A DNA stretch of 64,000 nucleotides, taken from Bdellovibrionota bacterium (GTDB lineage Bacteria; Bdellovibrionota_C; UBA2361; CALJRW01). This document shows, piece after piece, positions 1-64,000 of this stretch. Within the stretch, counting starts at the first letter, position 1; every line of letters begins with the position of its first letter. The notes under the pieces were generated by a model. That model saw only the letters and a program-made list of their open reading frames with translations. It made no database searches and was not told the origin of the DNA. A program made the position numbers and the translations under genes. The stretch spans positions 66,864 to 130,863 of the forward strand of contig JBGSMD010000009.1 of NCBI GenBank assembly GCA_041740355.1. The letters are read 5' to 3'.

Positions 1-374
1 TTGTTCAGTAAAAGTAAAACGATACTAAAACCGAAAAACACTCGCCGATTATTATATTATCATTACAATTGTGGCTAGTTAAGACAATTAGGTTTAAGTA
101 TTTTTATTCCTTGCAATCCGCACATATTCGTCCTTGCTTCACAAGATTTGATATAACCGCGTGCCATCCGCTAGGCAATATTATAATCCTCGCCTTCGCT
201 AATGCTTCGGCGTAGCGTACTCGCATAGGCAGGACCCGCCCTCGCTTCTAAAGATATTATAGAGTACTTAAGTTTAGAAAAGCTTTGGCGTGGTGCCATC
301 GCTAGGCGATGGCATTTGATTCTGATATTTATTTATTATATAACTTTTGCCTAATTATATTATTGTTATTGTAG

Positions 375-1025
375 ATGTCAGTCATTAAAAAAACTTCTGT
401 AAAAAAAGAGATCAAAATTGTAAAACGTAGCGTTCCTAAAGTCACTGGCATTTTTATTGATGGCATCAGTCTAGACCGAGCAACTCGTCGTATAAATCGT
501 AAAGTAGAAATTTCTAAATTAGTAAAAAGTCTCTCTGGTGGACTGAAACCAACTGTCTGTCGTTATTACACTATTATTCCCTTTGAAGATGATTCACGTC
601 ATCATTCCTATTTAGATGCCATCCAAAGAGCTGGTGTGGATGTAATCATAAAAAGATTACCTCCTAAAGGAATGGAAAAACAAGTTGATGTTTACCCTGA
701 AATGGCCGCAGATTTACTAGCATTTGCCTTAGGACATTATAATTTTTCAGGATTAAGTAGACTTGAGTCTTATGGTGAGGATACTTGGAACCGAGAAGAT
801 GAGGATAAAAATCAAGAATTAATGACCAACTTTCCCGAAAATATTAAACGCGTGGCCACAATTGTTTGCCCTGCCAGAGCATTAACCTATCCAATTTCTT
901 TGATCTCTGAACTAAAAGTTGATACGATTAGTGCTGATTTTCGTGAAATGGCTGGAAACGACGTCCTCAAAGGCTCTGCTAAATGGATTGATCTTTCTGA
1001 CTCAGAATTAATTTGGAGAGAATAA
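375..1025 (+). CDS. NYN/LabA-like (PIN-fold) domain protein, hypothetical
   Basis: The N-terminal GIFIDGISLD...RYYTII pattern resembles the NYN/LabA-like nuclease fold. It lies immediately upstream of dnaB and abuts it. Confidence 0.45.
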   Translation: MSVIKKTSVKKEIKIVKRSVPKVTGIFIDGISLDRATRRINRKVEISKLVKSLSGGLKPTVCRYYTIIPFEDDSRHHSYLDAIQRAGVDVIIKRLPPKGMEKQVDVYPEMAADLLAFALGHYNFSGLSRLESYGEDTWNREDEDKNQELMTNFPENIKRVATIVCPARALTYPISLISELKVDTISADFREMAGNDVLKGSAKWIDLSDSELIWRE

Positions 1026-2432
1026 TTGTCAAATAACAATTCTCGGATACCGCCCCATTCAGTAGAAGCTGAAGAATCTGTTTTGGGAGCTATATTACTT
1101 GATAATGACTGTATCAACTTTGCTTTAGATAAAGTTAGATCGGAAGATTTTTATCGCGCATCTCACAAGCAAATCTTTCAAGCGATGACCGAGCTGACAG
1201 AAAAGATTGAGCCAATCGATATTATCACTTTAAGCCAAGCCCTTCGGGACAAATCAGTCTTAGAACAGTGTGGTGGTATTGATTATCTTTCCAGACTTTC
1301 ATCATTAGTTCCTAGCTCTGCAAGTATTAGCCATTACTCCAAGTTAGTAAAAGAGATGTCAATTCGCAGGAAATTAATCCACGAAGCCTCGATGATTATT
1401 GGTGATGCTTTTAAAACCGATACGGAACTTCATGATTTCTTAGATCAAGTAGAGCAGAAAATCCTGCGAATCTCAGACGATCGCTCCGGAAGTGGTTTTG
1501 TAAGAGTGTCTGATATCGTTTCAGACTCAATTAGCACTATCGAGCAAATGTATGATCGTAAAGATCCAATCACAGGTGTTAACACTGGGTTTGCTGATTT
1601 AAATAAGCTGACCGCCGGTTTTCAAAAATCAGATTTGATTGTAATTGCAGCACGTCCCGCGATGGGAAAAACTGCTTTAGCACTTTCCATGGCACAACAT
1701 GTTGGAATTAATGAAGGTCTAAACGTTGCTATCTTCTCCTTGGAGATGTCTAAAGAACAACTCGTTTTAAGAACACTTTGTTCTGAGGCTAGAGTTGACA
1801 GTTCCAAAGTTAGAACTGGAAATCTACAGGAAAGAGATTTTCCGAGATTGGTGGATGCTGCCAGCAAAATTTCTGAAGCCCCAATATATATTGATGATAC
1901 CCCGGCACTAACTGTTACAGCAATGCGCGCCAAATGTCGTCGTTTGCACCGCGAAGCACCTCTTTCATTAGTAATTGTCGATTATCTTCAATTAATGAAG
2001 AGTCCACTTTATCAAAACAATCGTGAGCAGGAAATTGCTGATATTTCTCGGTCCTTAAAAGCTTTAGCAAAAGAACTTAGTGTTCCAATTCTAGCTCTTG
2101 GTCAATTAAATCGTTCTGTAGAATCACGAGTTGATAAACGACCAATGATGTCTGACCTACGAGAATCAGGAGCCATTGAACAAGATGCTGATATTATCAT
2201 GTTTATCTATCGGGATGTCGTTTACAATCCAGAGACAGAAGAACCTAATGTTGCTGAATTAATCTTAGCGAAACACCGTTCGGGACCAACTGGTACAGTT
2301 CGATTAGCATTTACTGGTGAATTTACTAGATTTGATAATCTTGATGAACGCCATCAAGGTGATGCCGAGGCTCAGGAAAGTTCGAGTCAACAACGAATGA
2401 TTGAATTAGATTTTGGTGACGACTTACTCTAG
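1026..2432 (+). CDS. dnaB: replicative DNA helicase DnaB
   Basis: 468 aa. The N-terminus reads PHSVEAEESVLGAILLD. Walker A is AARPAMGKTALAL, with downstream DnaB motifs (VDYLQLM, SRSLKALAKEL, ESGAIEQDAD). Confidence 0.95.
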   Translation: MSNNNSRIPPHSVEAEESVLGAILLDNDCINFALDKVRSEDFYRASHKQIFQAMTELTEKIEPIDIITLSQALRDKSVLEQCGGIDYLSRLSSLVPSSASISHYSKLVKEMSIRRKLIHEASMIIGDAFKTDTELHDFLDQVEQKILRISDDRSGSGFVRVSDIVSDSISTIEQMYDRKDPITGVNTGFADLNKLTAGFQKSDLIVIAARPAMGKTALALSMAQHVGINEGLNVAIFSLEMSKEQLVLRTLCSEARVDSSKVRTGNLQERDFPRLVDAASKISEAPIYIDDTPALTVTAMRAKCRRLHREAPLSLVIVDYLQLMKSPLYQNNREQEIADISRSLKALAKELSVPILALGQLNRSVESRVDKRPMMSDLRESGAIEQDADIIMFIYRDVVYNPETEEPNVAELILAKHRSGPTGTVRLAFTGEFTRFDNLDERHQGDAEAQESSSQQRMIELDFGDDLL

Positions 2433-2599
2433 TCGTTAGGATAAAGATTCCAAAGAAAACCAATAAACCTGTCTCACAATAAAGCTAAATAATAACTTAA
2501 CTAATGCACTTAGTAGGATTTAAGAATTAGTGTCTAACTTTACCGTTTGACTAACACATGAGTGATCGTAGCTTTGACAAACAGTATGCTTGGGATTTA

Positions 2600-3562
2600 C
2601 TATAAAATTACACACTCGCTGATAATCGGATCTTCTTCAAATTGCAGACAGGTCTTTTTCAATTCTTGAATTAGATTAGTAGGCCAATAGAGCCTAACGT
2701 CCGGCTTTAATCTGCCAGTTCTCCAGAGTGCTGGTAAGATCTTATCAACAAGTGCCTCGCGATCATCCTCTTCCCATTCAGGTTTATTTAAAATCTCTAA
2801 ATACTGTAAGTCTAAAGAGAATTTTGCTTTCTCACCACTTAGCAATCTCATTTGATTAATTAACTTTACGGATTGCTCGGAATTAGCAACCTGCGTCATT
2901 AGTAATTGCCAAGTTAAAAACTCTTGGTCAGCTTTATTTAAACGGTTAGGATTAATTTTTAAATCTTCAGAGAAATGATCAAATCCAACTGCCACTTCTA
3001 AGCGAGCGTAGTTAGCCTTAGATTCTGGATTATTAAATAAATGATAACTATGGCCGGCATATTTTAATGCTAAGAATTCCTCTCCGATTAAAAAATAAAT
3101 CGCGCTTAAATTTTCAGCAATGGTTGCTTGATAATCAACAACTTCTAGTTCACGAGCTTGAGTTAAACATTGTTTAAAACTTTTGATAGCTGATTGATAA
3201 TCACCTTTGGCTTGGTAGTACTTAGCAAAAAGTATTTTAACGTCTAAATCATTAGGTAGCCTAAGTGATAATTGATCGATTGATTCTTTGGCAAGATCAA
3301 ACTGACGAGTACGAATTAAAGTATTTACCAAATTAACTTCAATGTTTTTTCTCTTCGGAAATAAATAATCCGCTTCACGAAATTTCATTTCCGCATTAAA
3401 ATACCTTCCTTTCAGAAAATAATCACTTCCTTCGCGAACAAGTTGTATTGCCAACTGTTCATCTTGCGGAACAAAATTACTTATCCCTCTTAAATCTTCA
3501 TTAGGTAAAGCACAGCCACCAAAAGCAGAAATTAGACAGAGAAAAAAAAGAAGATGCCTCAT
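2600..3562 (-). CDS. TPR-like repeat lipoprotein, hypothetical
   Basis: Signal peptide with a lipobox (LISAFGGC). Helical repeat content is rich in Y/A/L and looks TPR-like. Last gene of the minus-strand DprE cluster. Confidence 0.45.
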   Translation of the reverse strand: MRHLLFFLCLISAFGGCALPNEDLRGISNFVPQDEQLAIQLVREGSDYFLKGRYFNAEMKFREADYLFPKRKNIEVNLVNTLIRTRQFDLAKESIDQLSLRLPNDLDVKILFAKYYQAKGDYQSAIKSFKQCLTQARELEVVDYQATIAENLSAIYFLIGEEFLALKYAGHSYHLFNNPESKANYARLEVAVGFDHFSEDLKINPNRLNKADQEFLTWQLLMTQVANSEQSVKLINQMRLLSGEKAKFSLDLQYLEILNKPEWEEDDREALVDKILPALWRTGRLKPDVRLYWPTNLIQELKKTCLQFEEDPIISECVIL

Positions 3563-3612
3563 AATATATGCTTAACTTAATGATGGAATAGGTTTAAAAC
3601 TTTCGCCAAGCA

Positions 3613-4380
3613 CTACAACTTTAATCTTTTAAAAATTGTTTCAGGAATAATCTTAATAATCATCATGATATATCGCCAGAACCAAGGCACATAGATTACG
3701 TCCTTCTTGGTTTCAATTGCCTTTTTAATATCTAAAGCAATTACTTCTGGTTTTACAAATAGAAAATTCTTTTTCACATCAGCTGTCATTGGAGTATCAA
3801 TAAAGCCCGGCTTAATTGTTAATACTTGTACACCATCCGCGTATAAACGATTACGCAGACCTTGAAGTAACAATGTTAGTGCTCCCTTAGCGGCTCCATA
3901 GATGTAATTACTCTGTCGACCACGATCTCCTGCAACTGATGAAATCACAGCAATCGTCCCCTGCTTTCTTTGACTAAAATAATTAGCGAGTGAAGTTAAA
4001 ATTGAAACGACACTAATAAAATTTACGTCCAGCTCTTGTTGTGCTTGACTAAAATCCATCTCCAATGACTTTTGTTTCCCTAAAGAACCATAAGCCACTA
4101 AAGCAATATCAAAATCACCGAACCCTTGATTAATATTTTTAAATAGTTCGATGTGATCTTCAGACTTGGCCAACGCAAACTCAATTAAGTGTATTTTTTT
4201 TGCTCCTCGAGCCAATAAATCAGCTTCAGTGTCGATTAGCTTTTCATGATTTCTAGCTATCAAACAAAGTTCCGCCCCTTGCTCGGCGTATAAGCGTGCT
4301 GTAGCTAAAGCAATCGCTGAAGTTGCACCAAAAATTATTATTTTACTCATCTTGTAACTCTCTTCCAAAAATCTGAACAA
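3613..4380 (-). CDS. short-chain dehydrogenase, DprE2-like (decaprenylphospho-2-keto-ribose reductase family)
   Basis: GATSAIA Rossmann motif, an SDR YxxxK pair (YIYGAAK) and IKPGFIDTPM. The C-terminal WFWRYIMMIIKIIPETIFKRL tail closely matches the M. tuberculosis DprE2 C-terminus (AFRYVMMVLRHIPRPIFRKL). It overlaps the DprE1-like gene by 34 bp. Confidence 0.8.
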   Translation of the reverse strand: MFRFLEESYKMSKIIIFGATSAIALATARLYAEQGAELCLIARNHEKLIDTEADLLARGAKKIHLIEFALAKSEDHIELFKNINQGFGDFDIALVAYGSLGKQKSLEMDFSQAQQELDVNFISVVSILTSLANYFSQRKQGTIAVISSVAGDRGRQSNYIYGAAKGALTLLLQGLRNRLYADGVQVLTIKPGFIDTPMTADVKKNFLFVKPEVIALDIKKAIETKKDVIYVPWFWRYIMMIIKIIPETIFKRLKL

Positions 4381-5639
4381 AAATTAGGATCTTTAAATTC
4401 CGCAAACTCTTTCCACTTAGGATAATAAACCATAAAACTCTCTTTTGGAAAGATTGCATCCTTCGCAGGATAACTAGCACCACCTAACTCTCGAACTTTT
4501 AAATCTAAATTTTTTAGTAAGTCTCTAGTTGTCGCGCAATTAGGAAAATCAAGGCAAAGTGTTATTCCGGGACGTGGGAACGACAATATACCAGGGGAAA
4601 CAACATCTCCAAACTCCTTTAAAACAGCCAGAAAAGATGCCCGACCAGAAGTTACCACCATTTGCATGATCTTTTTAATTCCCTCCAAGCGATCGTCACT
4701 CGGCACAACACATTGAAATTGCAGTAAGCCGGCAGAGCCATAGATTCGATTCCAATTATTAACACCATCTAATGGATAAAAAAATGGATCATAGTGTACT
4801 TCCGAGGATTTTAGTTTTGGACGTTGCCGATGATAATAGAGAGCATTAAAGGCACTAACTGTATATTTATTAAGTGCAAAACTTGGAAAATTAAATGGCA
4901 CAGAAAGTGGTAACTTTTTTGGATTATAATTTGTACTGAGAGTCAGACTATGATTTCCTCTAATAAAGTGACCACGCGCAAAGTTCTCGCCTGTGCTTAC
5001 ACAATCTAGCCAAGCGACGGTATACTCAAAATTTTTGGAACTAGCTGATATTTCCATGAACTCTTCAAGTCCTTTGAATTTAATCACTTCCTGTTGGATT
5101 AAGGGACCAGCCACTTTCTTAAGTTGAATCTGAGCACTAACAATTAAACCCGTTAATCCCAAACCAGCAATAGTTGCTTTAAATAAATCTGAATTATTAT
5201 TTGGAGAACAATGATAAATTGTCTGATTAGAACGAAGCAATTTTAAACTCTTAACGAAACATCCGAAAGTCCCACCTTGATGATGATTCTTTCCATGAAT
5301 ATCGTTGGCAATCGCACCACCAATGGTCACATATTTGGTCCCTGGAGAAACGGGAAGAAACCACCCCTGCGGCAGTGCAAACTTAATCAAATCTTGCAGG
5401 CTTAAGCCTGCTTCACAATCTAAAACACCAGTTTTAATATCAAAATTTATAATCTTATTTAAACCAGTGGTTACTAAAAGCTCGCCATTATTATTCAAAC
5501 AAGAATCGCCATAACTTCGACCTAGGCCATAGGCTAAGTATGTCTTGCTAGGGTCAAACTCAGGTAACTCAGACTGCCAGTATAGAGGAATTGAATGATG
5601 TTTGGCTTTTGGATAACGTCCCCAAGATAAATATTCCAT
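4347..5639 (-). CDS. FAD-dependent oxidase, DprE1-like (decaprenylphosphoryl-ribose 2'-oxidase family)
   Basis: The 100-residue stretch GLGRSYGD...[32 protein letters not shown] is near-collinear with M. tuberculosis DprE1 (GLGRSYGD...[32 protein letters not shown]). FAD-binding PCMH-type domain. Confidence 0.85.
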   Translation of the reverse strand: [430 protein letters not shown]

Positions 5640-5750
5640 TTCTATAAAAATATAAATTTACAAATAAAACAGTTTCTCAATTTTTGAGATATACTTTAAA
5701 CCCTAATTTTTTCCTACCCAGCTAATTAAAGAATCACAGGTTAACATGTC

Positions 5751-7193
5751 CTATTTTGCTAAATACAAAATAACAACTGCAATCAATCCAACTAAATAAC
5801 TAGCACGATCTTTTAACGCAAAAATTACAGGATCCTCATTTACTTGACCGCGGTTTGCTAAGATCCAAATTCGAGTAATCCAATACAGCAATAAGGGACA
5901 GATCATCCAAAGAAACTCAAGGTCACGATAAAGAACACCGAGGCCACTATTATTAATATAAAGTGCCATAACCAAAACTGAGACTAAGCCTCCGGAGACA
6001 CCCACAATTGCTACTATATTCAAATCTAATGCTGAATATCCCCGCCGAACAATACTATTACTAAGATTTGCTGATTTAACTAACTCCACATAGCGTTTGA
6101 GTCCAGCTAAACTAAAAAAGAAAAACATTGAAAAAGCCATTAACCAAAAGGAAACAACAATATTAGTTGCAAATCCACCTGCTAAAATTCTTACTGTGTA
6201 GAGTAATGACAAGATAATAATATCCAGCACTACTACTTGTTTAAAATAGGCTGAGTATGCAGTTGTAATTAGGAAATAAATTAATAAAATAAATGCAAAA
6301 TTAATTGGTAAAAAACATGTTAAAGAAATAGCACCAAGCAACAAAGCCGGGACTAGAACAAAGACATATTTAATAGGGAAATCAGCCGAAGCTAAAGGAC
6401 GTTTATTTTTAGACTGATGCAAGCGATCTGCTTCTAAGTCTGCCAAATCATTTAAGACATAAACCGCCGAGGCAGTTAAAGAAAAGACTACAAAAGCTAG
6501 CAGAGCCGACCAGAGCTCCTCTATTAGGAAAACCTTATGTGCTAAACAAAGAGGCAAAAACATTAGTAAGTTTTTAGCCCACTGATGTGGTCGCAGTAAT
6601 TTAATTAAAGATTTCCTAATTGAACGATACTGTTCATTAAATAAGTATTTAGGTTGTTTAATAGCACATGCTTTACTTAGCAATTTGCTGCTAGCATTAA
6701 CTGCCACGATTTCCTCTGCTTCAGCCCAAATCACCAAATCTGAATGGTCATTGCCACAATACTCAAAGGGCGCACCTTTAGTATATTCTTTGATCTTAGC
6801 GAGTTTATTCTTCCCTAGATTATTATAATCGACAGAACTAGCAATATAGTCTTCAAACACCGGAAAATGCTGAACGACCTGCTTAGCCCACAACTCATTA
6901 CTAGCAGTAGCTAAGATAATTTTTCGTCCGGTATTTTTTTCATTTATTAGATAATCAAAAAAATGTACCGTTAAAGGAGTCAGCTGTAAGTCAGGCTTTA
7001 CGTGCTCAGCGAGAAAGGCCTTAGCAGGTGCCTTTCCACTTGAAATTAAAATCCAAAGAACCTGAAAAAATCTCCAAGGATTGCTTTTTAAAAGAGTGAT
7101 TAAGCCTTCAAAAAAAAGATCACTTTTAAATAAAGTGCCATCTAAGTCGACAAAAATGTAATTCGAACTCTCTTTGGCTTGTTCCATATTCAA
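5751..7193 (-). CDS. fusion of a HAD-like phosphatase domain (N-terminal) and a UbiA-family polyprenyl-phosphate phosphoribosyltransferase (C-terminal, DPPR synthase-like)
   Basis: The N-terminus carries HAD motif I (FVDLDGTLF). The C-terminal half has multiple TM segments and the motif AFVVFSLTASAVYVLNDLADLEADR, nearly identical to M. tuberculosis Rv3806c (AFVVFSLAASAVYLVNDVRDVEADR). Confidence 0.8.
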   Translation of the reverse strand: MNMEQAKESSNYIFVDLDGTLFKSDLFFEGLITLLKSNPWRFFQVLWILISSGKAPAKAFLAEHVKPDLQLTPLTVHFFDYLINEKNTGRKIILATASNELWAKQVVQHFPVFEDYIASSVDYNNLGKNKLAKIKEYTKGAPFEYCGNDHSDLVIWAEAEEIVAVNASSKLLSKACAIKQPKYLFNEQYRSIRKSLIKLLRPHQWAKNLLMFLPLCLAHKVFLIEELWSALLAFVVFSLTASAVYVLNDLADLEADRLHQSKNKRPLASADFPIKYVFVLVPALLLGAISLTCFLPINFAFILLIYFLITTAYSAYFKQVVVLDIIILSLLYTVRILAGGFATNIVVSFWLMAFSMFFFFSLAGLKRYVELVKSANLSNSIVRRGYSALDLNIVAIVGVSGGLVSVLVMALYINNSGLGVLYRDLEFLWMICPLLLYWITRIWILANRGQVNEDPVIFALKDRASYLVGLIAVVILYLAK

Positions 7194-7943
7194 TTATTTT
7201 ACTGTATCAGTGTTTGGTAAAAACCAACCAAACCACTTTTGTTTCCAGGCAGGATTATTCCAAGTATTATATTTAATGATTGCATATATGGCGCGAAAGC
7301 CATCTCGCCAACCAATCTTTTTGCCCTCTTCGTAGGTTCTACCGTAATAAGAAATACCAACTTCAAAAATACGTGCCTTGGAGCGAGCAATCTTCGCGGT
7401 AATCTCTGGCTCAAAACCAAAACGTTCTTCTTCAATTTGAATATTTTGGATTATCTCACGGCGGAAAACTTTATAACAAGTTTCCATGTCAGTTAAATTG
7501 ATGTTCGTAAACATATTAGATAACAACGTCAGAAACTTATTCCCCATCATGTGCCAAAAATATACTACGCGGTGAGGCGCTGCACCCATAAATCTAGAAC
7601 CAAACACAACATCAGCCCGATCTTTTAAGATTGGCTCAATTAAAATTGCATATTCTTGGGGATCGTATTCCAAGTCAGCGTCTTGAATAATAACTAAGTC
7701 TCCGGTTGCTTCTTTAATACCAGTTCTCAAGGCTGCACCTTTCCCCTGATTATAATCATGATAAATAATCTTACTAACTCGTTCTACAACCTCTTCTCTT
7801 AAAAGCTCTCGTGTACCATCAGTTGAAAAATCATCCACAATGATAATTTCCAAATCTCTAACAGGTGAAGCTTTAACAGCATCAATAATTTGATGAATCG
7901 TTTCTTTTTCGTTGTAACAAGGAATAATAACGGATAGTTTCAT
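7194..7943 (-). CDS. GT2 family glycosyltransferase (polyprenyl-phosphate sugar synthase, DPM1/ArnC-like)
   Basis: VIIPCYNE...[11 protein letters not shown] and a DAD-like motif ([10 protein letters not shown]) typical of GT2 dolichyl/undecaprenyl-phosphate glycosyltransferases. First gene of the operon, adjacent to the UbiA fusion. Confidence 0.7.
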
Positions 7944-8196
7944 TTTAATGCTGATTTAAAAGGATAAATATATTAAGTATTTAGTAATGACAAAAATATT
8001 GAGTTCATAACTTAAACTCCTAGCTCATTTGGGGTATTACTTTTGGACTTAATATATAGCCAAAGATGCTTAAATTTACAATGTACAGAAAGCAGATCTA
8101 CTCTTATACTAACATCAGGCTTTTTGTGTATTTTGAAAGCCGTAAGTGGACTAATTAATGCCATTTTTGCAATAAACATAAATCTAAATATCTGAT

Positions 8197-9111
8197 ATGA
8201 AAGTTAATAATATCCTGGAAACTATTGGCAATACTCCCCATGTAAAAATCAACAAACTCTTTGGTCCAAGTCAAAATGTTTGGATGAAACTAGAGCGCGC
8301 CAACCCCGGTGCTAGTATCAAAGACAGAATTGCTTTAGCAATGATTGAAGATGCTGAAAAAAGTGGCCAGCTTACAAAAAGTGGAGTGATTATTGAACCA
8401 ACTTCTGGAAATACTGGTATAGGATTGGCAATGGTCTGTGCTGTAAAAGGTTATCGACTAATATTAGTCATGCCAGAATCAATGTCTTTGGAAAGACGAC
8501 GATACATGCAAAATTTGGGAGCGGAATTAGTTTTAACTCCTAGAGAATTAGGAATGAAAGGGGCAATTCAAAAATCTATTGAACTCGTAGAGACAACACC
8601 GAATGCTTGGTCGCCTGACCAATTTTCTAATCCCGCTAATATTGAAGTACATGTTAAAACTACTGCCCAAGAAATCTTAAAAGATTTTCCAGAAGGTTTG
8701 GATTACTTAATTACCGGAGTAGGAACCGGTGGACATATCACTGCCTGTGCACAAGAACTAAAAAAACATTTTCCAAAACTTCAAGTCTTTGCAGTTGAAC
8801 CAACAATTTCTGCTGTAATTTCCGGAGAAGCTCCTGGCCCTCATCCAATTCAAGGTATTGGAGCTGGGTTTATACCCAAGAACCTAAATATGGAGCTATT
8901 AGACGGGATAATAAAAGTTGATCCCAAATCAGCCTTTGAAATGGCTAGACGTTGTGTAAAAGAAGAGGGTATTTTTATTGGAGTATCATCCGGCGCATCG
9001 CTCGCTGCAGTTGAACAAAAGTTACAGGAGATACCAGCGGGAAAAACAGTACTAACCTTCTGTTATGATACTGGAGAGCGGTATTTGTCTGTAAATGAAC
9101 TATTTATATAA
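8197..9111 (+). CDS. cysK: cysteine synthase A (O-acetylserine sulfhydrylase)
   Basis: Contains [10 protein letters not shown] (CysK GxGxxG/TSGNT motif) and GTGGTITG-like [10 protein letters not shown]. Length 304 aa. Confidence 0.9.
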
Positions 9112-9196
9112 ATAATTAAGCGAATCCTTGCTTAAGATGCTTATTTTAAGCTATTATATTAGCTCTATTCTATTCTTTAATTCTTGATAAATACCA

Positions 9197-9526
9197 ATGC
9201 AAAGATCTTCTGAAGAACAAATTCTTTTCAATGAAAACTACTACAAGCGTCAGTTTGAGCTTTTAGAATACATGTACAAAGATGCAGAAAAACAAGGCCT
9301 TGCTCCTACAGAAGCAAATTACACTGTTAAAATAATGGCTGAAGGTTCAAAGCTTAAAAATGAGGACGAAATCCTACGTTTCCTTTACATCATGGAAGGA
9401 CAAAAGCTTGTATCCCCTTACCCACATGGTGACTTTACTTCAGATTTTTGGTGCTTAACTGCTTATGGCGAAGACATTGCTCGTAAGCTTGTTATGGGTT
9501 CAATTGATCTTGAAGAGCTTTGGTAG
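9197..9526 (+). CDS. hypothetical protein
   Basis: ORF of 109 aa followed by a clear rho-independent terminator. No recognisable motif. Confidence 0.4.
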   Translation: MQRSSEEQILFNENYYKRQFELLEYMYKDAEKQGLAPTEANYTVKIMAEGSKLKNEDEILRFLYIMEGQKLVSPYPHGDFTSDFWCLTAYGEDIARKLVMGSIDLEELW

Positions 9527-9551
9527 AAAGTATCTAAGGCCTATTAAAAAA

Positions 9552-9592
9552 GTCCGCCGAAGTCTATTCCAGATTTCGGTGGATTTTTTTTG
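9552..9592 (+). terminator. rho-independent terminator
   Basis: Hairpin gtccgccgaagtc...agatttcggtgga followed by a T8 tract. Confidence 0.7.
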
Positions 9593-9625
9593 TTCTTTTT
9601 TAGGTTAGATTAAAACTTTCTTTAG

Positions 9626-9959
9626 CTAGGCAATCCGTCTTCGCTAGAAGTTATTTAAAGATAAGAAGTTGTTTAAATGCTACGACGCGATAAATCCGTC
9701 TTCGCTAGAAGTTATTTAAGAATTAGATGATATTTATGGGCTCTGACGAGATCTTTTTTCTTCCTCTTCGATGAAATCGAAACTATCATTAGCCAGGCAA
9801 TCCGTCTTCGCTAGAAGTTATTTAAAGATAAGAAGTTGTTTAAATGCTACGACGCGATAAATCCATCTTCGCTAGAAGTTATTTAAGAGTTGGAAGATGT
9901 TTAGAGGCTACGAAGTGATCTTTTTTTCATTTTCGATGAAATCGAAAATGAAAAAAAGA
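9626..9959. repeat. tandem direct repeat, 2 x ~167 bp
   Basis: Unit 1 is 9626-9792 and unit 2 is 9793-9959, about 90% identical. Each unit carries an internal ~30-nt direct repeat (atccgtcttcgctagaagttatttaa) and a palindromic tttcgatgaaatcgaaa hairpin. Confidence 0.85.
9921..9955 (-). terminator. rho-independent terminator of rnpB (bidirectional hairpin inside tandem repeat unit 2)
   Basis: cattttcgat-gaa-atcgaaaatg hairpin flanked by A/T tracts on both sides. Confidence 0.6.
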
Positions 9960-10362
9960 GTTAAGCGATAAGCGGAGTTTTGTAATTATGTAGTCATTTA
10001 TCTGGGAACTTTGTCACCAAAGCCCTCAAGCGACTTACCTGAGTTTGATTGTTTCCAATCAGTGCGAGCAACACATAATACTCAATTTAGTCTTGCATCA
10101 GCTAGGGTTTACCAAGCCAAAGAGTTACCCCTTTGCTGGTGAGCTCTTACCTCACCGTTTCACCCTTACTCTCCCCTTTTGGGACGCCGAAGAGAATGCA
10201 TTGTATTAGCATTATCTAGTGCGTCTCAAAAGGGGAGAGCGGTTTAATTTCTGTGGCACTTTCCCCAAGTCACCTTGAGCTGCCGTTAGCAGCTAGCTTG
10301 CTCTATGAAGCTCCGACTTTCCTCAGTAATAATTAAATTACTGCGACTACTTGCTTAACTCT
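9956..10362 (-). ncRNA. rnpB: RNase P RNA (bacterial type A)
   Basis: The minus strand contains GAGGAAAGTCGGAGCTTCATAG (the P4 5' strand consensus GAGGAAAGUCCGGGCUCCAUAG). It contains GTAAGGGTGAAACGGTGAGGTAAGAGCTCACC (consensus UAAGGGUGAAAGGGUGCGGUAAGAGCGCACC). The 3' ACAAAACTCCGCTTATCG matches consensus ACAGAACCCGGCUUAUCG, with compensatory GGAG/CUCC changes in P4. The P1 ends gagttaagc/gcttaactc pair. A terminator hairpin follows the 3' end. Confidence 0.85.
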
Positions 10363-10454
10363 AATTGAATTATATCTAATAAAAAATTAATAAGCAAAGA
10401 TGCAATTAGCTATGGTTTCTTAATTACTAACTAAAGATCTTAGTTGATTATTAA

Positions 10455-11279
10455 CTAACGAATTAAATAATTATTGGTATTATTAATAAATTTCAAATTA
10501 TTACTTTCGTAATTAGTTGATTTTATAGATTTAATAGCAACCTTATTTTTTTTGAATTTTGTCTTTAGAATTTTGGTCTTTTTAAGTTGTGCTTTTTTAA
10601 AGAAAATACCAACTTTATTATCTTCAAAAAGTGCAGATTCAATCTTAATTCTTGCAACCTTATTTTTTACACCTGCCTTGTCAATTACGACACCTTGAAT
10701 ATTGTCCCTAAAAGTTGTTTTACCCTCAATTATCAAATCATTATTTCCAGTAAGACTATAATGATGTATTCCGATTTCATTATTATTAAATATAACGTTA
10801 TCAAAAACAAACCCAGCGACACTTCGCCCAACACCACTGGTTAAATATTCAAGCTTTGCACCAATTTTAGAATTATGAACTATACTATCAGCTACAAAAA
10901 TACTTCCTTCGGAAAATATGGCATAGTCCGATCCACTGGCCTGAATATCTAGTTCATCCAAGAATGTCCCTACACCATTAGCATTTGAAATTGAGCCCAG
11001 TATCTTACTAAGTAAAACTCCATTACCATCAGTCGCACCTCTAATACTAACAGCTATAGCAGAGTTTACTATATAATCAAAAAATAAGTTTTCCTCATAA
11101 ATACCCGGCTGTAGTTGAATCTCTACCGTGTTTTGTTTATTTGCTTGATAGGCTTCATTGATACTTGCATACTCACAAGTGTCACAAACGCCAACATTGA
11201 TCACTTCCGAATATACGTTCGATGTTACAATGAAAACAGCAATTAATGCGATTAAGAATCTAATAAAGTTAGGTTTCAT
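10455..11279 (-). CDS. secreted protein with parallel beta-helix-like repeats, hypothetical
   Basis: N-terminal signal peptide. Repetitive NxIxxN/IGI segments (NVIFNNNEIGIHH). K-rich C-terminus. Confidence 0.45.
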   Translation of the reverse strand: MKPNFIRFLIALIAVFIVTSNVYSEVINVGVCDTCEYASINEAYQANKQNTVEIQLQPGIYEENLFFDYIVNSAIAVSIRGATDGNGVLLSKILGSISNANGVGTFLDELDIQASGSDYAIFSEGSIFVADSIVHNSKIGAKLEYLTSGVGRSVAGFVFDNVIFNNNEIGIHHYSLTGNNDLIIEGKTTFRDNIQGVVIDKAGVKNKVARIKIESALFEDNKVGIFFKKAQLKKTKILKTKFKKNKVAIKSIKSTNYESNNLKFINNTNNYLIR

Positions 11280-11523
11280 AGTTTTTTGTAATTAAAAATT
11301 TAACTTAATATTAATAACTAATAAAAGTGATATCCCCCTGATTAACAGGTTTATTATTGAAGGATCGCATAAGAATTGCTTCCCGATATTAAATATGTAT
11401 CGACAAGAAAATTGCTAACTTTACTTATAATTACTTCTAAGTGAGATTTTATCCATTTACGCAAAATTATTTGCAAACTCCAACTCAATCTAGCAGCTAA
11501 ATCCTACATCAAGTAAGAGATAT

Positions 11524-13086
11524 TTAGCATTTATTAAAATCTAGAATGAAAATCCTTCTTATCTTCCCTATTTTTTCTTGACCATCCCAATTATGGCCAT
11601 AATACTTTCTCACTCGACATTCAGATTTTGGTGTCAGGCCATTAATATAATCTTGAGAAGTAGAAACTAAGTAAACTTTTCCAACAGAAGATTTAATGGT
11701 CGTTTCTACTTCCTGTAATGAACATGATTTTACAGCAATTTGATCCAGCATTCCCAAATAAAGTTTCTCCCGAAAGGGCAATGAACGCAATGATTTGCTG
11801 TTAAAATCCAAGCAATAAAAAATTAATCTTGCCTGATTATTTTGAATTTCTTCCTTAATCTTTCTAACTGCATGCTCAAGCTCAATCACTTCCTTACTCT
11901 GAAAGATCATTTTTGCTGTTATGAATTGATGTCGAACAATCATCCCTGATATTGATAATAAGAAGATCAAACTAATACTTGCAACAATATATGACTTTTG
12001 GATTATTGAACTTTTCGCAAAGCGATATAAGTCAACCAATAACAACGCTGTTAAGATCGCAATTGCCGGAACGATTGGAGCAATGTACCAATAAAGTCGT
12101 GATTGCAGAATGCTATAAAAAATTATTGGAAAGACTATCCAAACAGTTAGAAAAAGATGTCGGGTACTGCGAAACGCGTAAATTATTCCATATACAATAG
12201 TGATAATTAAAATATATGGTGGGAAATCACGTCCCCCAAAAAATAGTACTCTCAAATAATAGAAATAATGCTTAGAGTTATTATGTCCTTGACTAACTAA
12301 CTTCTCCCAAATCTCAAAATTTATTGTTGCGGTAAAGGTACTGGACTGAGAAAATAAAACCAATCCTATTCCAGCGCTAAATAAAACTGGTAGAATCACA
12401 CCATAAAAACAGACTGGGATAAAACATTTTTTATTAAACAGAACCTTTGGTCTGAAAAGTAGAAAAACTCCCCCAATTAAAGCTGGCAATAATCCTGCGA
12501 CACTTTTGGATAATATGGAAAAAAATAAACAAATACCAAATAATAATGAATATTGTTTAATTTTAGAATTACTGGAAGCTGTTTCGAATACAATTCGTTC
12601 CATTTCCTCCCAAAGTTTCCAGCCACAAAAGAAAGTAAGAGTTGTAAAGAAAATCAGAACTCCATCAGTTACCGTCTCTCGAATTACATGCGAAGCAAAA
12701 ATTAATTTACATGAGAAGATGACTGCCAGGCTAATCAACGCAGTTCCTTTTGAACCGGTAATTGCTAAAGACAAAAAATAAACTGTTATTAAGAATAAAA
12801 ATCCAGCGATGGCACTCGGCAATCGATATGCGAAAACAGTTTCTCCCAGAATGTGGGTAGAAGCGTAAAACAAGTAGTGTACAAAAGGAGGTTTGTGCAG
12901 GAAGTGATTCCCGTTCAAAGTTGGAATCCAAGAATCGTTGATACGCATCTCTTGGACACTCCGAACATAAATACTTTCATCTGCCTTACTAAAAGAGTAA
13001 CTCCCTAAATTAAAAAAACAAAAATATAAACATACGAGTAAAATCACAGAAATGCTGAGATGTTCTACGAATCTACTGTATTTCAT
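11524..13086 (-). CDS. GT-C fold membrane glycosyltransferase, ArnT/PMT (GT39/GT83)-like
   Basis: About 12 predicted TM segments. Early-loop acidic motif FSKADESIYVRSVQEM resembles the DE motif of ArnT/PMT enzymes. Large C-terminal soluble domain. Confidence 0.65.
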   Translation of the reverse strand: MKYSRFVEHLSISVILLVCLYFCFFNLGSYSFSKADESIYVRSVQEMRINDSWIPTLNGNHFLHKPPFVHYLFYASTHILGETVFAYRLPSAIAGFLFLITVYFLSLAITGSKGTALISLAVIFSCKLIFASHVIRETVTDGVLIFFTTLTFFCGWKLWEEMERIVFETASSNSKIKQYSLLFGICLFFSILSKSVAGLLPALIGGVFLLFRPKVLFNKKCFIPVCFYGVILPVLFSAGIGLVLFSQSSTFTATINFEIWEKLVSQGHNNSKHYFYYLRVLFFGGRDFPPYILIITIVYGIIYAFRSTRHLFLTVWIVFPIIFYSILQSRLYWYIAPIVPAIAILTALLLVDLYRFAKSSIIQKSYIVASISLIFLLSISGMIVRHQFITAKMIFQSKEVIELEHAVRKIKEEIQNNQARLIFYCLDFNSKSLRSLPFREKLYLGMLDQIAVKSCSLQEVETTIKSSVGKVYLVSTSQDYINGLTPKSECRVRKYYGHNWDGQEKIGKIRRIFILDFNKC

Positions 13087-13140
13087 AATTGATAAAAATT
13101 AGTTCGACGCATCTAGGTCCCAGATACGCTTAATGCAGAA

Positions 13141-13866
13141 CTATTCAGATTTTTCTTCTGGACTCAAAATCCTTCCGCAACTTGGGCAAGTTAACAATTC
13201 TGTACCACGTGTAACTTGTACAAAGATTTGAGGACTTAATGAGAAATAACAACCAGTACAAGACTTGCCACTTAGTGTAACGACAGCCTGTCCTGGATAA
13301 CGAGCTGAAATTCTTTTATAGAAATTCATATCCTTGGGAGTGATTGCCTTACTAAGGCCAGCATGCTGATCTTGTAATTCATTAAGCTTATGATCTAAAT
13401 GAACAAAAGCTTCTGTTAGCTCTGTTTGTAATGTGGAAACAGACGAAGTTAAGGCTTCCGAATCTAGTTCGAGAGTACCCTTTTTGGTCGAAATATTATC
13501 AATACTATCTAAGGTTTCTAGGAGCTTCTCTTCTTGTAGCTGTAACTGCTTATTAGCCTGATCAATCTCTTTGTTAGCTTTTTCTTGAAGTTTATAATCA
13601 TTAAGTGTCTGAATTGAGCGGCGTCTAGCAACTAACTTTTGTTGCTCTTCTTTCAGGTAGGCTTCTTGCGTTTGAGTTAAACGTTGTTTTTTTTGAAGCT
13701 CTTCATTTAATTGTTCTAATTGTTGCTGAACAGCTAAAAGTTTGGAATTTTTTTTAGTTAATTCTTCGTTTAATTTATTTTTTTCAGCAAGGGTTTGATT
13801 TAATTGTAAATCAATTTTGCTTAAAGCACGAAAGTTAAGCAGTAATTCTTTAGTTGATTCTGACAT
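13141..13866 (-). CDS. coiled-coil protein with C-terminal C4 zinc ribbon (COG1579-like)
   Basis: Long heptad-rich N-terminus. C-terminal CTGCYFSL...CPSCGRIL zinc ribbon. Confidence 0.65.
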   Translation of the reverse strand: MSESTKELLLNFRALSKIDLQLNQTLAEKNKLNEELTKKNSKLLAVQQQLEQLNEELQKKQRLTQTQEAYLKEEQQKLVARRRSIQTLNDYKLQEKANKEIDQANKQLQLQEEKLLETLDSIDNISTKKGTLELDSEALTSSVSTLQTELTEAFVHLDHKLNELQDQHAGLSKAITPKDMNFYKRISARYPGQAVVTLSGKSCTGCYFSLSPQIFVQVTRGTELLTCPSCGRILSPEEKSE

Positions 13867-13943
13867 AACATTAGTCTAGTCCAATCTAAAAATTTTGCAA
13901 TAGTTGAAGCTATTTTTTAATAAACTATCAATACATAACTTAA

Positions 13944-14474
13944 CTAATTAGCTTTTAGTAGAAATACCCGATGGTCTACATAATGGTCATATAACCACTC
14001 GGCATTGGGGATTAGCTCACCTTTTACGAATCCAAGTCTTTCTGGGATAGCTTGGCTTTTTAGATTGCCTTCGGCACAATTAATTTGGATCCTATTTAAT
14101 TTATACTCATTAAAAGCATGTGCAATAAGTGACTCACAACTTGTAGTCATAATTCCCTTCCCTTGATAATTCTCTGCTAGCCAGTAACCAAAATGTGCGA
14201 CTTTATGTTGCCAATCAATACTATTATAACCAATTACCCCACAAATTTTATCTTGAAACCAGATTCCACTAACAAAACAACCCGTTTCAACATAAGCAAT
14301 TAAGGTTTGTTGAATAAAATCTTTAGTATGTTGTTCAATCGTAACTCCATCCAACCATGGCAACCAAGTTTTAAGGTATGCCCTATTCTGATTAGTTAAT
14401 ATGAAGAGCTCCTGAGCATGTCGATTATCTAAGACTTTAAGGGTTATTTGGGGGTTAACAATTAATGGAAACAT
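13944..14474 (-). CDS. GNAT family N-acetyltransferase (RimJ/RimL-like)
   Basis: 176 aa. GNAT core (QGKGIMTTSCESLIAHAF). Confidence 0.65.
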   Translation of the reverse strand: MFPLIVNPQITLKVLDNRHAQELFILTNQNRAYLKTWLPWLDGVTIEQHTKDFIQQTLIAYVETGCFVSGIWFQDKICGVIGYNSIDWQHKVAHFGYWLAENYQGKGIMTTSCESLIAHAFNEYKLNRIQINCAEGNLKSQAIPERLGFVKGELIPNAEWLYDHYVDHRVFLLKAN

Positions 14475-14559
14475 TACTCAAAGTATTAAATATTTTGTTA
14501 AATTACTAAAGGCCAATAATTTACAATCACATACATCTATCATATAACTGTAAATCTAA

Positions 14560-14633
14560 GGCTCCATAGCTCAGTTGGTTAGAGCAGCCGGCTCATAACC
14601 GGTTGGTCCTGTGTTCAAGTCACAGTGGAGCCA
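14560..14633 (+). tRNA. tRNA-Met (anticodon CAT)
   Basis: Cloverleaf folded by hand. Acceptor ggctcca/tggagcc, anticodon loop cuCAUaa, T-arm ctgtg-TTCAAGT-cacag. Discriminator A, no encoded CCA. Confidence 0.85.
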
Positions 14634-14654
14634 CTCTTAGCTTTAGCTAAGAGT

Positions 14655-14857
14655 GTGTAACTGGGACTTGAACCAATATCACGGCAAGTCACAAGACGAA
14701 CGAGCAAAGCGAGAGAGTCAGAGTGGAGCCACTCTCCCCTTTTGCAACGCCAGAGAAAATCTTTATGAACAGTATCATCTAGTGCGTCACAAAAGGGGAG
14801 AGTCGTGTAACTTGGACTTGAACCAATATCACGGCAAGTCACAAGACGAACGAGCAA
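14655..14857. repeat. 53-nt direct repeats (14655-14707 and 14805-14857, 1 mismatch) flanking a 20-nt copy of the tRNA-Met 3' end (14716-14735) and a copy of the rnpB P12 hairpin element (14732-14802)
   Basis: Read directly from the sequence. The ORFs predicted across this region (14615-14878, 14653-14874) are repeat artefacts. Confidence 0.85.
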
Positions 14858-14902
14858 CGCAACTGGGATTTTAAACAATTAACTCTAAATGAATTAGCTA
14901 AG

Positions 14903-15649
14903 TTAAACTTTTTTGAGTGCCGTATCTTGCGTTTCTATTAAGTACTCAAGACTATCTTGGCAATAAGTTTTAACATTAAGATCTAAATATTTAATCCATG
15001 TTGGATTAAAATCCCCTCGCATCCATGAATAGCAAGCAAGAGCGTATCCAAACATTTGCTCTGATAAATATCCGCTACTACTGTGTTGCCAGCCATTCTC
15101 ATGTTGCTGGAAAGAAAATGTTGAATTAGCATTAAAAATTCCCATTCCAAAAAAAACTTTTAATAAGTCTGTTAAATGCTCATGATCCGGTTCCTCTCTG
15201 GTTATTCTATTCTGACCGTGAAGATGCACATGACATAGTTCGTGTGAAATTGTTGCAATTGTTTTTATTAGATTACTTGTGTTTTTTTCATTTATCTCGA
15301 TTTGATACATATTACTTTTCATTTTTTTTTGAAAAGTACCACCAGGCGTATTATCCTTATGACTGATTTGTTTATGCAATGGATCAATTCCACTTAACAA
15401 TGAAACTTCTATTTCCTTAGGATTGACTTTCATATAGCTACAAATAATCGTAACCATATCCTTTACTGACTCCAACGTATTAATTAGAGGTAACGGGAAA
15501 AACTCTTTTGTTGGAATGATTGTCTTAGCGAGCAATGGCTCACGGCCAAATTCCTCTAAAAACCATAATAAGCTATCTTCTATCCATACTTTGTCTTCAA
15601 GAGAAATGTGTAATTTTGGCTTAGATGAAAAAAATGTCATAAGTTTCAA
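14903..15649 (-). CDS. hypothetical protein with HExxH motif (putative zinc-dependent hydrolase)
   Basis: ISHELCHVHLHG contains HELxH. No signal peptide is evident. Confidence 0.45.
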   Translation of the reverse strand: MKLMTFFSSKPKLHISLEDKVWIEDSLLWFLEEFGREPLLAKTIIPTKEFFPLPLINTLESVKDMVTIICSYMKVNPKEIEVSLLSGIDPLHKQISHKDNTPGGTFQKKMKSNMYQIEINEKNTSNLIKTIATISHELCHVHLHGQNRITREEPDHEHLTDLLKVFFGMGIFNANSTFSFQQHENGWQHSSSGYLSEQMFGYALACYSWMRGDFNPTWIKYLDLNVKTYCQDSLEYLIETQDTALKKV

Positions 15650-15764
15650 TTAATAGGCATTATAAGTAAACATAATGATTCATTCCTTGTCTAGTGTTTA
15701 ATTATGTGGGAACCTTACTCAAACTATTTTGCAATGCAGACACTGAACTGATGTCAAATTATCT

Positions 15765-16286
15765 ATGAAATACCTATTTGCTTTTTTTCTTCTTATCTTC
15801 ACATCCTGCTCTTCTCAAAAAATTGAAAGTTTCCAAGATAAAACTCCCAGATTAACCTTTGAGGATTTTTTTATAGGCAAAGTACAAGGTAGCGGAGTCT
15901 TCTTTGATCGTTTCTCTAATCTTCGCCGCAGCTTTGTTGTAGAGATGGAAGGTTCCGTAAACAGTGATATTTTAACTCTTAAAGAAGTTTTAAAATATGA
16001 TGATGGTGAAATAGTAAATAGAACATACGAAGTTACTAAATACTCTGATAATTTTTACAAAGCCACGGCCGATGGTGTCGTTGGTTTTGCAGAAATTCAT
16101 TCCTTCGGAAATGCTCTGCAATGGAAATACCTACTAAAGCAAAAGATAGGTAAATCTGAATGGACTCTAAGATTCGATGACTGGATGTATCTTCAGCCGA
16201 CAGGCGTTATCTTAAATCGAGCAAAAGTTACTAAATTTGGCCTTAACGTCGGAGAAGTGTTCATGTCAATTAAACGTATTGAATAA
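15765..16286 (+). CDS. hypothetical lipoprotein
   Basis: Signal peptide with lipobox LIFTSCSS. Confidence 0.5.
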   Translation: MKYLFAFFLLIFTSCSSQKIESFQDKTPRLTFEDFFIGKVQGSGVFFDRFSNLRRSFVVEMEGSVNSDILTLKEVLKYDDGEIVNRTYEVTKYSDNFYKATADGVVGFAEIHSFGNALQWKYLLKQKIGKSEWTLRFDDWMYLQPTGVILNRAKVTKFGLNVGEVFMSIKRIE

Positions 16287-16395
16287 TGCTTAAATCACTC
16301 TATAATCAAACTAAACTTTTGACAGAAATAGTCTTAATTCAGATTAGCTAAAAAAGACTTTCAGAGTTTTTTACCCTAAGTTTTTAAGTAAACTT

Positions 16396-16872
16396 ATGTT
16401 AACTAACGAACCTAATAAATTCAAACAAGAGAATTTTCCACCCATAATTGACTTCGAAGAAAGAGAGCATCTTCTACGAGAGGCGACAATTTATTTTGTT
16501 AATATCAAGTCAATCTTACAAGACTTAGATCACAGCAAAAATTACAAGAAAGAAACCCATGCTATTCAAAAAAAGAATCTAAGAAATACGCATATCAGAT
16601 CACTTCGTAAACTTTTTACTGAATTTTCTGATTTTGACTATATAATTAAAATCCAGGAAGGGAATATTCTCAATGCTCGTACTGAAATTTTATTTAAACA
16701 ATTACATCGAGTAGTTCTGCATTTTGAAAAAATGCCAACTCGTTATTTTAATTATCAAAAGGTTCTCCGTGAGCTATTAGATCCAATTTTAGAACATTTA
16801 AGGAATACAGGTACTCTCACTAGTGTGAACTTGAATGACGTGGAATTACCTAAGCGAGAGGAAGAAACTTAG
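16396..16872 (+). CDS. hypothetical protein
   Basis: ORF of 158 aa with no motif. Confidence 0.35.
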   Translation: MLTNEPNKFKQENFPPIIDFEEREHLLREATIYFVNIKSILQDLDHSKNYKKETHAIQKKNLRNTHIRSLRKLFTEFSDFDYIIKIQEGNILNARTEILFKQLHRVVLHFEKMPTRYFNYQKVLRELLDPILEHLRNTGTLTSVNLNDVELPKREEET

Positions 16873-16913
16873 CAGAGTGCTTTATTGCACTCTGCTAAGT
16901 TATGTTAATTAGC

Positions 16914-17678
16914 CTAGTTTTTTGACATTGTAATATTACCTTGAGCAATTAATGTCTCACCGATGTACGCGTTAATCACACCAGAAAATCCAGTGTAATT
17001 TGCATTAAAAGTAAAATAAAACTCTAAGTTATATGGAGTTCCATTAACACCGTTTACTGTAAACTGAACATTGTATTGATCCGTCATAGTTACTAGAATT
17101 TCTCCATGTTCTGGATGTGTGAACCCAATTTGTCCAGGAAGTTCTAAACCAGCAGTAGAAAATGAAAATGTGTATGCATTTGAACCAACTGCGTTAGCAA
17201 ATGTTTCATCAAAAACTAAATCTACATTTGAATTAACACCGACTTGGGTGACAACCATTGAAACTGTCCCTGAAATTGGGTCAAATGGTATAAAAGAAGC
17301 AGGTCCAGCATTATAAGCACCAGAATAATTTCCTGCTAACTGATTAAAAACTAACTCAGAAAGATTCCCTTGAGCACAGTCCGAAAGGCTAGCTAACGTT
17401 AGCTTCAATTCTTTTAAGATTGCTTTTAAACTTGCAATTTTATCCTGATCTTTTGGCTTAAGTTTATTCTCTACAACAATTGAAGCTTTAACCTTCGCAA
17501 TTGACTTTTGAAACTTTATCTTTCTTTTGCTAAATTTGATTAATTTATCAAAAAGATAAATATCCCCACCATTACGACATTCATAGCTACTACGTAGTGG
17601 AATAGTCTGGGCGGAAGCACTGCCGACGAAAGAAAGTAGTAAGATACTCAATAACAAAAACTTGGACATTAACTTCAT
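16914..17678 (-). CDS. secreted hypothetical protein
   Basis: Signal peptide (LLLSFVGSASA). No motif. Confidence 0.45.
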   Translation of the reverse strand: MKLMSKFLLLSILLLSFVGSASAQTIPLRSSYECRNGGDIYLFDKLIKFSKRKIKFQKSIAKVKASIVVENKLKPKDQDKIASLKAILKELKLTLASLSDCAQGNLSELVFNQLAGNYSGAYNAGPASFIPFDPISGTVSMVVTQVGVNSNVDLVFDETFANAVGSNAYTFSFSTAGLELPGQIGFTHPEHGEILVTMTDQYNVQFTVNGVNGTPYNLEFYFTFNANYTGFSGVINAYIGETLIAQGNITMSKN

Positions 17679-17836
17679 AAAACTCCTAAAAAAAGAATTG
17701 CATGAAAATAGCTGTTTTTAGGTGAACTATCAATATAATTCTTTAGTACAATCCACTGACTTCAAGTGGCTGAAAAATTGATATTTAATCGCAAAAAAGC
17801 TATTAACAGTCTAGTTTTTCTATTAATTCTAATCAT

Positions 17837-18946
17837 ATGGGCTTTTCTTGTGGTATTGTTGGACTTCCAAACGTTGGTAAATCAACCATCTTTAATGCTT
17901 TAACTTCGGCTAAGGCAGCCTCCGAAAACTTCCCTTTCTGTACAATTGAACCAAATACAGGGAAAGTTCCAGTCCCGGACGCTAGGCTACTAAAACTCTC
18001 TGAACTAGCTGGTTCCGCCAAGTTAATACCAACTCAAATGACCTTTGTGGATATTGCTGGCTTAATTAAAGGTGCAGCCAAAGGAGAAGGACTGGGTAAC
18101 CAGTTTCTAGGTCATATCCGTTCTGTTGATGCCATCATGCAAGTTGTTCGTTGTTTTGATGATCCAAATATAGTTCACGTTGATGGAACTGTAGATCCCC
18201 TTCGCGATATCAGCACAATTGAAACTGAATTAATCTTATCTGATTTAGAAGCACTGGAAAAACAAGTAATCCGAGTTGAAAAAAATGCTCGTGGTGGAGA
18301 CAAGGATGCCAAAAGCAAAGCTGAAAAACTTAAAGAACTAATTGAACATTTGAACCAAGGATTTTTAGCAAAAACATTTCCAGGAATCAATGAACCAGAT
18401 TTAATTTCTGAAGTTGGAAACTTACTAACAAACAAACCAGTGATGTATGTTGCTAATGTTCCTGAAAGCGAAGCAACAACTAAACCAAATCTTAGTGGCT
18501 CAACTCACCTAGATCGTTTAGCTGTTTATGCTACTGAACGGAATGCTGAAGTAGTAGTTATTTCTGGGAAAGTTGAATCTGAAATTTCGGAACTTCCCCT
18601 TGAAGAGCGCGCTGATTATTTAGAAGCGCTAGGCTTAGAAAGTTCTGGTTTAGATCGGCTTACTGTTGCAGGCTATCATTTACTTAACTTGATTACCTTC
18701 TTCACGATTGGGCCAAAGGAAGCTCATGCTTGGACAACAACGAAAAACTCTACTGCCCCACAAGCCGCTGGTAAAATTCACTCTGACTTTGAGAAAGGAT
18801 TTATTCGAGCAGAAGTTATCTCCTACGAAGACTATATCTTTGCAGGTTCGGAATTAAAAGTTAAAGAGAATGGCAAGCTTCGCGTTGAAGGTAAGGAATA
18901 TCTTGTGCAAGATGGCGACATCGTACATTTCAGATTTAATAACTAA
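17837..18946 (+). CDS. ychF: ribosome-binding ATPase YchF (Obg-family GTPase)
   Basis: G1 motif GIVGLPNVGKST, G4 NVAE-like, C-terminal TGS domain. Length 369 aa. Confidence 0.95.
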   Translation: MGFSCGIVGLPNVGKSTIFNALTSAKAASENFPFCTIEPNTGKVPVPDARLLKLSELAGSAKLIPTQMTFVDIAGLIKGAAKGEGLGNQFLGHIRSVDAIMQVVRCFDDPNIVHVDGTVDPLRDISTIETELILSDLEALEKQVIRVEKNARGGDKDAKSKAEKLKELIEHLNQGFLAKTFPGINEPDLISEVGNLLTNKPVMYVANVPESEATTKPNLSGSTHLDRLAVYATERNAEVVVISGKVESEISELPLEERADYLEALGLESSGLDRLTVAGYHLLNLITFFTIGPKEAHAWTTTKNSTAPQAAGKIHSDFEKGFIRAEVISYEDYIFAGSELKVKENGKLRVEGKEYLVQDGDIVHFRFNN

Positions 18947-19396
18947 AAGAATTGCCCTTGTTCGCTTCGGTACTAATATTACTTACTAAGGCTTTGCTTA
19001 AATGAACTAATAGCAAGGACTAGCTTGGATGATCACTCTTCCATTTAGCTAATGAGTTTACTTACAAAGCATAATTAATGGGACACTCGGTTCATTGCTT
19101 TAATAAAAAAAACTTTGCAATTATTGATCTTATCAAATGTTTATTTCTCTAATTTTAGGGCATTTTGATTGGCAATTTGGTACTTATTTCAACTTTTTTG
19201 ATGAAAATCATGTTTTTGGACAAGTCTATTAAATAAATATAAAATAAATAATTTGCTAATCCACTCATTTATAGTGGCCTAACATGTTAATTTTATTTAA
19301 TAAATTATTATTCCTTACTGATTAAAACTAACATTAAACTAATTTGAAGAAATTACCGATAGCCTAAAGACCTTAAATTATTTTATAATTTGATTT

Positions 19397-19978
19397 ATGA
19401 CTAAAAAAAAGCAAGCACTCAATAATAAATTAATCATCGCATCTGTATCAACGATCATTGCGTTTATGACTTTTTTCATAACAAAACAAGGGATTGAGAA
19501 TACGATACTTGGCGCATTCACCTTTAATTACGGTGATTTTACCTTTATTTTTCCAACAGCTGCTCTAACCTCAGTTCTTGCATCACTCTTTGTCTACATG
19601 ACACTCAAGAGTTTTTTATATGGTTTTACGAAGACTCAGCTAACGAATGGTACTACCCTAATTCCTAAAGATCTACAAATTGTCTGTCTTACTGTAATTA
19701 CGGCATATGCCGCTTTTAATATAGATAATGAGTTAATGAACCTCTCGGAAAACGGAGTAATCAATTTACCTGTTACTCATGACTTTGTTATTTTTATTCC
19801 AACAGTATTAGTTACAACTGTAGTTCTTACTTGGGTAGTGTTTACAATCTTGATGAATTTTTTATCAACAGTTTCTCAAGAAGCTGGTCGAAGACAAAGC
19901 GAAGCGCTACAGAGACTTGCCTCCCACAGCACTGCGATCACTTCCGAGCCTAAAGCACAGAAAACAGAAGAAGCCTAA
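19397..19978 (+). CDS. hypothetical membrane protein
   Basis: 3-4 TM segments, then a terminator hairpin. Confidence 0.45.
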   Translation: MTKKKQALNNKLIIASVSTIIAFMTFFITKQGIENTILGAFTFNYGDFTFIFPTAALTSVLASLFVYMTLKSFLYGFTKTQLTNGTTLIPKDLQIVCLTVITAYAAFNIDNELMNLSENGVINLPVTHDFVIFIPTVLVTTVVLTWVVFTILMNFLSTVSQEAGRRQSEALQRLASHSTAITSEPKAQKTEEA

Positions 19979-20008
19979 AGCCTCTTAGTTTTTTGTTAAG
20001 AAACTAAA

Positions 20009-20054
20009 TAAAGCCCCGTAGTAATTTTCGAAAGAAACATACTACGGGGCTTTA
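20009..20054 (+). terminator. rho-independent terminator
   Basis: aaagccccgtagta...tactacggggcttt, a perfect 14-bp stem. Confidence 0.7.
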
Positions 20055-20224
20055 TTGTATCTAACGAGGTTGACCTAAACACAAATTTATCCTATAAAAT
20101 TGCTTCCTGATTGTTATTGTCTGGGGCTGAAAATAATCTTATTGGCTAGGACATAACACTTTGGAATCCCAAGGTAATTGGAATTTAAACTCTTAATTAA
20201 TTTGTTTATATTCTAATTACCTTT

Positions 20225-20297
<73 letters not shown>

Positions 20298-20340
20298 ATT
20301 CCCTTTTCAGTGAATTACCCCAAAATTATATTCTTATTCA

Positions 20341-20428
20341 ACGACCCACTGGTTAGTGGTTGTTTGTTGATTCCTTCCGTTCCACTTCAGGAATGTGTGG
20401 GTCGTAGGTTCGAATCCTACACGGCTCA
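20341..20428. repeat. partial tRNA-Lys copies: an inverted 14-mer (20341-20354, revcomp of tRNA positions 37-50) and a direct 30-nt copy of the tRNA 3' end (20399-20428 = tRNA 20268-20297)
   Basis: Exact matches read from the sequence. Confidence 0.9.
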
Positions 20429-20691
20429 AACTTTTCCAAAAGATCTCGCGTAGCGAGAAAAGACACTAAAAGTTTGTCGCGCCATAGCACGCAGTGCGAC
20501 GGCGGACTGCTTTAATTTCAATCAACTCCTATTCCAAACGTTTTCATTTAACAAGAAATAACACGGAAAATATTAATTCCATGGCAGAGAATCCCACGGT
20601 CGATCTTTCACCAATAATTCAATAATTTTTTCTATATTATTAGTCTTAACTAGGATATATACTTATCTTATAATTTTATGGTTTAAAATAT

Positions 20692-21789
20692 ATGATTAAA
20701 TTTATTTCGATTCTTATTTTGACCTCCATCATCTTAACTTTTTCGTCTTTTGCTGAAGAAACAAAGATCCGGATTGGAGCAACCCTCCCACTTACCGGGG
20801 ACCTAGCAACATATGGAAATTTAATAAAGAATGGGATTGAGTTAGCTAAGTCTGATTTAAAATCAGAAGGAATTGATATTAATCTGTACTTTGAAGACAT
20901 TCCTGTATCTGGCAATGAAGTACTTGCTGGTTTAAAGAAGTTAATTAGCCTCGATCAAGTTCATGGAATTGCTGGAAATTTTTCAAACATTGCTATGGCA
21001 AGCATGTCTAGTATTATTGATAAAAATCAAATACCAACGTTTCATACTGCTGCTGCTGCTGATCCATTAATACTAGATGGAAGTAATTATATTATAACTA
21101 CTAATATCGCCATCAAAGATGAGGCTGAAGAAATGGCTTTAAGAATGTTTAATGATTACAATATTAAGAAGCTTGCGGTAATTTATGTTGAAAGTAATTT
21201 TGGAGAGGCTTACCGCGATTTTTTTAAAAGTAAATTCATAGAGATAGGAGGTAGTATTGTCTCCGAACAAAGTTTAGCATTATCTGATACTGAGTTTAAA
21301 ATGCAAATAACCAAGACCTTGTCCAAAAACCCTGAAGCGATATATTTTGGGTGTTTCGGTCGATTTTTAGGGCATGCAATGAAACAAGCAAGGAGTTTGG
21401 GTTCAAGAATTCCTTTTTTCTCGGTGTATGAAAGTGAAGATAGTTCAGTACTTGAATCTGGAGGTGTCGCAGCGGAAGGACTGAAATATTTAGTAACAAC
21501 AGCCGTTTCAGGAACAGATAAACAAATTAAATTTCGAGAACGATATTTTAAAAAGTATAATCTTGAACCTGGAACCTTTGGTTCAAATGCCTATGACTCC
21601 ACCATTCTGCTAGCTAGATCTTTGCATATCTGTCAATTGGATTCTAAGTGTACAATTGAGAAGATATATAAAACTAGGGATTTTTCAGGCGTTAGTGGTG
21701 AATTTTCTATCAAATCTAACGGAGCTAGCACGAAAAAGTTTTTTATGAGAACAGTAAAAAACGGAAAGTTTGTTGATGTTAATCTTTAA
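20692..21789 (+). CDS. periplasmic branched-chain amino acid-binding protein family (LivK/Peripla_BP_6-like) solute-binding protein
   Basis: Signal peptide. IRIGATLPLTGDLATYG is typical of the Leu/Ile/Val-binding protein family. No adjacent permease or ATPase genes. Confidence 0.75.
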   Translation: MIKFISILILTSIILTFSSFAEETKIRIGATLPLTGDLATYGNLIKNGIELAKSDLKSEGIDINLYFEDIPVSGNEVLAGLKKLISLDQVHGIAGNFSNIAMASMSSIIDKNQIPTFHTAAAADPLILDGSNYIITTNIAIKDEAEEMALRMFNDYNIKKLAVIYVESNFGEAYRDFFKSKFIEIGGSIVSEQSLALSDTEFKMQITKTLSKNPEAIYFGCFGRFLGHAMKQARSLGSRIPFFSVYESEDSSVLESGGVAAEGLKYLVTTAVSGTDKQIKFRERYFKKYNLEPGTFGSNAYDSTILLARSLHICQLDSKCTIEKIYKTRDFSGVSGEFSIKSNGASTKKFFMRTVKNGKFVDVNL

Positions 21790-21872
21790 ATATTTTCTTT
21801 AGTTAATATCTTATATATCGTTTAATATCGAGACTGCACCTTCGAAAATAATAAACTAGTGCGTGTATCTTT

Positions 21873-22589
21873 TTAATTACTACACTTCGCCTTATCATAA
21901 GCTGGTAGTTTCACAAGAAAGCCTTTTTCGGCAGGCACTAATGGCAAAGAGCCTAAACTTTGGACTAGGTCTTTTAAATTAGTTGATTTTTTAGGATTAG
22001 CAATTGGCTTAACAAGCGCCGGTAGATCTTCTACAAGTAATGGATTGTAATAACTAATACTAGTACCAAGATCTAAGACTGAAGCAAAATAAATCTTATC
22101 TTCAGGATAACTATTTTTATCTAAATAATCAGGATTAGCAGATATTGCCTTCCCTGTTTTCGGATCGTTTTTAAATTGGTAACGTGCAAAAATTTCGGGA
22201 AAATTAGCTCCAACCTTACTAGCACAAGAATTTTTACCGTCCGAATCTGAGCAAATAAACAAGGCAACAGGACCTTTCGGTAAGCTAGCTAAATCAAAAT
22301 CGAAGATTGAACTACTGCTTTTGGGATCAGCAGAATCTAGTAAAGTTTTAGTTATAACCTTATTTTCATTTAAAGCTTCTAAAGTTACAATCACTTTAGC
22401 AAGCTGACCCTTGGAGACGCGCTCTTCAGACTCATACTTAATGGCATCAAGGTCGCCAAATACACAGCGTTCTTCACGATCAATCTTAATAGTGAGTTGG
22501 CTATCTTTAATATCTAAGGACTTAGCTTCTGCCAATAATTCAGGTCCAATAATTAAGAGGAAAGCTAATAAACTAATAATAAATTTCAT
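21873..22589 (-). CDS. secreted hypothetical protein
   Basis: Signal peptide (LLIIGPELLAEA). No motif. Confidence 0.45.
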   Translation of the reverse strand: MKFIISLLAFLLIIGPELLAEAKSLDIKDSQLTIKIDREERCVFGDLDAIKYESEERVSKGQLAKVIVTLEALNENKVITKTLLDSADPKSSSSIFDFDLASLPKGPVALFICSDSDGKNSCASKVGANFPEIFARYQFKNDPKTGKAISANPDYLDKNSYPEDKIYFASVLDLGTSISYYNPLLVEDLPALVKPIANPKKSTNLKDLVQSLGSLPLVPAEKGFLVKLPAYDKAKCSN

Positions 22590-22745
22590 GATGATTGCTC
22601 CACGCTGAATTGGTAAATGTCACTAAAAAGTAATTTGTAAATTACAAATTTTGATTAACTAATTATCTGTGAATTAATAAAAAACTGGACTGCGTCCATA
22701 CTACTGATGTTGTGGATGCCTCAAAGGTTTTACCCCTTGAGGCAC

Positions 22746-25700
22746 TTAATCACTTTTGATTTGATCAAATTCTGTTTGAAGAACTAAATCACCAGTATAA
22801 ATACCTTCGGAAACTAACAAATGATTATCCACCTCTGAAACTGAAATCTCAGATAGGGTAAAGTTAATCACATTTTGACCTACAACAACAGGTAATAATT
22901 CCTGTGAACTAACAGCAATCCAAGTTCCATCAGCTTTTTTAACTTCATCGCCTGGCTTAACTTCGATCGCACGTTTTAAGCCTGCTTTAGTTAAGACAAC
23001 GTGTTTCTGACTGATCTTAATTTTTTCCACACCATAAGTTAACTGAACCAAGGCTTCTGTTTCAGGTCCTTCTACTACTTTTAATACCTCTAATTTTTGA
23101 CCTGGGGCTCCAAGTAAATAATCACCAACTTTAACATTTTCAACAAGTACTTCTTGATTGTTAGCTAAAGTTACTTTTGTCCCTGGAGGGAAACATCCAT
23201 CAGATCCCCGATTACAAGCACATGTCCAGCAGGCATTCGGATCGGCTGACAGTTTAGTACCTGTGTAATCAGTCTGACCACCATTAGCATCAGTTACAAT
23301 AACATTACCATTAACGTCGACTCGGGTTACCCCTTGGTTAAGATTTGTATTGTTATAGAACAGATCAGCAATACCCTTATAGTTAGTAAAGTTAAATGCT
23401 GAATCAACCCCGTCACCCTTCACACAAACTATTTTTTTAGGATCACAATAATCATTATAACGATATCGACCTCGATCTACTTGAGTAGGAACAGGAACAT
23501 TATCACAAACGTTAACAACATCACATGTAGAAGAACATCCTGAGCCAGCTACACCATTATTAACTCCAAGGTCACATTTCTCTCCAAGTTCAGAACTTAC
23601 AATACCATCTCCACAATATTTCGTGATCTCACATTCTGTATTACAAATTTGCTTCGTTGGACTTGCTTGAGATCCAGGAATTAAATCAAAATCAGTTCCA
23701 TCGCAAAGTTCATTCTCATCCCTTATTCCATCACCACAATAAGGTACCTCTTCACATGTTACTGAACATCGAGAATTTGGTGTGCCATTACTTGCACCAA
23801 GATCACATTTTTCCCCTAGTTCCGGACTCAAGATACCATCTCCACAATATGGATTAATGGTACATTCATTATTACAAACTTGATTTGTCAGACTTATCTG
23901 TACTCCTTGATCTAAATAAAAGTCATCTCCATCACAAAGCTCACCTTCGTTACGAAATCCATCTCCACAGTATGGAGGAAATTCAACTCGGCAAAATTCA
24001 TTACAGGTTACCTTAGTAGGATCTACATTTAATGGGAAGTTAAGATCATCAGCGAAATCGCTGCCATCACATTCCTCATAAACTGGACAGCCAATAGCCT
24101 GACATGTTGGTTGATCTTTAGGTATGCCATTTACAATTCCATCTCCGCAGTATGGAGTCATTTCACAGTTCAGTGAACATCTAGAACCTAGTGTCCCATT
24201 TTTTACACCAAGGTCACATAGTTCTCCAAGTTCTGGACTGAAAATTCCGTCTCCACAATATAAGTTTACTTCACAAATGGAATTACATAATTGATCGGTA
24301 GTACTAACTTGAAGACCTTCAGCTAAATCAAAGTCATCACCATCACAAAGCTCGCCTTCACTCCGAATACCATCTCCACAATATGGCTCATCTTCACAGG
24401 TTAAGGAACATCTAGAACCAGGAGCACCGTTATTTTCTCCAAGATCACATTTTTCCCCTAATTCAAGATTTAGAATACCATCGCCACAATATGGATTAAT
24501 CCTACATTCTTCATTACAGACTTGATTGGCCAGACTGCTTTGAACTCCCGGATCTAAATTAAAGTCATCTCCATCACAAAGTTCCCCTTCATTTCGAATA
24601 TCATCACCACAATATGGTGGAAATTCTACTCGACAATAATCATTACAAGTTACTTTAGTGCGGTCAACATTTAATGGGTAATTAATATCATCCGAAAAAT
24701 CATTGCCATCACATTCTTCATAAACTGGACACCCAATTGCCTGGCAGGTCAGATCATCTTTAGAAACTCCATTAACAATTCCATCACCACAATACGGCTT
24801 AACTGTTACTTCACAGCTAGCGGAACAGGTTAGATTATTAAGCGGAATGTTATTAGGATTAGCATAGCCACTGAAATCATTTCCATCACAAATTTCACCA
24901 GCAGTTACGACTCCATCACCACAATAATCCTCTACAATGACAGTACAATCATCCCTACATGTTAAGGCATCCTGAGGGATATCCGCTTTATCAGGATTAA
25001 GTTCAAAGTAAACTGAAAAATCTTCACCATCGCATTCTTCGGTATCTGTGCAATAGCCCCAATCTTCTTCGAAGTTATCAACACAAAATGCTCGCTTCGC
25101 TTCTCCATCCCCACAATAAGGTCGGACATGAACATTACAACTTCCTGTACAAATTAAATTTGCTAGGGGAATATTATTTGGATTGGCATAATTACCAAAA
25201 TTTGTACCTTCGCAGATTTCATTGTCTGCTAATTGTCCATCTCCACAATATGGATCAATCTGACATTCGTTGGAACATTTTGCATTAGGATGAGTTACTC
25301 CACCAAGATCTGTTAAATCACATTCTTCAACTCCTGCCTGAATTTCACCATCACCACAATAGGTACATTTAAATCCATTTGCTCGGCAGTTTGGAACATA
25401 ACTTGCTTGACCAACTTTAATTCCATAATCACAATTCTCATTGTTAGTTTCATCTAAAAATCCATCGCCACAAACAACTACTTTGCAATTGTTGCGACAT
25501 GTCTTGCCAGCTGGAGTGTCAGTTCCATCACATTCTTCTAAGGGATTATTAACATCGTTATCTCCGCACTTAGTGCAATCCTCTCGACATCCAGTTTTAG
25601 TTTGAGGATCATTATAATCACAAGTTTCGCCTTTTGGTAAATCTATTTCTTGTGTCCAAACTCCATCACCGCAATAAGGAAGTCGGCAATCGGCACGGCA

Positions 25701-25973
25701 ATTATCCGTTAAGATCTTATTGCCATCATCACATTCTTCATCAAGTAAAATTAATCCATCACCGCAATATGAACAGGTCAGACATTCACAGTTTTTACAG
25801 CCACAAACATTAGGATCAGAAATGACTGCCGCAACAGAATTTGGATAGGCACTGCAATCTAGGTTTGAGATAACAGAATCTTGTGCGACTGTAAATGTTG
25901 GAATACTTGCTAGTATGAACAGGCTACAAAGTAACCTCACACAAAGAATAGAGAAAATTTTCGAGTTGGACAT
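22746..25973 (-). CDS. large secreted cysteine-rich repeat protein (Myxococcus-type CxxCGDG...ECD repeats, ~18 copies) with a C-terminal Hint/BIL (bacterial intein-like) domain
   Basis: Signal peptide. YCGDG(I/V)...E(L/I)CD(G/L) is reiterated through residues ~60-800. The C-terminal ~150 aa begin CFPPGTKV and end HLLVSEGIYTGDLVL, matching the Hint-domain pattern. There is extensive DNA-level internal repetition. Confidence 0.8.
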   Translation of the reverse strand: MSNSKIFSILCVRLLCSLFILASIPTFTVAQDSVISNLDCSAYPNSVAAVISDPNVCGCKNCECLTCSYCGDGLILLDEECDDGNKILTDNCRADCRLPYCGDGVWTQEIDLPKGETCDYNDPQTKTGCREDCTKCGDNDVNNPLEECDGTDTPAGKTCRNNCKVVVCGDGFLDETNNENCDYGIKVGQASYVPNCRANGFKCTYCGDGEIQAGVEECDLTDLGGVTHPNAKCSNECQIDPYCGDGQLADNEICEGTNFGNYANPNNIPLANLICTGSCNVHVRPYCGDGEAKRAFCVDNFEEDWGYCTDTEECDGEDFSVYFELNPDKADIPQDALTCRDDCTVIVEDYCGDGVVTAGEICDGNDFSGYANPNNIPLNNLTCSASCEVTVKPYCGDGIVNGVSKDDLTCQAIGCPVYEECDGNDFSDDINYPLNVDRTKVTCNDYCRVEFPPYCGDDIRNEGELCDGDDFNLDPGVQSSLANQVCNEECRINPYCGDGILNLELGEKCDLGENNGAPGSRCSLTCEDEPYCGDGIRSEGELCDGDDFDLAEGLQVSTTDQLCNSICEVNLYCGDGIFSPELGELCDLGVKNGTLGSRCSLNCEMTPYCGDGIVNGIPKDQPTCQAIGCPVYEECDGSDFADDLNFPLNVDPTKVTCNEFCRVEFPPYCGDGFRNEGELCDGDDFYLDQGVQISLTNQVCNNECTINPYCGDGILSPELGEKCDLGASNGTPNSRCSVTCEEVPYCGDGIRDENELCDGTDFDLIPGSQASPTKQICNTECEITKYCGDGIVSSELGEKCDLGVNNGVAGSGCSSTCDVVNVCDNVPVPTQVDRGRYRYNDYCDPKKIVCVKGDGVDSAFNFTNYKGIADLFYNNTNLNQGVTRVDVNGNVIVTDANGGQTDYTGTKLSADPNACWTCACNRGSDGCFPPGTKVTLANNQEVLVENVKVGDYLLGAPGQKLEVLKVVEGPETEALVQLTYGVEKIKISQKHVVLTKAGLKRAIEVKPGDEVKKADGTWIAVSSQELLPVVVGQNVINFTLSEISVSEVDNHLLVSEGIYTGDLVLQTEFDQIKSD

Positions 25974-26267
25974 GAATTGAACCTTAATATCTATGAAACC
26001 TATGAGTTAAGATTCAGATCCAGACAAATTCGATTCTTGCTTCTAAATTGATTAAAGGAATTATTTTAAGTTATCATCATTCTAGAAACAAATAGTAATT
26101 TCAAGTAGTTACATTTAGAATAAAAGCTCTTAGCTTTAAGCAGGCTTCTTAAAACATGTAACCAACTCACTGCGCAGAACATTTATCTATAAGTTCATAT
26201 TGCAATGATAATAGATGGTTACTGAAATTCTCTGGAAACAAATTCCGTTTAGTTTTCTTAGCTTTAT

Positions 26268-26957
26268 TTACTCCGTCGCTATTTCTTCTTCTATTACTTC
26301 TGGATCCAGCGTAATAACAGGTTCAACTTGAACAGCTACTGGCTGATTAATAATTTCCATTGCAGTTAAATCGCCAGTGACAATCCCATTTGATAACAAC
26401 ATGTGATTTTCAAGCTGGTCATCCCCTTCTAGCCTAATATTAAAAACTTTCTGCTTAGCTTTCACTGGTAAATACTGTACTTTTGATACTTCAGCTTTCG
26501 TTCCATTAAGATTAGCCAAGTGACCTCGTTTAACATCTCTAGCAGGAATAGTTCCTTCGTCAGTTTTAACTGGATGGGTCTCCGTAACTTTGACTGTTTT
26601 ATTACCAACAGTAATTACAACAATCGGTTCAGATTCAAAAGACTCCAGAACATTAACTACTTTAGCTATTTTTCCACTGACAGGATTTATCACTTGATCT
26701 CCAACTTGGATATCTTTAATTGCTTTCTCCAGTCCATCTCCCATCAGGATTTTGGTATCTGGCACAAAACAACTTGGCAATGCTTGTGGTGAGCCTTGTT
26801 GCGAGCTTGCCGAACCCTGTGGTGAGCCCTGTGGTGAGCTTGTCGAACCCACTGTCGAACCACCACTGCCTTCCGCAACCAACAAAATTGGAATACTAAT
26901 TAATAACAAAGTATAAATTAGGCTTTTAGATAAATTGGCAATTTGAGATAGAAACAT
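26268..26957 (-). CDS. small secreted Hint/BIL-domain protein
   Basis: Signal peptide. Ser/Gln/Gly-rich linker (GSPQGSASSQQGSPQ), then CFVPDTKILMGDG...NHMLLSNGIVTGDL, a Hint-domain pattern paralogous to the C-terminus of the upstream 1075-aa protein. Confidence 0.7.
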   Translation of the reverse strand: MFLSQIANLSKSLIYTLLLISIPILLVAEGSGGSTVGSTSSPQGSPQGSASSQQGSPQALPSCFVPDTKILMGDGLEKAIKDIQVGDQVINPVSGKIAKVVNVLESFESEPIVVITVGNKTVKVTETHPVKTDEGTIPARDVKRGHLANLNGTKAEVSKVQYLPVKAKQKVFNIRLEGDDQLENHMLLSNGIVTGDLTAMEIINQPVAVQVEPVITLDPEVIEEEIATE

Positions 26958-27202
26958 GAATTAAACCTTTAGGGCATAGATAAAAAAGTTATTAGAATTC
27001 AATCAGAACGTATTCGATTCTTGCTCCTAAAAACAAGAAATTTAGTAACTTGATTATCATGCTAGCGAATGTCAGCTTAATTACCAATAGTAAAATTTAA
27101 GCTGACTGAACGAGAACTGCTTATAACCTATTCTTTTAATCCGAAGCATAAAAAAAGTCAGAGGTTCTAAGCATCTCCGATAACTAGAAATTGTAGGTAC
27201 AA

Positions 27203-27631
27203 TTAAAACAATTTACCTATTAAATCCTTTGCTTTACCAAGAAAACTGCCCTCTCCCTTAAAGATATTTAAAATCGAGCTAAGCTTACCGCCAAAAAGTC
27301 CACTTACAAAATCTATTCCGTAATCTAGAAAACTAGGTTTTTCCACTACACTCTGATTATTTCCACCTAAAGAGTTACCATTATTAGCAGCAAGCGAATT
27401 AGTGTTGTTAACGCCACCAAAACCAATTTGTTGAAAAATATTATTGACTGTCTGCAAGATAATATTAGTTAGTCCATTTAGTAAATTATCAATAAATGGA
27501 TGCTGACACTGCGTTGAAGCAGTGGAATTTAAACTGGTACTATAATTAGTCTGTAATGGTGCTTGATTAATCATAGAAGTTTCCAATTGATAAGGAATGG
27601 CGGAGGTATTAATTGGTTTAATATCTAACAT
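27203..27631 (-). CDS. hypothetical N/G/S-rich small protein
   Basis: ORF of 142 aa with low-complexity composition. Confidence 0.3.
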   Translation of the reverse strand: MLDIKPINTSAIPYQLETSMINQAPLQTNYSTSLNSTASTQCQHPFIDNLLNGLTNIILQTVNNIFQQIGFGGVNNTNSLAANNGNSLGGNNQSVVEKPSFLDYGIDFVSGLFGGKLSSILNIFKGEGSFLGKAKDLIGKLF

Positions 27632-27949
27632 TTGGTGTCCCTTTTTAAAAAATTAAAGTCACCTATACCAAAAACAAACTTCAAAAAGTAAATTTTTCCG
27701 GGATTTCTGGATGATACATATTGAATTACTTCAACATATCAATAATTTTTTTTACATTGGAAAGGATTTACCCGTATCGAAGTAAAGAAATCTGGCAAGG
27801 ATCCATTTGGTGTATTAATAACTTTTGGTTACTAACTACACCGGAATAAATCCTTATCGAAATTTTGATTAAGATGTTGCTTAATAAAACTCTGGATATA
27901 ATTTCTTTTAAGAATTTGAAAAAGCTTTGATTGTCAGGTGACTTCTAGA

Positions 27950-28990
27950 TTAGATTAACATTTCTCTTTCTGCAGCATTTTTACGATATTCCTGATAATG
28001 CTGAGAATTTTGAAGGAATAATCCCGCGCCAGCTACGACAGCAGAAATTGGATCAGGAGCTCGATGGACCTTAATTCCCAGCTCTTCAGATAAACGTTTC
28101 TCAAGTCCACGAAGTAGACTTCCTCCGCCGGAAAGATTTAATCCAGTGGAGATAATATCCCCAGCAAGTTCTGGCGGGGTTATTTCTAAGGTTTGGCGAA
28201 TTGCTGAGATAATACTGGAAACAACTTCTGACATAGACTCTCGCATTTCCTTGCTAGTCACTGTGATACAGTGTGGCGCACCACTTGTTAAACTGCGCCC
28301 TTTAACTTTCATCTCTAAAGTATCGAAGTCAGAATGTGCCGAGCCAATAGTTAGTTTAATCTTCTCCGCTGTTAATTCGCCAATCAAAAGATGACGAACT
28401 CGCCGCAGATAGTTAATTATTGCTTCATCAATGGTATCTCCCCCTTGGCGAACAGAAAGGGCTTGCACAACATCACCTAAACTAATAACTGCGATATCCG
28501 TAGTTCCACCTCCGATATCTACAATCATATTAGCTGTGGCTTCGTCGACTGGTAAGTTTGAACCGATTGCTGCGGCCATCGCTTCGTCAACTAATTGAAC
28601 TTCTCTGGTTTTGTTTTCAATGGAAAGTCGAATCGCTCTTTTTTCTACTTCAGTAATTCCACAAGGAATACCTACAATCACACGAGGTTTAAAGATTGTA
28701 ATATTATTATCGGTAACTTTATCTAAGTAATGAGCTAACATCATACCTGCAACTTCAAAGTCAGCGATAACACCTGTACGAACTGGGCGAACAACATCAA
28801 CTCCTGGAGGTGTTTTTCCTAACATTGCTTTAGCTTCCGCGCCGAAAGCGATAGGTACTTTTTTATTCCCAACTTTCTTAACAGCAACAACACTAGGCTC
28901 ATTTAAGATAATTCCCGCGTCTTTGGCATAGATTAAAGTGTTAGCAGTACCTAAATCAATGGCTAAATCTCTAGCAACAAAACTGAACAT
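27950..28990 (-). CDS. mreB: rod shape-determining protein MreB
   Basis: Actin-fold motifs DLGTANTLIY and VDIGGGTTDIAV. Length 346 aa. Confidence 0.95.
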   Translation of the reverse strand: MFSFVARDLAIDLGTANTLIYAKDAGIILNEPSVVAVKKVGNKKVPIAFGAEAKAMLGKTPPGVDVVRPVRTGVIADFEVAGMMLAHYLDKVTDNNITIFKPRVIVGIPCGITEVEKRAIRLSIENKTREVQLVDEAMAAAIGSNLPVDEATANMIVDIGGGTTDIAVISLGDVVQALSVRQGGDTIDEAIINYLRRVRHLLIGELTAEKIKLTIGSAHSDFDTLEMKVKGRSLTSGAPHCITVTSKEMRESMSEVVSSIISAIRQTLEITPPELAGDIISTGLNLSGGGSLLRGLEKRLSEELGIKVHRAPDPISAVVAGAGLFLQNSQHYQEYRKNAAEREMLI

Positions 28991-29261
28991 GAAATAATCT
29001 ATTTTAAAAAATGGAAAAATACAGGATACTTAAACTCTCTGCTCGTCTTTTTAGAAAAAATGTCGAGTAAGGAGGGTGAGCAAAGTAATGGCTAAGCAAT
29101 TTTTTGCCGCAGAAAACAAATACTCAAAACCAAAAAGTGAAAAATGCAATTCTTACCCGCCGATGCTTTTGCAAAGGAGGACGCATTTTACCACCACGTT
29201 TCACCAAAACATAATAGGTTTGAGTAGATAATAGTTCTAATTCTCTGAAAAATCAAACAAT

Positions 29262-30110
29262 ATGGCTACAATTAAGACAATTGCTGTTATTGGTGCTGGG
29301 CAAATGGGTCTAGGGATTGCTGAACTTTGTGCTAGCAAAAATTTTAAAGTCCAACTCTATGATAGCAACACGCAAATATTAAATAATGCCAAAATACGCC
29401 TCACTGCATCAGGACTTAAGTTAGTGGAAAAAGGCAAAATGACATCGGCCCTCCAGTCACAAATTATTAACAACATTGAAACATTTAACGATCTCACAAA
29501 ATTAAAATCTGCGGATTTAATTATTGAAGCTGTAATTGAAAATTGTGAGGTAAAGTCATCCCTTTTTAAAAACCTCTCCTCAATTGTTCAAGAATCAGCA
29601 ATCTTGGCTTCGAACACTTCTTCCCTTTCAATTACTAGGATGGCAAATTCTTTTATTCGCCCTGATAAATTTATTGGACTGCACTTCTTCAATCCAGCAC
29701 CAGTAATGCCATTAGTGGAAGTGATTGGCGGTTTAAAAACAAGTTTAAGTACGAAACAAGATATTCGTGCCTTTGTACTATTATTAGGAAAAGAACCAAT
29801 TGAGGCTCCTGACACACCAGGCTTTCTTGTTAATCGCATATTATGTCCGATGATTAATGAAGCGATTTTTCTATTAGCAGAGGGAAATGCGGTGCAAGAT
29901 ATTGATCAAGCGATTAAACTTGGGGCCAATCATCCTATGGGTCCACTACAATTAGCAGATTTTGTGGGACTAGATACTCTTTTAAGGATTTTAGAATGCT
30001 ATCAAATTGAATTTGGAGAGGATAAATATCGCCCTTGCCCTTTACTCCGACAATATGTCGATGCCGGATGGCTAGGTAAAAAATCAGGTCGTGGTTTTTA
30101 TAACTATTAA
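29262..30110 (+). CDS. hbd: 3-hydroxyacyl-CoA/3-hydroxybutyryl-CoA dehydrogenase
   Basis: NAD-binding IAVIGAGQMGLGIA. HFFNPAPVMPLVEV signature. Length 282 aa. Confidence 0.9.
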   Translation: MATIKTIAVIGAGQMGLGIAELCASKNFKVQLYDSNTQILNNAKIRLTASGLKLVEKGKMTSALQSQIINNIETFNDLTKLKSADLIIEAVIENCEVKSSLFKNLSSIVQESAILASNTSSLSITRMANSFIRPDKFIGLHFFNPAPVMPLVEVIGGLKTSLSTKQDIRAFVLLLGKEPIEAPDTPGFLVNRILCPMINEAIFLLAEGNAVQDIDQAIKLGANHPMGPLQLADFVGLDTLLRILECYQIEFGEDKYRPCPLLRQYVDAGWLGKKSGRGFYNY

Positions 30111-30157
30111 AAAGTTAATCTTCAAAAGATTTTTTAAGTCTCCGCAAATCAACAGCA

Positions 30158-30607
30158 TTATTTAGTGCTGAGAGTTTTGCACATTTCCCAATGTGGGATT
30201 GAAACTTCCAAAAAGCATTCCCCATGTTTCGTATAACCTAGTAATTGATAAAACTTAAGTGCTGTATCTCTGGCATGAAGAATCATTTGGGTATACTCAC
30301 GTTCTTCAGCAAACTGTTCTGAGTATTTAACTAAGGCTCGACCAATTCCTTTTCCCTGCAAAGTACTCACTACAGCTACTTGTCGCATTTGGATTTGAGT
30401 ACTTGTAAGCGGACGTAAAACCAAACAACCTAATAACTTATTTTCTAAATAACATCCCAAATGAAAAGAATTCGATTCATTAGATAATTCTTCACTAGAA
30501 AAATTAAGTCCAAGCGGTTGGCGTAAAATGGTATCACGCAATTGAACAGTTAACTGATAGGCCTCTGATCCATAAGGAATTATCTGAAATGAATACTGTT
30601 CGGTCAT
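30158..30607 (-). CDS. GNAT family N-acetyltransferase
   Basis: 149 aa. Acetyl-CoA binding motif (LQGKGIGRALV). Confidence 0.65.
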   Translation of the reverse strand: MTEQYSFQIIPYGSEAYQLTVQLRDTILRQPLGLNFSSEELSNESNSFHLGCYLENKLLGCLVLRPLTSTQIQMRQVAVVSTLQGKGIGRALVKYSEQFAEEREYTQMILHARDTALKFYQLLGYTKHGECFLEVSIPHWEMCKTLSTK

Positions 30608-30631
30608 TGAAATTCATTAAGTGATATCTTA

Positions 30632-31930
30632 CTAAGATAATTCTAATATCTTTCTTAACAGCTCACTATTGTGCGAATGCCCAGTCATGTTAGCTGTAAT
30701 CTTACCCACGATAGGTCGACCAAGAAGATAAATATCTCCGATCATATCTAGAATTTTATGTCGCACGGGCTCATCAGGGAAACGAAGCTCCGAGTTGATC
30801 ACGCCATCTTCGCCAATCAACACAAAATTATTAAATCTTCCACCCTGCGCTAACCCTTGTTTCTGAAGATAATCAATATCTTTAACAAAGCCAAAAGTTC
30901 GACAGCTAGCAATTTCCCTTTGATAACTTTCAAAGTTATCCATTTTAAAAATATAATGTTGCTCCCCAATTGGTTGTTGATAATTGAGCGTGTAGTCAAT
31001 AATTAATTCTTCTGCTGGCTCTAATCGTATAAAAGCGTCCCCTTTTCGCACTTCTATAGTTTGAGTGACCATTAATTCGGCAATACTTGCTGACTGTTCT
31101 TTAATGCCTACTTCTTGAAACATTTTACAGAATTCAATTGCGGAGCCATCCATAACTGGAACTTCCTCATTACACTTAATTAATAAGTTAGTAATTCCGG
31201 CTGCGTGGAGTGCCGACATTAAATGCTCAATAGTTGACACTTGAGAGTCGGCATTTTTAATTGTCGTAGCGTATCCAGTAGTGCTGACATAGTTAACGTG
31301 CGCCGGAACAGCCTGCTTACTCCCAGGTCCAGCAAAGTGAATGCCTGAATTTTCTGGTAGTGGTTCCAAAATTAAACCTGATTTGCGACCACTGTGAACT
31401 CCCACTCCATAAAGAATGCTACTGCCTGCTAAAGTTTTCTGAACTCTTTCTTTGCCAACAAAAAAATCATTTTTAAAAACATCACTTGTAATTTGGCAAG
31501 TTTGCAAAGATAGGCTTTCAATTTCAGGAAGATGAACTGAAGAATTACTCTTACTTGTCAAAGCTTTATTAACAACTTGTTGAATAACTAGTAAGTCTAG
31601 GGGCTTTTCAATAAAATCAATGGCTCCTAACTGCGTCGCTTTTACTGCTGTGGAAATAGTAGCGTGGCCACTAATCATTACCACTGGCAAAAGACTATCA
31701 AGGCTACGAATCTTTTCTAAAGTCTCCATTCCATCCATCCCTGGCAACCAAATATCCAAGAATACTAGTGCCGGAGATTTTTCTTTAATAATTTCAAGCG
31801 CCTGATTGCCATTACTGGCATGACAACAAATCATGCCAAGATCTTCTAGGACATGACTTAAAGTCTCACAAATACTTTTCTCGTCATCGACAATTAAAGC
31901 TAAATTATTGTTGTTCATAGTAAATTTCAA
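30632..31930 (-). CDS. lpxC: response-regulator receiver domain fused to UDP-3-O-acyl-N-acetylglucosamine deacetylase (REC-LpxC)
   Basis: Residues 1-~125 form an NtrC-like receiver: LIVDDE, phospho-acceptor FLDIWLPGMDG, VVMISGH and FIEKP. Residues ~150-432 are collinear with LpxC: GVGVHSGRKS, TTIKN, TIEHLMSAL (catalytic Glu-His), EVPVMDGSA, HKILDMIGD (Zn ligands His/Asp) and TGHSHN. Confidence 0.85.
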   Translation of the reverse strand: MKFTMNNNNLALIVDDEKSICETLSHVLEDLGMICCHASNGNQALEIIKEKSPALVFLDIWLPGMDGMETLEKIRSLDSLLPVVMISGHATISTAVKATQLGAIDFIEKPLDLLVIQQVVNKALTSKSNSSVHLPEIESLSLQTCQITSDVFKNDFFVGKERVQKTLAGSSILYGVGVHSGRKSGLILEPLPENSGIHFAGPGSKQAVPAHVNYVSTTGYATTIKNADSQVSTIEHLMSALHAAGITNLLIKCNEEVPVMDGSAIEFCKMFQEVGIKEQSASIAELMVTQTIEVRKGDAFIRLEPAEELIIDYTLNYQQPIGEQHYIFKMDNFESYQREIASCRTFGFVKDIDYLQKQGLAQGGRFNNFVLIGEDGVINSELRFPDEPVRHKILDMIGDIYLLGRPIVGKITANMTGHSHNSELLRKILELS

Positions 31931-32085
31931 AAATTACTTTATTAATATAGTAATTTACGGCGAGTGTGAATATTAGAGCCTTGTCCTCCGAAGCCTTTGC
32001 CTAGGAGTGGATGCAATTTCACACCGCAGTATCAAAATAAAAAGTTATTCATTAAAACTTTAATAAGTACAAATCACTAAGTGAA

Positions 32086-33408
32086 TTACTTCAGGTCACC
32101 AGTAAACACGCGAATAGTTTCTGCCGTGTTAGAAAAAAGTGTCGCCTCACGTCCGGGCCCAACACTAACTAAAGAAACCGGACAAGCAATAATCTCACTA
32201 ACTGTTGCCAAGTAAAGTTTTACCGAGGCTGGTAGCTGATGCCATTTAGTAATTTTCGAAATATCTTCTTCCCAACCTGTGAGTTCAATATATTCAGGTG
32301 TTACTAATGCTAGATCAGCTGCGAGGGATGGAACATCATCTAATTTATGCCCATCTAAATGATAATTAATACAAACTTTAATTTTTTCCATTCCTGAAAG
32401 CACATCAAGCTTTGTCATGGCCAGAGTTTCAATTCCATTTAAACGAACAGCTCGCTTTAAAGCAAATGTATCTAACCAACCACATCGTCTTGGACGTCCA
32501 GTAACTGTTCCAAACTCATGTCCTTTTTGGCGAAGATCTTCACCAGCCTGACCGTGTAGTTCGGTCGGAAATGGACCTTCCCCTACACGCGTAGAATAGG
32601 CTTTCACTACTCCGAGGATAGTATCAATTGCTTTTGGTCCAACTCCACAACCTATTGTTACAGCACCGGCAATAGTATTAGAAGAAGTAACGTATGGCAC
32701 TGTGCCGTGAATTTGATCAAGTAAAGTTCCTTGTGCCCCTTCAAAGACGATTTTTTGTTGATTTTTAATGGCATGATCTAAAATTAAACTTACGTTCCCA
32801 ATGAATGGGCAAAGTTCTTTTGCTGCTAACTCAATATCGCTCCAAATTTTTTCAAAACTAATTTCTTCAGGGTAGTCTAAAACGTGTTTCAATGTTTTGT
32901 TAATCTTGATAACTTTTTCTTTAATTCGGGGTTTTAAATCATTTAACTTAAACAATTCAGCTAAACGAACACCGGAACGATCTACACGATCTTCATAGCA
33001 AGGACCAATCCCTTTGCCTGTAGTTCCAATTTTTTGATCTCCACGACTAATCTCGCGAGCCAAATCTAGTACTCGATGGTAGTCAAGGATTAAATGTGAA
33101 TCACGATCAAGTACCAATCTCTCAGGATTAATTTTGTAACCTGCAGCTTGCAGTCCAGTAACTTCCCAGGTAAAGATTTTTGGATCTACAACGCACCCAG
33201 CTCCAATCAAGCAACAACAGTTGTCTCGCAAAATACCCGATGGGATTAAATTTAATTTGGTTGTCTTTCCTTCCACGACAATAGTGTGTCCGGCATTATT
33301 TCCACCATGAAAACGAACTACGAAATCGGCCGCCGAAGTTAAGTAATCAACAAGTTTACCTTTACCTTCATCACCCCACTGACATCCAACAACAACTAGT
33401 GAAGACAT
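32086..33408 (-). CDS. purA: adenylosuccinate synthetase
   Basis: The N-terminus reads VVVGCQWGDEGKGK. Length 440 aa. Confidence 0.95.
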   Translation of the reverse strand: MSSLVVVGCQWGDEGKGKLVDYLTSAADFVVRFHGGNNAGHTIVVEGKTTKLNLIPSGILRDNCCCLIGAGCVVDPKIFTWEVTGLQAAGYKINPERLVLDRDSHLILDYHRVLDLAREISRGDQKIGTTGKGIGPCYEDRVDRSGVRLAELFKLNDLKPRIKEKVIKINKTLKHVLDYPEEISFEKIWSDIELAAKELCPFIGNVSLILDHAIKNQQKIVFEGAQGTLLDQIHGTVPYVTSSNTIAGAVTIGCGVGPKAIDTILGVVKAYSTRVGEGPFPTELHGQAGEDLRQKGHEFGTVTGRPRRCGWLDTFALKRAVRLNGIETLAMTKLDVLSGMEKIKVCINYHLDGHKLDDVPSLAADLALVTPEYIELTGWEEDISKITKWHQLPASVKLYLATVSEIIACPVSLVSVGPGREATLFSNTAETIRVFTGDLK

Positions 33409-33620
33409 TAATCTTTACCAAAAAATAAAATAAATTATACGAGCTCTATTATTATAGAGAACTACTTCAAACGTTTAGATTTTGAGTAGAGGTCGAATTA
33501 AAACTTTTGGTAAAAACGCAGGTATACAATATATAGCAGCGTGTCCTCCAAAGCTTATGCGATGGAGGAAGTATTTTACCAAGATTTTTCTTTCGAGATC
33601 TGCCAAAAGCTAAGCATATA

Positions 33621-34505
33621 CTATGCCTTTGCGCGAAATGCGAACTGCCAATTAATATCATCATTCACAATTAAACCCAACGGTTCACCATTAAATTGAT
33701 AAATAATCGGCTGATCTGTAGATTCTAAATCCTTAGTAAATTCAACTAAAGCCTGGGGCAAACCATTATGCAACTTTTGCGCTAATTCCTGACTTACCTC
33801 CATGAAAATAGCATCGGAAAATAGCAAAGTCCAAGGAAAAATATCTGTTAATTGCAGCTCTTCGATTGTCTTGGCGTCCTTAATTAAAAATGGCAAAGAA
33901 GCCTCTCTGCGAAGACTGGCAATTGTACCATAACAACCTAATGCTTCGCCTAGCTCCCGAGCAATCGAGCGAATATAAGTTCCTACTGTTGATTTAATCT
34001 CAAATTGCAAAAGATTATCAGCAATTAATTCATACTTAAAACTTTTAATATCAATTTGACGTGCTTTAAGTTCTACCGTCTTTCCTTCCCTGGCTAATTT
34101 ATACGCTCTTTTTCCATCAACTTTTAGAGCACTATAGGTTGGAGGCATTTGTGAAATCTTTCCAGTAAATTTTTTATTAATAACAGTTGCAATTTGATCC
34201 AAATTTGGTCGATTTGTACTTTCTAGAATAACTTCACCTTCTAAATCATCAGTGGTAGTTTGAATTCCAAACTGAATTGTACCTGAATAAATTTTATCGT
34301 TTTTTTCAACATAGGAAGCAAGTCTAGTTGCACGTCCGGTAAGACAAACAAGTAGCCCGGTAGCTAAAGGGTCAAGTGTCCCACAATGACCAATTTTATC
34401 TAATGATAATTTTCGTTTAAGTTCAAGGATTGCTTTTTGTGAGGTAATCTTTAGTTTCTTATCTAATAAAAAAACTCCTGCCGCTGGCGTTCCGACTATA
34501 GACAT
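33621..34505 (-). CDS. truB: tRNA pseudouridine(55) synthase
   Basis: HCGTLDPLATGLLV motif with the catalytic Asp. Confidence 0.9.
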   Translation of the reverse strand: MSIVGTPAAGVFLLDKKLKITSQKAILELKRKLSLDKIGHCGTLDPLATGLLVCLTGRATRLASYVEKNDKIYSGTIQFGIQTTTDDLEGEVILESTNRPNLDQIATVINKKFTGKISQMPPTYSALKVDGKRAYKLAREGKTVELKARQIDIKSFKYELIADNLLQFEIKSTVGTYIRSIARELGEALGCYGTIASLRREASLPFLIKDAKTIEELQLTDIFPWTLLFSDAIFMEVSQELAQKLHNGLPQALVEFTKDLESTDQPIIYQFNGEPLGLIVNDDINWQFAFRAKA

Positions 34506-35512
34506 TTTTTTGCTCGCAACTCAGCTTCCACTCCGGCAATTAATCCAGCAACAAATTCTGGTAAATCTTTTTTCCACTTTATACCTGAGGCTTGAGCATG
34601 CCCACCTCCACCCAGAGGTTTAGAAATTTGATTCACATCGATCGGATCGATCGATCTTAAACTTGCTTTCCATACTCCTTGGTCTTCGCGAATCGTAGCC
34701 GAAACCTTTACTCCATTAATATTACGATAAAGATCCTTAACATGATGTAGCTCATCATAATTAACATTTAATTCTTCCATCCATTTTTCAGGAATCACTA
34801 AGTAGGCAAATTGATCATTAAATAACAGATTAACATTTTCGATCATCCGTGATTGTAATTTAAGAATTGCTAAAGATTTTTCTTGAAAAAGTTTCTGGCT
34901 AATTCCTTGTAAATCTGCCCCTGCTTTAACTAATTCTGCTACGGTCAGAAATGTTTCCGAGCCAACGCCTTTGTATTGGAGAGAGCCGGTATCAGAATAT
35001 ATCCCGGCAAGTAATAAATTTGCTATTGGTAAATCGATCTCAATTTCCAATGCTTGGATTAATTTAAAGACCATCTCGGAGCAAGAAGATACTTCTTGAA
35101 CTAAGTTTGTAAGACCAAAAAATTCATTAGAGACATGGTGATCAATATTTAAGTCCACACCACGAATACTTAGAGCCTCGCAATAGTTTTTGCCCAGGCG
35201 CGCCAGTCCCGAGGAATCAGTTGTGATCACAAAAACTTCAGTGAGATCTGGTAAATCTGTTTTTATTGTATCAATAAATGGTAAGAATCTTAAGTCTTCA
35301 ATAATTCCGGTAGCATTCAATGTGACGACGTTTTTATTTAATTTACTTAGTGCTGCAGCTAAGGCTAGGCTCGAACCGTAAGCATCCGGGTCTGGACTTT
35401 CATGGCTGATCACCACAAAGTTTTTTGCAGCAAGGATTAGCTTAGCTGCATCTTGATAAGAACTACTCGTTGTCCTGCTCGTCATGATTCCTTTCTTTAT
35501 CTTTGTCAGCAA
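34496..35512 (-). CDS. nrnA: DHH-family phosphoesterase (NrnA-like oligoribonuclease/pAp phosphatase)
   Basis: Motifs HESPDPDAYGS and NIDHH, plus a DHHA1-like C-terminus (GGGHAQASG). The 5' end overlaps rbfA by ~50 bp, so the true start is probably internal. Confidence 0.75.
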   Translation of the reverse strand: MLTKIKKGIMTSRTTSSSYQDAAKLILAAKNFVVISHESPDPDAYGSSLALAAALSKLNKNVVTLNATGIIEDLRFLPFIDTIKTDLPDLTEVFVITTDSSGLARLGKNYCEALSIRGVDLNIDHHVSNEFFGLTNLVQEVSSCSEMVFKLIQALEIEIDLPIANLLLAGIYSDTGSLQYKGVGSETFLTVAELVKAGADLQGISQKLFQEKSLAILKLQSRMIENVNLLFNDQFAYLVIPEKWMEELNVNYDELHHVKDLYRNINGVKVSATIREDQGVWKASLRSIDPIDVNQISKPLGGGGHAQASGIKWKKDLPEFVAGLIAGVEAELRAKKCL

Positions 35513-35840
35513 CCTTATTCATTAGTTGATCTACTTCTGACATCGTTTCCAAAGTATTATCATGAAAGAATCTTAGATTTGGGACAACTCTTAAAGATAA
35601 TTTCTTCCCAAGGGAATTTCGTAGTCGTCCTTTCGCTGCGACTAAGCCTTCAGCAACTTCTTGGTGACGATTATCCCCAAAAACGCTCCAATAGATATTT
35701 GCTTCGCGTAGGTCAGAGCTTATTGTGGCTGCTGTTAATGAAACCATTTTGAGACGAGGATCTACCGAACCGATAATCTCCATTGCTAGGATTTCTCTAA
35801 TTTGTTCGGCGACCCGATATGCTCTGGGAGTTTTTGTCAT
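35463..35840 (-). CDS. rbfA: ribosome-binding factor A
   Basis: 125 aa, collinear with RbfA (RVAEQIREIL...VSLTAATISSDLREANIY). Confidence 0.9.
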   Translation of the reverse strand: MTKTPRAYRVAEQIREILAMEIIGSVDPRLKMVSLTAATISSDLREANIYWSVFGDNRHQEVAEGLVAAKGRLRNSLGKKLSLRVVPNLRFFHDNTLETMSEVDQLMNKVADKDKERNHDEQDNE

Positions 35841-35846
35841 ATTACC

Positions 35847-38504
35847 TTATGCTAATGTTCTCTGAACTTCTTTAACTCGGTAAACTTCAATCACATCCCC
35901 TACCTTGATATCATTATAACCTTCGATGGCCATACCACATTCATAACCTGAATTAACTTCTTTCACGTCATCTTTAAAACGACGAAGCGTCTTCATGTTT
36001 CCTTCATAAATTACAATACTATCACGAAGTAAACGGACTCGAGCACCTCTCTCCACTTTACCATCAGTTACATAACAACCAGCAATAACACCAGCTTTTG
36101 GAACAGAGAAAGTATCACGAACTTCGGCACGAGCTAAACTAACTTCTTGTTTCTCAGGAGATAATAAGCCGGACATTGCTTTTTTAACATCATCAATTAG
36201 CTCATAAATTACTCGATAGAAACGTACTTCAATTCCTTGACTCTCCGCTTGTTGCATCGCTCTTGGTTCACCACGAACATTGAAACCAACAATGATTGTT
36301 TTAGAAGCAAGTGCTAGCTGAATATCAGATTCACTAACTCCACCTACTGCTGAGTGTAAGATTTTAACTTTAACTTCTTCTGTTGATAAGCTTTCTAATG
36401 ATTGACGAACAGCTTCTAACGAACCATGTACGTCAGCTTTGACAATAACTCGTAGTTCTTCAAAAGCAGCACTGGCAGCTTGTCTAGTGAACTCTTCAAG
36501 GCTGATTGGACCACCAGCTAATTCTAAGTGTAATTTGTCGCGTTGTTTAATAGCACGAAAATTTGCAACTTCTTTAGCTTTCATTTCTGATTCCATTACG
36601 ATGAAATCGTCACCGGCAGCTGGAGTTTCATTAAATCCAGTAATCTCTACAGGAGTCGAAGGAATCGCAGTCTTAATTGGCTTACGAGCATGATCCATCA
36701 TTGACCGAACACGACCTGTGCCAGCGCCTACTAAAAAGAAATCTCCTGTTGTAAGAGTTCCAGCTTGAATCAGAACGGTTGCAACCGTTCCCCGCCCTTG
36801 TTCTTGTTTAACCTCAATAACGGTTCCTTTAACACGACATTCTGGATTAGCTTTTAATTCCTGAACCTCAGCGACAAGCATGATGCTTTCTAACAATTCA
36901 TCCATCCCTGTTCCAACTTTTGCAGAAACTGGCATAAACATTGTGTCTCCACCCCAATCTTCCGGCTGTAGTCCACGCTCTGCTAACTGAGTTTTAATTT
37001 TTTCCGGATTAGCTTCGGGCTTATCCATTTTATTCATCGCTACGATGATCGGAACGCCGGCTGCTTTGGCGTGATTAAGTGCTTCCAGCGTTTGAGGCAT
37101 TACACCATCATCAGCAGCGACAACTAAAATCACTATATCTGTTAAGTTTGCACCACGTGAGCGCATTTCTGTAAACGCCGCGTGACCTGGTGTATCAATA
37201 AATGTAACTATTTTCTTACTTGGAGTTGTAACCTGATAAGCACCGATATGTTGAGTGATACCACCATGCTCTTTCGCAACTACAGCAGATTTTCTTAAGT
37301 AATCTAGAAGTGAAGTTTTACCATGATCAACGTGACCCATAACAGTTACAACCGGTGAACGAGGTACTTGTTTTTCAGGATCATCAATTCCTTCAATTTT
37401 AATTAAATCTGATTCATCAAATCCCGAGAACTCTAAAGAGAAATCAAATTCAGATGCAACAATTGTGGCCGTGTCTTGATCGATCGGCTGATTGATAGTT
37501 GCCATCACACCAAGTTCCATTAACTTACCAATGACCTGACCAGTCTTAAGACTCATCTGACCAGCAAGATCCCCTACTGTGATATATTCACCTGGCATAC
37601 GAATTACACGTTTCGAAGCCTTCGTCGCATTTGCAATTACATTATTGCTATCAGAGTTAGAATCATGTCGATCATCACGAGAATTTCTAGCTTTACGACG
37701 CTTCGTTTCGTAGTCTAATAATTGACCTCGAGAGAATTCTACAACTTTTGATTTCTTATTGGCACCCCCGCGACGTTTGTCAGATTCGTCACTATCTGGA
37801 ATGTTTGTAAAATCTACAATTTTGAAACCACCAATTTTCTTGGCGGCTGTACCACCTCGGCGGTTATCCTTGGTCTCCTTTGCATCTCTTTCAGTTTTAA
37901 CAACCTTAGAGACAAGTTCCATTTTACCTAAAACTTTTGGACCACTTGCTGGCTGATGAGCACGAGCCACTGAAAAATCAATTGTGGAAAGCTGTTCAAT
38001 TTCTTCTACTTGCGGAACAACTTGTTGTTCTTCAAATACTTCATCTGCTTCTTCCTCGATTGCATCTTGAGTCACAACTAGCTCAGGCTTAACAAATAAA
38101 TCATTTGCTTCTGCAATTCGATCCACAGGAAGATTTACTATTGCTTCAGAAGCCACATTTAAATCAATTTGTGGCTCACTTGCTATTTCATCTTGTTCTA
38201 CAACAGCAGTGCGACGACGGCGAATAATGTTCCCCTGACGTCTTTCAATTAGAGCGCTTCGCTCACCTGTTTCCGAATCAACATTTACATGGACAGTTTT
38301 TTCAGCAGTGGAATTATCCACGGCATCAGCTCCATCAAGGCCTCCTCGTAAAAATGATCTTCGAATTTGTGTTGTTTCTTCATCGGACAAAGAATTGGAA
38401 TGAGACTTAATCCCAGGGATACCCAATTGTTGAGCACGAACGACGACACTTTTATTGTCGAGGCCCAGTTCTTTTGCTAATTCGTAAATTCTAATCTTGC
38501 TCAT
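35847..38504 (-). CDS. infB: translation initiation factor IF-2
   Basis: 885 aa. G-domain GHVDHGKTSLLD, DTPGH and NKMD motifs. C-terminal IF2 domains. Confidence 0.95.
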   Translation of the reverse strand: MSKIRIYELAKELGLDNKSVVVRAQQLGIPGIKSHSNSLSDEETTQIRRSFLRGGLDGADAVDNSTAEKTVHVNVDSETGERSALIERRQGNIIRRRRTAVVEQDEIASEPQIDLNVASEAIVNLPVDRIAEANDLFVKPELVVTQDAIEEEADEVFEEQQVVPQVEEIEQLSTIDFSVARAHQPASGPKVLGKMELVSKVVKTERDAKETKDNRRGGTAAKKIGGFKIVDFTNIPDSDESDKRRGGANKKSKVVEFSRGQLLDYETKRRKARNSRDDRHDSNSDSNNVIANATKASKRVIRMPGEYITVGDLAGQMSLKTGQVIGKLMELGVMATINQPIDQDTATIVASEFDFSLEFSGFDESDLIKIEGIDDPEKQVPRSPVVTVMGHVDHGKTSLLDYLRKSAVVAKEHGGITQHIGAYQVTTPSKKIVTFIDTPGHAAFTEMRSRGANLTDIVILVVAADDGVMPQTLEALNHAKAAGVPIIVAMNKMDKPEANPEKIKTQLAERGLQPEDWGGDTMFMPVSAKVGTGMDELLESIMLVAEVQELKANPECRVKGTVIEVKQEQGRGTVATVLIQAGTLTTGDFFLVGAGTGRVRSMMDHARKPIKTAIPSTPVEITGFNETPAAGDDFIVMESEMKAKEVANFRAIKQRDKLHLELAGGPISLEEFTRQAASAAFEELRVIVKADVHGSLEAVRQSLESLSTEEVKVKILHSAVGGVSESDIQLALASKTIIVGFNVRGEPRAMQQAESQGIEVRFYRVIYELIDDVKKAMSGLLSPEKQEVSLARAEVRDTFSVPKAGVIAGCYVTDGKVERGARVRLLRDSIVIYEGNMKTLRRFKDDVKEVNSGYECGMAIEGYNDIKVGDVIEVYRVKEVQRTLA

Positions 38505-38798
38505 TCGTGGTACATTCTAAAACGGGTAGTCGCTAAACGAAAATAATTCCAACTGGCAGAAGATCACTCATAATGATTTCTGAACTCCAAGGATTTTACT
38601 CACCGCTTTTCATTTTTGATAAAAAATGAAAATAAGGTGCGTGAGCAAAATCCTGTTACAAACAAGTTTTGCCGTAGAAAATAATATTAAACCCAACGCA
38701 AATTAGCGGTGAGTATAGGTTTTGCCTTCTACGGCATAATCCTGGCTATAGCTAAGATTATGCTCTCCCTCCGCAAATTTCATCGGCGGAAGGTTTAA

Positions 38799-39077
38799 TT
38801 ATTTATCCTGCAACTCTCCCAAAACATGGTCTAAAACTTTATTCAGATTAACATAATCAATTACCTGCTCTGAACTTAGTCTAAAAGCTCGTCGCCAAAT
38901 TTTCACCTGACGAGCTTGCTCAATAACTTCAACTTTTGCCTGCAAATAGGCACCCCTTCCCAGCAATTTATGCTGAGAATCCCAAACTACCGAATCCTGC
39001 ACCTTAACAAAACGCAGTAATGTTTGAGCTTCGTGTCTTGTTCGTCGAACTAAACACTGTCGTATCGGATTGCTCAC
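38799..39077 (-). CDS. ylxR: YlxR/DUF448 family protein (nusA-infB operon RNA-binding protein)
   Basis: 92 aa with R-rich N-terminus and a GRGAY motif. Conserved position between nusA and infB. Confidence 0.7.
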   Translation of the reverse strand: MSNPIRQCLVRRTRHEAQTLLRFVKVQDSVVWDSQHKLLGRGAYLQAKVEVIEQARQVKIWRRAFRLSSEQVIDYVNLNKVLDHVLGELQDK

Positions 39078-40585
39078 TAATTAGCTTCTTGTCTACTAGA
39101 GAAAAAGCTATTTACAGCAGTCTTCACAATCTCAATTTCTTCTTCCGTCAGTATAGATAATTCATTCAACACATTTTCATCAATTACGGCTAATTGCTGA
39201 ATGTTGCGAATGCCCGACTCTAATAATTTATTCTTTAAATCTGGTAACAAATATAAAGACTCTAAGTCGCTAGTGATTGAAGTGTCTTCAGCGGCCGGAG
39301 TTACTTCAACAAGGTCAGCAATTTCTTGCGCCCCTTTGATAGCACTCTCAGCACTTTCCGCATCAAAGCCATCTACTTCCATCAGCTCTTCCACTGATAG
39401 ATTAGCGATCTCGGAAACATTCCGGTAACCAGCCTGATACAATAACTCGGCATGAGTAAATTGGATATTTGGAATCGCTTCCAGCTGTTGTCTGCTACGC
39501 TTAGCTTCATCTTCCGCGACAGAAACACTGCGCACGTCAATCTGCCAGCCAGTAAGTTTACAGGCAAGCTTAACGTTTTGGCCACCACGACCAATTGCAT
39601 AAGAAAGCTGATCATCGGGGACAATTACCTGCATCGAGTGCTGATCTTCATTTAATAAAACACGACTAACTTCTGCTGGAGAAAGTGAACGGGCAACAAA
39701 TGATGGTGCATCACCCGACCATGGAATAATATCAATTTTCTCACCACGAAGTTCTTGCACGATAGCATGAACACGAGAACCTTTAATTCCAACGCAGGCA
39801 CCAACTGGATCTAAATTATGATCCGTGGAATAAACTGACATTTTAGCGCGAACACCTGGATCACGAGCAGCCCCTTTAATTTCGATTGTTCCCTCTTGTA
39901 TTTCTGGAACTTCCTCACGAAATAACTTAATTAAAAAATCTGGATGACTACGAGTTAAAATAATTTGTGGCCCACGGCGTGTTGGATCAACGTCCAAAAT
40001 CATACTGCGAACACGATCACCTTGGCGATACTTCTCACGAGGAATTTGCTCACGCTTAGGAACGATAGCCTCTGTTCTTCCCAGATTTACAATTAAATCA
40101 CCGCGATCATAACGTTGAACAATACCATTAACTAAATCGCCTTTGGCGTTTTTGAATTCTTCAAAAATTGCCCCACGTTCAGCATTACGAACTTTTTGTA
40201 CAATTACTTGCTTTGCTGTTTGCGCCGCAATACGTCCAAGAACTTCGGTATCAAGTTTCTTACCAAGTTCGTCCCCGACCATAGCATCTGGATCGTATTC
40301 TTTACGGGCATCAGCAACTGAAATTTGTGTTGAGGCATCCTCTACATTATCTACCACGATTTTAAACTGTAACAACTCAATGATACCAGTTTCCTCGTCG
40401 AACTGTGTTTCTAAATTTAGGTTGTGTCCATAGTGCTTACGAGCAGCAGACAACATTGCTGATTCGATAGCTTCAACTAGAACAGCTTTATCAATCCCTT
40501 TATCGCGACCGATTTGATTTAAGATAGCATTAAGATCAAATGACATAGTATTTACCAAAAACAATCTGTTAAAATTTAAAATCAA
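39077..40585 (-). CDS. nusA: transcription termination/antitermination factor NusA
   Basis: 502 aa. S1 and KH domains (GACVGIKGSRVHAIVQEL) and C-terminal AR repeats. Confidence 0.95.
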   Translation of the reverse strand: MILNFNRLFLVNTMSFDLNAILNQIGRDKGIDKAVLVEAIESAMLSAARKHYGHNLNLETQFDEETGIIELLQFKIVVDNVEDASTQISVADARKEYDPDAMVGDELGKKLDTEVLGRIAAQTAKQVIVQKVRNAERGAIFEEFKNAKGDLVNGIVQRYDRGDLIVNLGRTEAIVPKREQIPREKYRQGDRVRSMILDVDPTRRGPQIILTRSHPDFLIKLFREEVPEIQEGTIEIKGAARDPGVRAKMSVYSTDHNLDPVGACVGIKGSRVHAIVQELRGEKIDIIPWSGDAPSFVARSLSPAEVSRVLLNEDQHSMQVIVPDDQLSYAIGRGGQNVKLACKLTGWQIDVRSVSVAEDEAKRSRQQLEAIPNIQFTHAELLYQAGYRNVSEIANLSVEELMEVDGFDAESAESAIKGAQEIADLVEVTPAAEDTSITSDLESLYLLPDLKNKLLESGIRNIQQLAVIDENVLNELSILTEEEIEIVKTAVNSFFSSRQEAN

Positions 40586-41024
40586 CCTTCGCTGATTTCA
40601 CATCGTTAATTTCAAAACTTATTAATTCAGAAGTGGTTTCTTCCTGAACCTTTCCTGTAGAGGACTCAAAACTTTGAAGGATCCCTAAAATAGTTTTACC
40701 TGCATGTGGTCCAAACTTTAAGACAAGCTTAATACGTTCACCAACTGCACCTTCAAAATGCTCCGACTTCTTTAGCTTTCTTTCGATGCCTGGGCTAGAC
40801 ACTTCTAGACCTTGATTCTCAAAAAAAGTCACTAATTGCTCGTGCCTCCGAATTAAACGGTGAACATGGGCACATTCATCTACAATAATTTTCCCATCCT
40901 GCTTAGTTACAAAAACCTGAACTGTTGCTGTACGCGTCGGTGCAAACTCTAGCTCATAAAGCTTCAAGCCAATTCCTAGGACAATTTCTTCAACAATTTT
41001 AGTTACTTCTGCTTTACTTAGCAT
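40569..41024 (-). CDS. rimP: ribosome maturation factor RimP
   Basis: 151 aa. Conserved position upstream of nusA. Confidence 0.8.
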   Translation of the reverse strand: MLSKAEVTKIVEEIVLGIGLKLYELEFAPTRTATVQVFVTKQDGKIIVDECAHVHRLIRRHEQLVTFFENQGLEVSSPGIERKLKKSEHFEGAVGERIKLVLKFGPHAGKTILGILQSFESSTGKVQEETTSELISFEINDVKSAKVDFKF

Positions 41025-41431
41025 ACACCTCTATAATTCTCTCTTCGTAGTCGACCAAGTTTACACAATAACAAGTTGTAAAAATATTGCAGTTAACTTT
41101 AGAATCAAAGCACCACAAACCTTGAAGAGGTGAAATATATAACAAATATAGAGAATTAATTCAAATCAAAATCAAATTAAACTAGAGTCTTAATTTTGAG
41201 CTTTAAAACGCTTAACGTAGTTATTTCCCTAGAATATAGTGCAATCCATAATCCTGGGAAGAAAAAGTAGGAATTTTAATACTTTTACCTTTCAATGTTA
41301 AAGAAAATTTGGTTTAAAAATTACAATTTTATTGAATAAAATTGATTAAGAAATTAGCTAATGATAAGTTGTTAACCTTACAAAGTTCAGATTCTGTTGA
41401 CTTTTCCAAATTCCAACTTGAGATTACAAAT

Positions 41432-42640
41432 ATGATTAATCGAATAACCTCCCAAGTACTATTATCTTTACTGATCACAATACTAAGTGTTTTTAGTTGT
41501 TATGCAGACCTTCCAGAAAGTTGCCTCGGCGATTGCCCAGTTGAAAACCTATGTGGCAATCAACAAGTAGACCCAGGGGAAGAATGTGATTCAACCGAAG
41601 GCTGTAATTACAATTGCCAATATGCAGTCTGCGGAAACGGTATCGTGGAAGAAGGTTCTGGTGAGCAATGTGACAATGGAGAAACAGATTTAAATTGTTT
41701 AGATGAAGAATCTAATTGTAACTTTATGCAAAATCTTCGAATTCAAGGTGGTCAAGAGTTAGTCACCATTTGTAACGATAGTTGCTTACTTCAAACCTGC
41801 GGAAATGAAATCATTGAGGGTGATGAACAATGTGATTTCGGTGATACAGAAGATGGAGATGGTTGTAGCGCCTCTTGTCGCCTTGAGGAATGCGGAAATG
41901 AAATCATTGAGGGTGATGAACAATGTGATTTCGGTGATACGGAAATTGGAGATGGTTGTAGCGCCTCCTGTCGCTTTGAGGAATGTGGCAATAGTATCCT
42001 TGACCCTGGTGAGCAATGCGATGAGGGTAATCCATCTTCTAATGATGGCTGTAGCAATACCTGTATAATTGAAACTGAATGCGTTGGAAATAATTGTGGC
42101 CCCCAAGCTGAAGTATTTGATTGTCTTGATAAAGAAGGTCAGCTCAATAAGCTTGACCGATGTCAGGTCTGTGGCGGAGATGGTCAAAGTTGTCTAGCAT
42201 GCGTGGAAAGCAGTAACGTAGAAGATCAACTAAGAATGGATGGAGCTTCAAAAAGAATGGCTGGACTAATAATTGGTCTAAATAAAAAATTACTAAAACT
42301 TGAGATCTCTAATCAATTAAAAAGAAACCTACTTAATTCTAATAATCAAGTTAAGGAACTTTACTTAACTAGTTGGACATTAGCTTGGTCACTGCCACTT
42401 GTTACAAAAGCATGCAACACGGTGTTTTGTACAACAGCAGATCTTTCGCCCCTGGTAGTATTATACGCCGAGAAGCTGGCGGAAATAGAAGCTGAAGCTA
42501 GAAAATCGGCTCGAATCCTAAAACGCTTAACAGGCAATAAAAATTCAGCAAAACAATTTTTGGAGAAAATTACAGAACAGTATAATTCTGGAATTGAGAC
42601 ATCAGGTCTTGTGACTACATCAACAAGCGTTTGCTCATAA
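41432..42640 (+). CDS. secreted cysteine-rich repeat protein (CGNxI..GDEQCD..DGCSxSC repeats)
   Basis: The ORF track starts at 41342, but the signal peptide begins at Met31 (MINRITSQVLLSLLITILSVFSCYA, ATG at 41432). It has four or more CGN...ECD...DGCS repeats of the same Myxococcus-type family as the 1075-aa protein. It also contains a 93-bp perfect-ish tandem DNA duplication. Confidence 0.7.
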   Translation: MINRITSQVLLSLLITILSVFSCYADLPESCLGDCPVENLCGNQQVDPGEECDSTEGCNYNCQYAVCGNGIVEEGSGEQCDNGETDLNCLDEESNCNFMQNLRIQGGQELVTICNDSCLLQTCGNEIIEGDEQCDFGDTEDGDGCSASCRLEECGNEIIEGDEQCDFGDTEIGDGCSASCRFEECGNSILDPGEQCDEGNPSSNDGCSNTCIIETECVGNNCGPQAEVFDCLDKEGQLNKLDRCQVCGGDGQSCLACVESSNVEDQLRMDGASKRMAGLIIGLNKKLLKLEISNQLKRNLLNSNNQVKELYLTSWTLAWSLPLVTKACNTVFCTTADLSPLVVLYAEKLAEIEAEARKSARILKRLTGNKNSAKQFLEKITEQYNSGIETSGLVTTSTSVCS

Positions 42641-42963
42641 TCCATAAGTTTACCTAGCTTGACAATAACGTATTGTAGTTATGACAAAAAGTTATTTCCG
42701 AATATTAAGATATTAGTTTTGTGATTTTTTTCCTAACTATATTCTTTATTCAGCCTCCGATGGATAGTAAGCCCCAAAAGTAATTACTTACTGTAATTAC
42801 CTTTGGGACCAATATAAATGGTGTGAAGCTTGATATAATCTTTGTAAAATCAATACAAACCGCAATTTCCTTACAATAACTTATATGCTAAAAATCAAAG
42901 CATATTAACTTAAGGGTAAACATTCTCTTCTTTGAAAGAACGGATACCTGTTTAACGGATAGA

Positions 42964-44145
42964 TTGATCATGAAAAGTATTGCCGATTTAAACCTCAAAG
43001 ATAAAGTTGTCCTAGTTCGTGCGGACTTCAATGTTCCCCTCGATGCTGATTTAAAAGTTACTAATAATAAAAGAATTCGTGAATTCATCCCTACTCTAAA
43101 ATTCATTCAAGAAAAAGGTGGTAAGCCAGTTCTTATGTCCCACCTTGGAAGACCTGATGGCAAAGCCTCTGCTAAGTATTCCTTAAAATCAATTATTGCC
43201 GAACTAGAAAAGCTTTCTGGCGCAAAAGTTATCTTTTCTGAAGATTGTATTTCCGAAGGCAACCGAAGTCTTGCTACAAACTTAAAAGTTGGTGAGATTT
43301 TACTTCTGGAAAACTTGCGCTTTCATGCTGCAGAGCAAGAAGGTTCTGAAGATTTCGCTAAAAAAATTGCAGCAATTGGCGATGTCTATATTAATGACGC
43401 TTTTGGAACAGCTCACCGCGCCGATGCTTCGATGTTCGCAGTTGCTAAATTATCTCACGAAAGAGCTCCCGGCTTACTAATGCAAAAGGAACTAGATTAC
43501 TTTAATAAAGCCCTAGAAAACCCAGAACGTCCGCTATGTGTTGTCTTAGGAGGTGCAAAAGTATCCAGCAAACTTCCAGTTTTATTGAATCTAGCCTCAA
43601 AGGCCGATCATCTAATTATTGGTGGGGCAATGGCCAACACTTTCCTTGCAGAACAGGGCTTAGAAGTTGGAAAATCATTACATGAAAAAGAAATGTTTCC
43701 AGAAATTGTAAAACTTCAAGAGTTACTAAAAAAGAATTCCTGTAAACTACACTTGCCCGTAGATTTTCGCTTAGGAGAAGCTTTTGACAAACCGGGAAGT
43801 GGCCAAGTTGCTTTAGCTGATGCCTTACCTGCAAATCTTTCGGCACTTGATATTGGACCTAAATCCTCTGAGATTTTTGCTAAGGTTCTAAAAGAGTCCA
43901 AGACGATTGTTTGGAACGGCCCGATGGGAGCATTTGAAAATCCTGATTTTGCAGAGGGTACACTTGATTTAACTAAAGCAATCGCCGAGGCTTCAGGCTT
44001 AAGTGTAGTTGGTGGTGGTGATACTGTAGCAGCCGTTGAACAAATGGGACTCGAGTCTTCCTTTGATTTCTTATCAACTGGTGGTGGTGCATTTTTAACG
44101 TTAATGGAAGGTGTAGAGCTTCCAGGAATTGAAGCTTTAAAATAA
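42964..44145 (+). CDS. pgk: phosphoglycerate kinase
   Basis: 393 aa. Motifs RADFNVP and GGGDT, plus a hinge. Confidence 0.95.
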   Translation: MIMKSIADLNLKDKVVLVRADFNVPLDADLKVTNNKRIREFIPTLKFIQEKGGKPVLMSHLGRPDGKASAKYSLKSIIAELEKLSGAKVIFSEDCISEGNRSLATNLKVGEILLLENLRFHAAEQEGSEDFAKKIAAIGDVYINDAFGTAHRADASMFAVAKLSHERAPGLLMQKELDYFNKALENPERPLCVVLGGAKVSSKLPVLLNLASKADHLIIGGAMANTFLAEQGLEVGKSLHEKEMFPEIVKLQELLKKNSCKLHLPVDFRLGEAFDKPGSGQVALADALPANLSALDIGPKSSEIFAKVLKESKTIVWNGPMGAFENPDFAEGTLDLTKAIAEASGLSVVGGGDTVAAVEQMGLESSFDFLSTGGGAFLTLMEGVELPGIEALK

Positions 44146-44154
44146 ATTAGAACT

Positions 44155-44805
44155 ATGGGAGGAATTCCTTTTTTTTCTTCCCTTTTTTCTCTAATTTATA
44201 TTGCTGCCATAAATCCCATTTTATTATTTCCATTAATTGATCAAGCGGCAATTTATAATTTTATGTGGTTCTTTGCTGGACTACTACTTGGAGTTTGGAT
44301 CGCTGGTATTTTAGTTAGAGGATATCTGTCAGTTTTCATTCATGAGTTAAAACATTCTGCTCTTTCTAATCTAGTGGGTAATAAATTTGTAGCCTTTAAA
44401 ATTAGAAGAGCTCACGGCCACTTTAAGTATAAGTATACTAAAGATACCGCCAAGTTTAATGCAATTATTTCTTTAGCCCCATACTTCTTTCCAATTATCA
44501 CAATTCCAGGAATAGGCTTAGCTTTTGTTGCCGCTCAAACATCCCCTTTCCTTCCGTTGTTAGTTCTTGGTGTCTGTTTCGGTAGTGACTTATTATTATC
44601 TTTTCGCGACATTGGTGAGCATCAGACGGACTTAACAGAAATTAGAGGTGGATATTATGTGGGACTGACCTACATCATCGCAATGAATATCGTAATCAGT
44701 ACACTGTTACTTGCTTGGATCCTTCAAGGCAAACAAGGCTTAAAGTTTTTAGCGTTTGAACATCTAAAAATATTTGGAATGATTACTGGTTTGAGTTGGG
44801 AGTAA
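44155..44805 (+). CDS. hypothetical membrane protein with HExxH motif
   Basis: 5-6 TM segments. FIHELKHS sits in a membrane-proximal loop. Confidence 0.45.
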   Translation: MGGIPFFSSLFSLIYIAAINPILLFPLIDQAAIYNFMWFFAGLLLGVWIAGILVRGYLSVFIHELKHSALSNLVGNKFVAFKIRRAHGHFKYKYTKDTAKFNAIISLAPYFFPIITIPGIGLAFVAAQTSPFLPLLVLGVCFGSDLLLSFRDIGEHQTDLTEIRGGYYVGLTYIIAMNIVISTLLLAWILQGKQGLKFLAFEHLKIFGMITGLSWE

Positions 44806-44876
44806 ACTAGTTATTTGCTGTCTGCTGAACTTCAATTTGAAGTTCAGCAGAGCTACTATTCTTTCATCGGTAAGAA

Positions 44877-45872
44877 TTAGTTTTTGACATCAGGCACTTC
44901 AACTGGAGCTTTCTCCTCAGACTCTTCCTTCTTAGCTTCTTTTTCCTTTAAGATCTTATCTAAAGAAAATGCAGTTAAGGCATCAATCTCATACTTACTT
45001 AACTCAAAGTAAAAAGGCTGACCACCTGTTTTAAGGAAAAACTTCTCTTCTTCCTTTTCTTCCACTTTAAATTTAATTGGACCCTTAATTAAGTAATTTT
45101 GTTTAACACCCTTTAATGTTAAATCATAAGTAACAATCACTGGAGCCTTTTCCCAACCAGCGGGTACAGCTAATTTTGGCATTTGTGAATAGGACATTTG
45201 AGTTAATTTATTAACGAAGGCTTCTAACTCTTTTCGATCAACTTGCTTGTCTTCAGGAACAGTGGCAAAACCTAAGATTCCATCGGATTGCTCTAACAAG
45301 ATATCTTCGAATTCAACTAAATCTAAATCCTTAGGAGTGATATTTAATAAAGATCCACTAAACCAACTATCCGGATTAGGAGTTAGTTCGGAGACTTGGT
45401 AATCAACGATATAAGTATTATCTGTACCATTTAAACGCGCATATAATTTTTTAAATGTTGGTGAACTTCCAAAGAAAAGCACTTCTTCTTTTCCGCCTGA
45501 CAGAATGCTTAGCTTTTTCTCGTAACCATCAACACCAGTCTTTAATTTTTTTGCGGCACTTAAACTAGTAGCAATCGGGCTTGTCGTTTTTAATTCCTGT
45601 AAATCATTTATTAGTTGTTTAATCTTTCCTTCATCTGCTGGTATGTTTTCCGAAGCCGGCAAAATCCAACCATTTGTTGTTTTCTCTAATTCTAAGCTTT
45701 TATCAGGCTGCTCTATTTTAATTTTAGTTACAGCACTGGGATCAAACTTAATAAACTCGCTAGAGCTGGCATTAACTTGTAAAATTGCCGCACTTGGATT
45801 TTTAAATATAAGTATTCCGCCCTGTAAGACAAGAATGATTAATAAGACTTTTGTCAGTGGTAATTTAGTCAT
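44877..45872 (-). CDS. DUF4340-like secreted protein (GldG-associated)
   Basis: Signal/anchor peptide and an E/K-rich C-terminus. It sits immediately downstream of the GldG-like gene with a 1-nt stop/start overlap. Confidence 0.5.
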   Translation of the reverse strand: MTKLPLTKVLLIILVLQGGILIFKNPSAAILQVNASSSEFIKFDPSAVTKIKIEQPDKSLELEKTTNGWILPASENIPADEGKIKQLINDLQELKTTSPIATSLSAAKKLKTGVDGYEKKLSILSGGKEEVLFFGSSPTFKKLYARLNGTDNTYIVDYQVSELTPNPDSWFSGSLLNITPKDLDLVEFEDILLEQSDGILGFATVPEDKQVDRKELEAFVNKLTQMSYSQMPKLAVPAGWEKAPVIVTYDLTLKGVKQNYLIKGPIKFKVEEKEEEKFFLKTGGQPFYFELSKYEIDALTAFSLDKILKEKEAKKEESEEKAPVEVPDVKN

Positions 45873-48751
45873 TAGTTAGACTCCGATTGAAGATAAAATT
45901 TCTTTTGCCAAATGCTCTTATTTCGAGACTTAAGTTTTAAGCCAAAACCAATTACTAGTAGTAAGACTAAGGCATAAACATAATTCATATATTCCCAAAA
46001 CATCTTTTGTTTATCAGTAATTGGTTCCAACGTTCTGGCAAAATTACTACGACCACGAATCTCAACTAGGGCGGGATCTTCTAAGGCAGTATCAATCGTA
46101 TTTTGTAGTAACGTTAAAGAATTTGTATACCGGGTACTTCCAGACATTGAGGACATCTGCAAAGTTTGATCCGCCACAAATTCATTGGATCCTAAAATCA
46201 CAATTCGCGATGAGGCCGGAGACTTTTCAATTAATGCTGAAAACTTATTAATTGGAGGTGCCGCAGGTTTTCCATCAACGGGAGGTGCCGCTGGCGCTTC
46301 TTTCAAGAAATCGAGTGGTTTACCCTTAAAGTAGGACTCAAAACTACCTTGAATTACTGCTCCAAGACTGTAGGACTTTAGTTCTCCGCTTTGTTCAAAA
46401 CCAAAGTCTGGAAATCTCTGATAATCAGGGTTTGGATTAAACTTTTTTAATATCCAAGACTCTTCACTACTCTTTAAGAATTCGCTAACAACTCGGTCTT
46501 TATTTAATTCCGAATTAATTTCTAAAGCTGAAGGCCAGTTAAGAGTGACTTGAGAAATTCCACTAAGAAAAAGATTTCCTTTAGCTAATCCTTCCCCACG
46601 AACATCGACAAAAGGTGGATAATTATGCAGTTTAATTTCTTCGACAACATAACCCCCTACATCCCGTTTAACGGGAGCAGGAAAAGGTTCATTTCGAGTA
46701 TCAAGCACAATACCGTCAATAAAACTTACGCCGTAAGATTTCAACCAATCTTCTAGTCCTGATTTTAAATCTTCCATCATGATTCCAGCTTGACTAGCCT
46801 GAGTTTGATGCGGTGAAGTGGAAAGAATAATTGTTCCACCGCGCATTAAAAAATTATCCAAATTAAACAAAGACTTTTGAGATAATTCCTTCGGGGCTAA
46901 TAATAAAAGGAGATCAACTTCTTCTGAGACAGGAGACTCTAATTCAATATTCCTAATATTATGATTGGTCGATAAACTTTCATAAAGAAAATTGAATTGT
47001 TTTCCAGTATCCTGCTGATAAGGATTTGTTGCTTGCTCCGCTTTTGGCAAAACTAATCCGACAGTTTTCAAAAAACCTGGAGTTAATCTTTTAAATGCAG
47101 CATCAAGTGCTTTTTGTAAGCCTTCCGAGTTTAATGGATCAGGTAACCCAACATTAATTGGTAAGTCTGAATTTTCTAAAATCAAATAGAAATAAAATTG
47201 ATTCTGATCAAAAAGACTAGCAACCATTGGCTGTAATCCATACTTCTCTAAGATTTCCTTAGCTACCACTCCCCCATCAGCTAAGGGATCGATAACTTGA
47301 AAATCAAACTTATCGGATGACTTTGCTTTAACTTCTGCTAGTTTCTCTAAGGTAATTGCTTTAAATCCTTCCAAGCCTTTTGGCAGCGTGTCTGAGATAT
47401 AAGCTTTCATCGTAACTTTCTCCTTCAGATTTGCAAAAACACTTTCCACATCCTGAAATCCGTAAAGTACTTTTTTAACGGCTCGACTTAAATCATATTC
47501 CAGATTTTTAAGTTTAACATCAACACTGGTGTCGCCTACTTGATTTACTTCAATTAGATTTCTAAAATTTAATGTTTCAAATTTATCCCCGTACTGAACA
47601 ACTAAATCAAAATAAGCACTAACCAGAGAAGCCTGATAGCGATCACTTACTTGCAGGGGAACCGGTTTAACATTGAAGCGTCGTCCTACCTCTTCTTCTA
47701 ACTCTGGATTATCTTTTGGGTCAATTAACTCGGCATTTACCTTGCCATTTCCAGCATTTTGGTAAGCTTCTAAAGTATCTTTAATTTGAGGAATCAAAGG
47801 CATTAATAAGGGATGAGTAGAATTACTAATATATGCTCTGATTAATAATGGTTCTCTAACTTGAGCTAAGAGCGTCTTGGTGGAATTAGAAAGAGTGTGA
47901 ATATTTCCAGCAGTTAAATCAACGCGCACAGATCGTAAATCTTTAACCCAAAAATTTGCTACTAATAAATTAGCAATTAATAAAACGGTCGCTAAGCGAA
48001 AAGTAAAATTCTTAGTTTTAACTTTGTCGGACCATTTAACTTTAGTTAAAGCAAATACATTTAAAATCAGAAAGATAGCGGTAAGGCTAAGATAATAATA
48101 AAGATCCTTAACCTCGACTACTCCCCTACTAATTGATTCAAAGTGATCACTAGTGCTAAGGACGGCTAGGAAATCGGAAACTGAAGTAGTCAGTAATCCA
48201 GTAAAGCTTGTTTGACCAACTAGATAAAAGACTAAGCAAGTTAGGATACTAATAATTAAACTAACGATTTGATTCTCAGAACGAGAACTAACAAATAAAC
48301 CAATAGCAATATAGGCTCCTGCTAAGAAAAACGAGCCAAAATAAGCGCCAATTACTGGACCCCAATCAAGTTCACCTAGGTTTGCAACCATTAGTGGCAA
48401 GCTAAACGTCAAGACAAGTCCACATGCAACTAGTGCTAAACAAGCCAGAAATTTTCCAGCAACTAGCTCCCAAATATGAACTGGTGCAGTCAAAAGAAAT
48501 TCTAATGTTCCCATTTTCTTTTCCTCACTCCACATCTTCATGGTGATTGCGGAAACTAGAAACAATAAAAGCAACGGCAAGGAATGAAATAAAGGTCGCA
48601 AGTCAGCAATGTTTCGAGCGAAAAACTTATCCACCCAAAAGAAATTATAAAGGGAGACCACAATAAAAGTGCCTAGAAAAATGTAAGCAATGGGCGAGGA
48701 GAAAAAAGAAAAGAATTCTTTTTGAGCAATTTTTAATACGCGACTGAACAT
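45872..48751 (-). CDS. ABC-2 permease (GldF-like) fused to GldG-like auxiliary domain
   Basis: The N-terminal ~240 aa have 6 TM segments like an ABC-2 family permease. They are followed by a ~600-aa periplasmic GldG-like domain and a C-terminal TM anchor. Adjacent to the ABC ATPase. Confidence 0.65.
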   Translation of the reverse strand: MFSRVLKIAQKEFFSFFSSPIAYIFLGTFIVVSLYNFFWVDKFFARNIADLRPLFHSLPLLLLFLVSAITMKMWSEEKKMGTLEFLLTAPVHIWELVAGKFLACLALVACGLVLTFSLPLMVANLGELDWGPVIGAYFGSFFLAGAYIAIGLFVSSRSENQIVSLIISILTCLVFYLVGQTSFTGLLTTSVSDFLAVLSTSDHFESISRGVVEVKDLYYYLSLTAIFLILNVFALTKVKWSDKVKTKNFTFRLATVLLIANLLVANFWVKDLRSVRVDLTAGNIHTLSNSTKTLLAQVREPLLIRAYISNSTHPLLMPLIPQIKDTLEAYQNAGNGKVNAELIDPKDNPELEEEVGRRFNVKPVPLQVSDRYQASLVSAYFDLVVQYGDKFETLNFRNLIEVNQVGDTSVDVKLKNLEYDLSRAVKKVLYGFQDVESVFANLKEKVTMKAYISDTLPKGLEGFKAITLEKLAEVKAKSSDKFDFQVIDPLADGGVVAKEILEKYGLQPMVASLFDQNQFYFYLILENSDLPINVGLPDPLNSEGLQKALDAAFKRLTPGFLKTVGLVLPKAEQATNPYQQDTGKQFNFLYESLSTNHNIRNIELESPVSEEVDLLLLLAPKELSQKSLFNLDNFLMRGGTIILSTSPHQTQASQAGIMMEDLKSGLEDWLKSYGVSFIDGIVLDTRNEPFPAPVKRDVGGYVVEEIKLHNYPPFVDVRGEGLAKGNLFLSGISQVTLNWPSALEINSELNKDRVVSEFLKSSEESWILKKFNPNPDYQRFPDFGFEQSGELKSYSLGAVIQGSFESYFKGKPLDFLKEAPAAPPVDGKPAAPPINKFSALIEKSPASSRIVILGSNEFVADQTLQMSSMSGSTRYTNSLTLLQNTIDTALEDPALVEIRGRSNFARTLEPITDKQKMFWEYMNYVYALVLLLVIGFGLKLKSRNKSIWQKKFYLQSESN

Positions 48752-48762
48752 AGGAATATTTA

Positions 48763-49686
48763 TTAATTATGGTTTAAAGATCGAAAAACACTATCAAGAC
48801 TTTGCTCTCTAGGAGTCAGTGTATACAGTCTCCATCCAGAGGAATGAACACGACTAGAAATATCAGCGAGTAGTGAATGATCTGTTCCCGACTGTGGACT
48901 TAATAAGTAACTGTAAATACCGCTTTCTTTGTTTAACAACCGGACACTTTGAATGCCAGACATTTTAGCAAACTGCGCTTCGACTTCTCGCTCGGAGCGA
49001 TCCACACTTAAAATAATTCCACCTGAAGATTTAATTTCTTCCATTGTGGAGTCAAGCACCAATTTCCCTTGCTGGATAATTAAAACCCGATCACACACTG
49101 CTTCCACTTCCTGCATGATGTGCGTGGATAAGATTACAGTTGAGTCCACGGCTAAATCTTTAATCAAATGACGCATCTCCTGAATCTGTGAAGGATCTAG
49201 TCCGTTAGTAGGTTCATCAAGAATTAAGATCTCAGGTTCATGGAGAATTGCTTGTGCTACACCAACACGCTGCTTGAAACCTTTGGATAAAGTTTCAATT
49301 TTGTTTAAGGCTTTAGATTGTAAATTAGTTCGCTTAATAGCTTTGGAGATTTTTGCGATCCGTTCTTCGGGTTTAATTCCTCGCAAGTCAGCTACATATT
49401 CCAGATAATCAAGTATTGTCATTTCCGGATAAAGCGGAACATTCTCTGGAAGATATCCAATCATTGCTTGAATAGCGATTAAATCATCGGCAATATCTAA
49501 TCCTTTAATTGAAACTGAACCTGCACATTGCTCTAGGTAGCCAGTTAAAACCTTCATAATTGTTGTTTTTCCAGCACCATTATGCCCTAACAATCCCACA
49601 ATTTCACCCTTCTTTATCTCAAAACTAACCTGATCGATCGCCGTAAATTCGCCATATCTGCGGACTAAATTATTAACTTTTATCAT
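48763..49686 (-). CDS. ABC transporter ATP-binding protein (GldA-like)
   Basis: Walker A GHNGAGKTT, signature LSKGFKQR and Walker B ILILDEP. The start is reassigned to the internal Met (MIKVNNLVRRYGE, ATG at 49684-49686) rather than the ORF-track start at 49746. Confidence 0.85.
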   Translation of the reverse strand: MIKVNNLVRRYGEFTAIDQVSFEIKKGEIVGLLGHNGAGKTTIMKVLTGYLEQCAGSVSIKGLDIADDLIAIQAMIGYLPENVPLYPEMTILDYLEYVADLRGIKPEERIAKISKAIKRTNLQSKALNKIETLSKGFKQRVGVAQAILHEPEILILDEPTNGLDPSQIQEMRHLIKDLAVDSTVILSTHIMQEVEAVCDRVLIIQQGKLVLDSTMEEIKSSGGIILSVDRSEREVEAQFAKMSGIQSVRLLNKESGIYSYLLSPQSGTDHSLLADISSRVHSSGWRLYTLTPREQSLDSVFRSLNHN

Positions 49687-50077
49687 GAGTTTGTATTGTA
49701 ATGAGTAGAACCAAGTGGATTTTATACAAATTGATAAAATCGGCAAGTCCGTCTTCGCTAAAGCTACGACGCGATAAATGCTTGCCCCGAGGTTCCTGAA
49801 ATTTAATTGTTGTTTTAAGTGAGTTTAATAATTTACCCGAGGTCCCTGAGAACTTTAGAGCGACCCACAGACGCTAAAGTTTTGGTGGCTAAGGATAAAG
49901 TTGTCCAAACAATCTGACTTCGCTAAAACTACGACGTAATCAAGTCCGCCGTCGCCAGAATCATTATAAACTGAGAATGAGCTATTAGGCTCTGGCGCGA
50001 TGAAGAATATGTTTGCCCAAACAGTCCGTCTTCGCTTTGCACAGTTTAAATAGAGAATTAACCAAGGAGCTGACTCC

Positions 50078-50116
50078 TTGACTTACTCCCCAAATAGGGT
50101 CATTTTATTGCTCTAG
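50078..50116 (+). promoter_or_regulatory. candidate ilvC leader peptide (TTG start; ...NRVILLL stop) followed by a large stem-loop (50119-50179)
   Basis: AAGGAG RBS 8 nt before the TTG. Five consecutive branched-chain codons lie at the peptide C-terminus. The inverted repeat ctgcgaaaaag...ctgtttttcgcag encloses T-rich runs. ilvC ATG is at 50212. Confidence 0.35.
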
Positions 50117-50211
50117 AACCTGCGAAAAAGTTCTTTTTTTGCCTAGTAATGCAATAGCAAAAGATTCTGTTTTTCGCAGCTCTTGCTCTAATTTTAACTA
50201 TTAACTGAAAA

Positions 50212-51237
50212 ATGAACGCCAAAGTTTATACTGATTCTGAATGTAATTTAGACATTTTAAAAAATAAAACATGCGCTGTGATTGGCTTTGGATCTCAAGG
50301 TCATGCCCACGCTCTCAACCTAAAAGAAAGTGGAATAAAAGTTATTATCGGACTTTACACTGGAAGCAAGTCAATTGAATCTGCTAAGAATAAAGGCTTT
50401 GAAGTGATGACTACTGCTGAAGCTGTAAAACTAGCTGATGTAATTTTCGTAGCAACTCCTGATACTAAAATTGCCGCAATCTTTAATGCTGATATCAAGG
50501 AAAACTTAACTCCTGGTAAAACATTACTATTTAGCCATGGATTTGCTGTTCATTACAAAACAATTGAAATCCCAGCTAACGTCAACGTGATCATGGTAGC
50601 TCCAAAAGGACCAGGACATATCGTTCGTCGTCAGTATGTAAATGGTCAAGGTATCCCTGCTCTGATAGCTGTTGAACAAAATGCAACTGGTGATGCTAAA
50701 GAAATTGCATTGTCATGGGCGAAAGGAATTGGCTGCTCTCGCGCTGGTGTAATTGAAACAACTTTTAAAGAAGAAACAGAAACAGATCTTTTTGGTGAAC
50801 AAGCAGTACTTTGTGGTGGAGCATCAGCTCTAGTACAAGCTGGATTTGATACTCTTGTTGAAGCTGGATACCAACCAGAGATGGCTTACTTTGAATGTCT
50901 TCATGAATTAAAATTAATTGTTGATTTGATGTATGAGTCTGGAATTTCTGGAATGCGTTTTTCTATTTCGGACACTGCCAAATATGGTGATGTAACAGTG
51001 GGTCCAAAAATTGTAACTGCTGAAACTAAGAAGGCTATGAAAGCAGTACTAACTCGTATCCAAAATGGTGAATTCGCCAAAGAATGGATTGAAGAAAACA
51101 ACACTGGTTGTAAAAACTTTAATGCCCTACTTGCTGCTGGTGAAGAGCATCCAATTGAGGCTGTTGGACAGAAATTACGCCCTTTAATGCCATGGTTTGA
51201 GAAGAAAAACCTTAAAGGTAGCCAAGCTGATTACTAA
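50212..51237 (+). CDS. ilvC: ketol-acid reductoisomerase
   Basis: 341 aa. NADPH-binding [13 protein letters not shown] and a KARI C-terminal domain. Confidence 0.95.
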
Positions 51238-51267
51238 TTGTAAACTCAGTTAATTATTACAAAACAA

Positions 51268-51297
51268 AAAAACAGGCTAAATGGCCTGTTTTTTTTG
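51268..51297 (+). terminator. rho-independent terminator after ilvC
   Basis: acaggc-taaatg-gcctgt followed by T8. Confidence 0.8.
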
Positions 51298-51834
51298 TTC
51301 AAATTTAGCTAATAAATATTGATTTCTTCAAAATCAATGTTTAAACACTAAAGCCCGAGCCTAAAAAAACAATTTCCTTAACGTAAATCTTTTTTGGCCT
51401 CTCTATACTTGTAAGCTACTAAAAAACTTACTATTTTGTATAAAAAGTTGCTTAGCTTGAAGAAATATATATATTTTCTGCCACATGTACCCCTGCAATC
51501 CGGATAATATTAGAAACTACCTACTGGCGAATGCAGTCCTAAAAAGACCTACACCACAAGATGAAATTACGAAGTGTGGTAAAATTATAAGAGTAAAAAC
51601 AAGTGAAGTAGATTTTAAATTAAAACCACTTCGATATCGCCAAGTTTCATTGGAAGTGCGAATGGCACCCGCAACTGCACTATCTAGTCCGGAGATCTTA
51701 AACCGAATATTAATAGCAACGATCTTAAGCCTAGCAAAAAAGTCTGGCCTCCAAGTCGAAAGCTCTAGACCAAAATTTAAACCAAAAAAGAAAAAATAAA
51801 AAAGACGACAAAAAATAAAGAATAGTAATTTATT

Positions 51835-53172
51835 CTAGATTTTCTCTCCATGCTGACTCAAATCCAAACCTTCTAATTCTTGCTCCGGGGTAACACGCAT
51901 CGGAATAATTAAATCCGTAATTTTATACAAAGCTAGAGAACCAAAGAATGCAAAACAACTAACTCCAACTAAAGCTGCTAAATGCATCAAGAATGTTGAA
52001 GATTCACCGTAAACTAATCCCACTTTAGCAGCAAACACTCCTGTTAAAATCATCCCTACCATTCCTCCTACACCATGACAGGGAAAAACATCCAAGGTAT
52101 CATCAACTCCTGATTTAGTTGTCCAGTTAACGGCATAATTTGAAATAATACTGGCAACAACTCCAATAAAGATTGACTGACCTACTGTTACAAACCCAGC
52201 AGCAGGAGTAATAGCAACAAGCCCTACCACTGCACCAATACAAGCACCAAGTGCTGATAATTTTCGCCCGAGGATTCCATCTAAAAATAACCAAGCTAGC
52301 ATCGCCGCTGCTGAGGCTGTATTCGTAGTTAAGAATGCAGCTGCCGCTGTTTCATTAGCGCCTAAGGCAGACCCAGCATTAAATCCAAACCAACCAAACC
52401 ACAACATTCCCGTTCCTAACATCACAAAAGGAATATTAGCAGGAGTGTGAGTTTTTCCTTTGGTATGTTCTTGTCTACTACCTAAAAAAATTGCCCCAGC
52501 TAGCGCAGCAAGTCCTGCTGACATATGCACAACAGTTCCACCGGCAAAATCAAGTACCCCAAGTTTTAATAAGAATCCTTCGGGGTGCCATGTCCAATGT
52601 GCCAAAGGACAATAAATAAAAATACTAAAAAGGCACATGAACAGTAAATACGAAGAGAAGCGTACCCTCTCTGCAAAGGATCCAGTAATTAGTGCTGGTG
52701 TAATAATGGCAAACTTTAATTGAAATAGCGCAAATAGTAATAGCGGCATAGTGCTACCAATACTTGGATGACTAGACCCACCTACTCCATTAAACATAAA
52801 GAAAGTGAAAGGATTACCAATAAATCCACCTAAGGTAAGGTTCTCGCTAACGACAAATCCCGCCCCTAGAGAACTTCCAAAAGCTAAACTAAAACCAACA
52901 ACTACCCAAAGAATACTAATCACGCCCATAGCGATAAAACTCTGAAGCATGGTGGAAATAACGTTTTTTCTATTTACCATTCCCCCGTAAAAGAAGGAAA
53001 GTCCCGGTGTCATAAGCAGAACAAGCGCAGTCGCTGTCAGCATCCAGGCAACGTCACCTTTATCTACAGCTGGTCCAACAAGTTCCGGTGCTTTTGGTTG
53101 GTAGAAAGCCCCGTAAAGTGCCACTGCTATTAGCATCACAAATGCCAGAACCATTCTTTTTTTCATTCTCAT
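51835..53172 (-). CDS. amt: ammonium transporter
   Basis: 445 aa with 11 TM segments. Amt signature DFAGGTVVHMSAG. Confidence 0.95.
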   Translation of the reverse strand: MRMKKRMVLAFVMLIAVALYGAFYQPKAPELVGPAVDKGDVAWMLTATALVLLMTPGLSFFYGGMVNRKNVISTMLQSFIAMGVISILWVVVGFSLAFGSSLGAGFVVSENLTLGGFIGNPFTFFMFNGVGGSSHPSIGSTMPLLLFALFQLKFAIITPALITGSFAERVRFSSYLLFMCLFSIFIYCPLAHWTWHPEGFLLKLGVLDFAGGTVVHMSAGLAALAGAIFLGSRQEHTKGKTHTPANIPFVMLGTGMLWFGWFGFNAGSALGANETAAAAFLTTNTASAAAMLAWLFLDGILGRKLSALGACIGAVVGLVAITPAAGFVTVGQSIFIGVVASIISNYAVNWTTKSGVDDTLDVFPCHGVGGMVGMILTGVFAAKVGLVYGESSTFLMHLAALVGVSCFAFFGSLALYKITDLIIPMRVTPEQELEGLDLSQHGEKI

Positions 53173-53285
53173 ATCAAATCCTTTAGATAACCACAGTCTT
53201 AAGATATATATAGTATTATTTATGCTTATTAGTATATAAATTAATTTAATTGATCAAGAATTAAGTAAGAAGTTGGTAAGACTAA

Positions 53286-54884
53286 TTATGATAGGAAAGG
53301 TTTTTCAAAACTTAACTTGGAGAAGAAACGTCCCTTGAATTGACGTAGAGATTTTTCTGACACTTCTTTTAAGGCAGTCTCGTTGGCACCAGTAATTGCC
53401 AAATCTAATAACTCTAACTGCCTTGCAAATCCAAGATTAAAAGTTATATCTGCTTTGTTCATTTCATAAAATGATTTGCCAGCATTTTTTAACTCAACGA
53501 GTCGATCCTTAAATCCAGAAAAAGAAACTGGGCCATGAGTTAATATTTCTGCTAAGTAATCAAGTGACTCTTGAAGTTTTACAACCTGCAACACTAAGCG
53601 AATCTGCTTTAATGCCTCACTTCCTGAGTCTGTATTTTTATCCTGAGCAGCCTGTCGAAGGTTCGCAATCTGCAGATCGATTTGTTTCTTAAATGTAAGA
53701 TAGGGGCGAGCTTCAACTTGAGATAACAGTCGATCGTTTAAACCAAGCCGAGTTAAATAATTTGTAATTTCTTTATCTGTTCTTTCAGGATTTAGCTGTC
53801 GATTTCCAGTAGTAAATGCCTGCAAACCTTTAGTAAAAACTATCTGCTTATCAAAAACTCTTTCTGCTTTTGCAAAAACTTCGGAATGTGTTGCTCGGTA
53901 TTTTACTAAAGCTAAACGATCTTCAATATTAGCAGTTGTTATCTTGGTAACTGACTTTAATCGTTTTGAAAACTTATCAAGTGCCGCATGTAAACGAGCC
54001 CAAGTAGCACTAGTATTAGTTCTTTCTTTTCGATCTCGCAGATTGCCTGACTTAGCTACTTGTTCTCGACCTAATATCTTCGATAATAATAATACATTTT
54101 TCAATTGCTCAACTACTTCTCCAGCAACCTCACCTGCAAAACTTCGCACAAATGCTTTTTCATCCGAATCTAATTGCCCCCAATCACCAACTTGACCTCG
54201 AAGCTCCACTACGTTTTTGGCTAAGCGTGTTAATTTATCTACTTCTTTAATATGATGTTGTTCTTCATGTAGCGTCTTACGATAAGCAGAAGATAAACTT
54301 GTAAAGCACATTGCTAATTTATGATCAGAATCAATTTCCTTACGAAAATAGATGATGCTCCCCATTAACTCCGGCTTTCTTGCAACTAAAGAATTTAGGA
54401 TTGGTGATTCTTGGGTAATAATTTGAATGCGATTATTTGTTGCTGGCACTGGAGTAAGACTATTAAATACAGCCTTTAGTTCGGATACAACTTGAGCAGT
54501 AATATCGACTTTCTTAACGGGATTATCCAAAATGCCAAAATTTCTGAGCAACTCAGATGAAATTTTTGTGGGATCTAATTTAACACGTGTACTTGAAATT
54601 GAATCCAAAGTAACTTTATCATCAAGTGCCATCTGACCAGTTGACCTATCAAACTTAACTGGCAGACAATAATCAACAAGTTTTGTGCAACTTGTGAAGA
54701 GTAATTTATATTGCGAGTTAGGAATCTGGGCCCAAAGTTCTAAGAATACTTTACGAGACAATCCAATCTTTTGGGCTTCTTCAAGATTAACAAATGATGT
54801 TTCAACAACATTTTCGGGGCTTAAACTTCTTACTACTTCTGGTTTCATGTGTAATATTATGTCGGAAATCGAAGTCCTAATCAA
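53286..54884 (-). CDS. hypothetical protein (532 aa)
   Basis: Long ORF with no recognisable motif, upstream of amt on the same strand. Confidence 0.45.
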   Translation of the reverse strand: MIRTSISDIILHMKPEVVRSLSPENVVETSFVNLEEAQKIGLSRKVFLELWAQIPNSQYKLLFTSCTKLVDYCLPVKFDRSTGQMALDDKVTLDSISSTRVKLDPTKISSELLRNFGILDNPVKKVDITAQVVSELKAVFNSLTPVPATNNRIQIITQESPILNSLVARKPELMGSIIYFRKEIDSDHKLAMCFTSLSSAYRKTLHEEQHHIKEVDKLTRLAKNVVELRGQVGDWGQLDSDEKAFVRSFAGEVAGEVVEQLKNVLLLSKILGREQVAKSGNLRDRKERTNTSATWARLHAALDKFSKRLKSVTKITTANIEDRLALVKYRATHSEVFAKAERVFDKQIVFTKGLQAFTTGNRQLNPERTDKEITNYLTRLGLNDRLLSQVEARPYLTFKKQIDLQIANLRQAAQDKNTDSGSEALKQIRLVLQVVKLQESLDYLAEILTHGPVSFSGFKDRLVELKNAGKSFYEMNKADITFNLGFARQLELLDLAITGANETALKEVSEKSLRQFKGRFFSKLSFEKPFLS

Positions 54885-54922
54885 ACTTACTTCAATCTTA
54901 TATTAAATGTAGCTATGTCTTT

Positions 54923-55966
54923 TTAGTGTAGTTTAAGGTCTTTAGCTCTTAACTTGATTTTTTCAAACCAGAAAGCATTTGTAAGAAATTGATAATAATC
55001 TAAATAACTAAATTGTTCAGAAAATTCCTTTTTCCACTTAGCTAAATTATTAGGAGTAATCTCTTGATAATCATCAAGAATCTTAACCGGCAATCCTTGA
55101 TAAAGCGGATCAAGCACAGACTTTTCCACAATAACATAAGACCCTAGAACTAAAGCTTCCCATGTTCGGTGACAATCAAGTCCTGATCCATGAGGAGAAA
55201 TAATAAAATCATACTTGGCCATTTCCTTCCAAAGAATGTCCCTACTCAAACGTTTCGCTTGAAATTTTACGGCAGGATTTCCTTGTAATTGCTGAATAAT
55301 CTCATTACGATCTTTTTTTATTTTATGATCGCGCTTTTTAAGTAGTCGAGTGGAATTATTAAATTGAAAATCAGCATAAGCTAAGTTCTGTTTATTTTTT
55401 GGTGCTGCATCCCTTGTTGCTAAAAGCAGTAACTCTTGTTCTTTAGGACTAGCAATCTGCTTAAAGCGCCATGAGGTCTGCTCATATTGCGAATGAAAAT
55501 CAATACCCAAAGGCAATGGTGTGACTTTAATAATATTAGAATTTTCCTGATCGCAGTTTTGGGCAAACCAATGAACTAATAACTCTTTATCTAAAATCTT
55601 TTGAATTTCATCAGACTCAATTTCTTTTGGAAGACTAATTGTAGAATCTCCTGTTACTAAGACAAATGGCTCTTTAATACACGGGAAAACTTCATAAAAA
55701 AAAGATTTGATAAACTTACCCTTAACCCAGACAATCTCCCCTGCCTTAATATTTTGATAAGCACTGGCATTAAACTCCTGGCTAAAATCATAGCGATCGC
55801 AAAGCATTGCTAATCCTTTATTCCAAAGAATTTCAGTATTATTTGGATAAGTTCTAGGTGAGAGTCGTTTCTTTTTTAATAAATATTTTAAAAAAGATAG
55901 CATAATAATGTGATTAGTTAATGAACAATAAATAATTATTAATAGTTTAAATTGCTTTGCAACCAC
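54923..55966 (-). CDS. hypothetical protein, possibly glycosyltransferase-like
   Basis: The C-terminal segment [25 protein letters not shown] resembles nucleotide-sugar transferase C-terminal motifs; this is weak. The N-terminus overlaps the metH 3' end, and an internal Met22 start (55903) avoids the overlap. Confidence 0.4.
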
Positions 55967-58900
55967 TTCTCCATTTCCATCAAGGTCTTACCTTTTCGCT
56001 TAGCTAAGTCAGCAACTTGATCCTTGGAGATCTGACCCAGACCAAAATACTTAGCTTGTGGGTTCATAAAATACAATCCCGAAACAGAAGAAGCAGGCAT
56101 CATGGCAAAGTGTTCTGTCAAAGCCATGCCAGTATGCTTAGTCGCATTAATCAAGCTAAAGATAGTTTCCTTTTCTGTATGGTCAGGACACGCTGGATAA
56201 CCAGCTGCCGGACGAATCCCGACATACTCTTCTTTAATTAATTGTCTGGTAGTTAACATTTCATCTTCGGCATAGCCCCAATATTCTTTACGAACAATTG
56301 CATGTAAACATTCAGCAAAAGCTTCAGCTAAACGATCAGCAATTGCTTGCGCCATAATCACGGAGTAATCATCACTCTCCGCTTTAAATTTGGTGATTAA
56401 TAATTCTAAATCAATACCAGTGGTGACAGCAAAAGCTCCGATGTAATTTTTAACTCCAGAATTTTTTGGAGCTATGTAATCGGACAAAGCCAAGTTCGAT
56501 TGCCCTTCACCTTTCTTTAACTGTTGGCGAAGCGTGTGCATTACTGCAATCACTTCACTTCTAGTGTCGTCGGCATAGACTTCAATATCATCGTCGTTTA
56601 TGGAGTTAGCAGGAAATAATCCAATCACTCCATTTGCTTGTGGAATTCCCGTAGCTTGCATTTGTGCCAACATCGCCTTGGCATCTTTAAAGATCTCACG
56701 AGCTTGTTTGCCATAAGTCGGCGAATTTAGGATTTCAGGATAACGTCCTTTTAATTCCCAAGTACTAAAAAATGGTGACCAGTCGATGAACTCAATTAGT
56801 TGTTCCAGAGGAAAATTTTTAAAAGTATAAATTCCTAATTTGTTAGGCGTATGCGGTTTGAATTCCGACCAATCAATTTGAAATTTATTCTTACGAGCTT
56901 CTTCTAAGGTAAAATATTGCTTAATGTCATCCCGACCTTCGTAATCCGAACGCAATTTTTGATATTCCTTTTTTGTCTGAGCAACAAATTCATCGCGATT
57001 TTCAGGCATTAGTAAACTACTAAGAACAGGAACCGCTTTGGAAGCATCTTTTACGTGGATACATGGTCCAGAATAATGAGGTTCAATCTTTATTGCCGTG
57101 TGTTTCTTAGAAGTAGTAGCACCTCCAATTAACAGTGGGACTTTATAATCACTGCTCTCTAAGAGCTTGGCAAAGTAAACCATTTCATCTAGTGATGGAG
57201 TAATTAAACCACTAAGTCCAATCACATCTACTTTTAAATCTTTAGCAGCTTTTAGAATCTTTTCCGGGGGAACCATTACTCCCATGTCATGAATTTCGTA
57301 ATTGTTACAAGCAAGCACCACACCAACAATGTTTTTACCAATGTCATGTACGTCCCCTTTAACAGTTGCCATCAGAATTTTACCGTTATTCTTAGCATCA
57401 CCTTCCTGTTTTTCCGCGTCCATAAATGGAATTAAATAGGCCACCGCTTTTTTCATTACGCGCGCACTTTTCACAACTTGAGGAAGAAACATTTTTCCAG
57501 AACCGAACAAGTCTCCCACGACATTCATCCCTTCCATTAAAGGCCCTTCGATTACATCAAGGGGTCGACTAGCAAGCTTCCTAGCTTCTTCCACATCCTC
57601 GTCAATGTAATCAGCCAAGCCTTTAATTAAAGCATGGGTCAGTCGCGCATTCACATCTAAGTTACGCCAGTCAATATTAGCTTTAACATTAGTAGTATCA
57701 ATCTCTCTAAAACTTTCAGCTAAAGAAATTAGATTTTCAGTAGCATCGGCATGACGATTAAATAATACATCTTCAATCTTAAGCAGTAACTCAGCATCAA
57801 TTTCTTCGTAATTAGGAAGTTGTCCAGCATTTACAATTGCCATATCCAGTCCGGCATTAATTGCGTGGAATAGAAAGATGGAATGCATTGCTTCACGTAC
57901 GTAATTATTTCCACGAAATGAAAAAGAAATATTACTTACCCCACCACTGATTTTTGCTTTTGGCAAATGATCTTTAATCCATTTAATAGTTTCAATAAAA
58001 TCGACAGCATAATTATTATGTTCTTCCATCCCAGTTGCAACGGTTAGGATGTTTGGATCAAAGATAATATCTTCAGCGGGAAACTTAACTTCTTCTACTA
58101 AGATCTTGTAGGCTCTCTGACAAATAGCAATTTTCTTTTCTAGGCTATCAGCTTGTCCATTCTCATCAAATGCCATGACCACCACAGCAGCACCATATTG
58201 CCTAACTTTCTCGGCTTGCTCACGAAACTTTTGCTCGCCTTCTTTCATGCTAATCGAATTGACGATTGCCTTTCCCTGTACGGCTTGAAGCCCAGCTTCA
58301 ATGACTGACCAACGAGAAGAGTCAATCATAAATGGTACTCTGGAAATTTCTGGCTCAACAGCTAGTAAATTTAGAAAGTGAACCATCTCCCATTCCGAAT
58401 CAAGCAAACCTTCATCGAAGTTGATATCTAGAATCTGAGCACCATTTTCAACTTGCTCCCGTGCAACATCCACAGCAGCTTCATAATCTTTCTTTTGAAT
58501 TAATTTTTTAAATTTGGCAGAACCAGTAATATTATTACGTTCACCAATATTTACAAAATTACTTACTGTATTAATTACTAAGGGTTCTAAACCGGAAAGT
58601 TGTAAACCAGGTCTTTTAGTTGGCACAACTCGTGGACTACAGGTTTTAATGCGCTCGGCAATTAAACGAATATGTTCGGCTGTTGTTCCACAACAACCAC
58701 CAACTAAATTGATTAATCCTTTGTCGAAAAACTGTTCAAGTTCCAACATAAATTCCCGAGGAGTTTGATCGTACTCGGCCAGTTCATTTGGAAGTCCCGC
58801 GTTCGGGTGAATGCTAACATGAACTTCTGCCATCCGTGATAGCTCACTTAAGTAAGGCAATAACTGCTCAGCACCTAGAGCACAATTAAGTCCAATGCTT

Positions 58901-59622
58901 AGTAAATTACGAGCGTGTGATACGGAAATCCAGAACGCTTCCGCAGTTTGACCACTTAATGTTCGTCCGCTTAAGTCAGTAATAGTTCCGGAAATCATTA
59001 GTGGCAATTCAATCCCAGAAGTCTTACAGAATTCGCTATGTGCATAGATTGCCGCTTTAGCATTTAGTGTATCAAAGATTGTTTCAATCATTAATAAGTC
59101 CACACCGCCTTCGGCTAAGGCTTTGATTGACCAAGTATAATCATCAACTAATTGCTGGAAATTAACATTACGAAATGCCGGATTGTTCACATCAGGAGAA
59201 ATAGATGCTGTCCGATTAGTTGGACCTAAGAGTCCATAAACATAACGCGGCTGATCAGGTGTTTTTTCGGAATACTTATCAGCTAAGTCTCTGGCAATCT
59301 TTGCTCCAGCAATGTTTAGATCATAAACTAAATCTTTTTCAAATTTATAATCACTTTGTGAAATTAAATTGGAATTAAAAGTATTAGTTTGAATAAAGTC
59401 TGCCCCGGCTTCTAAATATTCCCCAAATATTTCGGAAATGACTTGGGGATGGGTAATATTTAAAAGATCATTATTGCCTTTAACCGAACAACAATGATTT
59501 TTAAATTTACTGCCAGCATATTCCTGTTCATTTAGCTGATATTTTTGGATTGCCGTTCCAGCAGGACCATCCAAGACATAAATTCTCTTGCTAAGTAGTT
59601 TTTGAAATGATTTTAAATTCAA
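55939..59622 (-). CDS. metH: cobalamin-dependent methionine synthase
   Basis: 1227 aa. Hcy-binding, pterin-binding and B12-binding ([10 protein letters not shown]) domains, plus the AdoMet activation domain. Confidence 0.95.
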
Positions 59623-59624
59623 AA

Positions 59625-60650
59625 TTATCCTTCAATGTAAGCACAGAGTAACTTGAGTGCACCATCTAAGTCTTTCGGGTGGACACATTCTGTTACCGTA
59701 TGGATATTACGAGTTGGTATACTAAGTGCACCAGTCTTTACTCCAGCACGAGATTTCTGAATTGACGCAGTATTTGTACCACCTCTTGGTAAAATTTCTA
59801 ATTGAAATGGGATTTTCTTTTTTGTTGCCAAGGCTTTAAACTCATCAACAAAACGACGATCACAAATTACAGATCCATCAAGAATTTTAATACAAACCCC
59901 TTGTCCTAATTTTGATACCTGTTTGTAATCCGCAACTCCGAATGGCGCATCACCGATAGTTGTATCTAAAGCAATCCCTAAATCAGGATTAATCCCATAA
60001 GCAGCAGCTTGTGCTCCACGAAGTCCAACCTCTTCTTGAACAGTGAAAGCCATGTAAACATCATACTTCGGCTTTTTAATTTTCTGAAGCATGCGAATAC
60101 CTAGCCAAACACAACAACGATTGTCTAAACATTTTCCAGATACAATATCACCAATCTGTTTGAACTCTTGTTTTAGGGTAACCATGTCGCCGACTTCCAC
60201 CATTTGTTTCACTTTTTTGCCAGGCAAACCTAAATCGATATAAAACTCACTTAACTCTGGAACCTTACGACCATCCTCTGGTGAGGAAATATGGAGTGGG
60301 ACGATTCCGGGATTTAATAAGCCATTCACCTCACCTTTTTTTGTATGAATAATAACTTCTCTAGCAAAAAGATTGCGCGTGTCGAAACCACCAACGTTAA
60401 TAATTCTTAGGAAACCACGATCATCAATATGATTAACATAAAACCCAATCTCATCCATGTGGGCATCGATCATTATTTTCTTAGGATTCTTAATTGACTT
60501 AGGCGCTTTGATTACAGCAATGTAGTTACCCATGGCATCTTCATATAGCTGGTCAACATGATCTTTTACTTCGGCTTTAATAATCTTGCGAATATTCTCT
60601 TCATTACCAGAGACCCCAGCAGCTTCGGATAGCTTTTTTAATAATTTCAT
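59625..60650 (-). CDS. M42 family aminopeptidase (FrvX/YsdC-like)
   Basis: 341 aa. N-terminus [11 protein letters not shown] and metal-binding H/D/E pattern ([18 protein letters not shown]). Confidence 0.8.
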
Positions 60651-60810
60651 AAATTTTTTATTTTTAAATTAGTCTTTTGCGCGTTCAATATTAAAAAATC
60701 TTTCGCAGCTTAAAGCTCCCGAATTTAAATTTAAGCAAATGTAATGTTACATTAATCTCTTTCTACTTACCTTATAGAACGTATTTTTACAAAGATTGCG
60801 CCTTAAAGGC

Positions 60811-61515
60811 TTATGCTTTAGCTGCAGATTGTAAACATGATAAAAGTCCTTGGTACTTGATAATTAGCTCTTCCGCCAAACTCACTGCTTCCAGATGAAT
60901 CTTACAACTGTTTATAATTTGAGGGAAGTTAGAAGCTGATTTAAACTCTTCGATTTGACGCAAGATAGTAAAGAGTTCACGCTGCTTAATAGTATCTAAG
61001 GAGTCAAGTAAGGCCTGCTCATCTTTATTAAAGATTGGCACCAAGGAGATAGGTTTATTTGGCGCAACTAAAACCTGAGGCTTAGCTAAACTCGGTATTT
61101 GATTATTGTTAAGTAAGGCATAGAGTAAAATAATTAAACCAAAGAATAGACCAAAGAGCATAAAGACTATTCCGGGAATAACCTTCTTGCCTTCATATTG
61201 CTCCACCAAGCCTTTTAAGTGATCTGTACTAAAACTTAAATCTTCTTTAAGATCTAGACCAGAGTAACTTTGATAAAAATGGCGCCAAGGTGCCTGTTCA
61301 TTTACTGGATAAAGCTTTAACTCTAAATCATGCTTATTACGGAGGGCCGGATCTATTAAATGCTCAAAAGCTTCCTTGAGCCGTTCAATTTTTTTAATCT
61401 TTCGATTATTTAAACCAAACAATAAGAAACCTCTAAGCTTTTTTTCAAAACGTTTTTTTAAATCTTGTGGGCTAGCATTCGAGGAAACCCCTAATTTCTT
61501 GTAATAGTTATCCAT
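60811..61515 (-). CDS. J-domain-like membrane protein (degenerate, no HPD)
   Basis: The N-terminal NYYKKLGVSSNASPQDLKK resembles the start of a J-domain, but the HPD tripeptide is absent. There is one central TM segment. Confidence 0.4.
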   Translation of the reverse strand: MDNYYKKLGVSSNASPQDLKKRFEKKLRGFLLFGLNNRKIKKIERLKEAFEHLIDPALRNKHDLELKLYPVNEQAPWRHFYQSYSGLDLKEDLSFSTDHLKGLVEQYEGKKVIPGIVFMLFGLFFGLIILLYALLNNNQIPSLAKPQVLVAPNKPISLVPIFNKDEQALLDSLDTIKQRELFTILRQIEEFKSASNFPQIINSCKIHLEAVSLAEELIIKYQGLLSCLQSAAKA

Positions 61516-61772
61516 TTTACAGCAAACTAAATTTCAACTAAGTTAAGGTCTGCTTTAAAGCCTAATAAAGTTGATATCTTGCCAAAGCATATTTCAACTT
61601 TATTATTTCCAGTAAACGAAAACTTAGGGCTCAAAAGCTTAAATCTTAAAGTATCTTCAAGTTTAATTGATAAAATTTAATCATGCTAGATAAATAATTC
61701 ACTAATAAATGGTCATTATTTATACAACACACTTTTGGTTTTAACTAGCAAAACACATAATTACTTTCTTTC

Positions 61773-63497
61773 ATGAAGAAAAATCTATTTTTGGCTTTTC
61801 TAATCTTCCTAGTTGCCTGCTTAGCATATATCCCATTAGCTGCGACAGGTGTCCAAGAAAGTGATGGTGCCGAGATAGCCTATCAAGCCCTCAATAGCGG
61901 CGTCTTACATCCGCCAGGATTTCCTTTGTATTCTTTAGTTTCAATCTATTTGGTCAAAATCTTCCCTAATAATCCTTATCACACATTAGCTATCTTCTCG
62001 GCCGTGTGTCAGGCACTAGCCGGAAGTTTTCTGTTTTTTACTGCCAAGATATTTTTAAAATCTAGCTGGGTATCAATTGCCATTGCCTGTTCTTGGCTTT
62101 TCTTTCCGGCAACATTTAGATCTGCCACTGACTGTGAAGTATTTGCATTAAATAACTTATTAGTAATCATCAGTTGTTTCTGCGCTCTAAAAATATTACA
62201 CCAACAATCAAAGCTAGTTTTATACTTAGGACTCTTTACCGGACTTTCATGGTCTAACCACCAAATGTCTATTTTCTTTGCTCCACTAATCTTCCTGGCC
62301 GTTTATTCCACGAAGAGTTGGACACAATCAATTAAATTCGCTTGGGGATTAATCTTAGGCCTCTCCCCGCACCTATACTTAGTTTCCAAAATCTACCTGC
62401 CCGATCCTAATTTATTTTTCCCTTTAGCAAATTTTAAAGAATTATTTAATTACCTCACTAGATCTGTCTACGGAACTTTTAATCTTAAATATGGTTTGGA
62501 ATCCGAGGACATTAGTTATTTCTGGCATTTTATTACCCTTGTGATCTACTACGCACCATTAGCCCTGATCAGCAGTTTTGTTTTAATTATTCGGTTTAAA
62601 AAATACAAACTTATTGCCATAGGATTATTATTAAGTGTTGCTGCTAACCTGTGGTTTGCTTCACAGTTAATTTTTCCCAATCAAATTCAGATTCATGGGG
62701 AACTTTTAATGCGCTTTTACCCCGGAATACTTTTAGCACTCCTACTTTCCCTCCCAATACTAGTTAAGGAGTTACTATCTCGTCGCTCAGAATATTGGAT
62801 CATGTTTTTTCTAATAATAGTTCCTGTTTGTTGGAATTTACCGATGAAGATTGGTACTGCGGATGCCCGACATGATCGCCTAGCAGAAGTGGAAATCAAA
62901 ATGATTCTGGATGAACTTCCGACAAAAGCTATTTACATTTCTAACTTGGATCGCCAAACAATGGGAATTCCCTATTATCAGCAAGTTCTCAAGAACCCCA
63001 AAGGGATTGAAGTAGTTATTCAGGAATCAATTCAAAATCCTGAATACAAAAGAATCCTCAGCAAAAGGATCTTTGATGAGAAAGATCCTCAATTTTATGA
63101 TTTTCCATCTTTCTTAGAATTAGCATTGTCTCGCGGAAAAGAAGTCTTTATTTTATCTGGCAAAATCCCAGAGCAGTTTGCGGTTCTTCCTTATAAACAC
63201 ACTTGGCAAATTGGTAATGCTAATACTATTGCTCAAGTCCCAGACTTAACAGCAAATTTACTCACAAATTGTGCCAACCTTCCAGTGAAATTCTTAAATG
63301 TTTCTGAGCATCGCCATAACTCTCAATTAATTGTTCAAGGGGCCTTCCTTTCGGGCTGGCGTTGGCTTGCAGAGCATCCTCTGCATTTTCCCGAAAAAAA
63401 ATTAGCGAAAACAATTATCAGATTATATAAGGAGAAAAAATATTCTGAAGTTCAAGATCTTTGCCAGAAGCTTCTTACTTCTGATAAATCCGCTTAA
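61773..63497 (+). CDS. DUF2723 family membrane protein (TMEM260-like, predicted GT-C glycosyltransferase)
   Basis: The N-terminal TM segment is followed by VQESDGAEIAY...HPPGFPLY, matching the DUF2723 signature (DSGEF...HPPGYPLY). ~11 TM segments and a C-terminal soluble domain. Confidence 0.65.
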   Translation: MKKNLFLAFLIFLVACLAYIPLAATGVQESDGAEIAYQALNSGVLHPPGFPLYSLVSIYLVKIFPNNPYHTLAIFSAVCQALAGSFLFFTAKIFLKSSWVSIAIACSWLFFPATFRSATDCEVFALNNLLVIISCFCALKILHQQSKLVLYLGLFTGLSWSNHQMSIFFAPLIFLAVYSTKSWTQSIKFAWGLILGLSPHLYLVSKIYLPDPNLFFPLANFKELFNYLTRSVYGTFNLKYGLESEDISYFWHFITLVIYYAPLALISSFVLIIRFKKYKLIAIGLLLSVAANLWFASQLIFPNQIQIHGELLMRFYPGILLALLLSLPILVKELLSRRSEYWIMFFLIIVPVCWNLPMKIGTADARHDRLAEVEIKMILDELPTKAIYISNLDRQTMGIPYYQQVLKNPKGIEVVIQESIQNPEYKRILSKRIFDEKDPQFYDFPSFLELALSRGKEVFILSGKIPEQFAVLPYKHTWQIGNANTIAQVPDLTANLLTNCANLPVKFLNVSEHRHNSQLIVQGAFLSGWRWLAEHPLHFPEKKLAKTIIRLYKEKKYSEVQDLCQKLLTSDKSA

Positions 63498-63543
63498 TTG
63501 ACTTCAAATTATTACTAATTTATATTACTATTCTTCAAATAAT

Positions 63544-63620
63544 GGTGGTTGTAGCTCAGTTGGTAGAGCTCTTGATTGTGATTCAAGTTGTCGCGGGTTC
63601 GAGCCCCGTCATCCACCCCA
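63544..63620 (+). tRNA. tRNA-His (anticodon GTG) with G-1 and encoded CCA
   Basis: An extra 5' G pairs with discriminator C. Anticodon loop uuGUGau. T-arm cgggTTCGAGCcccg. A 3' CCA is present. Confidence 0.9.
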
Positions 63621-64000
63621 TTCTTTCTTTTTAGAAATTAATTAATTCAGTAACTGTCCTATAATTATATTAAGTTTATTAACTCATTTATAAACATAAA
63701 TTAAATTTCCCAGAAGCATTGGCACTCTTCATTATCTCGTTTATATATATTTTAAATTTTTTATTTTTCTCAAACCGATACTTGCTATTATTAGCTAGTT
63801 CTAAAGGCAAAGCACACTCAATATCTGACCCCCTAGGCTCAATGACTCCAATAATTGATAGAGAATTTAAAATATTCAACTTTTGCTTTTCAAATGGAAG
63901 ATATGAAGAATCATCCACGCAAGAAAAAATTTTTTGTGAAACAACATTAAAATCAGTACAACTGGAATCATTAAGATCAACGATAAGAACATATGGAATA

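Follow-up and report, generated by a model that had tools for sequence, protein, structure and literature searches.

A predicted operon for a polyprenyl-phosphate-linked D-arabinofuranose donor, built around a HAD::UbiA fusion, in a Bdellovibrionota genome

In a 64,000-nucleotide stretch of a Bdellovibrionota genome (hereafter the window), we found a minus-strand gene block at 2600-7943 that probably is an operon making a polyprenyl-phosphate-linked D-arabinofuranose (D-Araf) donor on the cytoplasmic side of the inner membrane. Sequence homology, the conservation of catalytic residues and of gene order, and the predicted fold are what is shown here in its favour. Enzymes of the DPA pathway are the closest solved relatives of all three core proteins, by wide margins. 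The four ORFs that the initial annotation had placed at 3613-7943 were confirmed at those coordinates, all on the minus strand. The block consists of the following features.

7194..7943, minus strand: GT2 glycosyltransferase, 249 aa (Pfam Glycos_transf_2)
5751..7193, minus strand: HAD::UbiA fusion, 480 aa (Pfam HAD and UbiA)
6624..7193, minus strand: N-terminal HAD (PRP) domain of the fusion, about aa 1-190 (Pfam HAD PF12710)
5751..6623, minus strand: C-terminal UbiA-fold membrane domain of the fusion, about aa 191-480, 9 TM segments
4347..5639, minus strand: DprE1-like FAD-dependent oxidase, 430 aa (Pfam FAD_binding_4)
3613..4350 (ORF to 4380), minus strand: DprE2-like SDR, 245 aa from the ATG at 4350 (Pfam adh_short)
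2600..3562, minus strand: TPR lipoprotein, 320 aa (Pfam TPR_12, TPR_19)

The genes are co-directional, as had been proposed, but they do not all overlap or abut, since 111 nt (5640..5750) lie between the fusion and FAD genes. No terminator-like site was found in this gap or elsewhere between the operon genes. In other gene calls the SDR starts at the ATG at 4350 (M11), so that its gene overlaps the FAD gene by 4 nt. The TPR lipoprotein gene, co-directional, starting 50 nt past the SDR gene and syntenic in relatives, is probably a fifth operon member. Regional GC is about 35-37%, like the remainder of the window. The operon sits in a housekeeping region beside dnaB, and cysK adjoins it.

The UbiA half of the fusion is predicted from its sequence to be a polyprenyl-phosphate 5-phosphoribosyltransferase (PPPRS) of the Rv3806c type. 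Rv3806c (8j8j) was its best sequence match among solved structures (E 1.6e-29) and also its best Foldseek match (target TM 0.83), ahead of other UbiA enzymes, with 28% identity in the structural alignment. The motif likeness to M. tuberculosis Rv3806c noted in the initial annotation was borne out, with AFVVFSLTASAVYVLNDLADLEADR of the fusion pairing with AFVVFSLAASAVYLVNDVRDVEADR of Rv3806c in the alignment. The full-length protein scored 532.6 bits against NCBIfam NF006088 (cutoff 351) and 116-146 bits against three DPPR-synthase models, compared with 20-36 bits for quinone/heme UbiA models. The best structural match of its AF2 model (pLDDT 94.4) was Rv3806c, and the model also matched a HAD phosphatase fold. 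In the homologue alignment the PPPRS residues N248, D249, D252, D256, R367 and E370 were invariant; they correspond, at a +1 offset, to N247, D248, D251, D255, R366 and E369 of Citrobacter youngae ORF15, a fusion of the same architecture and length.

The N-terminal domain is a putative polyprenyl-P-ribose-5-phosphate phosphatase (PRP domain), by analogy with ORF15. All four HAD motifs are kept; D16, D18, G19, T20, K130 and D152 were invariant, and T96 nearly so, among 74 homologues. In the AF2 model (pLDDT 94), the structural matches of this domain were HAD folds of the phosphoserine phosphatase type. In C. youngae, ORF15 makes farnesyl-P-Ribf from PRPP, its HAD-equivalent domain was shown experimentally to dephosphorylate farnesyl-P-Rib-5-P, and a mutant of the HAD nucleophile accumulates the 5-phosphate (Kelly et al. 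2024, PMC11127046). These experiments fit the earlier suggestion that the HAD domain stands in for the PAP2 phosphatase Rv3807c.

The two downstream genes would complete the conversion to the arabino configuration. The FAD protein is DprE1-like, a predicted polyprenyl-P-ribose 2'-oxidase: in the solved-structure search it matched DprE1 (4aut) over residues 33-426 with E 1e-76, the next FAD family following at 2e-07. Y43, H115, K117, C362 and K393 align to Y60, H132, K134, C387 and K418 of the M. tuberculosis enzyme, so that all known catalytic residues are present, including the cysteine targeted by benzothiazinones (C362, equivalent to C387). The SDR is DprE2-like, a predicted 2'-keto reductase, and matched DprE2 (21gq_C) over residues 13-254 with E 4e-34 (next match 2e-15); S147, Y161 and K165 of its catalytic site are present. 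Both alignments extend, as had been claimed, over at least 100 residues, and that of DprE2 includes the conserved C-terminal tail; the matches are far beyond chance. The SDR scored 311.6 bits against NCBIfam NF005489, over the cutoff of 267. However, strict orthology is left uncertified by the NCBIfam equivalog models, against which the FAD protein scored 367 bits (positions 38-446 of 449; DprE1 cutoff 500) and the SDR 191 bits (DprE2 cutoff 250).

In the proposed pathway, phosphoribosyl transfer by the UbiA domain (step 1) would be followed by removal of the 5-phosphate by the fused HAD domain to give polyprenyl-P-ribofuranose (step 2). The DprE1-like flavoenzyme would then oxidise C2' to a 2'-keto intermediate (step 3), which the DprE2-like SDR would reduce with NAD(P)H to polyprenyl-P-beta-D-Araf (step 4). 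Steps 1 and 2 are taken from the ORF15 experiments, and steps 3 and 4 from mycobacterial DprE1/E2 and P. aeruginosa PsPA7_6248/6249. The donor would be flipped and then used by a GT-C encoded elsewhere on an envelope acceptor. For the upstream GT2, acting in an ArnC or GtrB role, a second polyprenyl-P-sugar is the most likely product. In this scheme the lipid identity and the stereochemistry of the end product are inferred, as are the sugar made by the GT2 and the identities of flippase, transferase and acceptor.

The pathway, described initially as complete, is complete for donor synthesis only, as neither a flippase nor a dedicated GT-C transferase lies in the operon. A search of the 64-kb window for flippases (GtrA, ArnE/F-EamA, LPG_synthase_TM) found none, and the window likewise held no Emb/Aft arabinosyltransferase, Rv3789 homologue, TfpW gene or acceptor candidate such as a pilin. 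Two GT-C candidates were found.

11524..13086, minus strand: ArnT/PMT-like GT-C, 520 aa, about 9 TM segments, D36-E37 motif (Pfam PMT, PMT_2)
61773..63497, plus strand: TMEM260-like second GT-C candidate, 574 aa, about 8 TM segments (Pfam PF11028, E 1.9e-14)

The first, matching ArnT (5ezm) among solved structures at 2.5e-07, lies 3.6 kb from the operon, with cysK, a 109-aa ORF, an RNase P RNA gene and a 274-aa ORF in between. It is a near-orphan (best homologue 36% identity), is missing at the syntenic position of the related locus L002 and shows no similarity to the membrane proteins adjoining the fusion-FAD-SDR trio elsewhere. It is a candidate user of a lipid-linked donor, weakly linked to the operon. 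The second, 54 kb from the operon, is possibly a consumer of lipid-linked sugars.

The genes flanking the trio bear on how far the block forms one system. From its sequence, the GT2 is most likely a polyprenyl-phosphate sugar synthase in an ArnC/GtrB/DPM-synthase role. It carries the Glycos_transf_2 domain (E 8e-37) with DD at 37-38 and DAD at 88-90, and its best solved-structure matches were P. furiosus DPM synthase (5mlz, 6e-21), ArnC and GtrB; a C-terminal TM segment is absent from the 249-aa protein. Hundreds of proteins of ~230 aa from several phyla share 73-81% identity with it, and genes for close homologues usually neighbour GtrA, PMT_2 GT-C, UXS-like and DegT genes. The GtrA flippases and PMT_2 GT-Cs adjoining these close homologues support the earlier proposal of a second lipid-linked sugar. 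The TPR lipoprotein has a signal peptide and a lipobox (AFGG-C), and is possibly a periplasmic scaffold or an acceptor-binding factor. In L002, L085, L055, L009 and L086 a homologous lipoprotein comes after the SDR, and in L087 one directly follows the GT2, the trio being absent; the TPR lipoprotein is a conserved partner of the GT2.

We consider it unlikely that all five genes form one integrated pathway, with the GT2 and TPR lipoprotein as obligatory partners of the Araf genes, whether the GT2 primes or extends the same glycan or two lipid-linked sugars reach one acceptor on a TPR scaffold. The order GT2-fusion-FAD-SDR-TPR is indeed common to the window, L002, L009 (Bdellovibrionales), L055 (Oligoflexia) and L086 (Dadabacteria), although their core enzymes are only 40-55% identical, and the TPR lipoproteins of these loci are homologous. 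However, the GT2 lies directly upstream of the fusion only there and in L094 and L096, among 46 close GT2 homologues that could be evaluated 42 have no fusion gene beside them, and in more than 60 fusion-bearing genomes this GT2 is missing from the vicinity. Together with the GT2-TPR pair of L087, this indicates that each module works alone.

The spread of the core genes bears on the sugar that is made. Rarity of the fusion and trio, implied by the initial annotation, was not supported: the fusion is a curated family (NF006088) that counts over 4,600 homologues, and the gene set, including the fused phosphatase-transferase, has been described (PMC11127046) and is common in many bacterial phyla. 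In a set of 68 diverse genomes, 35 have the FAD gene immediately downstream of the fusion, and the trio occurs in the same order in 31 of the 68 evaluable genomes, which span more than 10 phyla; relatives whose proteins are 40-77% identical preserve the gene order. The other half of the fusion-bearing genomes has no epimerase (FAD/SDR) pair, as expected for Ribf-type systems, in which the fusion by itself makes the Ribf donor (PMC11127046). A lipid-linked pentofuranose other than D-Araf (a pathway stopping at polyprenyl-P-ribofuranose or the 2'-keto sugar, another configuration, or another lipid-linked substrate) would agree with this, with the Xylf made by other epimerases in related systems, with the scores under the equivalog cutoffs, and with L094 and L096, where fusion and SDR without an intervening FAD gene indicate that the tailoring step varies. 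It is nevertheless very unlikely here: the FAD protein and the SDR align to DprE1 and DprE2 over their full lengths, catalytic residues and tail included, such a pair carries out ribo-to-arabino 2'-epimerisation in all characterised systems, and in the survey of Kelly et al., which lists DprE1/E2-containing clusters for Araf glycans, DprE1/E2 homologues go specifically with such glycans (PMC11127046). A generic reading (quinone aromatic prenyltransferase, phosphoserine phosphatase and unrelated redox enzymes), to which a JGI homologue label ('4-hydroxybenzoate polyprenyltransferase/phosphoserine phosphatase'), the SerB-type HAD fold and the adjoining cysK would point, is effectively refuted by the model scores, by Rv3806c matching ahead of aromatic and archaeal UbiA enzymes and by the PPPRS/PRP activity demonstrated for ORF15, the prototype of the architecture, and leaves unexplained why DprE1/E2-like genes are so tightly linked to the fusion across phyla.

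The predicted D-Araf donor operon shares its logic with the C. youngae O1/O2 three-component pentofuranose side-chain system, with its ORF15 fusion, ORF14 ArnE/F-like transporter and ORF12 GT136 GT-C (PMC11127046); undP-Ribf is made first and then epimerised, and the epimerase is optional in systems of this type (Kelly et al., PNAS 2024, PMC11127046). In C. youngae, however, a single SDR (ORF13) replaces the two-enzyme epimerase and the locus is one for O-antigen, whereas here the genes lie in the dnaB region, no transporter or GT-C clusters with the synthase in the window, and conserved GT2 and TPR lipoprotein genes flank the trio. The P. aeruginosa PA7/Pa5196 cluster PsPA7_6245-6251 (Harvey et al. 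2011; bioRxiv 10.1101/2020.04.19.049825) is likewise a Gram-negative DPPRS, DprE1 and DprE2 set for a lipid-linked D-Araf donor, unlinked from its transferase, the pilin arabinosyltransferase TfpW; there the phosphatase (6245) is separate and a GtrA-like protein (6247) is encoded, while in the window the phosphatase is fused and a GtrA-like gene is absent. Compared by pathway role, the noeC, noeH and noeO products of the rhizobial noeC(N)HOP operon, which D-arabinosylates Nod factors in Azorhizobium caulinodans and Rhizobium sp. IRBG74, cover three of the four DPA steps, and a candidate phosphatase (noeN) and the transferase (noeP) are encoded within (PMC5080398). The transferase is part of that operon, and the molecule modified is a secreted lipo-chitooligosaccharide; neither nod genes nor a partner resembling noeP are evident in the present locus.

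What sets this locus apart is the position of the trio, with a TPR lipoprotein that is conserved on one side and a GT2 of 75-81% identity between phyla on the other. Its predicted chemistry follows the four steps of the mycobacterial DPA pathway (Rv3806c, Rv3807c, DprE1 Rv3790, DprE2 Rv3791), at moderate identities, with a fused HAD in place of a separate PAP2 enzyme and probably undecaprenyl rather than decaprenyl phosphate as the lipid. This low-GC Gram-negative genome is predicted to use the cell-wall chemistry of tuberculosis for its D-arabinofuranose donor.

The four co-directional ORFs of the initial annotation were confirmed in position, strand and Pfam family, and a fifth gene in the same direction follows them:

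7194-7943, minus strand: GT2 glycosyltransferase, 249 aa (Pfam Glycos_transf_2)
5751-7193, minus strand: HAD::UbiA fusion, 480 aa (Pfam HAD and UbiA)
4347-5639, minus strand: DprE1-like FAD protein, 430 aa (Pfam FAD_binding_4)
3613-4380, minus strand: DprE2-like SDR (Pfam adh_short)
2600-3562, minus strand: TPR lipoprotein, 50 nt after the SDR gene

The genes had been described as overlapping or abutting. This held for the SDR gene, which overlaps the upstream FAD gene by 4 nt when started at the ATG at 4350 (245 aa), as in other gene calls on identical or near-identical copies, but not for the fusion and FAD genes, which are separated by a 111-nt gap. No terminator-like site was detected in this gap, in a promoter and terminator scan whose counts did not differ from shuffle expectation. 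The locus is low in GC (35-37%), as had been noted, and since the rest of the window has the same composition, nothing marks it as a foreign island.

The fusion protein scored 532.6 bits against NF006088 (PRK08238; cutoff 351), residues 4-479 covering model positions 5-479 of 482, although this model carries only the name 'UbiA family prenyltransferase'. In an alignment of 74 homologues, the HAD motif residues D16, D18, G19, T20, K130 and D152 were invariant and T96 was nearly so, the catalytic DxDxT loop being D16-L-D18-G-T20. Residues N248, D249, D252, D256, R257, K366, R367 and E370 in the loops of the UbiA-type polyprenyl-phosphate 5-phosphoribosyltransferase (PPPRS) domain were invariant as well. 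This half is a 9-TM domain with an NDxxDxxxD loop and an R..E loop, and its likeness to Rv3806c, first noticed from a shared motif, was borne out by a search of solved structures with the membrane half (8j8j, E 1.6e-29; motif AFVVFSLTASAVYVLNDLADLEADR vs AFVVFSLAASAVYLVNDVRDVEADR). An AlphaFold2 model of the fusion derived from the 74-homologue alignment (pLDDT 94.4, pTM 0.89) again gave Rv3806c 8j8j as the top Foldseek match in the PDB, at a target TM of 0.83 and above archaeal and aromatic UbiA enzymes, and its N-terminal domain matched phosphoserine-phosphatase-type HAD folds. Because the HAD domain lacks a signal peptide and is joined by a basic linker straight into TM1, we infer a cytoplasmic location for it, on the side of the membrane where the PPPRS active site lies.

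A protein of this type has been studied experimentally. Membranes with ORF15, the synthase fusion of C. youngae, converted PRPP and farnesyl-P to farnesyl-P-Ribf, and the 5-phosphate accumulated when the HAD nucleophile was mutated (Kelly et al., PNAS 2024, PMC11127046). Activity required N247, D248, D251 and D255, whereas the R366A and E369A variants were still active (PMC11127046). Going by the residue numbering in that paper, these six residues correspond to N248, D249, D252, D256, R367 and E370 of the window protein, with a constant offset of +1. The earlier proposal that the HAD domain stands in for the PAP2 phosphatase Rv3807c had likewise been made by these authors for ORF15, in which the HAD 'PRP' domain takes the place of that unrelated enzyme (PMC11127046). 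By family model, motifs and fold, the window fusion belongs to the ORF15-type polyprenyl-phosphoribose synthases, and by analogy it is predicted to form polyprenyl-P-Ribf from PRPP. A quinone prenyltransferase or SerB reading, as suggested by the generic labels, was rejected on the profile scores, the structural match to Rv3806c and the activity of ORF15.

The two downstream enzymes had been likened to DprE1 and DprE2, and both likenesses proved to extend over nearly the whole protein. Against all solved structures, the FAD protein matched DprE1 (4aut) with an E value of 1e-76 over residues 33-426, the next FAD family following at 2e-07, and its Y43, H115, K117, C362 and K393 aligned with Y60, H132, K134, C387 and K418 of the M. 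tuberculosis enzyme. Benzothiazinones attack C387, and K418 is the catalytic lysine. The SDR matched DprE2 (21gq_C) at 4e-34 over residues 13-254, including the C-terminal tail singled out in the initial annotation, with the next structure at 2e-15, and its triad S147/Y161/K165 is present. The DprE1 equivalog model NF053785 gave 367.2 bits for the FAD protein, below its cutoff of 500, and the DprE2 equivalog model NF053786 gave 191.1 bits for the SDR, below its cutoff of 250; the SDR passed NF005489 (PRK07102, a generic 'SDR family oxidoreductase' model) with 311.6 bits against a cutoff of 267. Judging by its description, NF053785 appears to be built around the decaprenyl, mycobacterial-type enzyme; the window protein is a non-actinobacterial homologue. 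Since both scores fall under the equivalog cutoffs, the two proteins are, on sequence comparison, clear homologues of mycobacterial DprE1 and DprE2 without being certified equivalogs.

Taken together, these findings make it likely that the locus encodes a route from PRPP and polyprenyl-P through polyprenyl-P-Rib-5-P, polyprenyl-P-Ribf and a 2'-keto intermediate to polyprenyl-P-beta-D-Araf. In this route the UbiA domain would join PRPP to the polyprenyl phosphate and the HAD domain would remove the 5-phosphate from the product. The DprE1-like enzyme would then oxidise polyprenyl-P-Ribf to the 2'-keto form, which the DprE2-like enzyme would reduce to the arabinofuranose. Afterwards, a flippase and a GT-C enzyme encoded elsewhere would pass the sugar to an acceptor. 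The first two steps are predicted from experiments on ORF15, a homologue with the same functional residues; the last two are predicted from full-length homology, conserved catalytic residues and the published association with Araf glycans, candidate systems for which include DprE1/E2 homologues (PMC11127046). The functional reading of the trio (fusion, FAD protein and SDR) as a DPA-like pathway was thus correct, and it is in print already (Kelly et al., PMC11127046).

The fusion is widespread: the protein database contains over 4,600 homologues, and a set of species-representative genomes yielded at least 563 confirmed loci. The best 80 of these loci come from Myxococcota, Acidobacteriota, Nitrospira, Verrucomicrobiota, Planctomycetota, Bacteroidota, Alpha-, Beta- and Gammaproteobacteria, Bdellovibrionota, Oligoflexia, Omnitrophota and Peribacteria. 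Among 68 loci with enough flanking sequence, DprE1-like and DprE2-like genes adjoin the fusion in 31, nearly always directly downstream and on the same strand; the FAD gene alone lies beside it in 4, and 33 have neither epimerase gene. This pattern agrees with the published division into Ribf-type systems and systems with an added epimerase; as a module, the trio is common across phyla. The nearest relatives are only 77% (L002, GCA_031385045.1) and 51% (L085) identical, and the lineage is therefore poorly sampled.

In both of these relatives the fusion, FAD, SDR and TPR genes occur in that order and adjoin dnaB; the GT2 gene precedes the fusion in L002 as well, and the L085 contig ends at this point. 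The full order GT2-fusion-FAD-SDR-TPR was also found in MAGs of Bdellovibrionales (L009), Oligoflexia (L055, beside dnaB) and Dadabacteria (L086), and the TPR proteins across the cassette loci are homologues, each with a lipobox. Two further loci (L094, 8001-11333; L096, 3262-6594) have GT2, HAD-UbiA, DprE2-like SDR and TPR genes in that order with no DprE1-like FAD gene between fusion and SDR, a variant that may have other tailoring chemistry or an oxidase encoded elsewhere.

The GT2 protein behaves differently from its neighbors. Hundreds of proteins of about 230 aa from several phyla and groups (Dadabacteria, SAR324, Deltaproteobacteria, Bdellovibrionales and Oligoflexia; loci L086-L168) share 73-81% identity with it, compared with 40-55% for the adjacent core enzymes. 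Against the typical 229-231 aa, the window copy is extended at the C-terminus by about 19 aa. Its closest solved structures are the P. furiosus DPM synthase 5mlz (6e-21), ArnC and GtrB, and it carries a DAD motif at residues 88-90. The usual neighbors of its homologues are GtrA (PF04138) flippases, PMT_2 GT-C enzymes, UXS-like dehydratases and DegT aminotransferases. In a metagenome scan seeded with the GT2, the fusion lay downstream in 3 of the 46 evaluable loci and the TPR gene directly downstream in 1; 42 of the 46 close homologues sit elsewhere, and an obligatory partnership with the trio was rejected as a general rule. In L087 (4463-8640), L055 (6737-9247) and L086 (4869-6797), the gene ahead of the conserved GT2 encodes a large double-GT2 protein of 642-842 aa, a position occupied by cysK in the window, and in L087 the double-GT2, GT2 and TPR genes follow one another without the trio. 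The suggestion that the GT2 supplies a second lipid-linked sugar is supported by its polyprenyl-P glycosyltransferase relatives and its GtrA and PMT_2 neighbors, while obligatory coupling was not seen. In our reading of these sequences, the GT2 is a predicted polyprenyl-phosphate sugar synthase that acts on its own account and often has the TPR lipoprotein as its partner, and the Araf-donor trio is embedded between the two in a few lineages.

No flippase was found in the window, either with profiles made from the LPG_synthase_TM, EamA/ArnEF-like and GtrA neighbors of other loci or by a TM and hydropathy screen. In 12 proteobacterial loci (L006, L013, L025, L031, L033, L043, L048, L053, L058, L060, L069 and L082), a PF03706 protein of about 320 aa (LPG_synthase_TM, 'flippase-like', MprF) is encoded directly upstream of the fusion gene, and in one database protein (P0118) a UbiA domain is fused to PF03706. 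The PF03706 protein is a candidate flippase for lipid-linked pentofuranose, of a type unlike the ArnE/F-like transporter of the prototype. A small EamA/ArnE-F-like gene of the same type as that transporter (Kelly's ORF14) follows the SDR gene in 4 loci, and trio neighborhoods in other phyla also include large multi-TM proteins that may be GT-C enzymes. Profiles built from these neighbors detected no counterpart in the window.

A genome-wide check for arabinosyltransferases and a pilin gene had been proposed earlier; within the window, two GT-C candidates were found:

11524-13086, minus strand: ArnT/PMT-like GT-C, 3.6 kb from the operon
61773-63497: TMEM260-like GT-C

Among the annotated ORFs of the window there was no pilin, TfpW-like or GtrA-like gene or other obvious acceptor. 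The assignment of the ArnT-like enzyme as the arabinosyltransferase of the operon is unsupported: it lies outside the transcription unit, with cysK, a small ORF, the RNase P RNA gene (9953-10362, minus strand, class A, 276 bits) and a 274-aa ORF in between. It is a near-orphan, its best homologue anywhere being 36% identical, and it resembles none of the membrane proteins beside the trio in 39 other loci. Next after the ArnT-like gene, in the same direction, comes the gene for that 274-aa protein, which matched no family and seems to begin with a signal peptide; together they span 10455-13086 (minus strand). In L002, the 77% relative, a periplasmic-binding-protein gene occupies the syntenic site, which further weakens the link of the ArnT-like gene to the operon and makes the pair look like a lineage-specific insertion.

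In the three-component system of Kelly et al. (2024), a flippase (ArnE/F-like, MATE or GtrA) and a dedicated GT136 GT-C are encoded with the synthase; no such flippase was found in the window, and the ArnT-like protein, 3.6 kb away and outside the operon, is a weakly linked candidate for the GT-C. Gram-negative bacteria offer earlier precedents in a P. aeruginosa cluster that serves pilin arabinosylation (PsPA7_6245-6251; bioRxiv 10.1101/2020.04.19.049825) and in the noeC(N)HOP operon of rhizobia (PMC5080398). The P. aeruginosa type has a group IV-type pilin, the GT-C enzyme TfpW and the GtrA-like protein 6247, whereas none of these is annotated in the window. In P. aeruginosa, however, the donor-synthesis cluster is likewise unlinked from its transferase (bioRxiv 10.1101/2020.04.19.049825), and the missing transferase is therefore not anomalous here. 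Tentatively, the five-gene cassette might serve an undescribed envelope glycoconjugate of these poorly studied Gram-negative groups, containing D-Araf and a second sugar supplied by the GT2. The TPR lipoprotein would then act in the periplasm as a scaffold or in recognizing the acceptor, and unlinked GT-C enzymes would carry out the transfer. One candidate for the latter is the ArnT-like protein, which might act on lipid A or the LPS core.

The remainder of the window is housekeeping (dnaB, ychF, mreB, lpxC, purA, truB, infB, nusA, pgk, ilvC, amtB and metH), and the presence of lpxC indicates an LPS-producing Gram-negative host. This lpxC gene (30632-31930, minus strand) encodes an unusual fusion, with Response_reg at residues 12-120 and LpxC at 164-429, which suggests that lipid A synthesis is controlled by a phosphorelay. 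DUF4215 Cys-rich repeats and Hint (intein/pretoxin-like) domains occur in large proteins encoded at 22746-25973 (minus), 26268-26957 (minus) and 41342-42640 (plus); a 1075-aa member of this set has its Hint module at the C-terminus, a separate 229-aa Hint-domain ORF lies nearby, and the set may be a polymorphic-toxin-like system. An ABC set at 44877-49746 (minus strand) consists of an ATPase (48763-49746), a 959-aa ABC-2 permease fused to ABC_transp_aux and DUF7088, and a DUF4340 protein, a layout that resembles GldG-type gliding/export accessory systems. Three tRNA genes lie on the plus strand (14560-14633, 20225-20297 and 63545-63617).

With this locus, a deep-branching, low-GC and probably Bdellovibrionota/Oligoflexia-related lineage joins the bacteria predicted to produce lipid-linked D-Araf, a sugar known chiefly from the cell wall of mycobacteria, in which it is a drug target. 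Since the pathway, the fusion and its wide distribution were already in the literature, our results are confirmation and extension rather than discovery. The genes bear only the standard labels 'UbiA family prenyltransferase', 'FAD-binding oxidoreductase' and 'SDR', which leave the pathway unflagged in MAGs. The benzothiazinone-target cysteine is kept in the DprE1-like enzyme, which offers a simple testable prediction. What remains novel is the GT2-trio-TPR-lipoprotein cassette conserved in Bdellovibrionota-like, Oligoflexia and Dadabacteria lineages, in which, to our knowledge, no D-Araf glycoconjugate has been described. The conserved flanking of the trio by a hyper-conserved GT2 gene on one side and a TPR lipoprotein gene on the other provides a modest new lead on what this sugar is attached to.

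Follow-up and report, generated by a model that had tools for sequence, protein, structure and literature searches.

Two adjacent genes in the 64,000-nucleotide stretch of Bdellovibrionota DNA analysed here (the window) encode proteins of 1075 and 229 aa, which are probably Sec-exported precursors that undergo Hedgehog-like N-terminal autocleavage by a C-terminal Hint domain, with release of the cargo. On sequence evidence, the Hint domains of both proteins (~135 aa) belong to a bacterial clade of their own, which is widespread and uncharacterised. The features of the locus are listed in Table 1.

Architecture of the Two Proteins

The earlier note described two tandem genes for secreted proteins, both ending in a Hint-type domain, and the present analysis confirmed this description, with signal peptides and Hint-superfamily domains in both; the two Hint modules were 30% identical (E=1e-21). 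The 1075-aa protein consisted of a predicted signal peptide (basic N-terminal region, hydrophobic core and AXA-like cleavage site), 18 CGDG repeats, a junction region and the C-terminal Hint domain, whose module starts with CFPPGTK and ends with LLVSEGIYTGDL. The 229-aa protein consisted of a signal peptide, a Ser/Gly/Pro/Gln-rich linker, the Hint domain and a 33-aa acidic tail, and its module starts with CFVPDTK and ends with LLSNGIVTGDL.

The large protein contained exactly 18 CGD[GDN] motifs and 93 Cys residues. Using NCBIfam, ten stretches matched TIGR02232 (E=1.2e-16, 60.3 bits against a cut-off of 20.8), in agreement with the ~18 TIGR02232-like CGDG...ECD repeats noted before, and a DUF4215 match was also found (E=1e-8). 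The 18 CGDG...ECD units thus resemble the TIGR02232/DUF4215 "Myxococcus cysteine-rich repeat", which has also been reported from, for example, a protein of diatom adhesive trails (bioRxiv 10.1101/2023.03.06.531300).

The main internal repeat of the large gene was a 642-nt tandem duplication, whose two copies aligned without gaps at 75% DNA and 74% protein identity. The DNA repeat families inside the gene were 66-87% identical, the longest exact repeat was 22 nt, and Tandem Repeats Finder reported no repeat in the large gene. The heavy DNA-level repetition claimed earlier was thus overstated. These internal repeats are old, and they would be a poor recombination substrate today because they are too diverged. 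The proposal that they serve as such a substrate was weakened accordingly by the shortness of the exact repeats, although copy number did differ, with 18 CGDG units in the large protein and 15 in its ortholog from L003, the locus in a related metagenome-assembled genome (MAG) that supplied the orthologs.

The Hint domain of the small protein was 73% identical to that of a 924-aa L003 protein. Because this orthologous Hint domain ends a long protein with 11 CGDG repeats, we regard the 229-aa protein as a paralog derived from a long ancestor by cargo loss, which may reflect decay or a new role. The two genes are paralogs, as claimed earlier, and their 5' regions are homologous, but the small protein is cargo-deleted rather than a second full member.

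Table 1. Features of the Hint gene pair and its surroundings (window coordinates)
Feature	Position	Strand	Remark
Partner gene, predicted secreted 238-aa protein	21873-22589	-	directly downstream of large gene
Terminator-like hairpin, then T-run	22686-22698	-	downstream of large gene
Second hairpin	22717-22744		downstream of large gene
Large gene, 1075 aa	22746-25973	-	open reading frame confirmed as claimed earlier
13-aa tail of large protein, LVLQTEFDQIKSD	22749-22787	-	conserved Gln 4 residues past Asp
Hint domain of large protein, Cys927-Asp1062	22788-23195	-	block A CFPPGTK, block B SQKH, end GIYTGD
Junction region, aa 823-926, ends CWTCACNRGSDG	23196-23507	-	C-x-x-C...R...G motif just before predicted cleavage site
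Cys-rich CGDG...ECD repeat region, aa 67-822	23508-25775	-	presumed released cargo
Super-repeat copy 2, aa 606-819	23517-24158	-	
Super-repeat copy 1, aa 392-605	24159-24800	-	642 nt (214 aa), tandem
Predicted signal peptide of large protein, aa 1-30	25884-25973	-	...TFTVA|QD, read from sequence
Ribosome-binding region of large gene, TTAAGGTT	25980-25987	-	
GATCTGAATCTTAA block	26007-26020	-	kept upstream of both L003 orthologs; complementary to ribosome-binding region
Shared 20-mer TTTAGAAGCAAGAATCGAAT	26028-26047	-	upstream of large gene; ends 54 nt before ATG
Sigma-70-like promoter candidate, TTGAAA-17-AATGAT	26076-26104	-	upstream of large gene; consensus match, 9/12
Small gene, 229 aa	26268-26957	-	open reading frame confirmed as claimed earlier
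Hint domain of small protein, Cys63-Asp196	26370-26771	-	CFVPDTK, TETH, GIVTGD
Low-complexity linker replacing cargo, aa 29-62	26772-26873	-	2 copies of a 33-nt tandem repeat; comparison with L003
Shared 20-mer TTTAGGAGCAAGAATCGAAT	27012-27031	-	upstream of small gene; ends 54 nt before ATG

Conserved Positions of the Clade and Proposed Cleavage

The clade comprised 171 clusters at E<=1e-30, most without a Pfam match and all unnamed, and no functional study of it was found in the literature. The Hint domain was C-terminal throughout ~150 relatives, a signal-like N-terminus was present in 66% of members, and the cargo ranged from 7 to 1103 aa. Fusion of the TIGR02232 repeat to a C-terminal Hint domain recurred in ~23 family members; we found no paper describing this fusion.

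The predicted Hint nucleophile is Cys927 in the large protein and Cys63 in the small protein, and this Cys1 was present in 100% of the 148 aligned members. Among ~150 members, Phe2 was found in 96% and Gly at -1 in 91%; the junction reads G|CF in the large protein and S|CF in the small one. The block-B His (SQKH in the large and TETH in the small protein) was invariant in a 63-sequence alignment (A4). At the other end of the domain, the terminal G-D was present in 99% of the family, followed by a Gln four residues past the Asp (TGD-x-x-x-Q) in 151/156 members and by a tail with a median length of 12 aa and the conserved pattern h-x-L-Q-x-x-L. Upstream of the junction, an Arg at -4 was observed in 54% of the family and a CxxC within 16 residues in 72/148.

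According to the proposed mechanism, Cys927 or Cys63 would attack the peptide carbonyl of the residue before it (Gly or Ser) in an N-to-S acyl shift assisted by the block-B Ser/Thr-x-x-His, and the resulting thioester would be resolved by water or another nucleophile. The Hint domain would thereby be cut off from the N-terminal cargo, which in the large protein would span residues ~31-926 with the disulfide-rich array of 18 CGDG repeats. Of the catalytic residues sought earlier, Cys1 and the block-B Ser/Thr-x-x-His were present, whereas the terminal His-Asn was absent and replaced by TGD...Q. Autoproteolysis and ligation had both been proposed before; ligation or splicing is unlikely, because Gly-Asp stands in place of His-Asn, Leu occupies the +1 position, and just a short tail of 13 or 33 residues follows the domain.

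The Hint domains could instead be catalytically silent structural, binding or export modules, with both proteins remaining full length. The loss of the penultimate His in the change from HN to GD would fit this reading, as would the position of most Hint models below their cut-offs and the small protein, in which there is neither a cargo to be released nor the conserved Gln. However, Cys1, Gly(-1) and the block-B His are conserved across unrelated cargos, as one would expect if the N-terminal site were actively cleaved, and we consider silent domains quite unlikely.

Several observations weigh against the autocleavage reading itself. In the oxidising periplasm, a disulfide could trap Cys1 of the large protein with its 93 Cys. 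No characterised domain provides a precedent for the G-D end (penultimate Gly, terminal Asp) or for the conserved tail. The small protein, given as the sole family member to lack the near-invariant Gln (count 151/156), has Met at this position.

Comparison with Known Hint Types

The Pfam and NCBIfam matches of the two domains were weak but convergent (Vint, Hom_end_hint, PT-HINT, Hint and intein_Nterm), and individual Pfam Hint models mostly fell below their curated cut-offs. The family profile matched the BIL domain 2lwy (E=4e-12), the BUBL BIL2 domain (1.7e-10) and also inteins. Using a predicted model (pLDDT 63), a Foldseek search gave only Hint-fold structures among the top 50 PDB hits listed (probability 0.99-1.0), comprising BIL domains, inteins (some with a homing-endonuclease domain), Hedgehog and Vint. 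The TM-scores of 0.3-0.45 were low because of the pLDDT of the model, which was of moderate quality and unreliable in its C-terminal 50 residues. The profile alignment extended as far as residue 137 of the RecA mini-intein (139 aa), ending two residues short of Gly-Asp, and HN-type matches such as P0089 aligned GLVLHN onto GIVTGD; we therefore read the terminal GD of the clade as the counterpart of the intein HN.

The BIL identity suggested in the earlier note did not survive the HMM comparison. The type A model (PT-HINT, PF07591) gave 24.1 bits against a cut-off of 27.7 for the small protein and no match for the large one, and the type B model (Hint_2, PF13403) gave 14.6 bits against 28.4; PF07591 or PF13403 was matched by just 16-17/63 family members even at E<0.01. 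The present proteins resemble BIL proteins in being secreted and bacterial, with variable flanks and no +1 nucleophile, and 2lwy, a type A domain, was the best solved sequence relative. BIL domains differ in being internal, before further domains, and type A ends in His-Asn, whereas here a G-D end takes the place of His-Asn and no further domain follows.

An origin as true inteins or intein remnants is extremely unlikely. The intein_Nterm model (TIGR01445) did exceed its cut-off for the small protein (25.9 against 24.5 bits), but a host protein or C-extein, a terminal Asn, a +1 Cys/Ser/Thr and a homing endonuclease are all lacking, and the domain is terminal in all ~150 relatives. The Gly-Asp end is followed directly by Leu.

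Vint (PF14623) was the only Pfam Hint model above its cut-off, and for the small protein alone (31.8 bits against 27; no match in the large protein), with the match confined to the N-terminal ~70 residues of the domain. It was matched by 46/63 family members at E<0.01. Eukaryotic VWA-Vint proteins (structure 8r2c) differ in carrying an N-terminal VWA domain, which is absent from both present proteins.

The Hedgehog/Hog family (PF01079; 1at0) was similar in having a secreted precursor, the Hint domain last, a Gly|Cys-Phe junction and a block B of the form TxxH; the chemistry is presumed to be the same as well, with a thioester formed first and the N-terminal part then released. Alignment with Drosophila Hh-C by hhalign covered G|CF through TxxH (E=1.4e-5), and the Foldseek match to 1at0 had a value of 1.8e-4. 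The PF01079 scores of the two proteins, 20.0 and 12.5 bits, were below the cut-off of 29.7. The present family differs in being bacterial, in ending with TGD...Q, and in having a ~12-aa tail in place of the ~70-aa sterol/adduct-recognition region.

Dassa & Pietrokovski (2005) noted a bacterial C-terminal "Hint-like" group, which Bürglin 2008 (PMC2362128) also mentioned briefly; the members in the latter's Additional files 16-17 include MXAN_6253, STIAU_1829, plu1731 and proteins of Reinekea, Serratia and Yersinia. As far as the printed fragments extend, this group shares with the present clade a C-terminal Hint-like domain, some signal peptides, two conserved Cys upstream, and an end of GG[I/F]LVGDxx[L/M]Q with the same G-D...Q signature. 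It differs in starting with S|CM or G|CI instead of G|CF, and a weakly similar N-terminal region is common to the group. On the motifs in these fragments, and not on a scored alignment, it may be a sister group of the clade. No functional work on Bürglin's bacterial group was found.

Downstream Partner Gene

The gene directly downstream of the large gene encodes a protein with a predicted signal peptide and four conserved Cys in the motifs RCxFGDLDAI, FICxD...C, DKIYF and LPxY...KC. Such a gene lies directly downstream of Hint genes with unrelated cargos at 8 independent loci; homologs in this position were found in L003, L001, L004/L016, L011, L017, L018 and L020. A five-sequence alignment (A5) showed an invariant Lys and four invariant Cys. 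The partner was missing in 5/13 informative loci and is therefore not obligatory for the family. It had no Pfam, NCBIfam or PDB match, and its fold prediction was poor (pLDDT 40). The partner probably works with the Hint domain or the junction region and not with any particular cargo. The genomic neighbourhood is of a housekeeping kind (mreB, purA).

A small gene behind a Hint gene with variable flanking regions could point to type A BIL/pretoxin-HINT modules of a polymorphic toxin system, in which the downstream gene would confer immunity. BIL domains are among the best solved relatives, and the relative 8w20, a 1368-aa protein, has its Hint region at 993-1187, well inside the chain. Nevertheless, this assignment is very unlikely: PT-HINT was below cut-off or absent, the terminal His-Asn is lacking, and the Hint domain is followed by no more than 13 or 33 residues, with no toxin domain. 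It is the N-terminal part that varies, and a constant partner beside changing cargos is the opposite of what a toxin/immunity pair would show. The signal peptide of the partner and the housekeeping context also argue against it.

Within a Hedgehog-like framework, the thioester might be resolved not by water but by a specific nucleophile, such as a lipid, peptidoglycan or a partner residue, so that the cargo would become covalently anchored or cross-linked, with the conserved tail and/or the partner as adduct-recognition element. The Hedgehog/Hog-like architecture (G|CF junction, Hint domain last, conserved segment after it) is consistent with such an adduct transfer, as is a partner that follows the Hint domain rather than the cargo over 8 loci and in which one Lys and four Cys are invariant (A5). 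In myxobacteria, a MYXO-CTERM sorting signal is a frequent ending of TIGR02232-repeat proteins, in place of a Hint domain; such endings would suggest that C-terminal modules can be exchanged as anchoring devices. On the other hand, the tail of ~12 aa is short compared with the ~70-aa Hedgehog region, no acceptor was identified, the partner is absent in 5 loci, and its model reached only pLDDT 40. We consider adduct transfer possible, though doubtful. In its fullest form, which we put forward as a speculation, the clade would be the bacterial equivalent of cargo modification by Hedgehog, with the new C-terminus of the cargo (Gly926) transferred to a defined acceptor (membrane lipid, cell wall or the 238-aa partner) chosen by the TGD...Q tail and/or the partner. 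The CxxC just before the junction might then be a redox trap that holds Cys1 inactive until the right compartment is reached. If true, Hint domain and partner would be a new system of two genes by which diverse secreted cargos are covalently displayed or delivered.

Upstream Regions

The two genes share an upstream motif that reads TTTAG[A/G]AGCAAGAATCGAAT on the gene strand. Its two 20-mer copies were 19/20 identical and equally spaced from the ATG, while the remaining aligned upstream DNA was 48% identical; 2 matches were found against 0.07 expected. The motif reported earlier at ~55 nt before both starts was thus recovered with the same spacing, but the exact 20-mer was not present in the related genome (L003), where only the core was conserved. 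Upstream features common with L003 were limited to AGAA[T/A]C..AAT, TCTGAATCYTAA and the ribosome-binding/start context. Pairing of the GATCTGAATCTTAA block with the ribosome-binding region had no statistical support, and sigma-70-like matches around the candidate promoter were fewer in the region than in its shuffles. The similarity of the ribosome-binding and start contexts of the two genes, also pointed out before, was borne out by the sequence AAGGTTyAATTCATG common to both.

Identity of the C-terminal Hint domains

The earlier note had assigned the C-termini of two adjacent secreted proteins, a 1075-aa (large) and a 229-aa (small) protein (Table), to the Hint fold of the bacterial intein-like (BIL) type. 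Both N-termini were basic and then hydrophobic with an AXA-like site (TFTVA/QD in the large protein, LLVA/EG in the small one; slash, cleavage point) and were read as predicted signal peptides. The C-termini of the two proteins shared 30% identity (E=1e-21), and the module boundaries proposed earlier matched those found here. The small protein exceeded the cut-off for Vint (31.8 bits, cut-off 27) and intein_Nterm (25.9, cut-off 24.5) and fell below it for PT-HINT (24.1, cut-off 27.7), Hint (20.0, cut-off 29.7) and Hint_2 (14.6, cut-off 28.4); the large protein gave a match to Hom_end_hint below the cut-off (E=2.4e-6). A three-sequence profile matched the solved BIL domain 2lwy at 3e-10. With a 63-sequence profile, 2lwy was matched at 4e-12, followed by BUBL BIL2, the Prp8 and RecA inteins, Vint and Sonic hedgehog. 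The AlphaFold model of the Hint domain had a pLDDT of 63, with residues 10-125 at 71-88 per ten-residue block. Among the top 50 Foldseek matches listed for this model, only Hint-fold structures were observed (probability 0.99-1.0), which excluded an unrelated beta-sandwich, one of the findings that the earlier note had said would refute its assignment. These results demonstrated that both modules are members of the Hint superfamily, and they are of no described type. Thus, a genuine Hint pair had been correctly recognised, and its BIL assignment should be corrected to a distinct, Hedgehog-like bacterial clade. A classic intein and a toxin/immunity system were both ruled out on architecture.

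Table. Features of the Hint locus and other elements in the window
Feature	Position	Strand	Remark
Large-protein ORF	22746-25973	-	1075 aa
Small-protein ORF	26268-26957	-	229 aa
Partner gene	21873-22589	-	238 aa; predicted signal peptide; four conserved Cys; next gene after the large gene
142-aa gene	27203-27631	-	Asn/Gly/Ser-rich; no signal peptide; no Pfam/NCBIfam match
Receiver-LpxC ORF	30632-31930	-	432 aa
20-mer, large gene	26028-26047	-	
20-mer, small gene	27012-27031	-	
Candidate promoter	26104..26076		TTGAAA-17-AATGAT; sigma-70-like, consensus match only
Terminator-like hairpin	22698..22686		after the large gene
Palindrome	22632-22650		perfect 9-1-9, AATTTGTAA-T-TTACAAATT
Inverted repeat	27071-27080 / 27097-27106		perfect 10 nt, GTCAGCTTAA / TTAAGCTGAC; 16-nt spacer
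33-nt tandem repeat	26785-26850		two copies, 87% matches
RNase P RNA, class A bacterial	9953-10362	-	276 bits
tRNA genes	14560-14633, 20225-20297, 63545-63617	+	

A large clade of C-terminal Hint domains

A word-indexed protein search returned only the small protein itself and one relative, and it returned nothing for the last 256 aa of the large protein, though the collection contains the full protein. The resulting call for rarity was a sensitivity artefact, because an exhaustive profile search found a large family, with 11,079 cluster representatives at E<=1e-3, 1,692 at E<=1e-10 and 171 at E<=1e-30. The clade therefore comprises at least 171 clusters (50% identity, E<=1e-30). As the missed large-protein tail indicates, an empty word-indexed result should not be taken as absence.

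The Hint domain stood at the extreme C-terminus in 127 of the 150 best matches, and these ended in [H/R]-[L/M]-h-h-[S/A]-D-G-[I/V]-[V/I]-T-G-D-h-x-L-Q-x-x-L. Across about 150 members, the junction was defined by Gly(-1) (91%), Cys1 (100%) and Phe2 (96%); Cys1 was separated from GIVTGD by 130 aa in most of them, the final G-D was conserved in 99%, and a Gln followed four residues past the Asp in 151 of 156. The tail beyond the Asp had a median of 12 aa. In the 63-sequence alignment, the block-B His and the Glu of an EGPE motif were invariant. A C-x-x-C and an Arg at -4 lay just upstream of the junction in about half of the members; in the large protein the junction reads CWTCACNRGSDG/CF. The N-terminal part ranged from 7 to 1103 aa, began in a signal-like manner in 66% of members and carried CGDG repeats in about 23. 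Most members lacked a precomputed Pfam hit and all lacked a name. Single-member Pfam scans (n=63) matched Hom_end_hint in 49, Vint in 46, Hint in 37, Hint_2 in 17 and PT-HINT in 16, and no dedicated Pfam or NCBIfam model was found for this large, unrecognised clade.

Six long proteins among the cluster hits (P0006, P0020, P0023, P0053, P0089 and P0098; 842-4119 aa) each contained 3-6 ordinary His-Asn Hint stretches with linkers rich in Pro or Gly between them, an arrangement that recalls BUBL-like multi-Hint arrays. An organism or group of 59-61% GC, represented by loci L010, L012, L014 and L015 (samples ERZ25039533/37/51), encoded many paralogs of the family, all ending in ...SDGIITGDIVLQGLLKERK. 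Their neighbours were transposases, flagellin fragments and beta-helix proteins, and the partner gene was absent. L013 and L015 had two family genes apiece.

Predicted chemistry of the Hint domain

Inteins and Hedgehog proteins are the best-known carriers of Hint domains, and Hedgehog uses the thioester for cholesterol attachment. In the family described here, the nucleophile, Gly(-1) and block-B His were conserved and the Hint domain was terminal, and the His-Asn pair and the +1 nucleophile were lost. On the Mtu RecA mini-intein (139 aa), the alignment of the family profile reached chain residue 137, two residues before the Gly-Asp of the profile. Moreover, the His-Asn-type match P0089 (...IAEGLVLHN) placed its G-L-V on the G-I-V of GIVTGD. 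Since the intein His-Asn was replaced by Gly-Asp with Leu at +1, canonical splicing is not expected. By hhalign, the family G/CF...T-x-x-H aligned onto the G/CF...TPAH of Drosophila Hedgehog (E=1.4e-5). The hhalign comparisons with Drosophila Hh-C and the Mtu RecA intein covered blocks A and B only, so the equivalence of Gly-Asp and His-Asn rests on the hmmsearch coordinates and the His-Asn-type hits. The family thus resembled Hedgehog in its secreted cargo, G/CF junction and terminal Hint, and differed from it in the C-terminal chemistry, Gly-Asp...Gln.

N-terminal thioester formation is fully plausible. The precursor of the large protein would be exported by Sec, an N-to-S acyl shift would occur at Gly926-Cys927, and resolution of the thioester would release the CGDG-repeat cargo. 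Our best guess for this resolution is simple hydrolysis; the alternative is transfer to an acceptor. If self-cleavage or cargo transfer occurs, it would show how disulfide-rich surface proteins mature or are anchored in Bdellovibrio-like and other bacteria, would be relevant to the bacterial origins of Hedgehog-type processing, and could yield a self-cleaving tag of small size (about 135 aa) usable outside the cytoplasm.

A C-terminal Hint-like group described in 2008 included some proteins with signal peptides, and two Cys upstream of the domain were conserved (PMC2362128). In the motifs printed in its supplement, MXAN_6253, STIAU_1829 and plu1731 end in GG[I/F]LVGDxx[L/M]Q, which shares the G-D...Q ending with the present family, whereas they start with S/CM or G/CI instead of G/CF (PMC2362128). 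Because of these starts, the three proteins look, by their printed motifs, like a sister group. Literature searches on these locus tags, on Hint with Bdellovibrio and on Hint-superfamily reviews found no functional study, and those on the clade and the partner found no experimental study.

Linkage to a secreted partner gene

The gene following the large Hint gene, which lay outside the region described in the earlier note, encodes a secreted partner with the motifs RCxFGDLDAI, [F/Y]ICxD....C..K, DKIYF, LGSLPL and LPxY...KC. Homologs were located on the same strand, immediately 3' of family Hint genes, in L003, L001, L004/L016, L011, L018, L017 and L020. Identity was 70% in L003, and further homologs were detected in L001 (E=3e-10), L011 (E=7e-17), L018 (HMM E=1e-34), L017 (HMM E=2e-11, apparently degraded) and L020 (HMM E=1e-9, truncated by the contig end); in L004 and L016 the gene starts 4 nt past the stop of the Hint gene. 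The partner was not present in five other loci (L010 and L012-L015), and L019 is little informative, its contig stopping 109 nt past the Hint gene, just beyond a terminator-like hairpin. Scanning metagenomes from the partner side with a single peptide pattern of limited sensitivity returned nothing beyond a second copy of the L004 locus. The results demonstrated a linkage between the Hint and partner genes.

The partner-bearing loci ranged from 37% to 59% GC, and their N-terminal cargos were mutually unrelated; the upstream neighbours of the Hint gene were likewise unrelated between L001 and L011. Because the partner tracks the Hint domain rather than the cargo, an action on the Hint domain or junction, possibly as cofactor, acceptor or regulator, is more likely than a cargo-specific one. 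It had no Pfam or NCBIfam match, Pfam scans of its homologs and a PDB sequence search gave noise only, and its single-sequence structure model had a pLDDT of 40. The clade copies the Hedgehog layout, with a dedicated secreted partner encoded alongside in many lineages, and both clade and partner lack a name and a Pfam/NCBIfam model. Clade size and the partner gene add to the interest of the Hint pair.

Cargo repeats and the fate of the small protein

The large protein contained 93 Cys and exactly 18 CGD[GDN] motifs, and it matched TIGR02232 in 10 stretches with 60.3 bits against a cut-off of 20.8, in agreement with the about 18 cysteine-rich repeats proposed earlier. DUF4215, for which the literature assigned no function, was also matched. 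Tandem Repeats Finder reported no repeat within the large gene; a gapless search revealed repeat families at 66-87% identity, dominated by a super-repeat of 642 nt (214 aa) in two tandem copies, aa 392-605 and aa 606-819. The copies aligned gap-free at 74% protein and 75% DNA identity, and the longest exact internal DNA repeat of the gene was 22 nt. The super-repeat is an old duplication by its sequence, and from general knowledge of minimal homology lengths we infer that it would now serve homologous recombination poorly, contrary to the earlier note, which had regarded the heavy DNA repetition as a substrate for recombinational length variation. Repeat copy number did differ between species (18 here, 15 in the ortholog at L003), with DNA copies that had diverged.

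L003, from MAG OTE_78_metabat_376, was found by genome scan as a syntenic locus, with purA, a response-regulator/LpxC gene, 3-hydroxyacyl-CoA dehydrogenase, mreB, the 142-aa gene and the partner gene as matching flanks; L004, from an uncultured Bdellovibrionales MAG, was more distant. Both Hint paralogs of L003 were long (924 and 890 aa) with CGDG repeats. The large protein has its ortholog in the 890-aa protein (76% identity in the Hint region), and the Hint domain of the 924-aa protein is orthologous to that of the small protein (73% identity). Because both L003 paralogs are long with CGDG repeats, about 780 aa of cargo have been lost from the small protein, leaving a signal peptide and a linker rich in Ser, Gly, Pro and Gln, within which the 33-nt tandem repeat lies. 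The small protein also had a 24-aa C-terminal extension relative to its L003 counterpart and Met for the conserved Gln, unique among 156 members; its catalytic Cys, TETH and G-D were all intact. It may be decaying or newly repurposed.

The 33-nt repeat, which encodes a GSPQGS...SSQQ low-complexity stretch, was the sole near-exact tandem DNA repeat in either Hint gene.

Upstream regions and neighbouring elements

The motif claimed upstream of both Hint genes was present twice (0.07 matches expected), and both copies of the 20-mer ended 54 nt ahead of the ATG. The block was 19/20 identical against 48% for the remaining aligned upstream DNA, and the start context AAGGTTyAATTCATG was common to both genes. 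The exact 20-mer was absent from the related locus L003. The four upstream regions of the window and L003 had three blocks in common, namely the 20-mer core AGAA[T/A]C..AAT; TCTGAATCYTAA, which precedes the ATG by about 40-50 nt; and TTAAGGTT.AAkTCATG, the ribosome-binding and start context. GAATC/GAAAC recurred at a 21-nt distance in three of the four. The GATCTGAATCYTAA block did not exceed chance elsewhere in the window, and there was thus no sign of a regulon. The 5'-region homology reflects tandem duplication, and the 19/20 block suggests a common protein-binding site or gene conversion; co-regulation of the two genes is plausible. With the candidate promoter, the leader would be about 95 nt long and the 20-mer would lie about 20-40 nt into it.

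A riboswitch or structured leader was rejected as unsupported. The upstream regions matched no Rfam family, RNAalifold yielded no consensus structure for the four leaders, and single-sequence folds were not more stable than shuffles (z-scores 0.07 to 1.57). Pairing between GAAUCUUAA and the ribosome-binding region was possible (9 bp for the large gene), with no covariation.

The palindrome between the large-gene terminator and the partner start looks like a candidate operator site. The inverted repeat lies in the intergenic spacer that separates the 142-aa and small Hint genes, where it overlaps DNA alignable to the promoter-like region of the large gene. The 142-aa protein has an amphipathic, Gly/Lys-rich C-terminus (...FGGKLSSILNIFKGEGSFLGKAKDLIGKLF); its gene occupies the same place in L003 (54% identity), the only locus that shares it, and is absent beside more distant Hint loci. 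RNase P RNA and three tRNAs were the only Rfam matches in the window. The receiver-LpxC ORF, called as 428 aa in locus L002, where precomputed hits assigned the receiver (PF00072) and LpxC (PF03331) domains, is an unusual fusion that is also found in L003.

Follow-up and report, generated by a model that had tools for sequence, protein, structure and literature searches.

Why would a response-regulator receiver (REC) domain be attached to LpxC, the UDP-3-O-acyl-GlcNAc deacetylase? The question is raised by one gene in a 64-kb stretch of DNA, which we refer to as the window, and a sequence-only reading of this gene had answered that the fusion implies direct phosphorelay control of lipid A synthesis.

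The ORF list of the window contains a single uninterrupted minus-strand ORF (30632-31930) that encodes both domains. The sequence-only reading had given these coordinates, which hold for the ORF; it had named no strand, and we prefer the ATG at 31918 as the start of the gene over the TTG at 31930, an in-frame alternative that adds four residues (432 aa). The ATG is favoured by database gene calls and by the closest relative, and the start-codon region aligns with that of a relative, L081, in an alignment of the intergenic region. A database protein of 428 aa (P0001) is 100% identical to REC-LpxC. The Pfam search that had been suggested recovers both domains complete (PF00072 and PF03331), and the motifs that had been quoted (FLDIWLPGMDG, TIEHL, HKILDMIGD and TGHSHN) are all present in the translation. 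An assembly or frameshift artefact is excluded, as nothing interrupts the frame and hundreds of independent assemblies contain this architecture; in addition, the identical protein was obtained from two sources. The frameshift or stop between two genes that had been named as a threat to the fusion is therefore not there. The features of the locus are collected in Table 1.

Table 1. Features of the REC-LpxC locus (positions in the 64-kb window).
Feature	Position	Strand	Detail
REC-LpxC gene	30632..31918	-	CDS 30635-31918, 428 aa from ATG; stop codon 30632-30634
Receiver (REC) domain, NtrX-type	31553..31906	-	aa 5-122; PF00072
Phospho-acceptor Asp55 codon	31754-31756	-	REC domain
Interdomain linker	31454..31552	-	aa 123-155
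LpxC domain (UDP-3-O-acyl-GlcNAc deacetylase)	30635..31453	-	aa 156-428; PF03331
E231-H232 codons	31223-31228	-	LpxC domain
HKILDMIGD motif (H387, K388, D391, D395)	30734-30760	-	LpxC domain
H414 codon	30677-30679	-	LpxC domain
Conserved hairpin, arms GCGGUGUGAAAU / AUUCACACUCGC	31958..32030	-	167-nt purA/REC-lpxC intergenic region

What kind of receiver is this? The Response_reg model scored 103 bits (cut-off 30.2, E 1e-29, profile positions 2-110 of 111). The phosphorylation quintet is intact (D11, D12, D55, S83 and K105 in the numbering of the 428-aa protein), which bears out the DD pair, acceptor Asp, Thr/Ser and Lys that had been read from the sequence, and F102 (switch aromatic) and P106 (cis-Pro) are in place as well. 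AlphaFold predicts five strands alternating with five helices, the (beta-alpha)5 pattern, with high pLDDT. The domain had been called NtrC-type. While it is indeed an intact receiver, it is more specifically of the NtrX type: its best NCBIfam match is NtrX (NF051870, 111.5 bits), a signature of the form DIW...SGH...DF.EKP, with W57 and H85 among its residues in common, is found both here and in the canonical NtrX whose gene follows ntrY. The best PDB matches are 4d6x (“bacterial regulatory, Fis family protein”) and 5m7n (“nitrogen assimilation regulatory protein”). The NF051870 match covers only positions 5-122 of a 452-position profile and stays below its cut-off of 600 bits, and Pfam detected neither an AAA+ domain nor HTH_8 in the protein; because of this, REC-LpxC is, as judged from its domains, a derivative of NtrX and not an NtrX. 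Nor is it a sigma-54-dependent activator of the NtrC type, as the protein has no AAA+ domain.

The other half matches LpxC over its full length. The Pfam LpxC model scored 298 bits (cut-off 27, E 7e-89, profile positions 1-267 of 268), the NCBIfam lpxC equivalog TIGR00325 gave 265 bits against 187, and sequence matches to LpxC structures in the PDB were found at E ~1e-51. With 34-37% identity to the solved LpxCs, this half superposes on those of E. coli, P. aeruginosa and A. aeolicus with target-normalised TM scores of 0.81-0.92 and rmsd of 2.3-2.9 A (Foldseek). The zinc ligands H232, H387 and D391 (H79, H238 and D242 in E. coli, equivalents being assigned by motif) are all present, as are the catalytic residues E231 and H414 (E78 and H265) together with T341, K388 and D395 (T191, K239 and D246), in keeping with the earlier claim that none had been lost. 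The window contains a single LpxC-coding region, as does each of the related loci that were searched. We infer that this half is an active enzyme and probably the sole LpxC of its genome.

To place the protein in a wider context, we collected 302 related fusion proteins, short and long. The phospho-acceptor Asp is kept in 300 of them (166 of 167 short and 134 of 135 long forms), K105 in 301, and the whole phosphorylation pocket in about 99%. In the LpxC domain of 301 fusions, the E/H/H/K/D/D/H set is invariant, and 10 of them have Ser in place of T341. A codon alignment gave omega (dN/dS) values of 0.022 for REC, 0.016 for LpxC and 0.15 for the linker. Both halves are under purifying selection, and REC-LpxC is neither an assembly artefact nor a decaying paralogue.

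The gene also sits in a conserved setting. A relative with a 93%-identical fusion protein and an Oligoflexia MAG (55%) have the same gene order, rimP-nusA-ylxR-infB-rbfA-nrnA-truB-(purA)-[REC-lpxC]-3HCDH-mreB, and the fusion and IF-2 matches come from contigs of matching length and show parallel identity series. Embedded in this housekeeping synteny, REC-lpxC behaves as a core gene. These data bear on the suggestion that REC-LpxC is a non-essential or catalytically altered paralogue, acting for instance on another acyl-sugar, while a canonical lpxC elsewhere does the housekeeping. A few LpxC positions are specific to fusions (five in all, among them G181, K248 and C264), as might be expected of an altered enzyme. 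However, an LpxC domain that passes the equivalog cut-off with its catalytic and zinc residues invariant, that diverges in step with IF-2 in a housekeeping neighbourhood and that is the only one found at each locus makes such a paralogue extremely improbable.

Two neighbours in the window were considered and rejected. A GNAT gene lies 24 nt downstream of REC-lpxC, but it is missing from every related locus, including that of the 93%-identical relative, and is not a likely functional partner. A TPR protein encoded at 2600-3562 is not LapB, giving weak generic TPR matches and no match to a LapB model. The 167-nt region between purA and REC-lpxC contains a hairpin (Table 1) with a fold of -33.8 kcal/mol (z = -2.5). 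This region is 81% identical to that of L081 although the flanking genes have a dS of ~2.2; L081 has the same two arms, and a 30-nt indel separates the loops. The hairpin has no Rfam match, and a promoter and terminator consensus scan around REC-lpxC showed no enrichment over shuffles. It is possibly a terminator of purA or a 5'-leader element of REC-lpxC, and we assign it to the latter gene only tentatively.

The family is widespread. Among the matches listed, the fusion was found in MAGs labelled Nitrospinota, Nitrospirota, Leptospirales, Binataceae and Thermodesulfobacteriota, and sequence databases contain it in large numbers from several phyla, usually annotated just “LpxC” or “NtrX”. Its genomic context was drawn throughout from MAGs and metagenome contigs, and the gene content of related loci from tblastn probes and precomputed gene calls. 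A common origin of all fusion LpxC domains received only 57% neighbour-joining bootstrap support. The earlier suggestion of a lifecycle switch gains no specific support from this distribution, which includes groups not known as predatory. We found no characterised REC-LpxC in the literature searched, as the sequence-only reading had supposed, and no mention of the fusion there, including in a 2025 review of lipid A regulation (PMC12444477); Galperin's response-regulator censuses may list the architecture. It is uncharacterised rather than unseen.

Many of the relatives are full NtrX::LpxC proteins, in which REC is followed by Sigma54_activat and AAA_lid domains (plus HTH_8) and then by LpxC; JGI annotates these long forms as NtrX. 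The AAA+ and HTH modules occupy the position that the linker has in the short forms, and in many long forms a Fis-type HTH is still found after AAA+ and before LpxC. Of 132 long forms, 129 have the Walker A motif and not one has GAFTGA; their Walker B usually deviates from DE. Because the family includes these full-length proteins, REC-LpxC of the window is a reduced member of a superfamily and not an isolated invention. AAA+ and HTH were apparently lost repeatedly, with REC and LpxC retained. The reduction may have run from lpxC beside ntrYX, through NtrX::LpxC (REC-AAA+-HTH-LpxC), to REC::LpxC. REC-LpxC of the window appears to be a reduced, kinase-orphan member of this family, in an uncultured, low-GC lineage that, going by its nearest named relatives, resembles Bdellovibrionota or Oligoflexia.

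Which kinase could act on the receiver? In some relatives, the gene for the NtrY kinase is next door. It lies immediately upstream of three short fusions (L007, L009 and L010) and three long ones (L087, L089 and L090), it ends just upstream of the REC match in at least 38 of 48 REC-only loci, and some fusion-family genes are part of DUF4390-ntrY operons. No separate ntrX was detected in the flanks of L007, L009 and L010 (up to 8 kb on each side), so LpxC is the only visible output of these operons. A similar arrangement is found where lpxC is not fused: ntrY lies ~0.5-1.7 kb downstream on the same strand at all eight stand-alone lpxC loci retrieved, most of which also have DUF4390; in other phyla stand-alone lpxC adjoins a DUF4390-ntrY-ntrX operon, and lpxC-ntrY-ntrX clusters occur in MAGs of Syntrophaceae and Acidobacteriota. 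A pair of genes for a PAS kinase and an HDOD protein was found near four Bdellovibrionota-type fusion loci. Within the 64-kb window, we detected no histidine kinase (HisKA/HATPase_c), no ntrY and no HDOD/PAS-kinase pair. The position of some family genes right behind ntrY nevertheless makes direct phosphorelay control of lipid A plausible.

Published work ties regulators of this kind to lpxC. Deletion of ntrYX in R. sphaeroides raised lpxC mRNA 8.8-fold and increased LPS (PMC7240162). In D. vulgaris, lpxC is the single target of the NtrC-family regulator DVU2934, and S. fumaroxidans has lpxC directly upstream of the operon of the orthologous regulator (PMC3333781).

The orphan state of the gene in the window raises the alternative that REC is used without phosphorylation, for constitutive dimerisation, scaffolding or tethering to the membrane or a kinase, leaving LpxC unregulated through Asp55. 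Phosphorylation-independent receiver domains exist in other proteins, and the lack of an adjacent kinase in the window lineage fits this idea. Pseudo-receivers, however, typically lose pocket residues, whereas D11, D12, D55, S/T83 and K105 are kept almost without exception in the family under an omega of 0.02, and ntrY is operonic with several family members. We therefore regard a phosphorylation-free role as very improbable.

Taken together, REC-LpxC is probably a housekeeping LpxC that is gated post-translationally by phosphorylation of its receiver. A histidine kinase would phosphorylate Asp55. In some related lineages this could be the NtrY-type membrane kinase of the same operon, while in the window lineage it would be encoded elsewhere, the PAS kinase with an HDOD partner being a candidate. 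Phosphorylation would shift the conserved alpha4-beta5-alpha5 face, by REC dimerisation or by release or docking of REC on the LpxC domain, and so alter the output of LpxC after translation; envelope or periplasmic signals could thereby set lipid A flux directly. We infer that REC is phosphorylated in vivo, with an effect on activity rather than on stability or location.

If information instead flowed the other way, the occupancy of LpxC by substrate or product would be reported to REC, and the protein would serve as a trigger enzyme or as a phosphate sink that tunes NtrY/NtrX-type signalling; in long forms, DNA binding would also be tuned by the supply of lipid A precursors. The Fis-type HTH of many long forms means that these could be transcription factors dependent on their enzyme domain, and the known NtrYX regulons take in many envelope genes (PMC7240162; bioRxiv 10.1101/2021.04.17.440287). 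On the other hand, the short forms, including the protein of the window, have no DNA-binding domain or other output except LpxC, which is also the sole visible output at L007, L009 and L010, and it is precisely AAA+ and HTH that were apparently lost while REC and LpxC stayed. These considerations make reverse flow a decidedly poor prospect.

Proteolysis by FtsH/LapB had been taken as the normal control of LpxC, but this route is essentially enterobacterial and no general norm (PMC12444477). The protein of the window stops ~3 aa past the LpxC core and has no C-terminal tail. A tail of at least 25 aa was found in 0 of 273 fusions, and the median tail is 1 aa in fusions versus 22 aa in stand-alone LpxC. 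The fusions, REC-LpxC of the window included, thus lack the C-terminal extension that in E. coli LpxC carries the LAxxxxxAVLA-type degron for FtsH/LapB (PMC12444477), and we see no other element on the protein through which it might be controlled. The window also encodes neither lapB nor ftsH.

One could propose that phosphorylation-dependent proteolysis has replaced the C-terminal degron/LapB/FtsH route, REC exposing or hiding a degradation signal or recruiting a protease or adaptor. E. coli LpxC is indeed controlled by proteolysis, as is alphaproteobacterial LpxC in E. coli, by Lon (PMC12444477), and since the fusion LpxCs are tail-less, any control by degradation would have to act through another part of the protein, such as REC at the N-terminus or the disordered linker. 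However, no protease or adaptor gene is conserved beside the fusion at the related loci examined, no degron is identifiable in the fusion sequence, and proteolysis is not universal, as the LpxC of P. aeruginosa probably escapes it altogether (PMC12444477). We consider control of LpxC amount unlikely.

Returning to gating of activity, we examined a structural model for hints of how the two domains could communicate. In the AlphaFold model (mean pLDDT 83.5, pTM 0.68) both domains are folded, and linker residues 126-139 are predicted to be disordered (pLDDT <50). The linker had been put at ~30 aa, close to the ~33 aa that we find; its length and sequence vary in an alignment of the fusion family, and a short pre-LpxC segment (F148, G155) is conserved in the Bdellovibrionota-type clade. 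With a disordered linker and this pTM, the model shows no confident REC-LpxC interface or interdomain packing. The fusion-specific LpxC positions define no REC docking surface either, as they number five and the protein of the window departs at two. A more specific version of the gating hypothesis, to which we give somewhat less than even credence, is that phosphorylation of the NtrX-type REC switches LpxC allosterically or by dimerisation, a new post-translational mechanism that would replace the FtsH/LapB route in the fusion lineages. If true, it would account for the envelope and LPS phenotypes of NtrYX mutants in Alphaproteobacteria without binding of NtrX to the lpxC promoter.

How the rate of lipid A synthesis is set outside Enterobacteriaceae is largely open; the 2025 review describes fragmentary mechanisms there, with NtrYX as a non-specific transcriptional influence (PMC12444477). 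The fusion, together with the lpxC-ntrYX clusters of several phyla, provides a “Rosetta stone” argument that NtrYX and LpxC are functionally coupled. If confirmed, receiver gating would represent a novel kind of regulation for an enzyme that is an antibiotic target, a conserved core function for NtrYX, and a case of a transcription factor reduced stepwise to a receiver-gated enzyme.

How does REC-LpxC compare with known systems? NtrX (NF051870) is the closest REC family. The long relatives share its layout of REC, AAA+ without GAFTGA, and Fis-type HTH, some fusion members share its operon context with DUF4390 and ntrY, and NtrYX is tied experimentally to lpxC mRNA and LPS (PMC7240162). The protein of the window differs in having no AAA+ or HTH, an enzyme rather than DNA binding as its output, and no ntrY in the surrounding 64 kb. 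Like DVU2934 and the alphaproteobacterial NtrYX/ChvGI, it would make an NtrC/NtrX-family regulator act on LpxC supply, and the S. fumaroxidans arrangement of lpxC and regulator matches the lpxC-ntrY-ntrX clusters of Syntrophaceae and Acidobacteriota MAGs. Those systems, however, act on transcription through separate proteins, whereas here the receiver is covalently attached to the enzyme, without a DNA-binding domain. Canonical stand-alone LpxC, which is subject to LapB/FtsH/YejM control, has the same fold, zinc ligands and catalytic residues, and the score is at equivalog level; REC-LpxC has gained REC and a linker at its N-terminus and is without the C-terminal tail in which the FtsH/LapB degron of E. 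coli resides. LpxC-FabZ (NF009667 / PRK13188) is another natural fusion and indicates that LpxC tolerates partners. Its partner is C-terminal and metabolic (the FabZ dehydratase), in contrast to an N-terminal signalling domain, and NF009667 gave REC-LpxC 201 bits against a cut-off of 465, through the LpxC part only. In CheB (REC-methylesterase), PleD/WspR (REC-GGDEF) and RpfG (REC-HD-GYP), phosphorylation controls an enzyme by relief of occlusion or by dimerisation, and REC-LpxC resembles them in having an N-terminal REC, a flexible linker and a C-terminal catalytic domain. These are signalling enzymes, whereas the output of REC-LpxC is a biosynthetic and presumably essential housekeeping enzyme.

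The open reading frame that encodes the fusion is 1,299 nt long. We favor the ATG at 31918, which gives a protein of 428 aa, as its biologically likely start, because a 428-aa database protein present in both NCBI and Logan (P0001) is 100% identical to the window protein, and because the start region aligns with that of the closest relative. The sequence-only reading had placed a receiver and LpxC in a single ORF. This is borne out by full-domain Pfam matches to the receiver (PF00072, 103 bits) and to LpxC (PF03331, 298 bits, profile positions 1-267 of 268) and by the NCBIfam lpxC equivalog TIGR00325 (265 bits against a cut-off of 187), and all of the motifs quoted in that reading were found in the translation. 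The REC-LpxC observation is confirmed, far beyond chance. On all computational criteria the window protein is an LpxC, and by the same kind of evidence it holds a bona fide receiver domain. By their defining features, it does not belong with NtrX, the sigma-54 activators, LpxC-FabZ or the E. coli-type degron-bearing LpxCs.

Both Pfam domains were found in all 120 best matches from a collection of 5.8 billion proteins. When residue conservation was counted over 302 collected fusion sequences, the phospho-acceptor Asp (Asp55 in the 428-aa numbering) was kept in 300, the conserved Lys in 301 and the Ser/Thr in 302, while E231, H232, H387, K388, D391, D395 and H414 of the LpxC domain were 100% conserved. 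The closest relative shares 92.5% amino-acid identity with the window protein at saturated synonymous sites (dS about 2.2), and dN/dS against it was 0.022 for REC, 0.016 for LpxC and 0.15 for the linker. Judged by sequence, the phosphorylation pocket is intact and under strong constraint, and the active site of the LpxC domain is likewise intact. An assembly artefact or a decaying paralog is ruled out by the family-wide domain pair, the kept residues, the low dN/dS and the housekeeping synteny of the gene. The C-terminal tail is absent from the fusion LpxCs (median 1 aa, with 25 aa or more in 0 of 273); in stand-alone LpxCs its median length is 22 aa. In E. coli LpxC, this tail is the site of the FtsH/LapB degron (PMC12444477).

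The receiver had been described as intact and NtrC-type. It is intact, but among protein families it matches NtrX best (NF051870, 111.5 bits), with AtoC, FixJ and NtrC scoring lower, and of the solved structures that contain a REC, 4d6x and 5m7n are the closest in sequence. Its alpha4-beta5-alpha5 region (SGHATISTAV..T.LGA.DF.EKP) is highly conserved, with hallmark residues common to canonical NtrX. A representative library at 50% identity contained about 27 clusters of short REC-LpxC fusions and about 20 clusters of 650-736-aa proteins, which by Pfam consist of REC, Sigma54_activat/AAA_lid_14 (with or without HTH_8) and LpxC, and which the JGI pipeline labels NtrX. Intermediates also occur, such as the 505-aa REC-HTH-LpxC protein P0137. 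Among the long forms, Walker A was present in 129 of 132 and the sigma-54-contacting GAFTGA loop in 0 of 132, and Walker B was mostly degenerate, which we take to be the pattern of NtrX rather than NtrC. Three proteins of 535-615 aa (P0157, P0158, P0162) have AAA+/lid and LpxC without a REC domain; their gene calls may be truncated at the N terminus, or they may represent a genuine variant that lacks REC. The long forms are often found in MAGs labelled Nitrospinota, Tectomicrobia, Schekmanbacteria and Thermodesulfobacteriota; the labels of MAGs with short forms are Bdellovibrionota/Oligoflexia, "Deltaproteobacteria", Dadabacteria, Thermodesulfobacteriota, Binataceae, Nitrospirota and Leptospirales. 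The family is a widespread, uncharacterised one of NtrX-derived receiver::LpxC proteins, and its taxonomic spread lends no support to the lifecycle switch that had been offered as an example of its role.

In a neighbor-joining tree of 145 LpxC domains (269 columns), nearly all fusion LpxC domains fell in one clade apart from the stand-alone LpxCs (bootstrap 57%). Bootstrap values were 62% for the Bdellovibrionota-type clade of the window and 100% each for the ntrY-adjacent short group and the Nitrospirota/Leptospirales/Oligoflexales short group. Long and short forms were interleaved, which suggests that the AAA+/HTH region was lost repeatedly, with moderate support at the deep nodes. Three divergent short forms (P0165, P0179, P0180; 33-37% identity), whose REC motif is 'SAxxD' and not 'SGH', lie outside the main fusion clade; they may be members that evolve fast, or may have arisen by independent fusion.

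The NtrY-type kinase gene (NtrY_N-HAMP-PAS-HisKA-HATPase_c) adjoins the long fusion in 3 of the 6 long-form loci sampled. It precedes the fusion in L087, L089 and L090, with a gap of 10-27 nt in the latter two; DUF4390 also precedes it in two of these three loci, and purN, lolA, rseP and then rimP-nusA often follow. In L007, L009 and L010 (Binataceae and "delta" MAGs), the short fusion directly follows ntrY, and no separate ntrX was detected in the flanking DNA examined. Among 48 REC-only loci retrieved with the REC motif of the family, ntrY ends just before REC in at least 38, which marks these as canonical ntrYX operons. We also retrieved eight stand-alone lpxC loci with the LpxC motif, a search that did not select for ntrY but favored fusion-like LpxCs. 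In all eight, from Acidobacteriota, Syntrophaceae and Mariprofundaceae MAGs, ntrY follows lpxC on the same strand at a distance of about 0.5-1.7 kb, mostly with DUF4390 in between, and an ntrX-like AAA+/HTH gene is found downstream in seven. In L021-L025, L029, L031, L074 and L034 (Acidobacteriota, Syntrophaceae, Mariprofundaceae and Thermodesulfobacteriota MAGs), an unfused lpxC directly precedes (DUF4390-)ntrY-ntrX and has the same orientation. In four Bdellovibrionota-type loci, a conserved, divergent HDOD-HD gene and a gene for a PAS-HisKA-HATPase kinase of ~430 aa lie just upstream of REC-lpxC, and more distant HDOD-HD genes flank Nitrospinota long fusions (see table). The HDOD-HD/PAS-kinase genes are possible alternative signalling partners. 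Neither ntrY nor the HDOD/PAS-kinase pair occurs within the 64-kb window, whose fusion appears to be a reduced, kinase-orphan member of the family.

The gene order rimP-nusA-ylxR-infB-rbfA-nrnA-truB-purA-[REC-lpxC]-(GNAT)-3HCDH-mreB is a housekeeping synteny common to GCA_031385045.1 and an Oligoflexia MAG (55% protein identity). IF-2 matches parallel the fusion matches in their identity series and in the lengths of their contigs; together with the synteny, this indicates that REC-lpxC was inherited vertically as a core gene. The lineage is uncultured and has a GC content of 35-39%. Even the closest relatives with a name, which are Oligoflexia, Bdellovibrionota and Bdellovibrionales MAGs, show no more than 52-60% identity in IF-2. 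The deacetylase gene is followed after 24 nt, on the same strand, by a GNAT acetyltransferase gene. We rejected it as a functional partner and regard it as a lineage-specific insertion, because it is missing from every related locus, including that of the relative with a 93% identical fusion protein. The purA/REC-lpxC intergenic region contains a conserved hairpin (fold z-score -2.5; no Rfam match) that could be a terminator or leader element. Its arms are identical in the relative L081, with a 30-nt indel in the loop, and in this comparison of two sequences the whole region is 81% identical despite saturation of synonymous sites in the genes on either side.

Both domains are well folded in an AlphaFold2 model based on a family alignment of 40 sequences (mean pLDDT 83.5, pTM 0.68), in which residues 126-139 are disordered and no REC-LpxC interface is confident. 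The LpxC half superposes on the LpxCs of E. coli, P. aeruginosa and A. aeolicus (target-normalised TM 0.81-0.92), and only five LpxC positions, weakly informative, are fusion-specific. A long, variable and disordered linker joins the two domains; in relatives, about 330 aa of AAA+/HTH can take its place. We propose that a histidine kinase would phosphorylate Asp55 and that this would alter LpxC output after translation. The kinase would be NtrY-type where operonic, and for the window protein possibly the PAS kinase of sister lineages. Dimerisation driven by REC, or tethered docking and release like that of CheB, is more plausible than a rigid arrangement within the molecule, because regulation would persist across tethers that differ widely. 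As an analogy for the sign of regulation, NtrYX loss in R. sphaeroides raised lpxC mRNA 8.8-fold and increased LPS (PMC7240162).

Elsewhere in the window, an SDR-FAD oxidase-UbiA-GT2 cluster with a nearby PMT gene resembles a DprE1/DprE2/UbiA-type polyprenyl-phospho-sugar donor pathway with an ArnT-like transferase, and is thus a candidate system for glycosylation of the envelope or of lipid A. The close relative GCA_031385045.1 has two 890-924-aa versions of the DUF4215/Hint proteins at the corresponding place.

Features of the window and of HDOD-HD genes at related loci
Feature	Sequence	Positions (strand)	Remark
SDR	window	3613-4380 (-)	
FAD_binding_4 oxidase	window	4347-5639 (-)	
HAD+UbiA prenyltransferase fusion	window	5751-7193 (-)	
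GT2	window	7194-7943 (-)	
Bacterial class A RNase P RNA	window	9953-10362 (-)	ordinary
PMT/PMT_2 GT-C glycosyltransferase	window	11524-13086 (-)	
Three tRNA genes	window	14560-14633, 20225-20297, 63545-63617 (+)	ordinary
Large DUF4215 Cys-rich-repeat proteins with C-terminal Hint/Vint domains, and stand-alone Hint-domain ORF	window	22746-25973 (-), 26268-26957 (-), 41342-42640 (+)	
GNAT acetyltransferase	window	30158-30607 (-)	
REC-lpxC ORF	window	30632-31930 (-)	
Hairpin	window	31958-32030 (-)	
ORFs of 532, 347 and 574 aa	window	53286-55966 (-), 61773-63497 (+)	no NCBIfam match; 532 and 347 aa also no Pfam match, directly downstream of metH
HDOD-HD + PAS kinase pair	L001	5514-7727	
HDOD-HD + PAS kinase pair	L002	3590-5790	
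HDOD-HD + PAS kinase pair	L008	4958-7158	
HDOD-HD + PAS kinase pair	L082	5514-7744	
HDOD-HD	L085	6496-7353	
HDOD-HD	L086	7586-8440, 13585-14424	

We found no description of a REC-LpxC or NtrX-LpxC fusion in the literature searched, which did not extend to Galperin's response-regulator censuses. The words "fusion", "fused", "receiver" and "response regulator" are absent from a review of lipid A regulation published in JBC in 2025, according to which LpxC is not specifically modulated by NtrYX (PMC12444477). In Alphaproteobacteria, NtrYX and ChvGI affect LpxC transcriptionally (PMC7240162, PMC12444477, bioRxiv 10.1101/2021.04.17.440287). The D. vulgaris NtrC-family regulator DVU2934, reported to be widely conserved and to occur also in Acidobacterium, has lpxC as its single target, and the orthologous operon of S. 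fumaroxidans is directly preceded by lpxC (PMC3333781). This arrangement matches the lpxC-ntrY-ntrX clusters in our MAGs, for which we found no other published description. Set in this evolutionary context, the fusion is of more interest than it would be as a lone oddity. All published links between two-component systems and LpxC work at the level of transcription and run through separate proteins, whereas the fusion joins both in one protein. It brings together two known themes: response regulators with enzymatic outputs and the regulation of LpxC.
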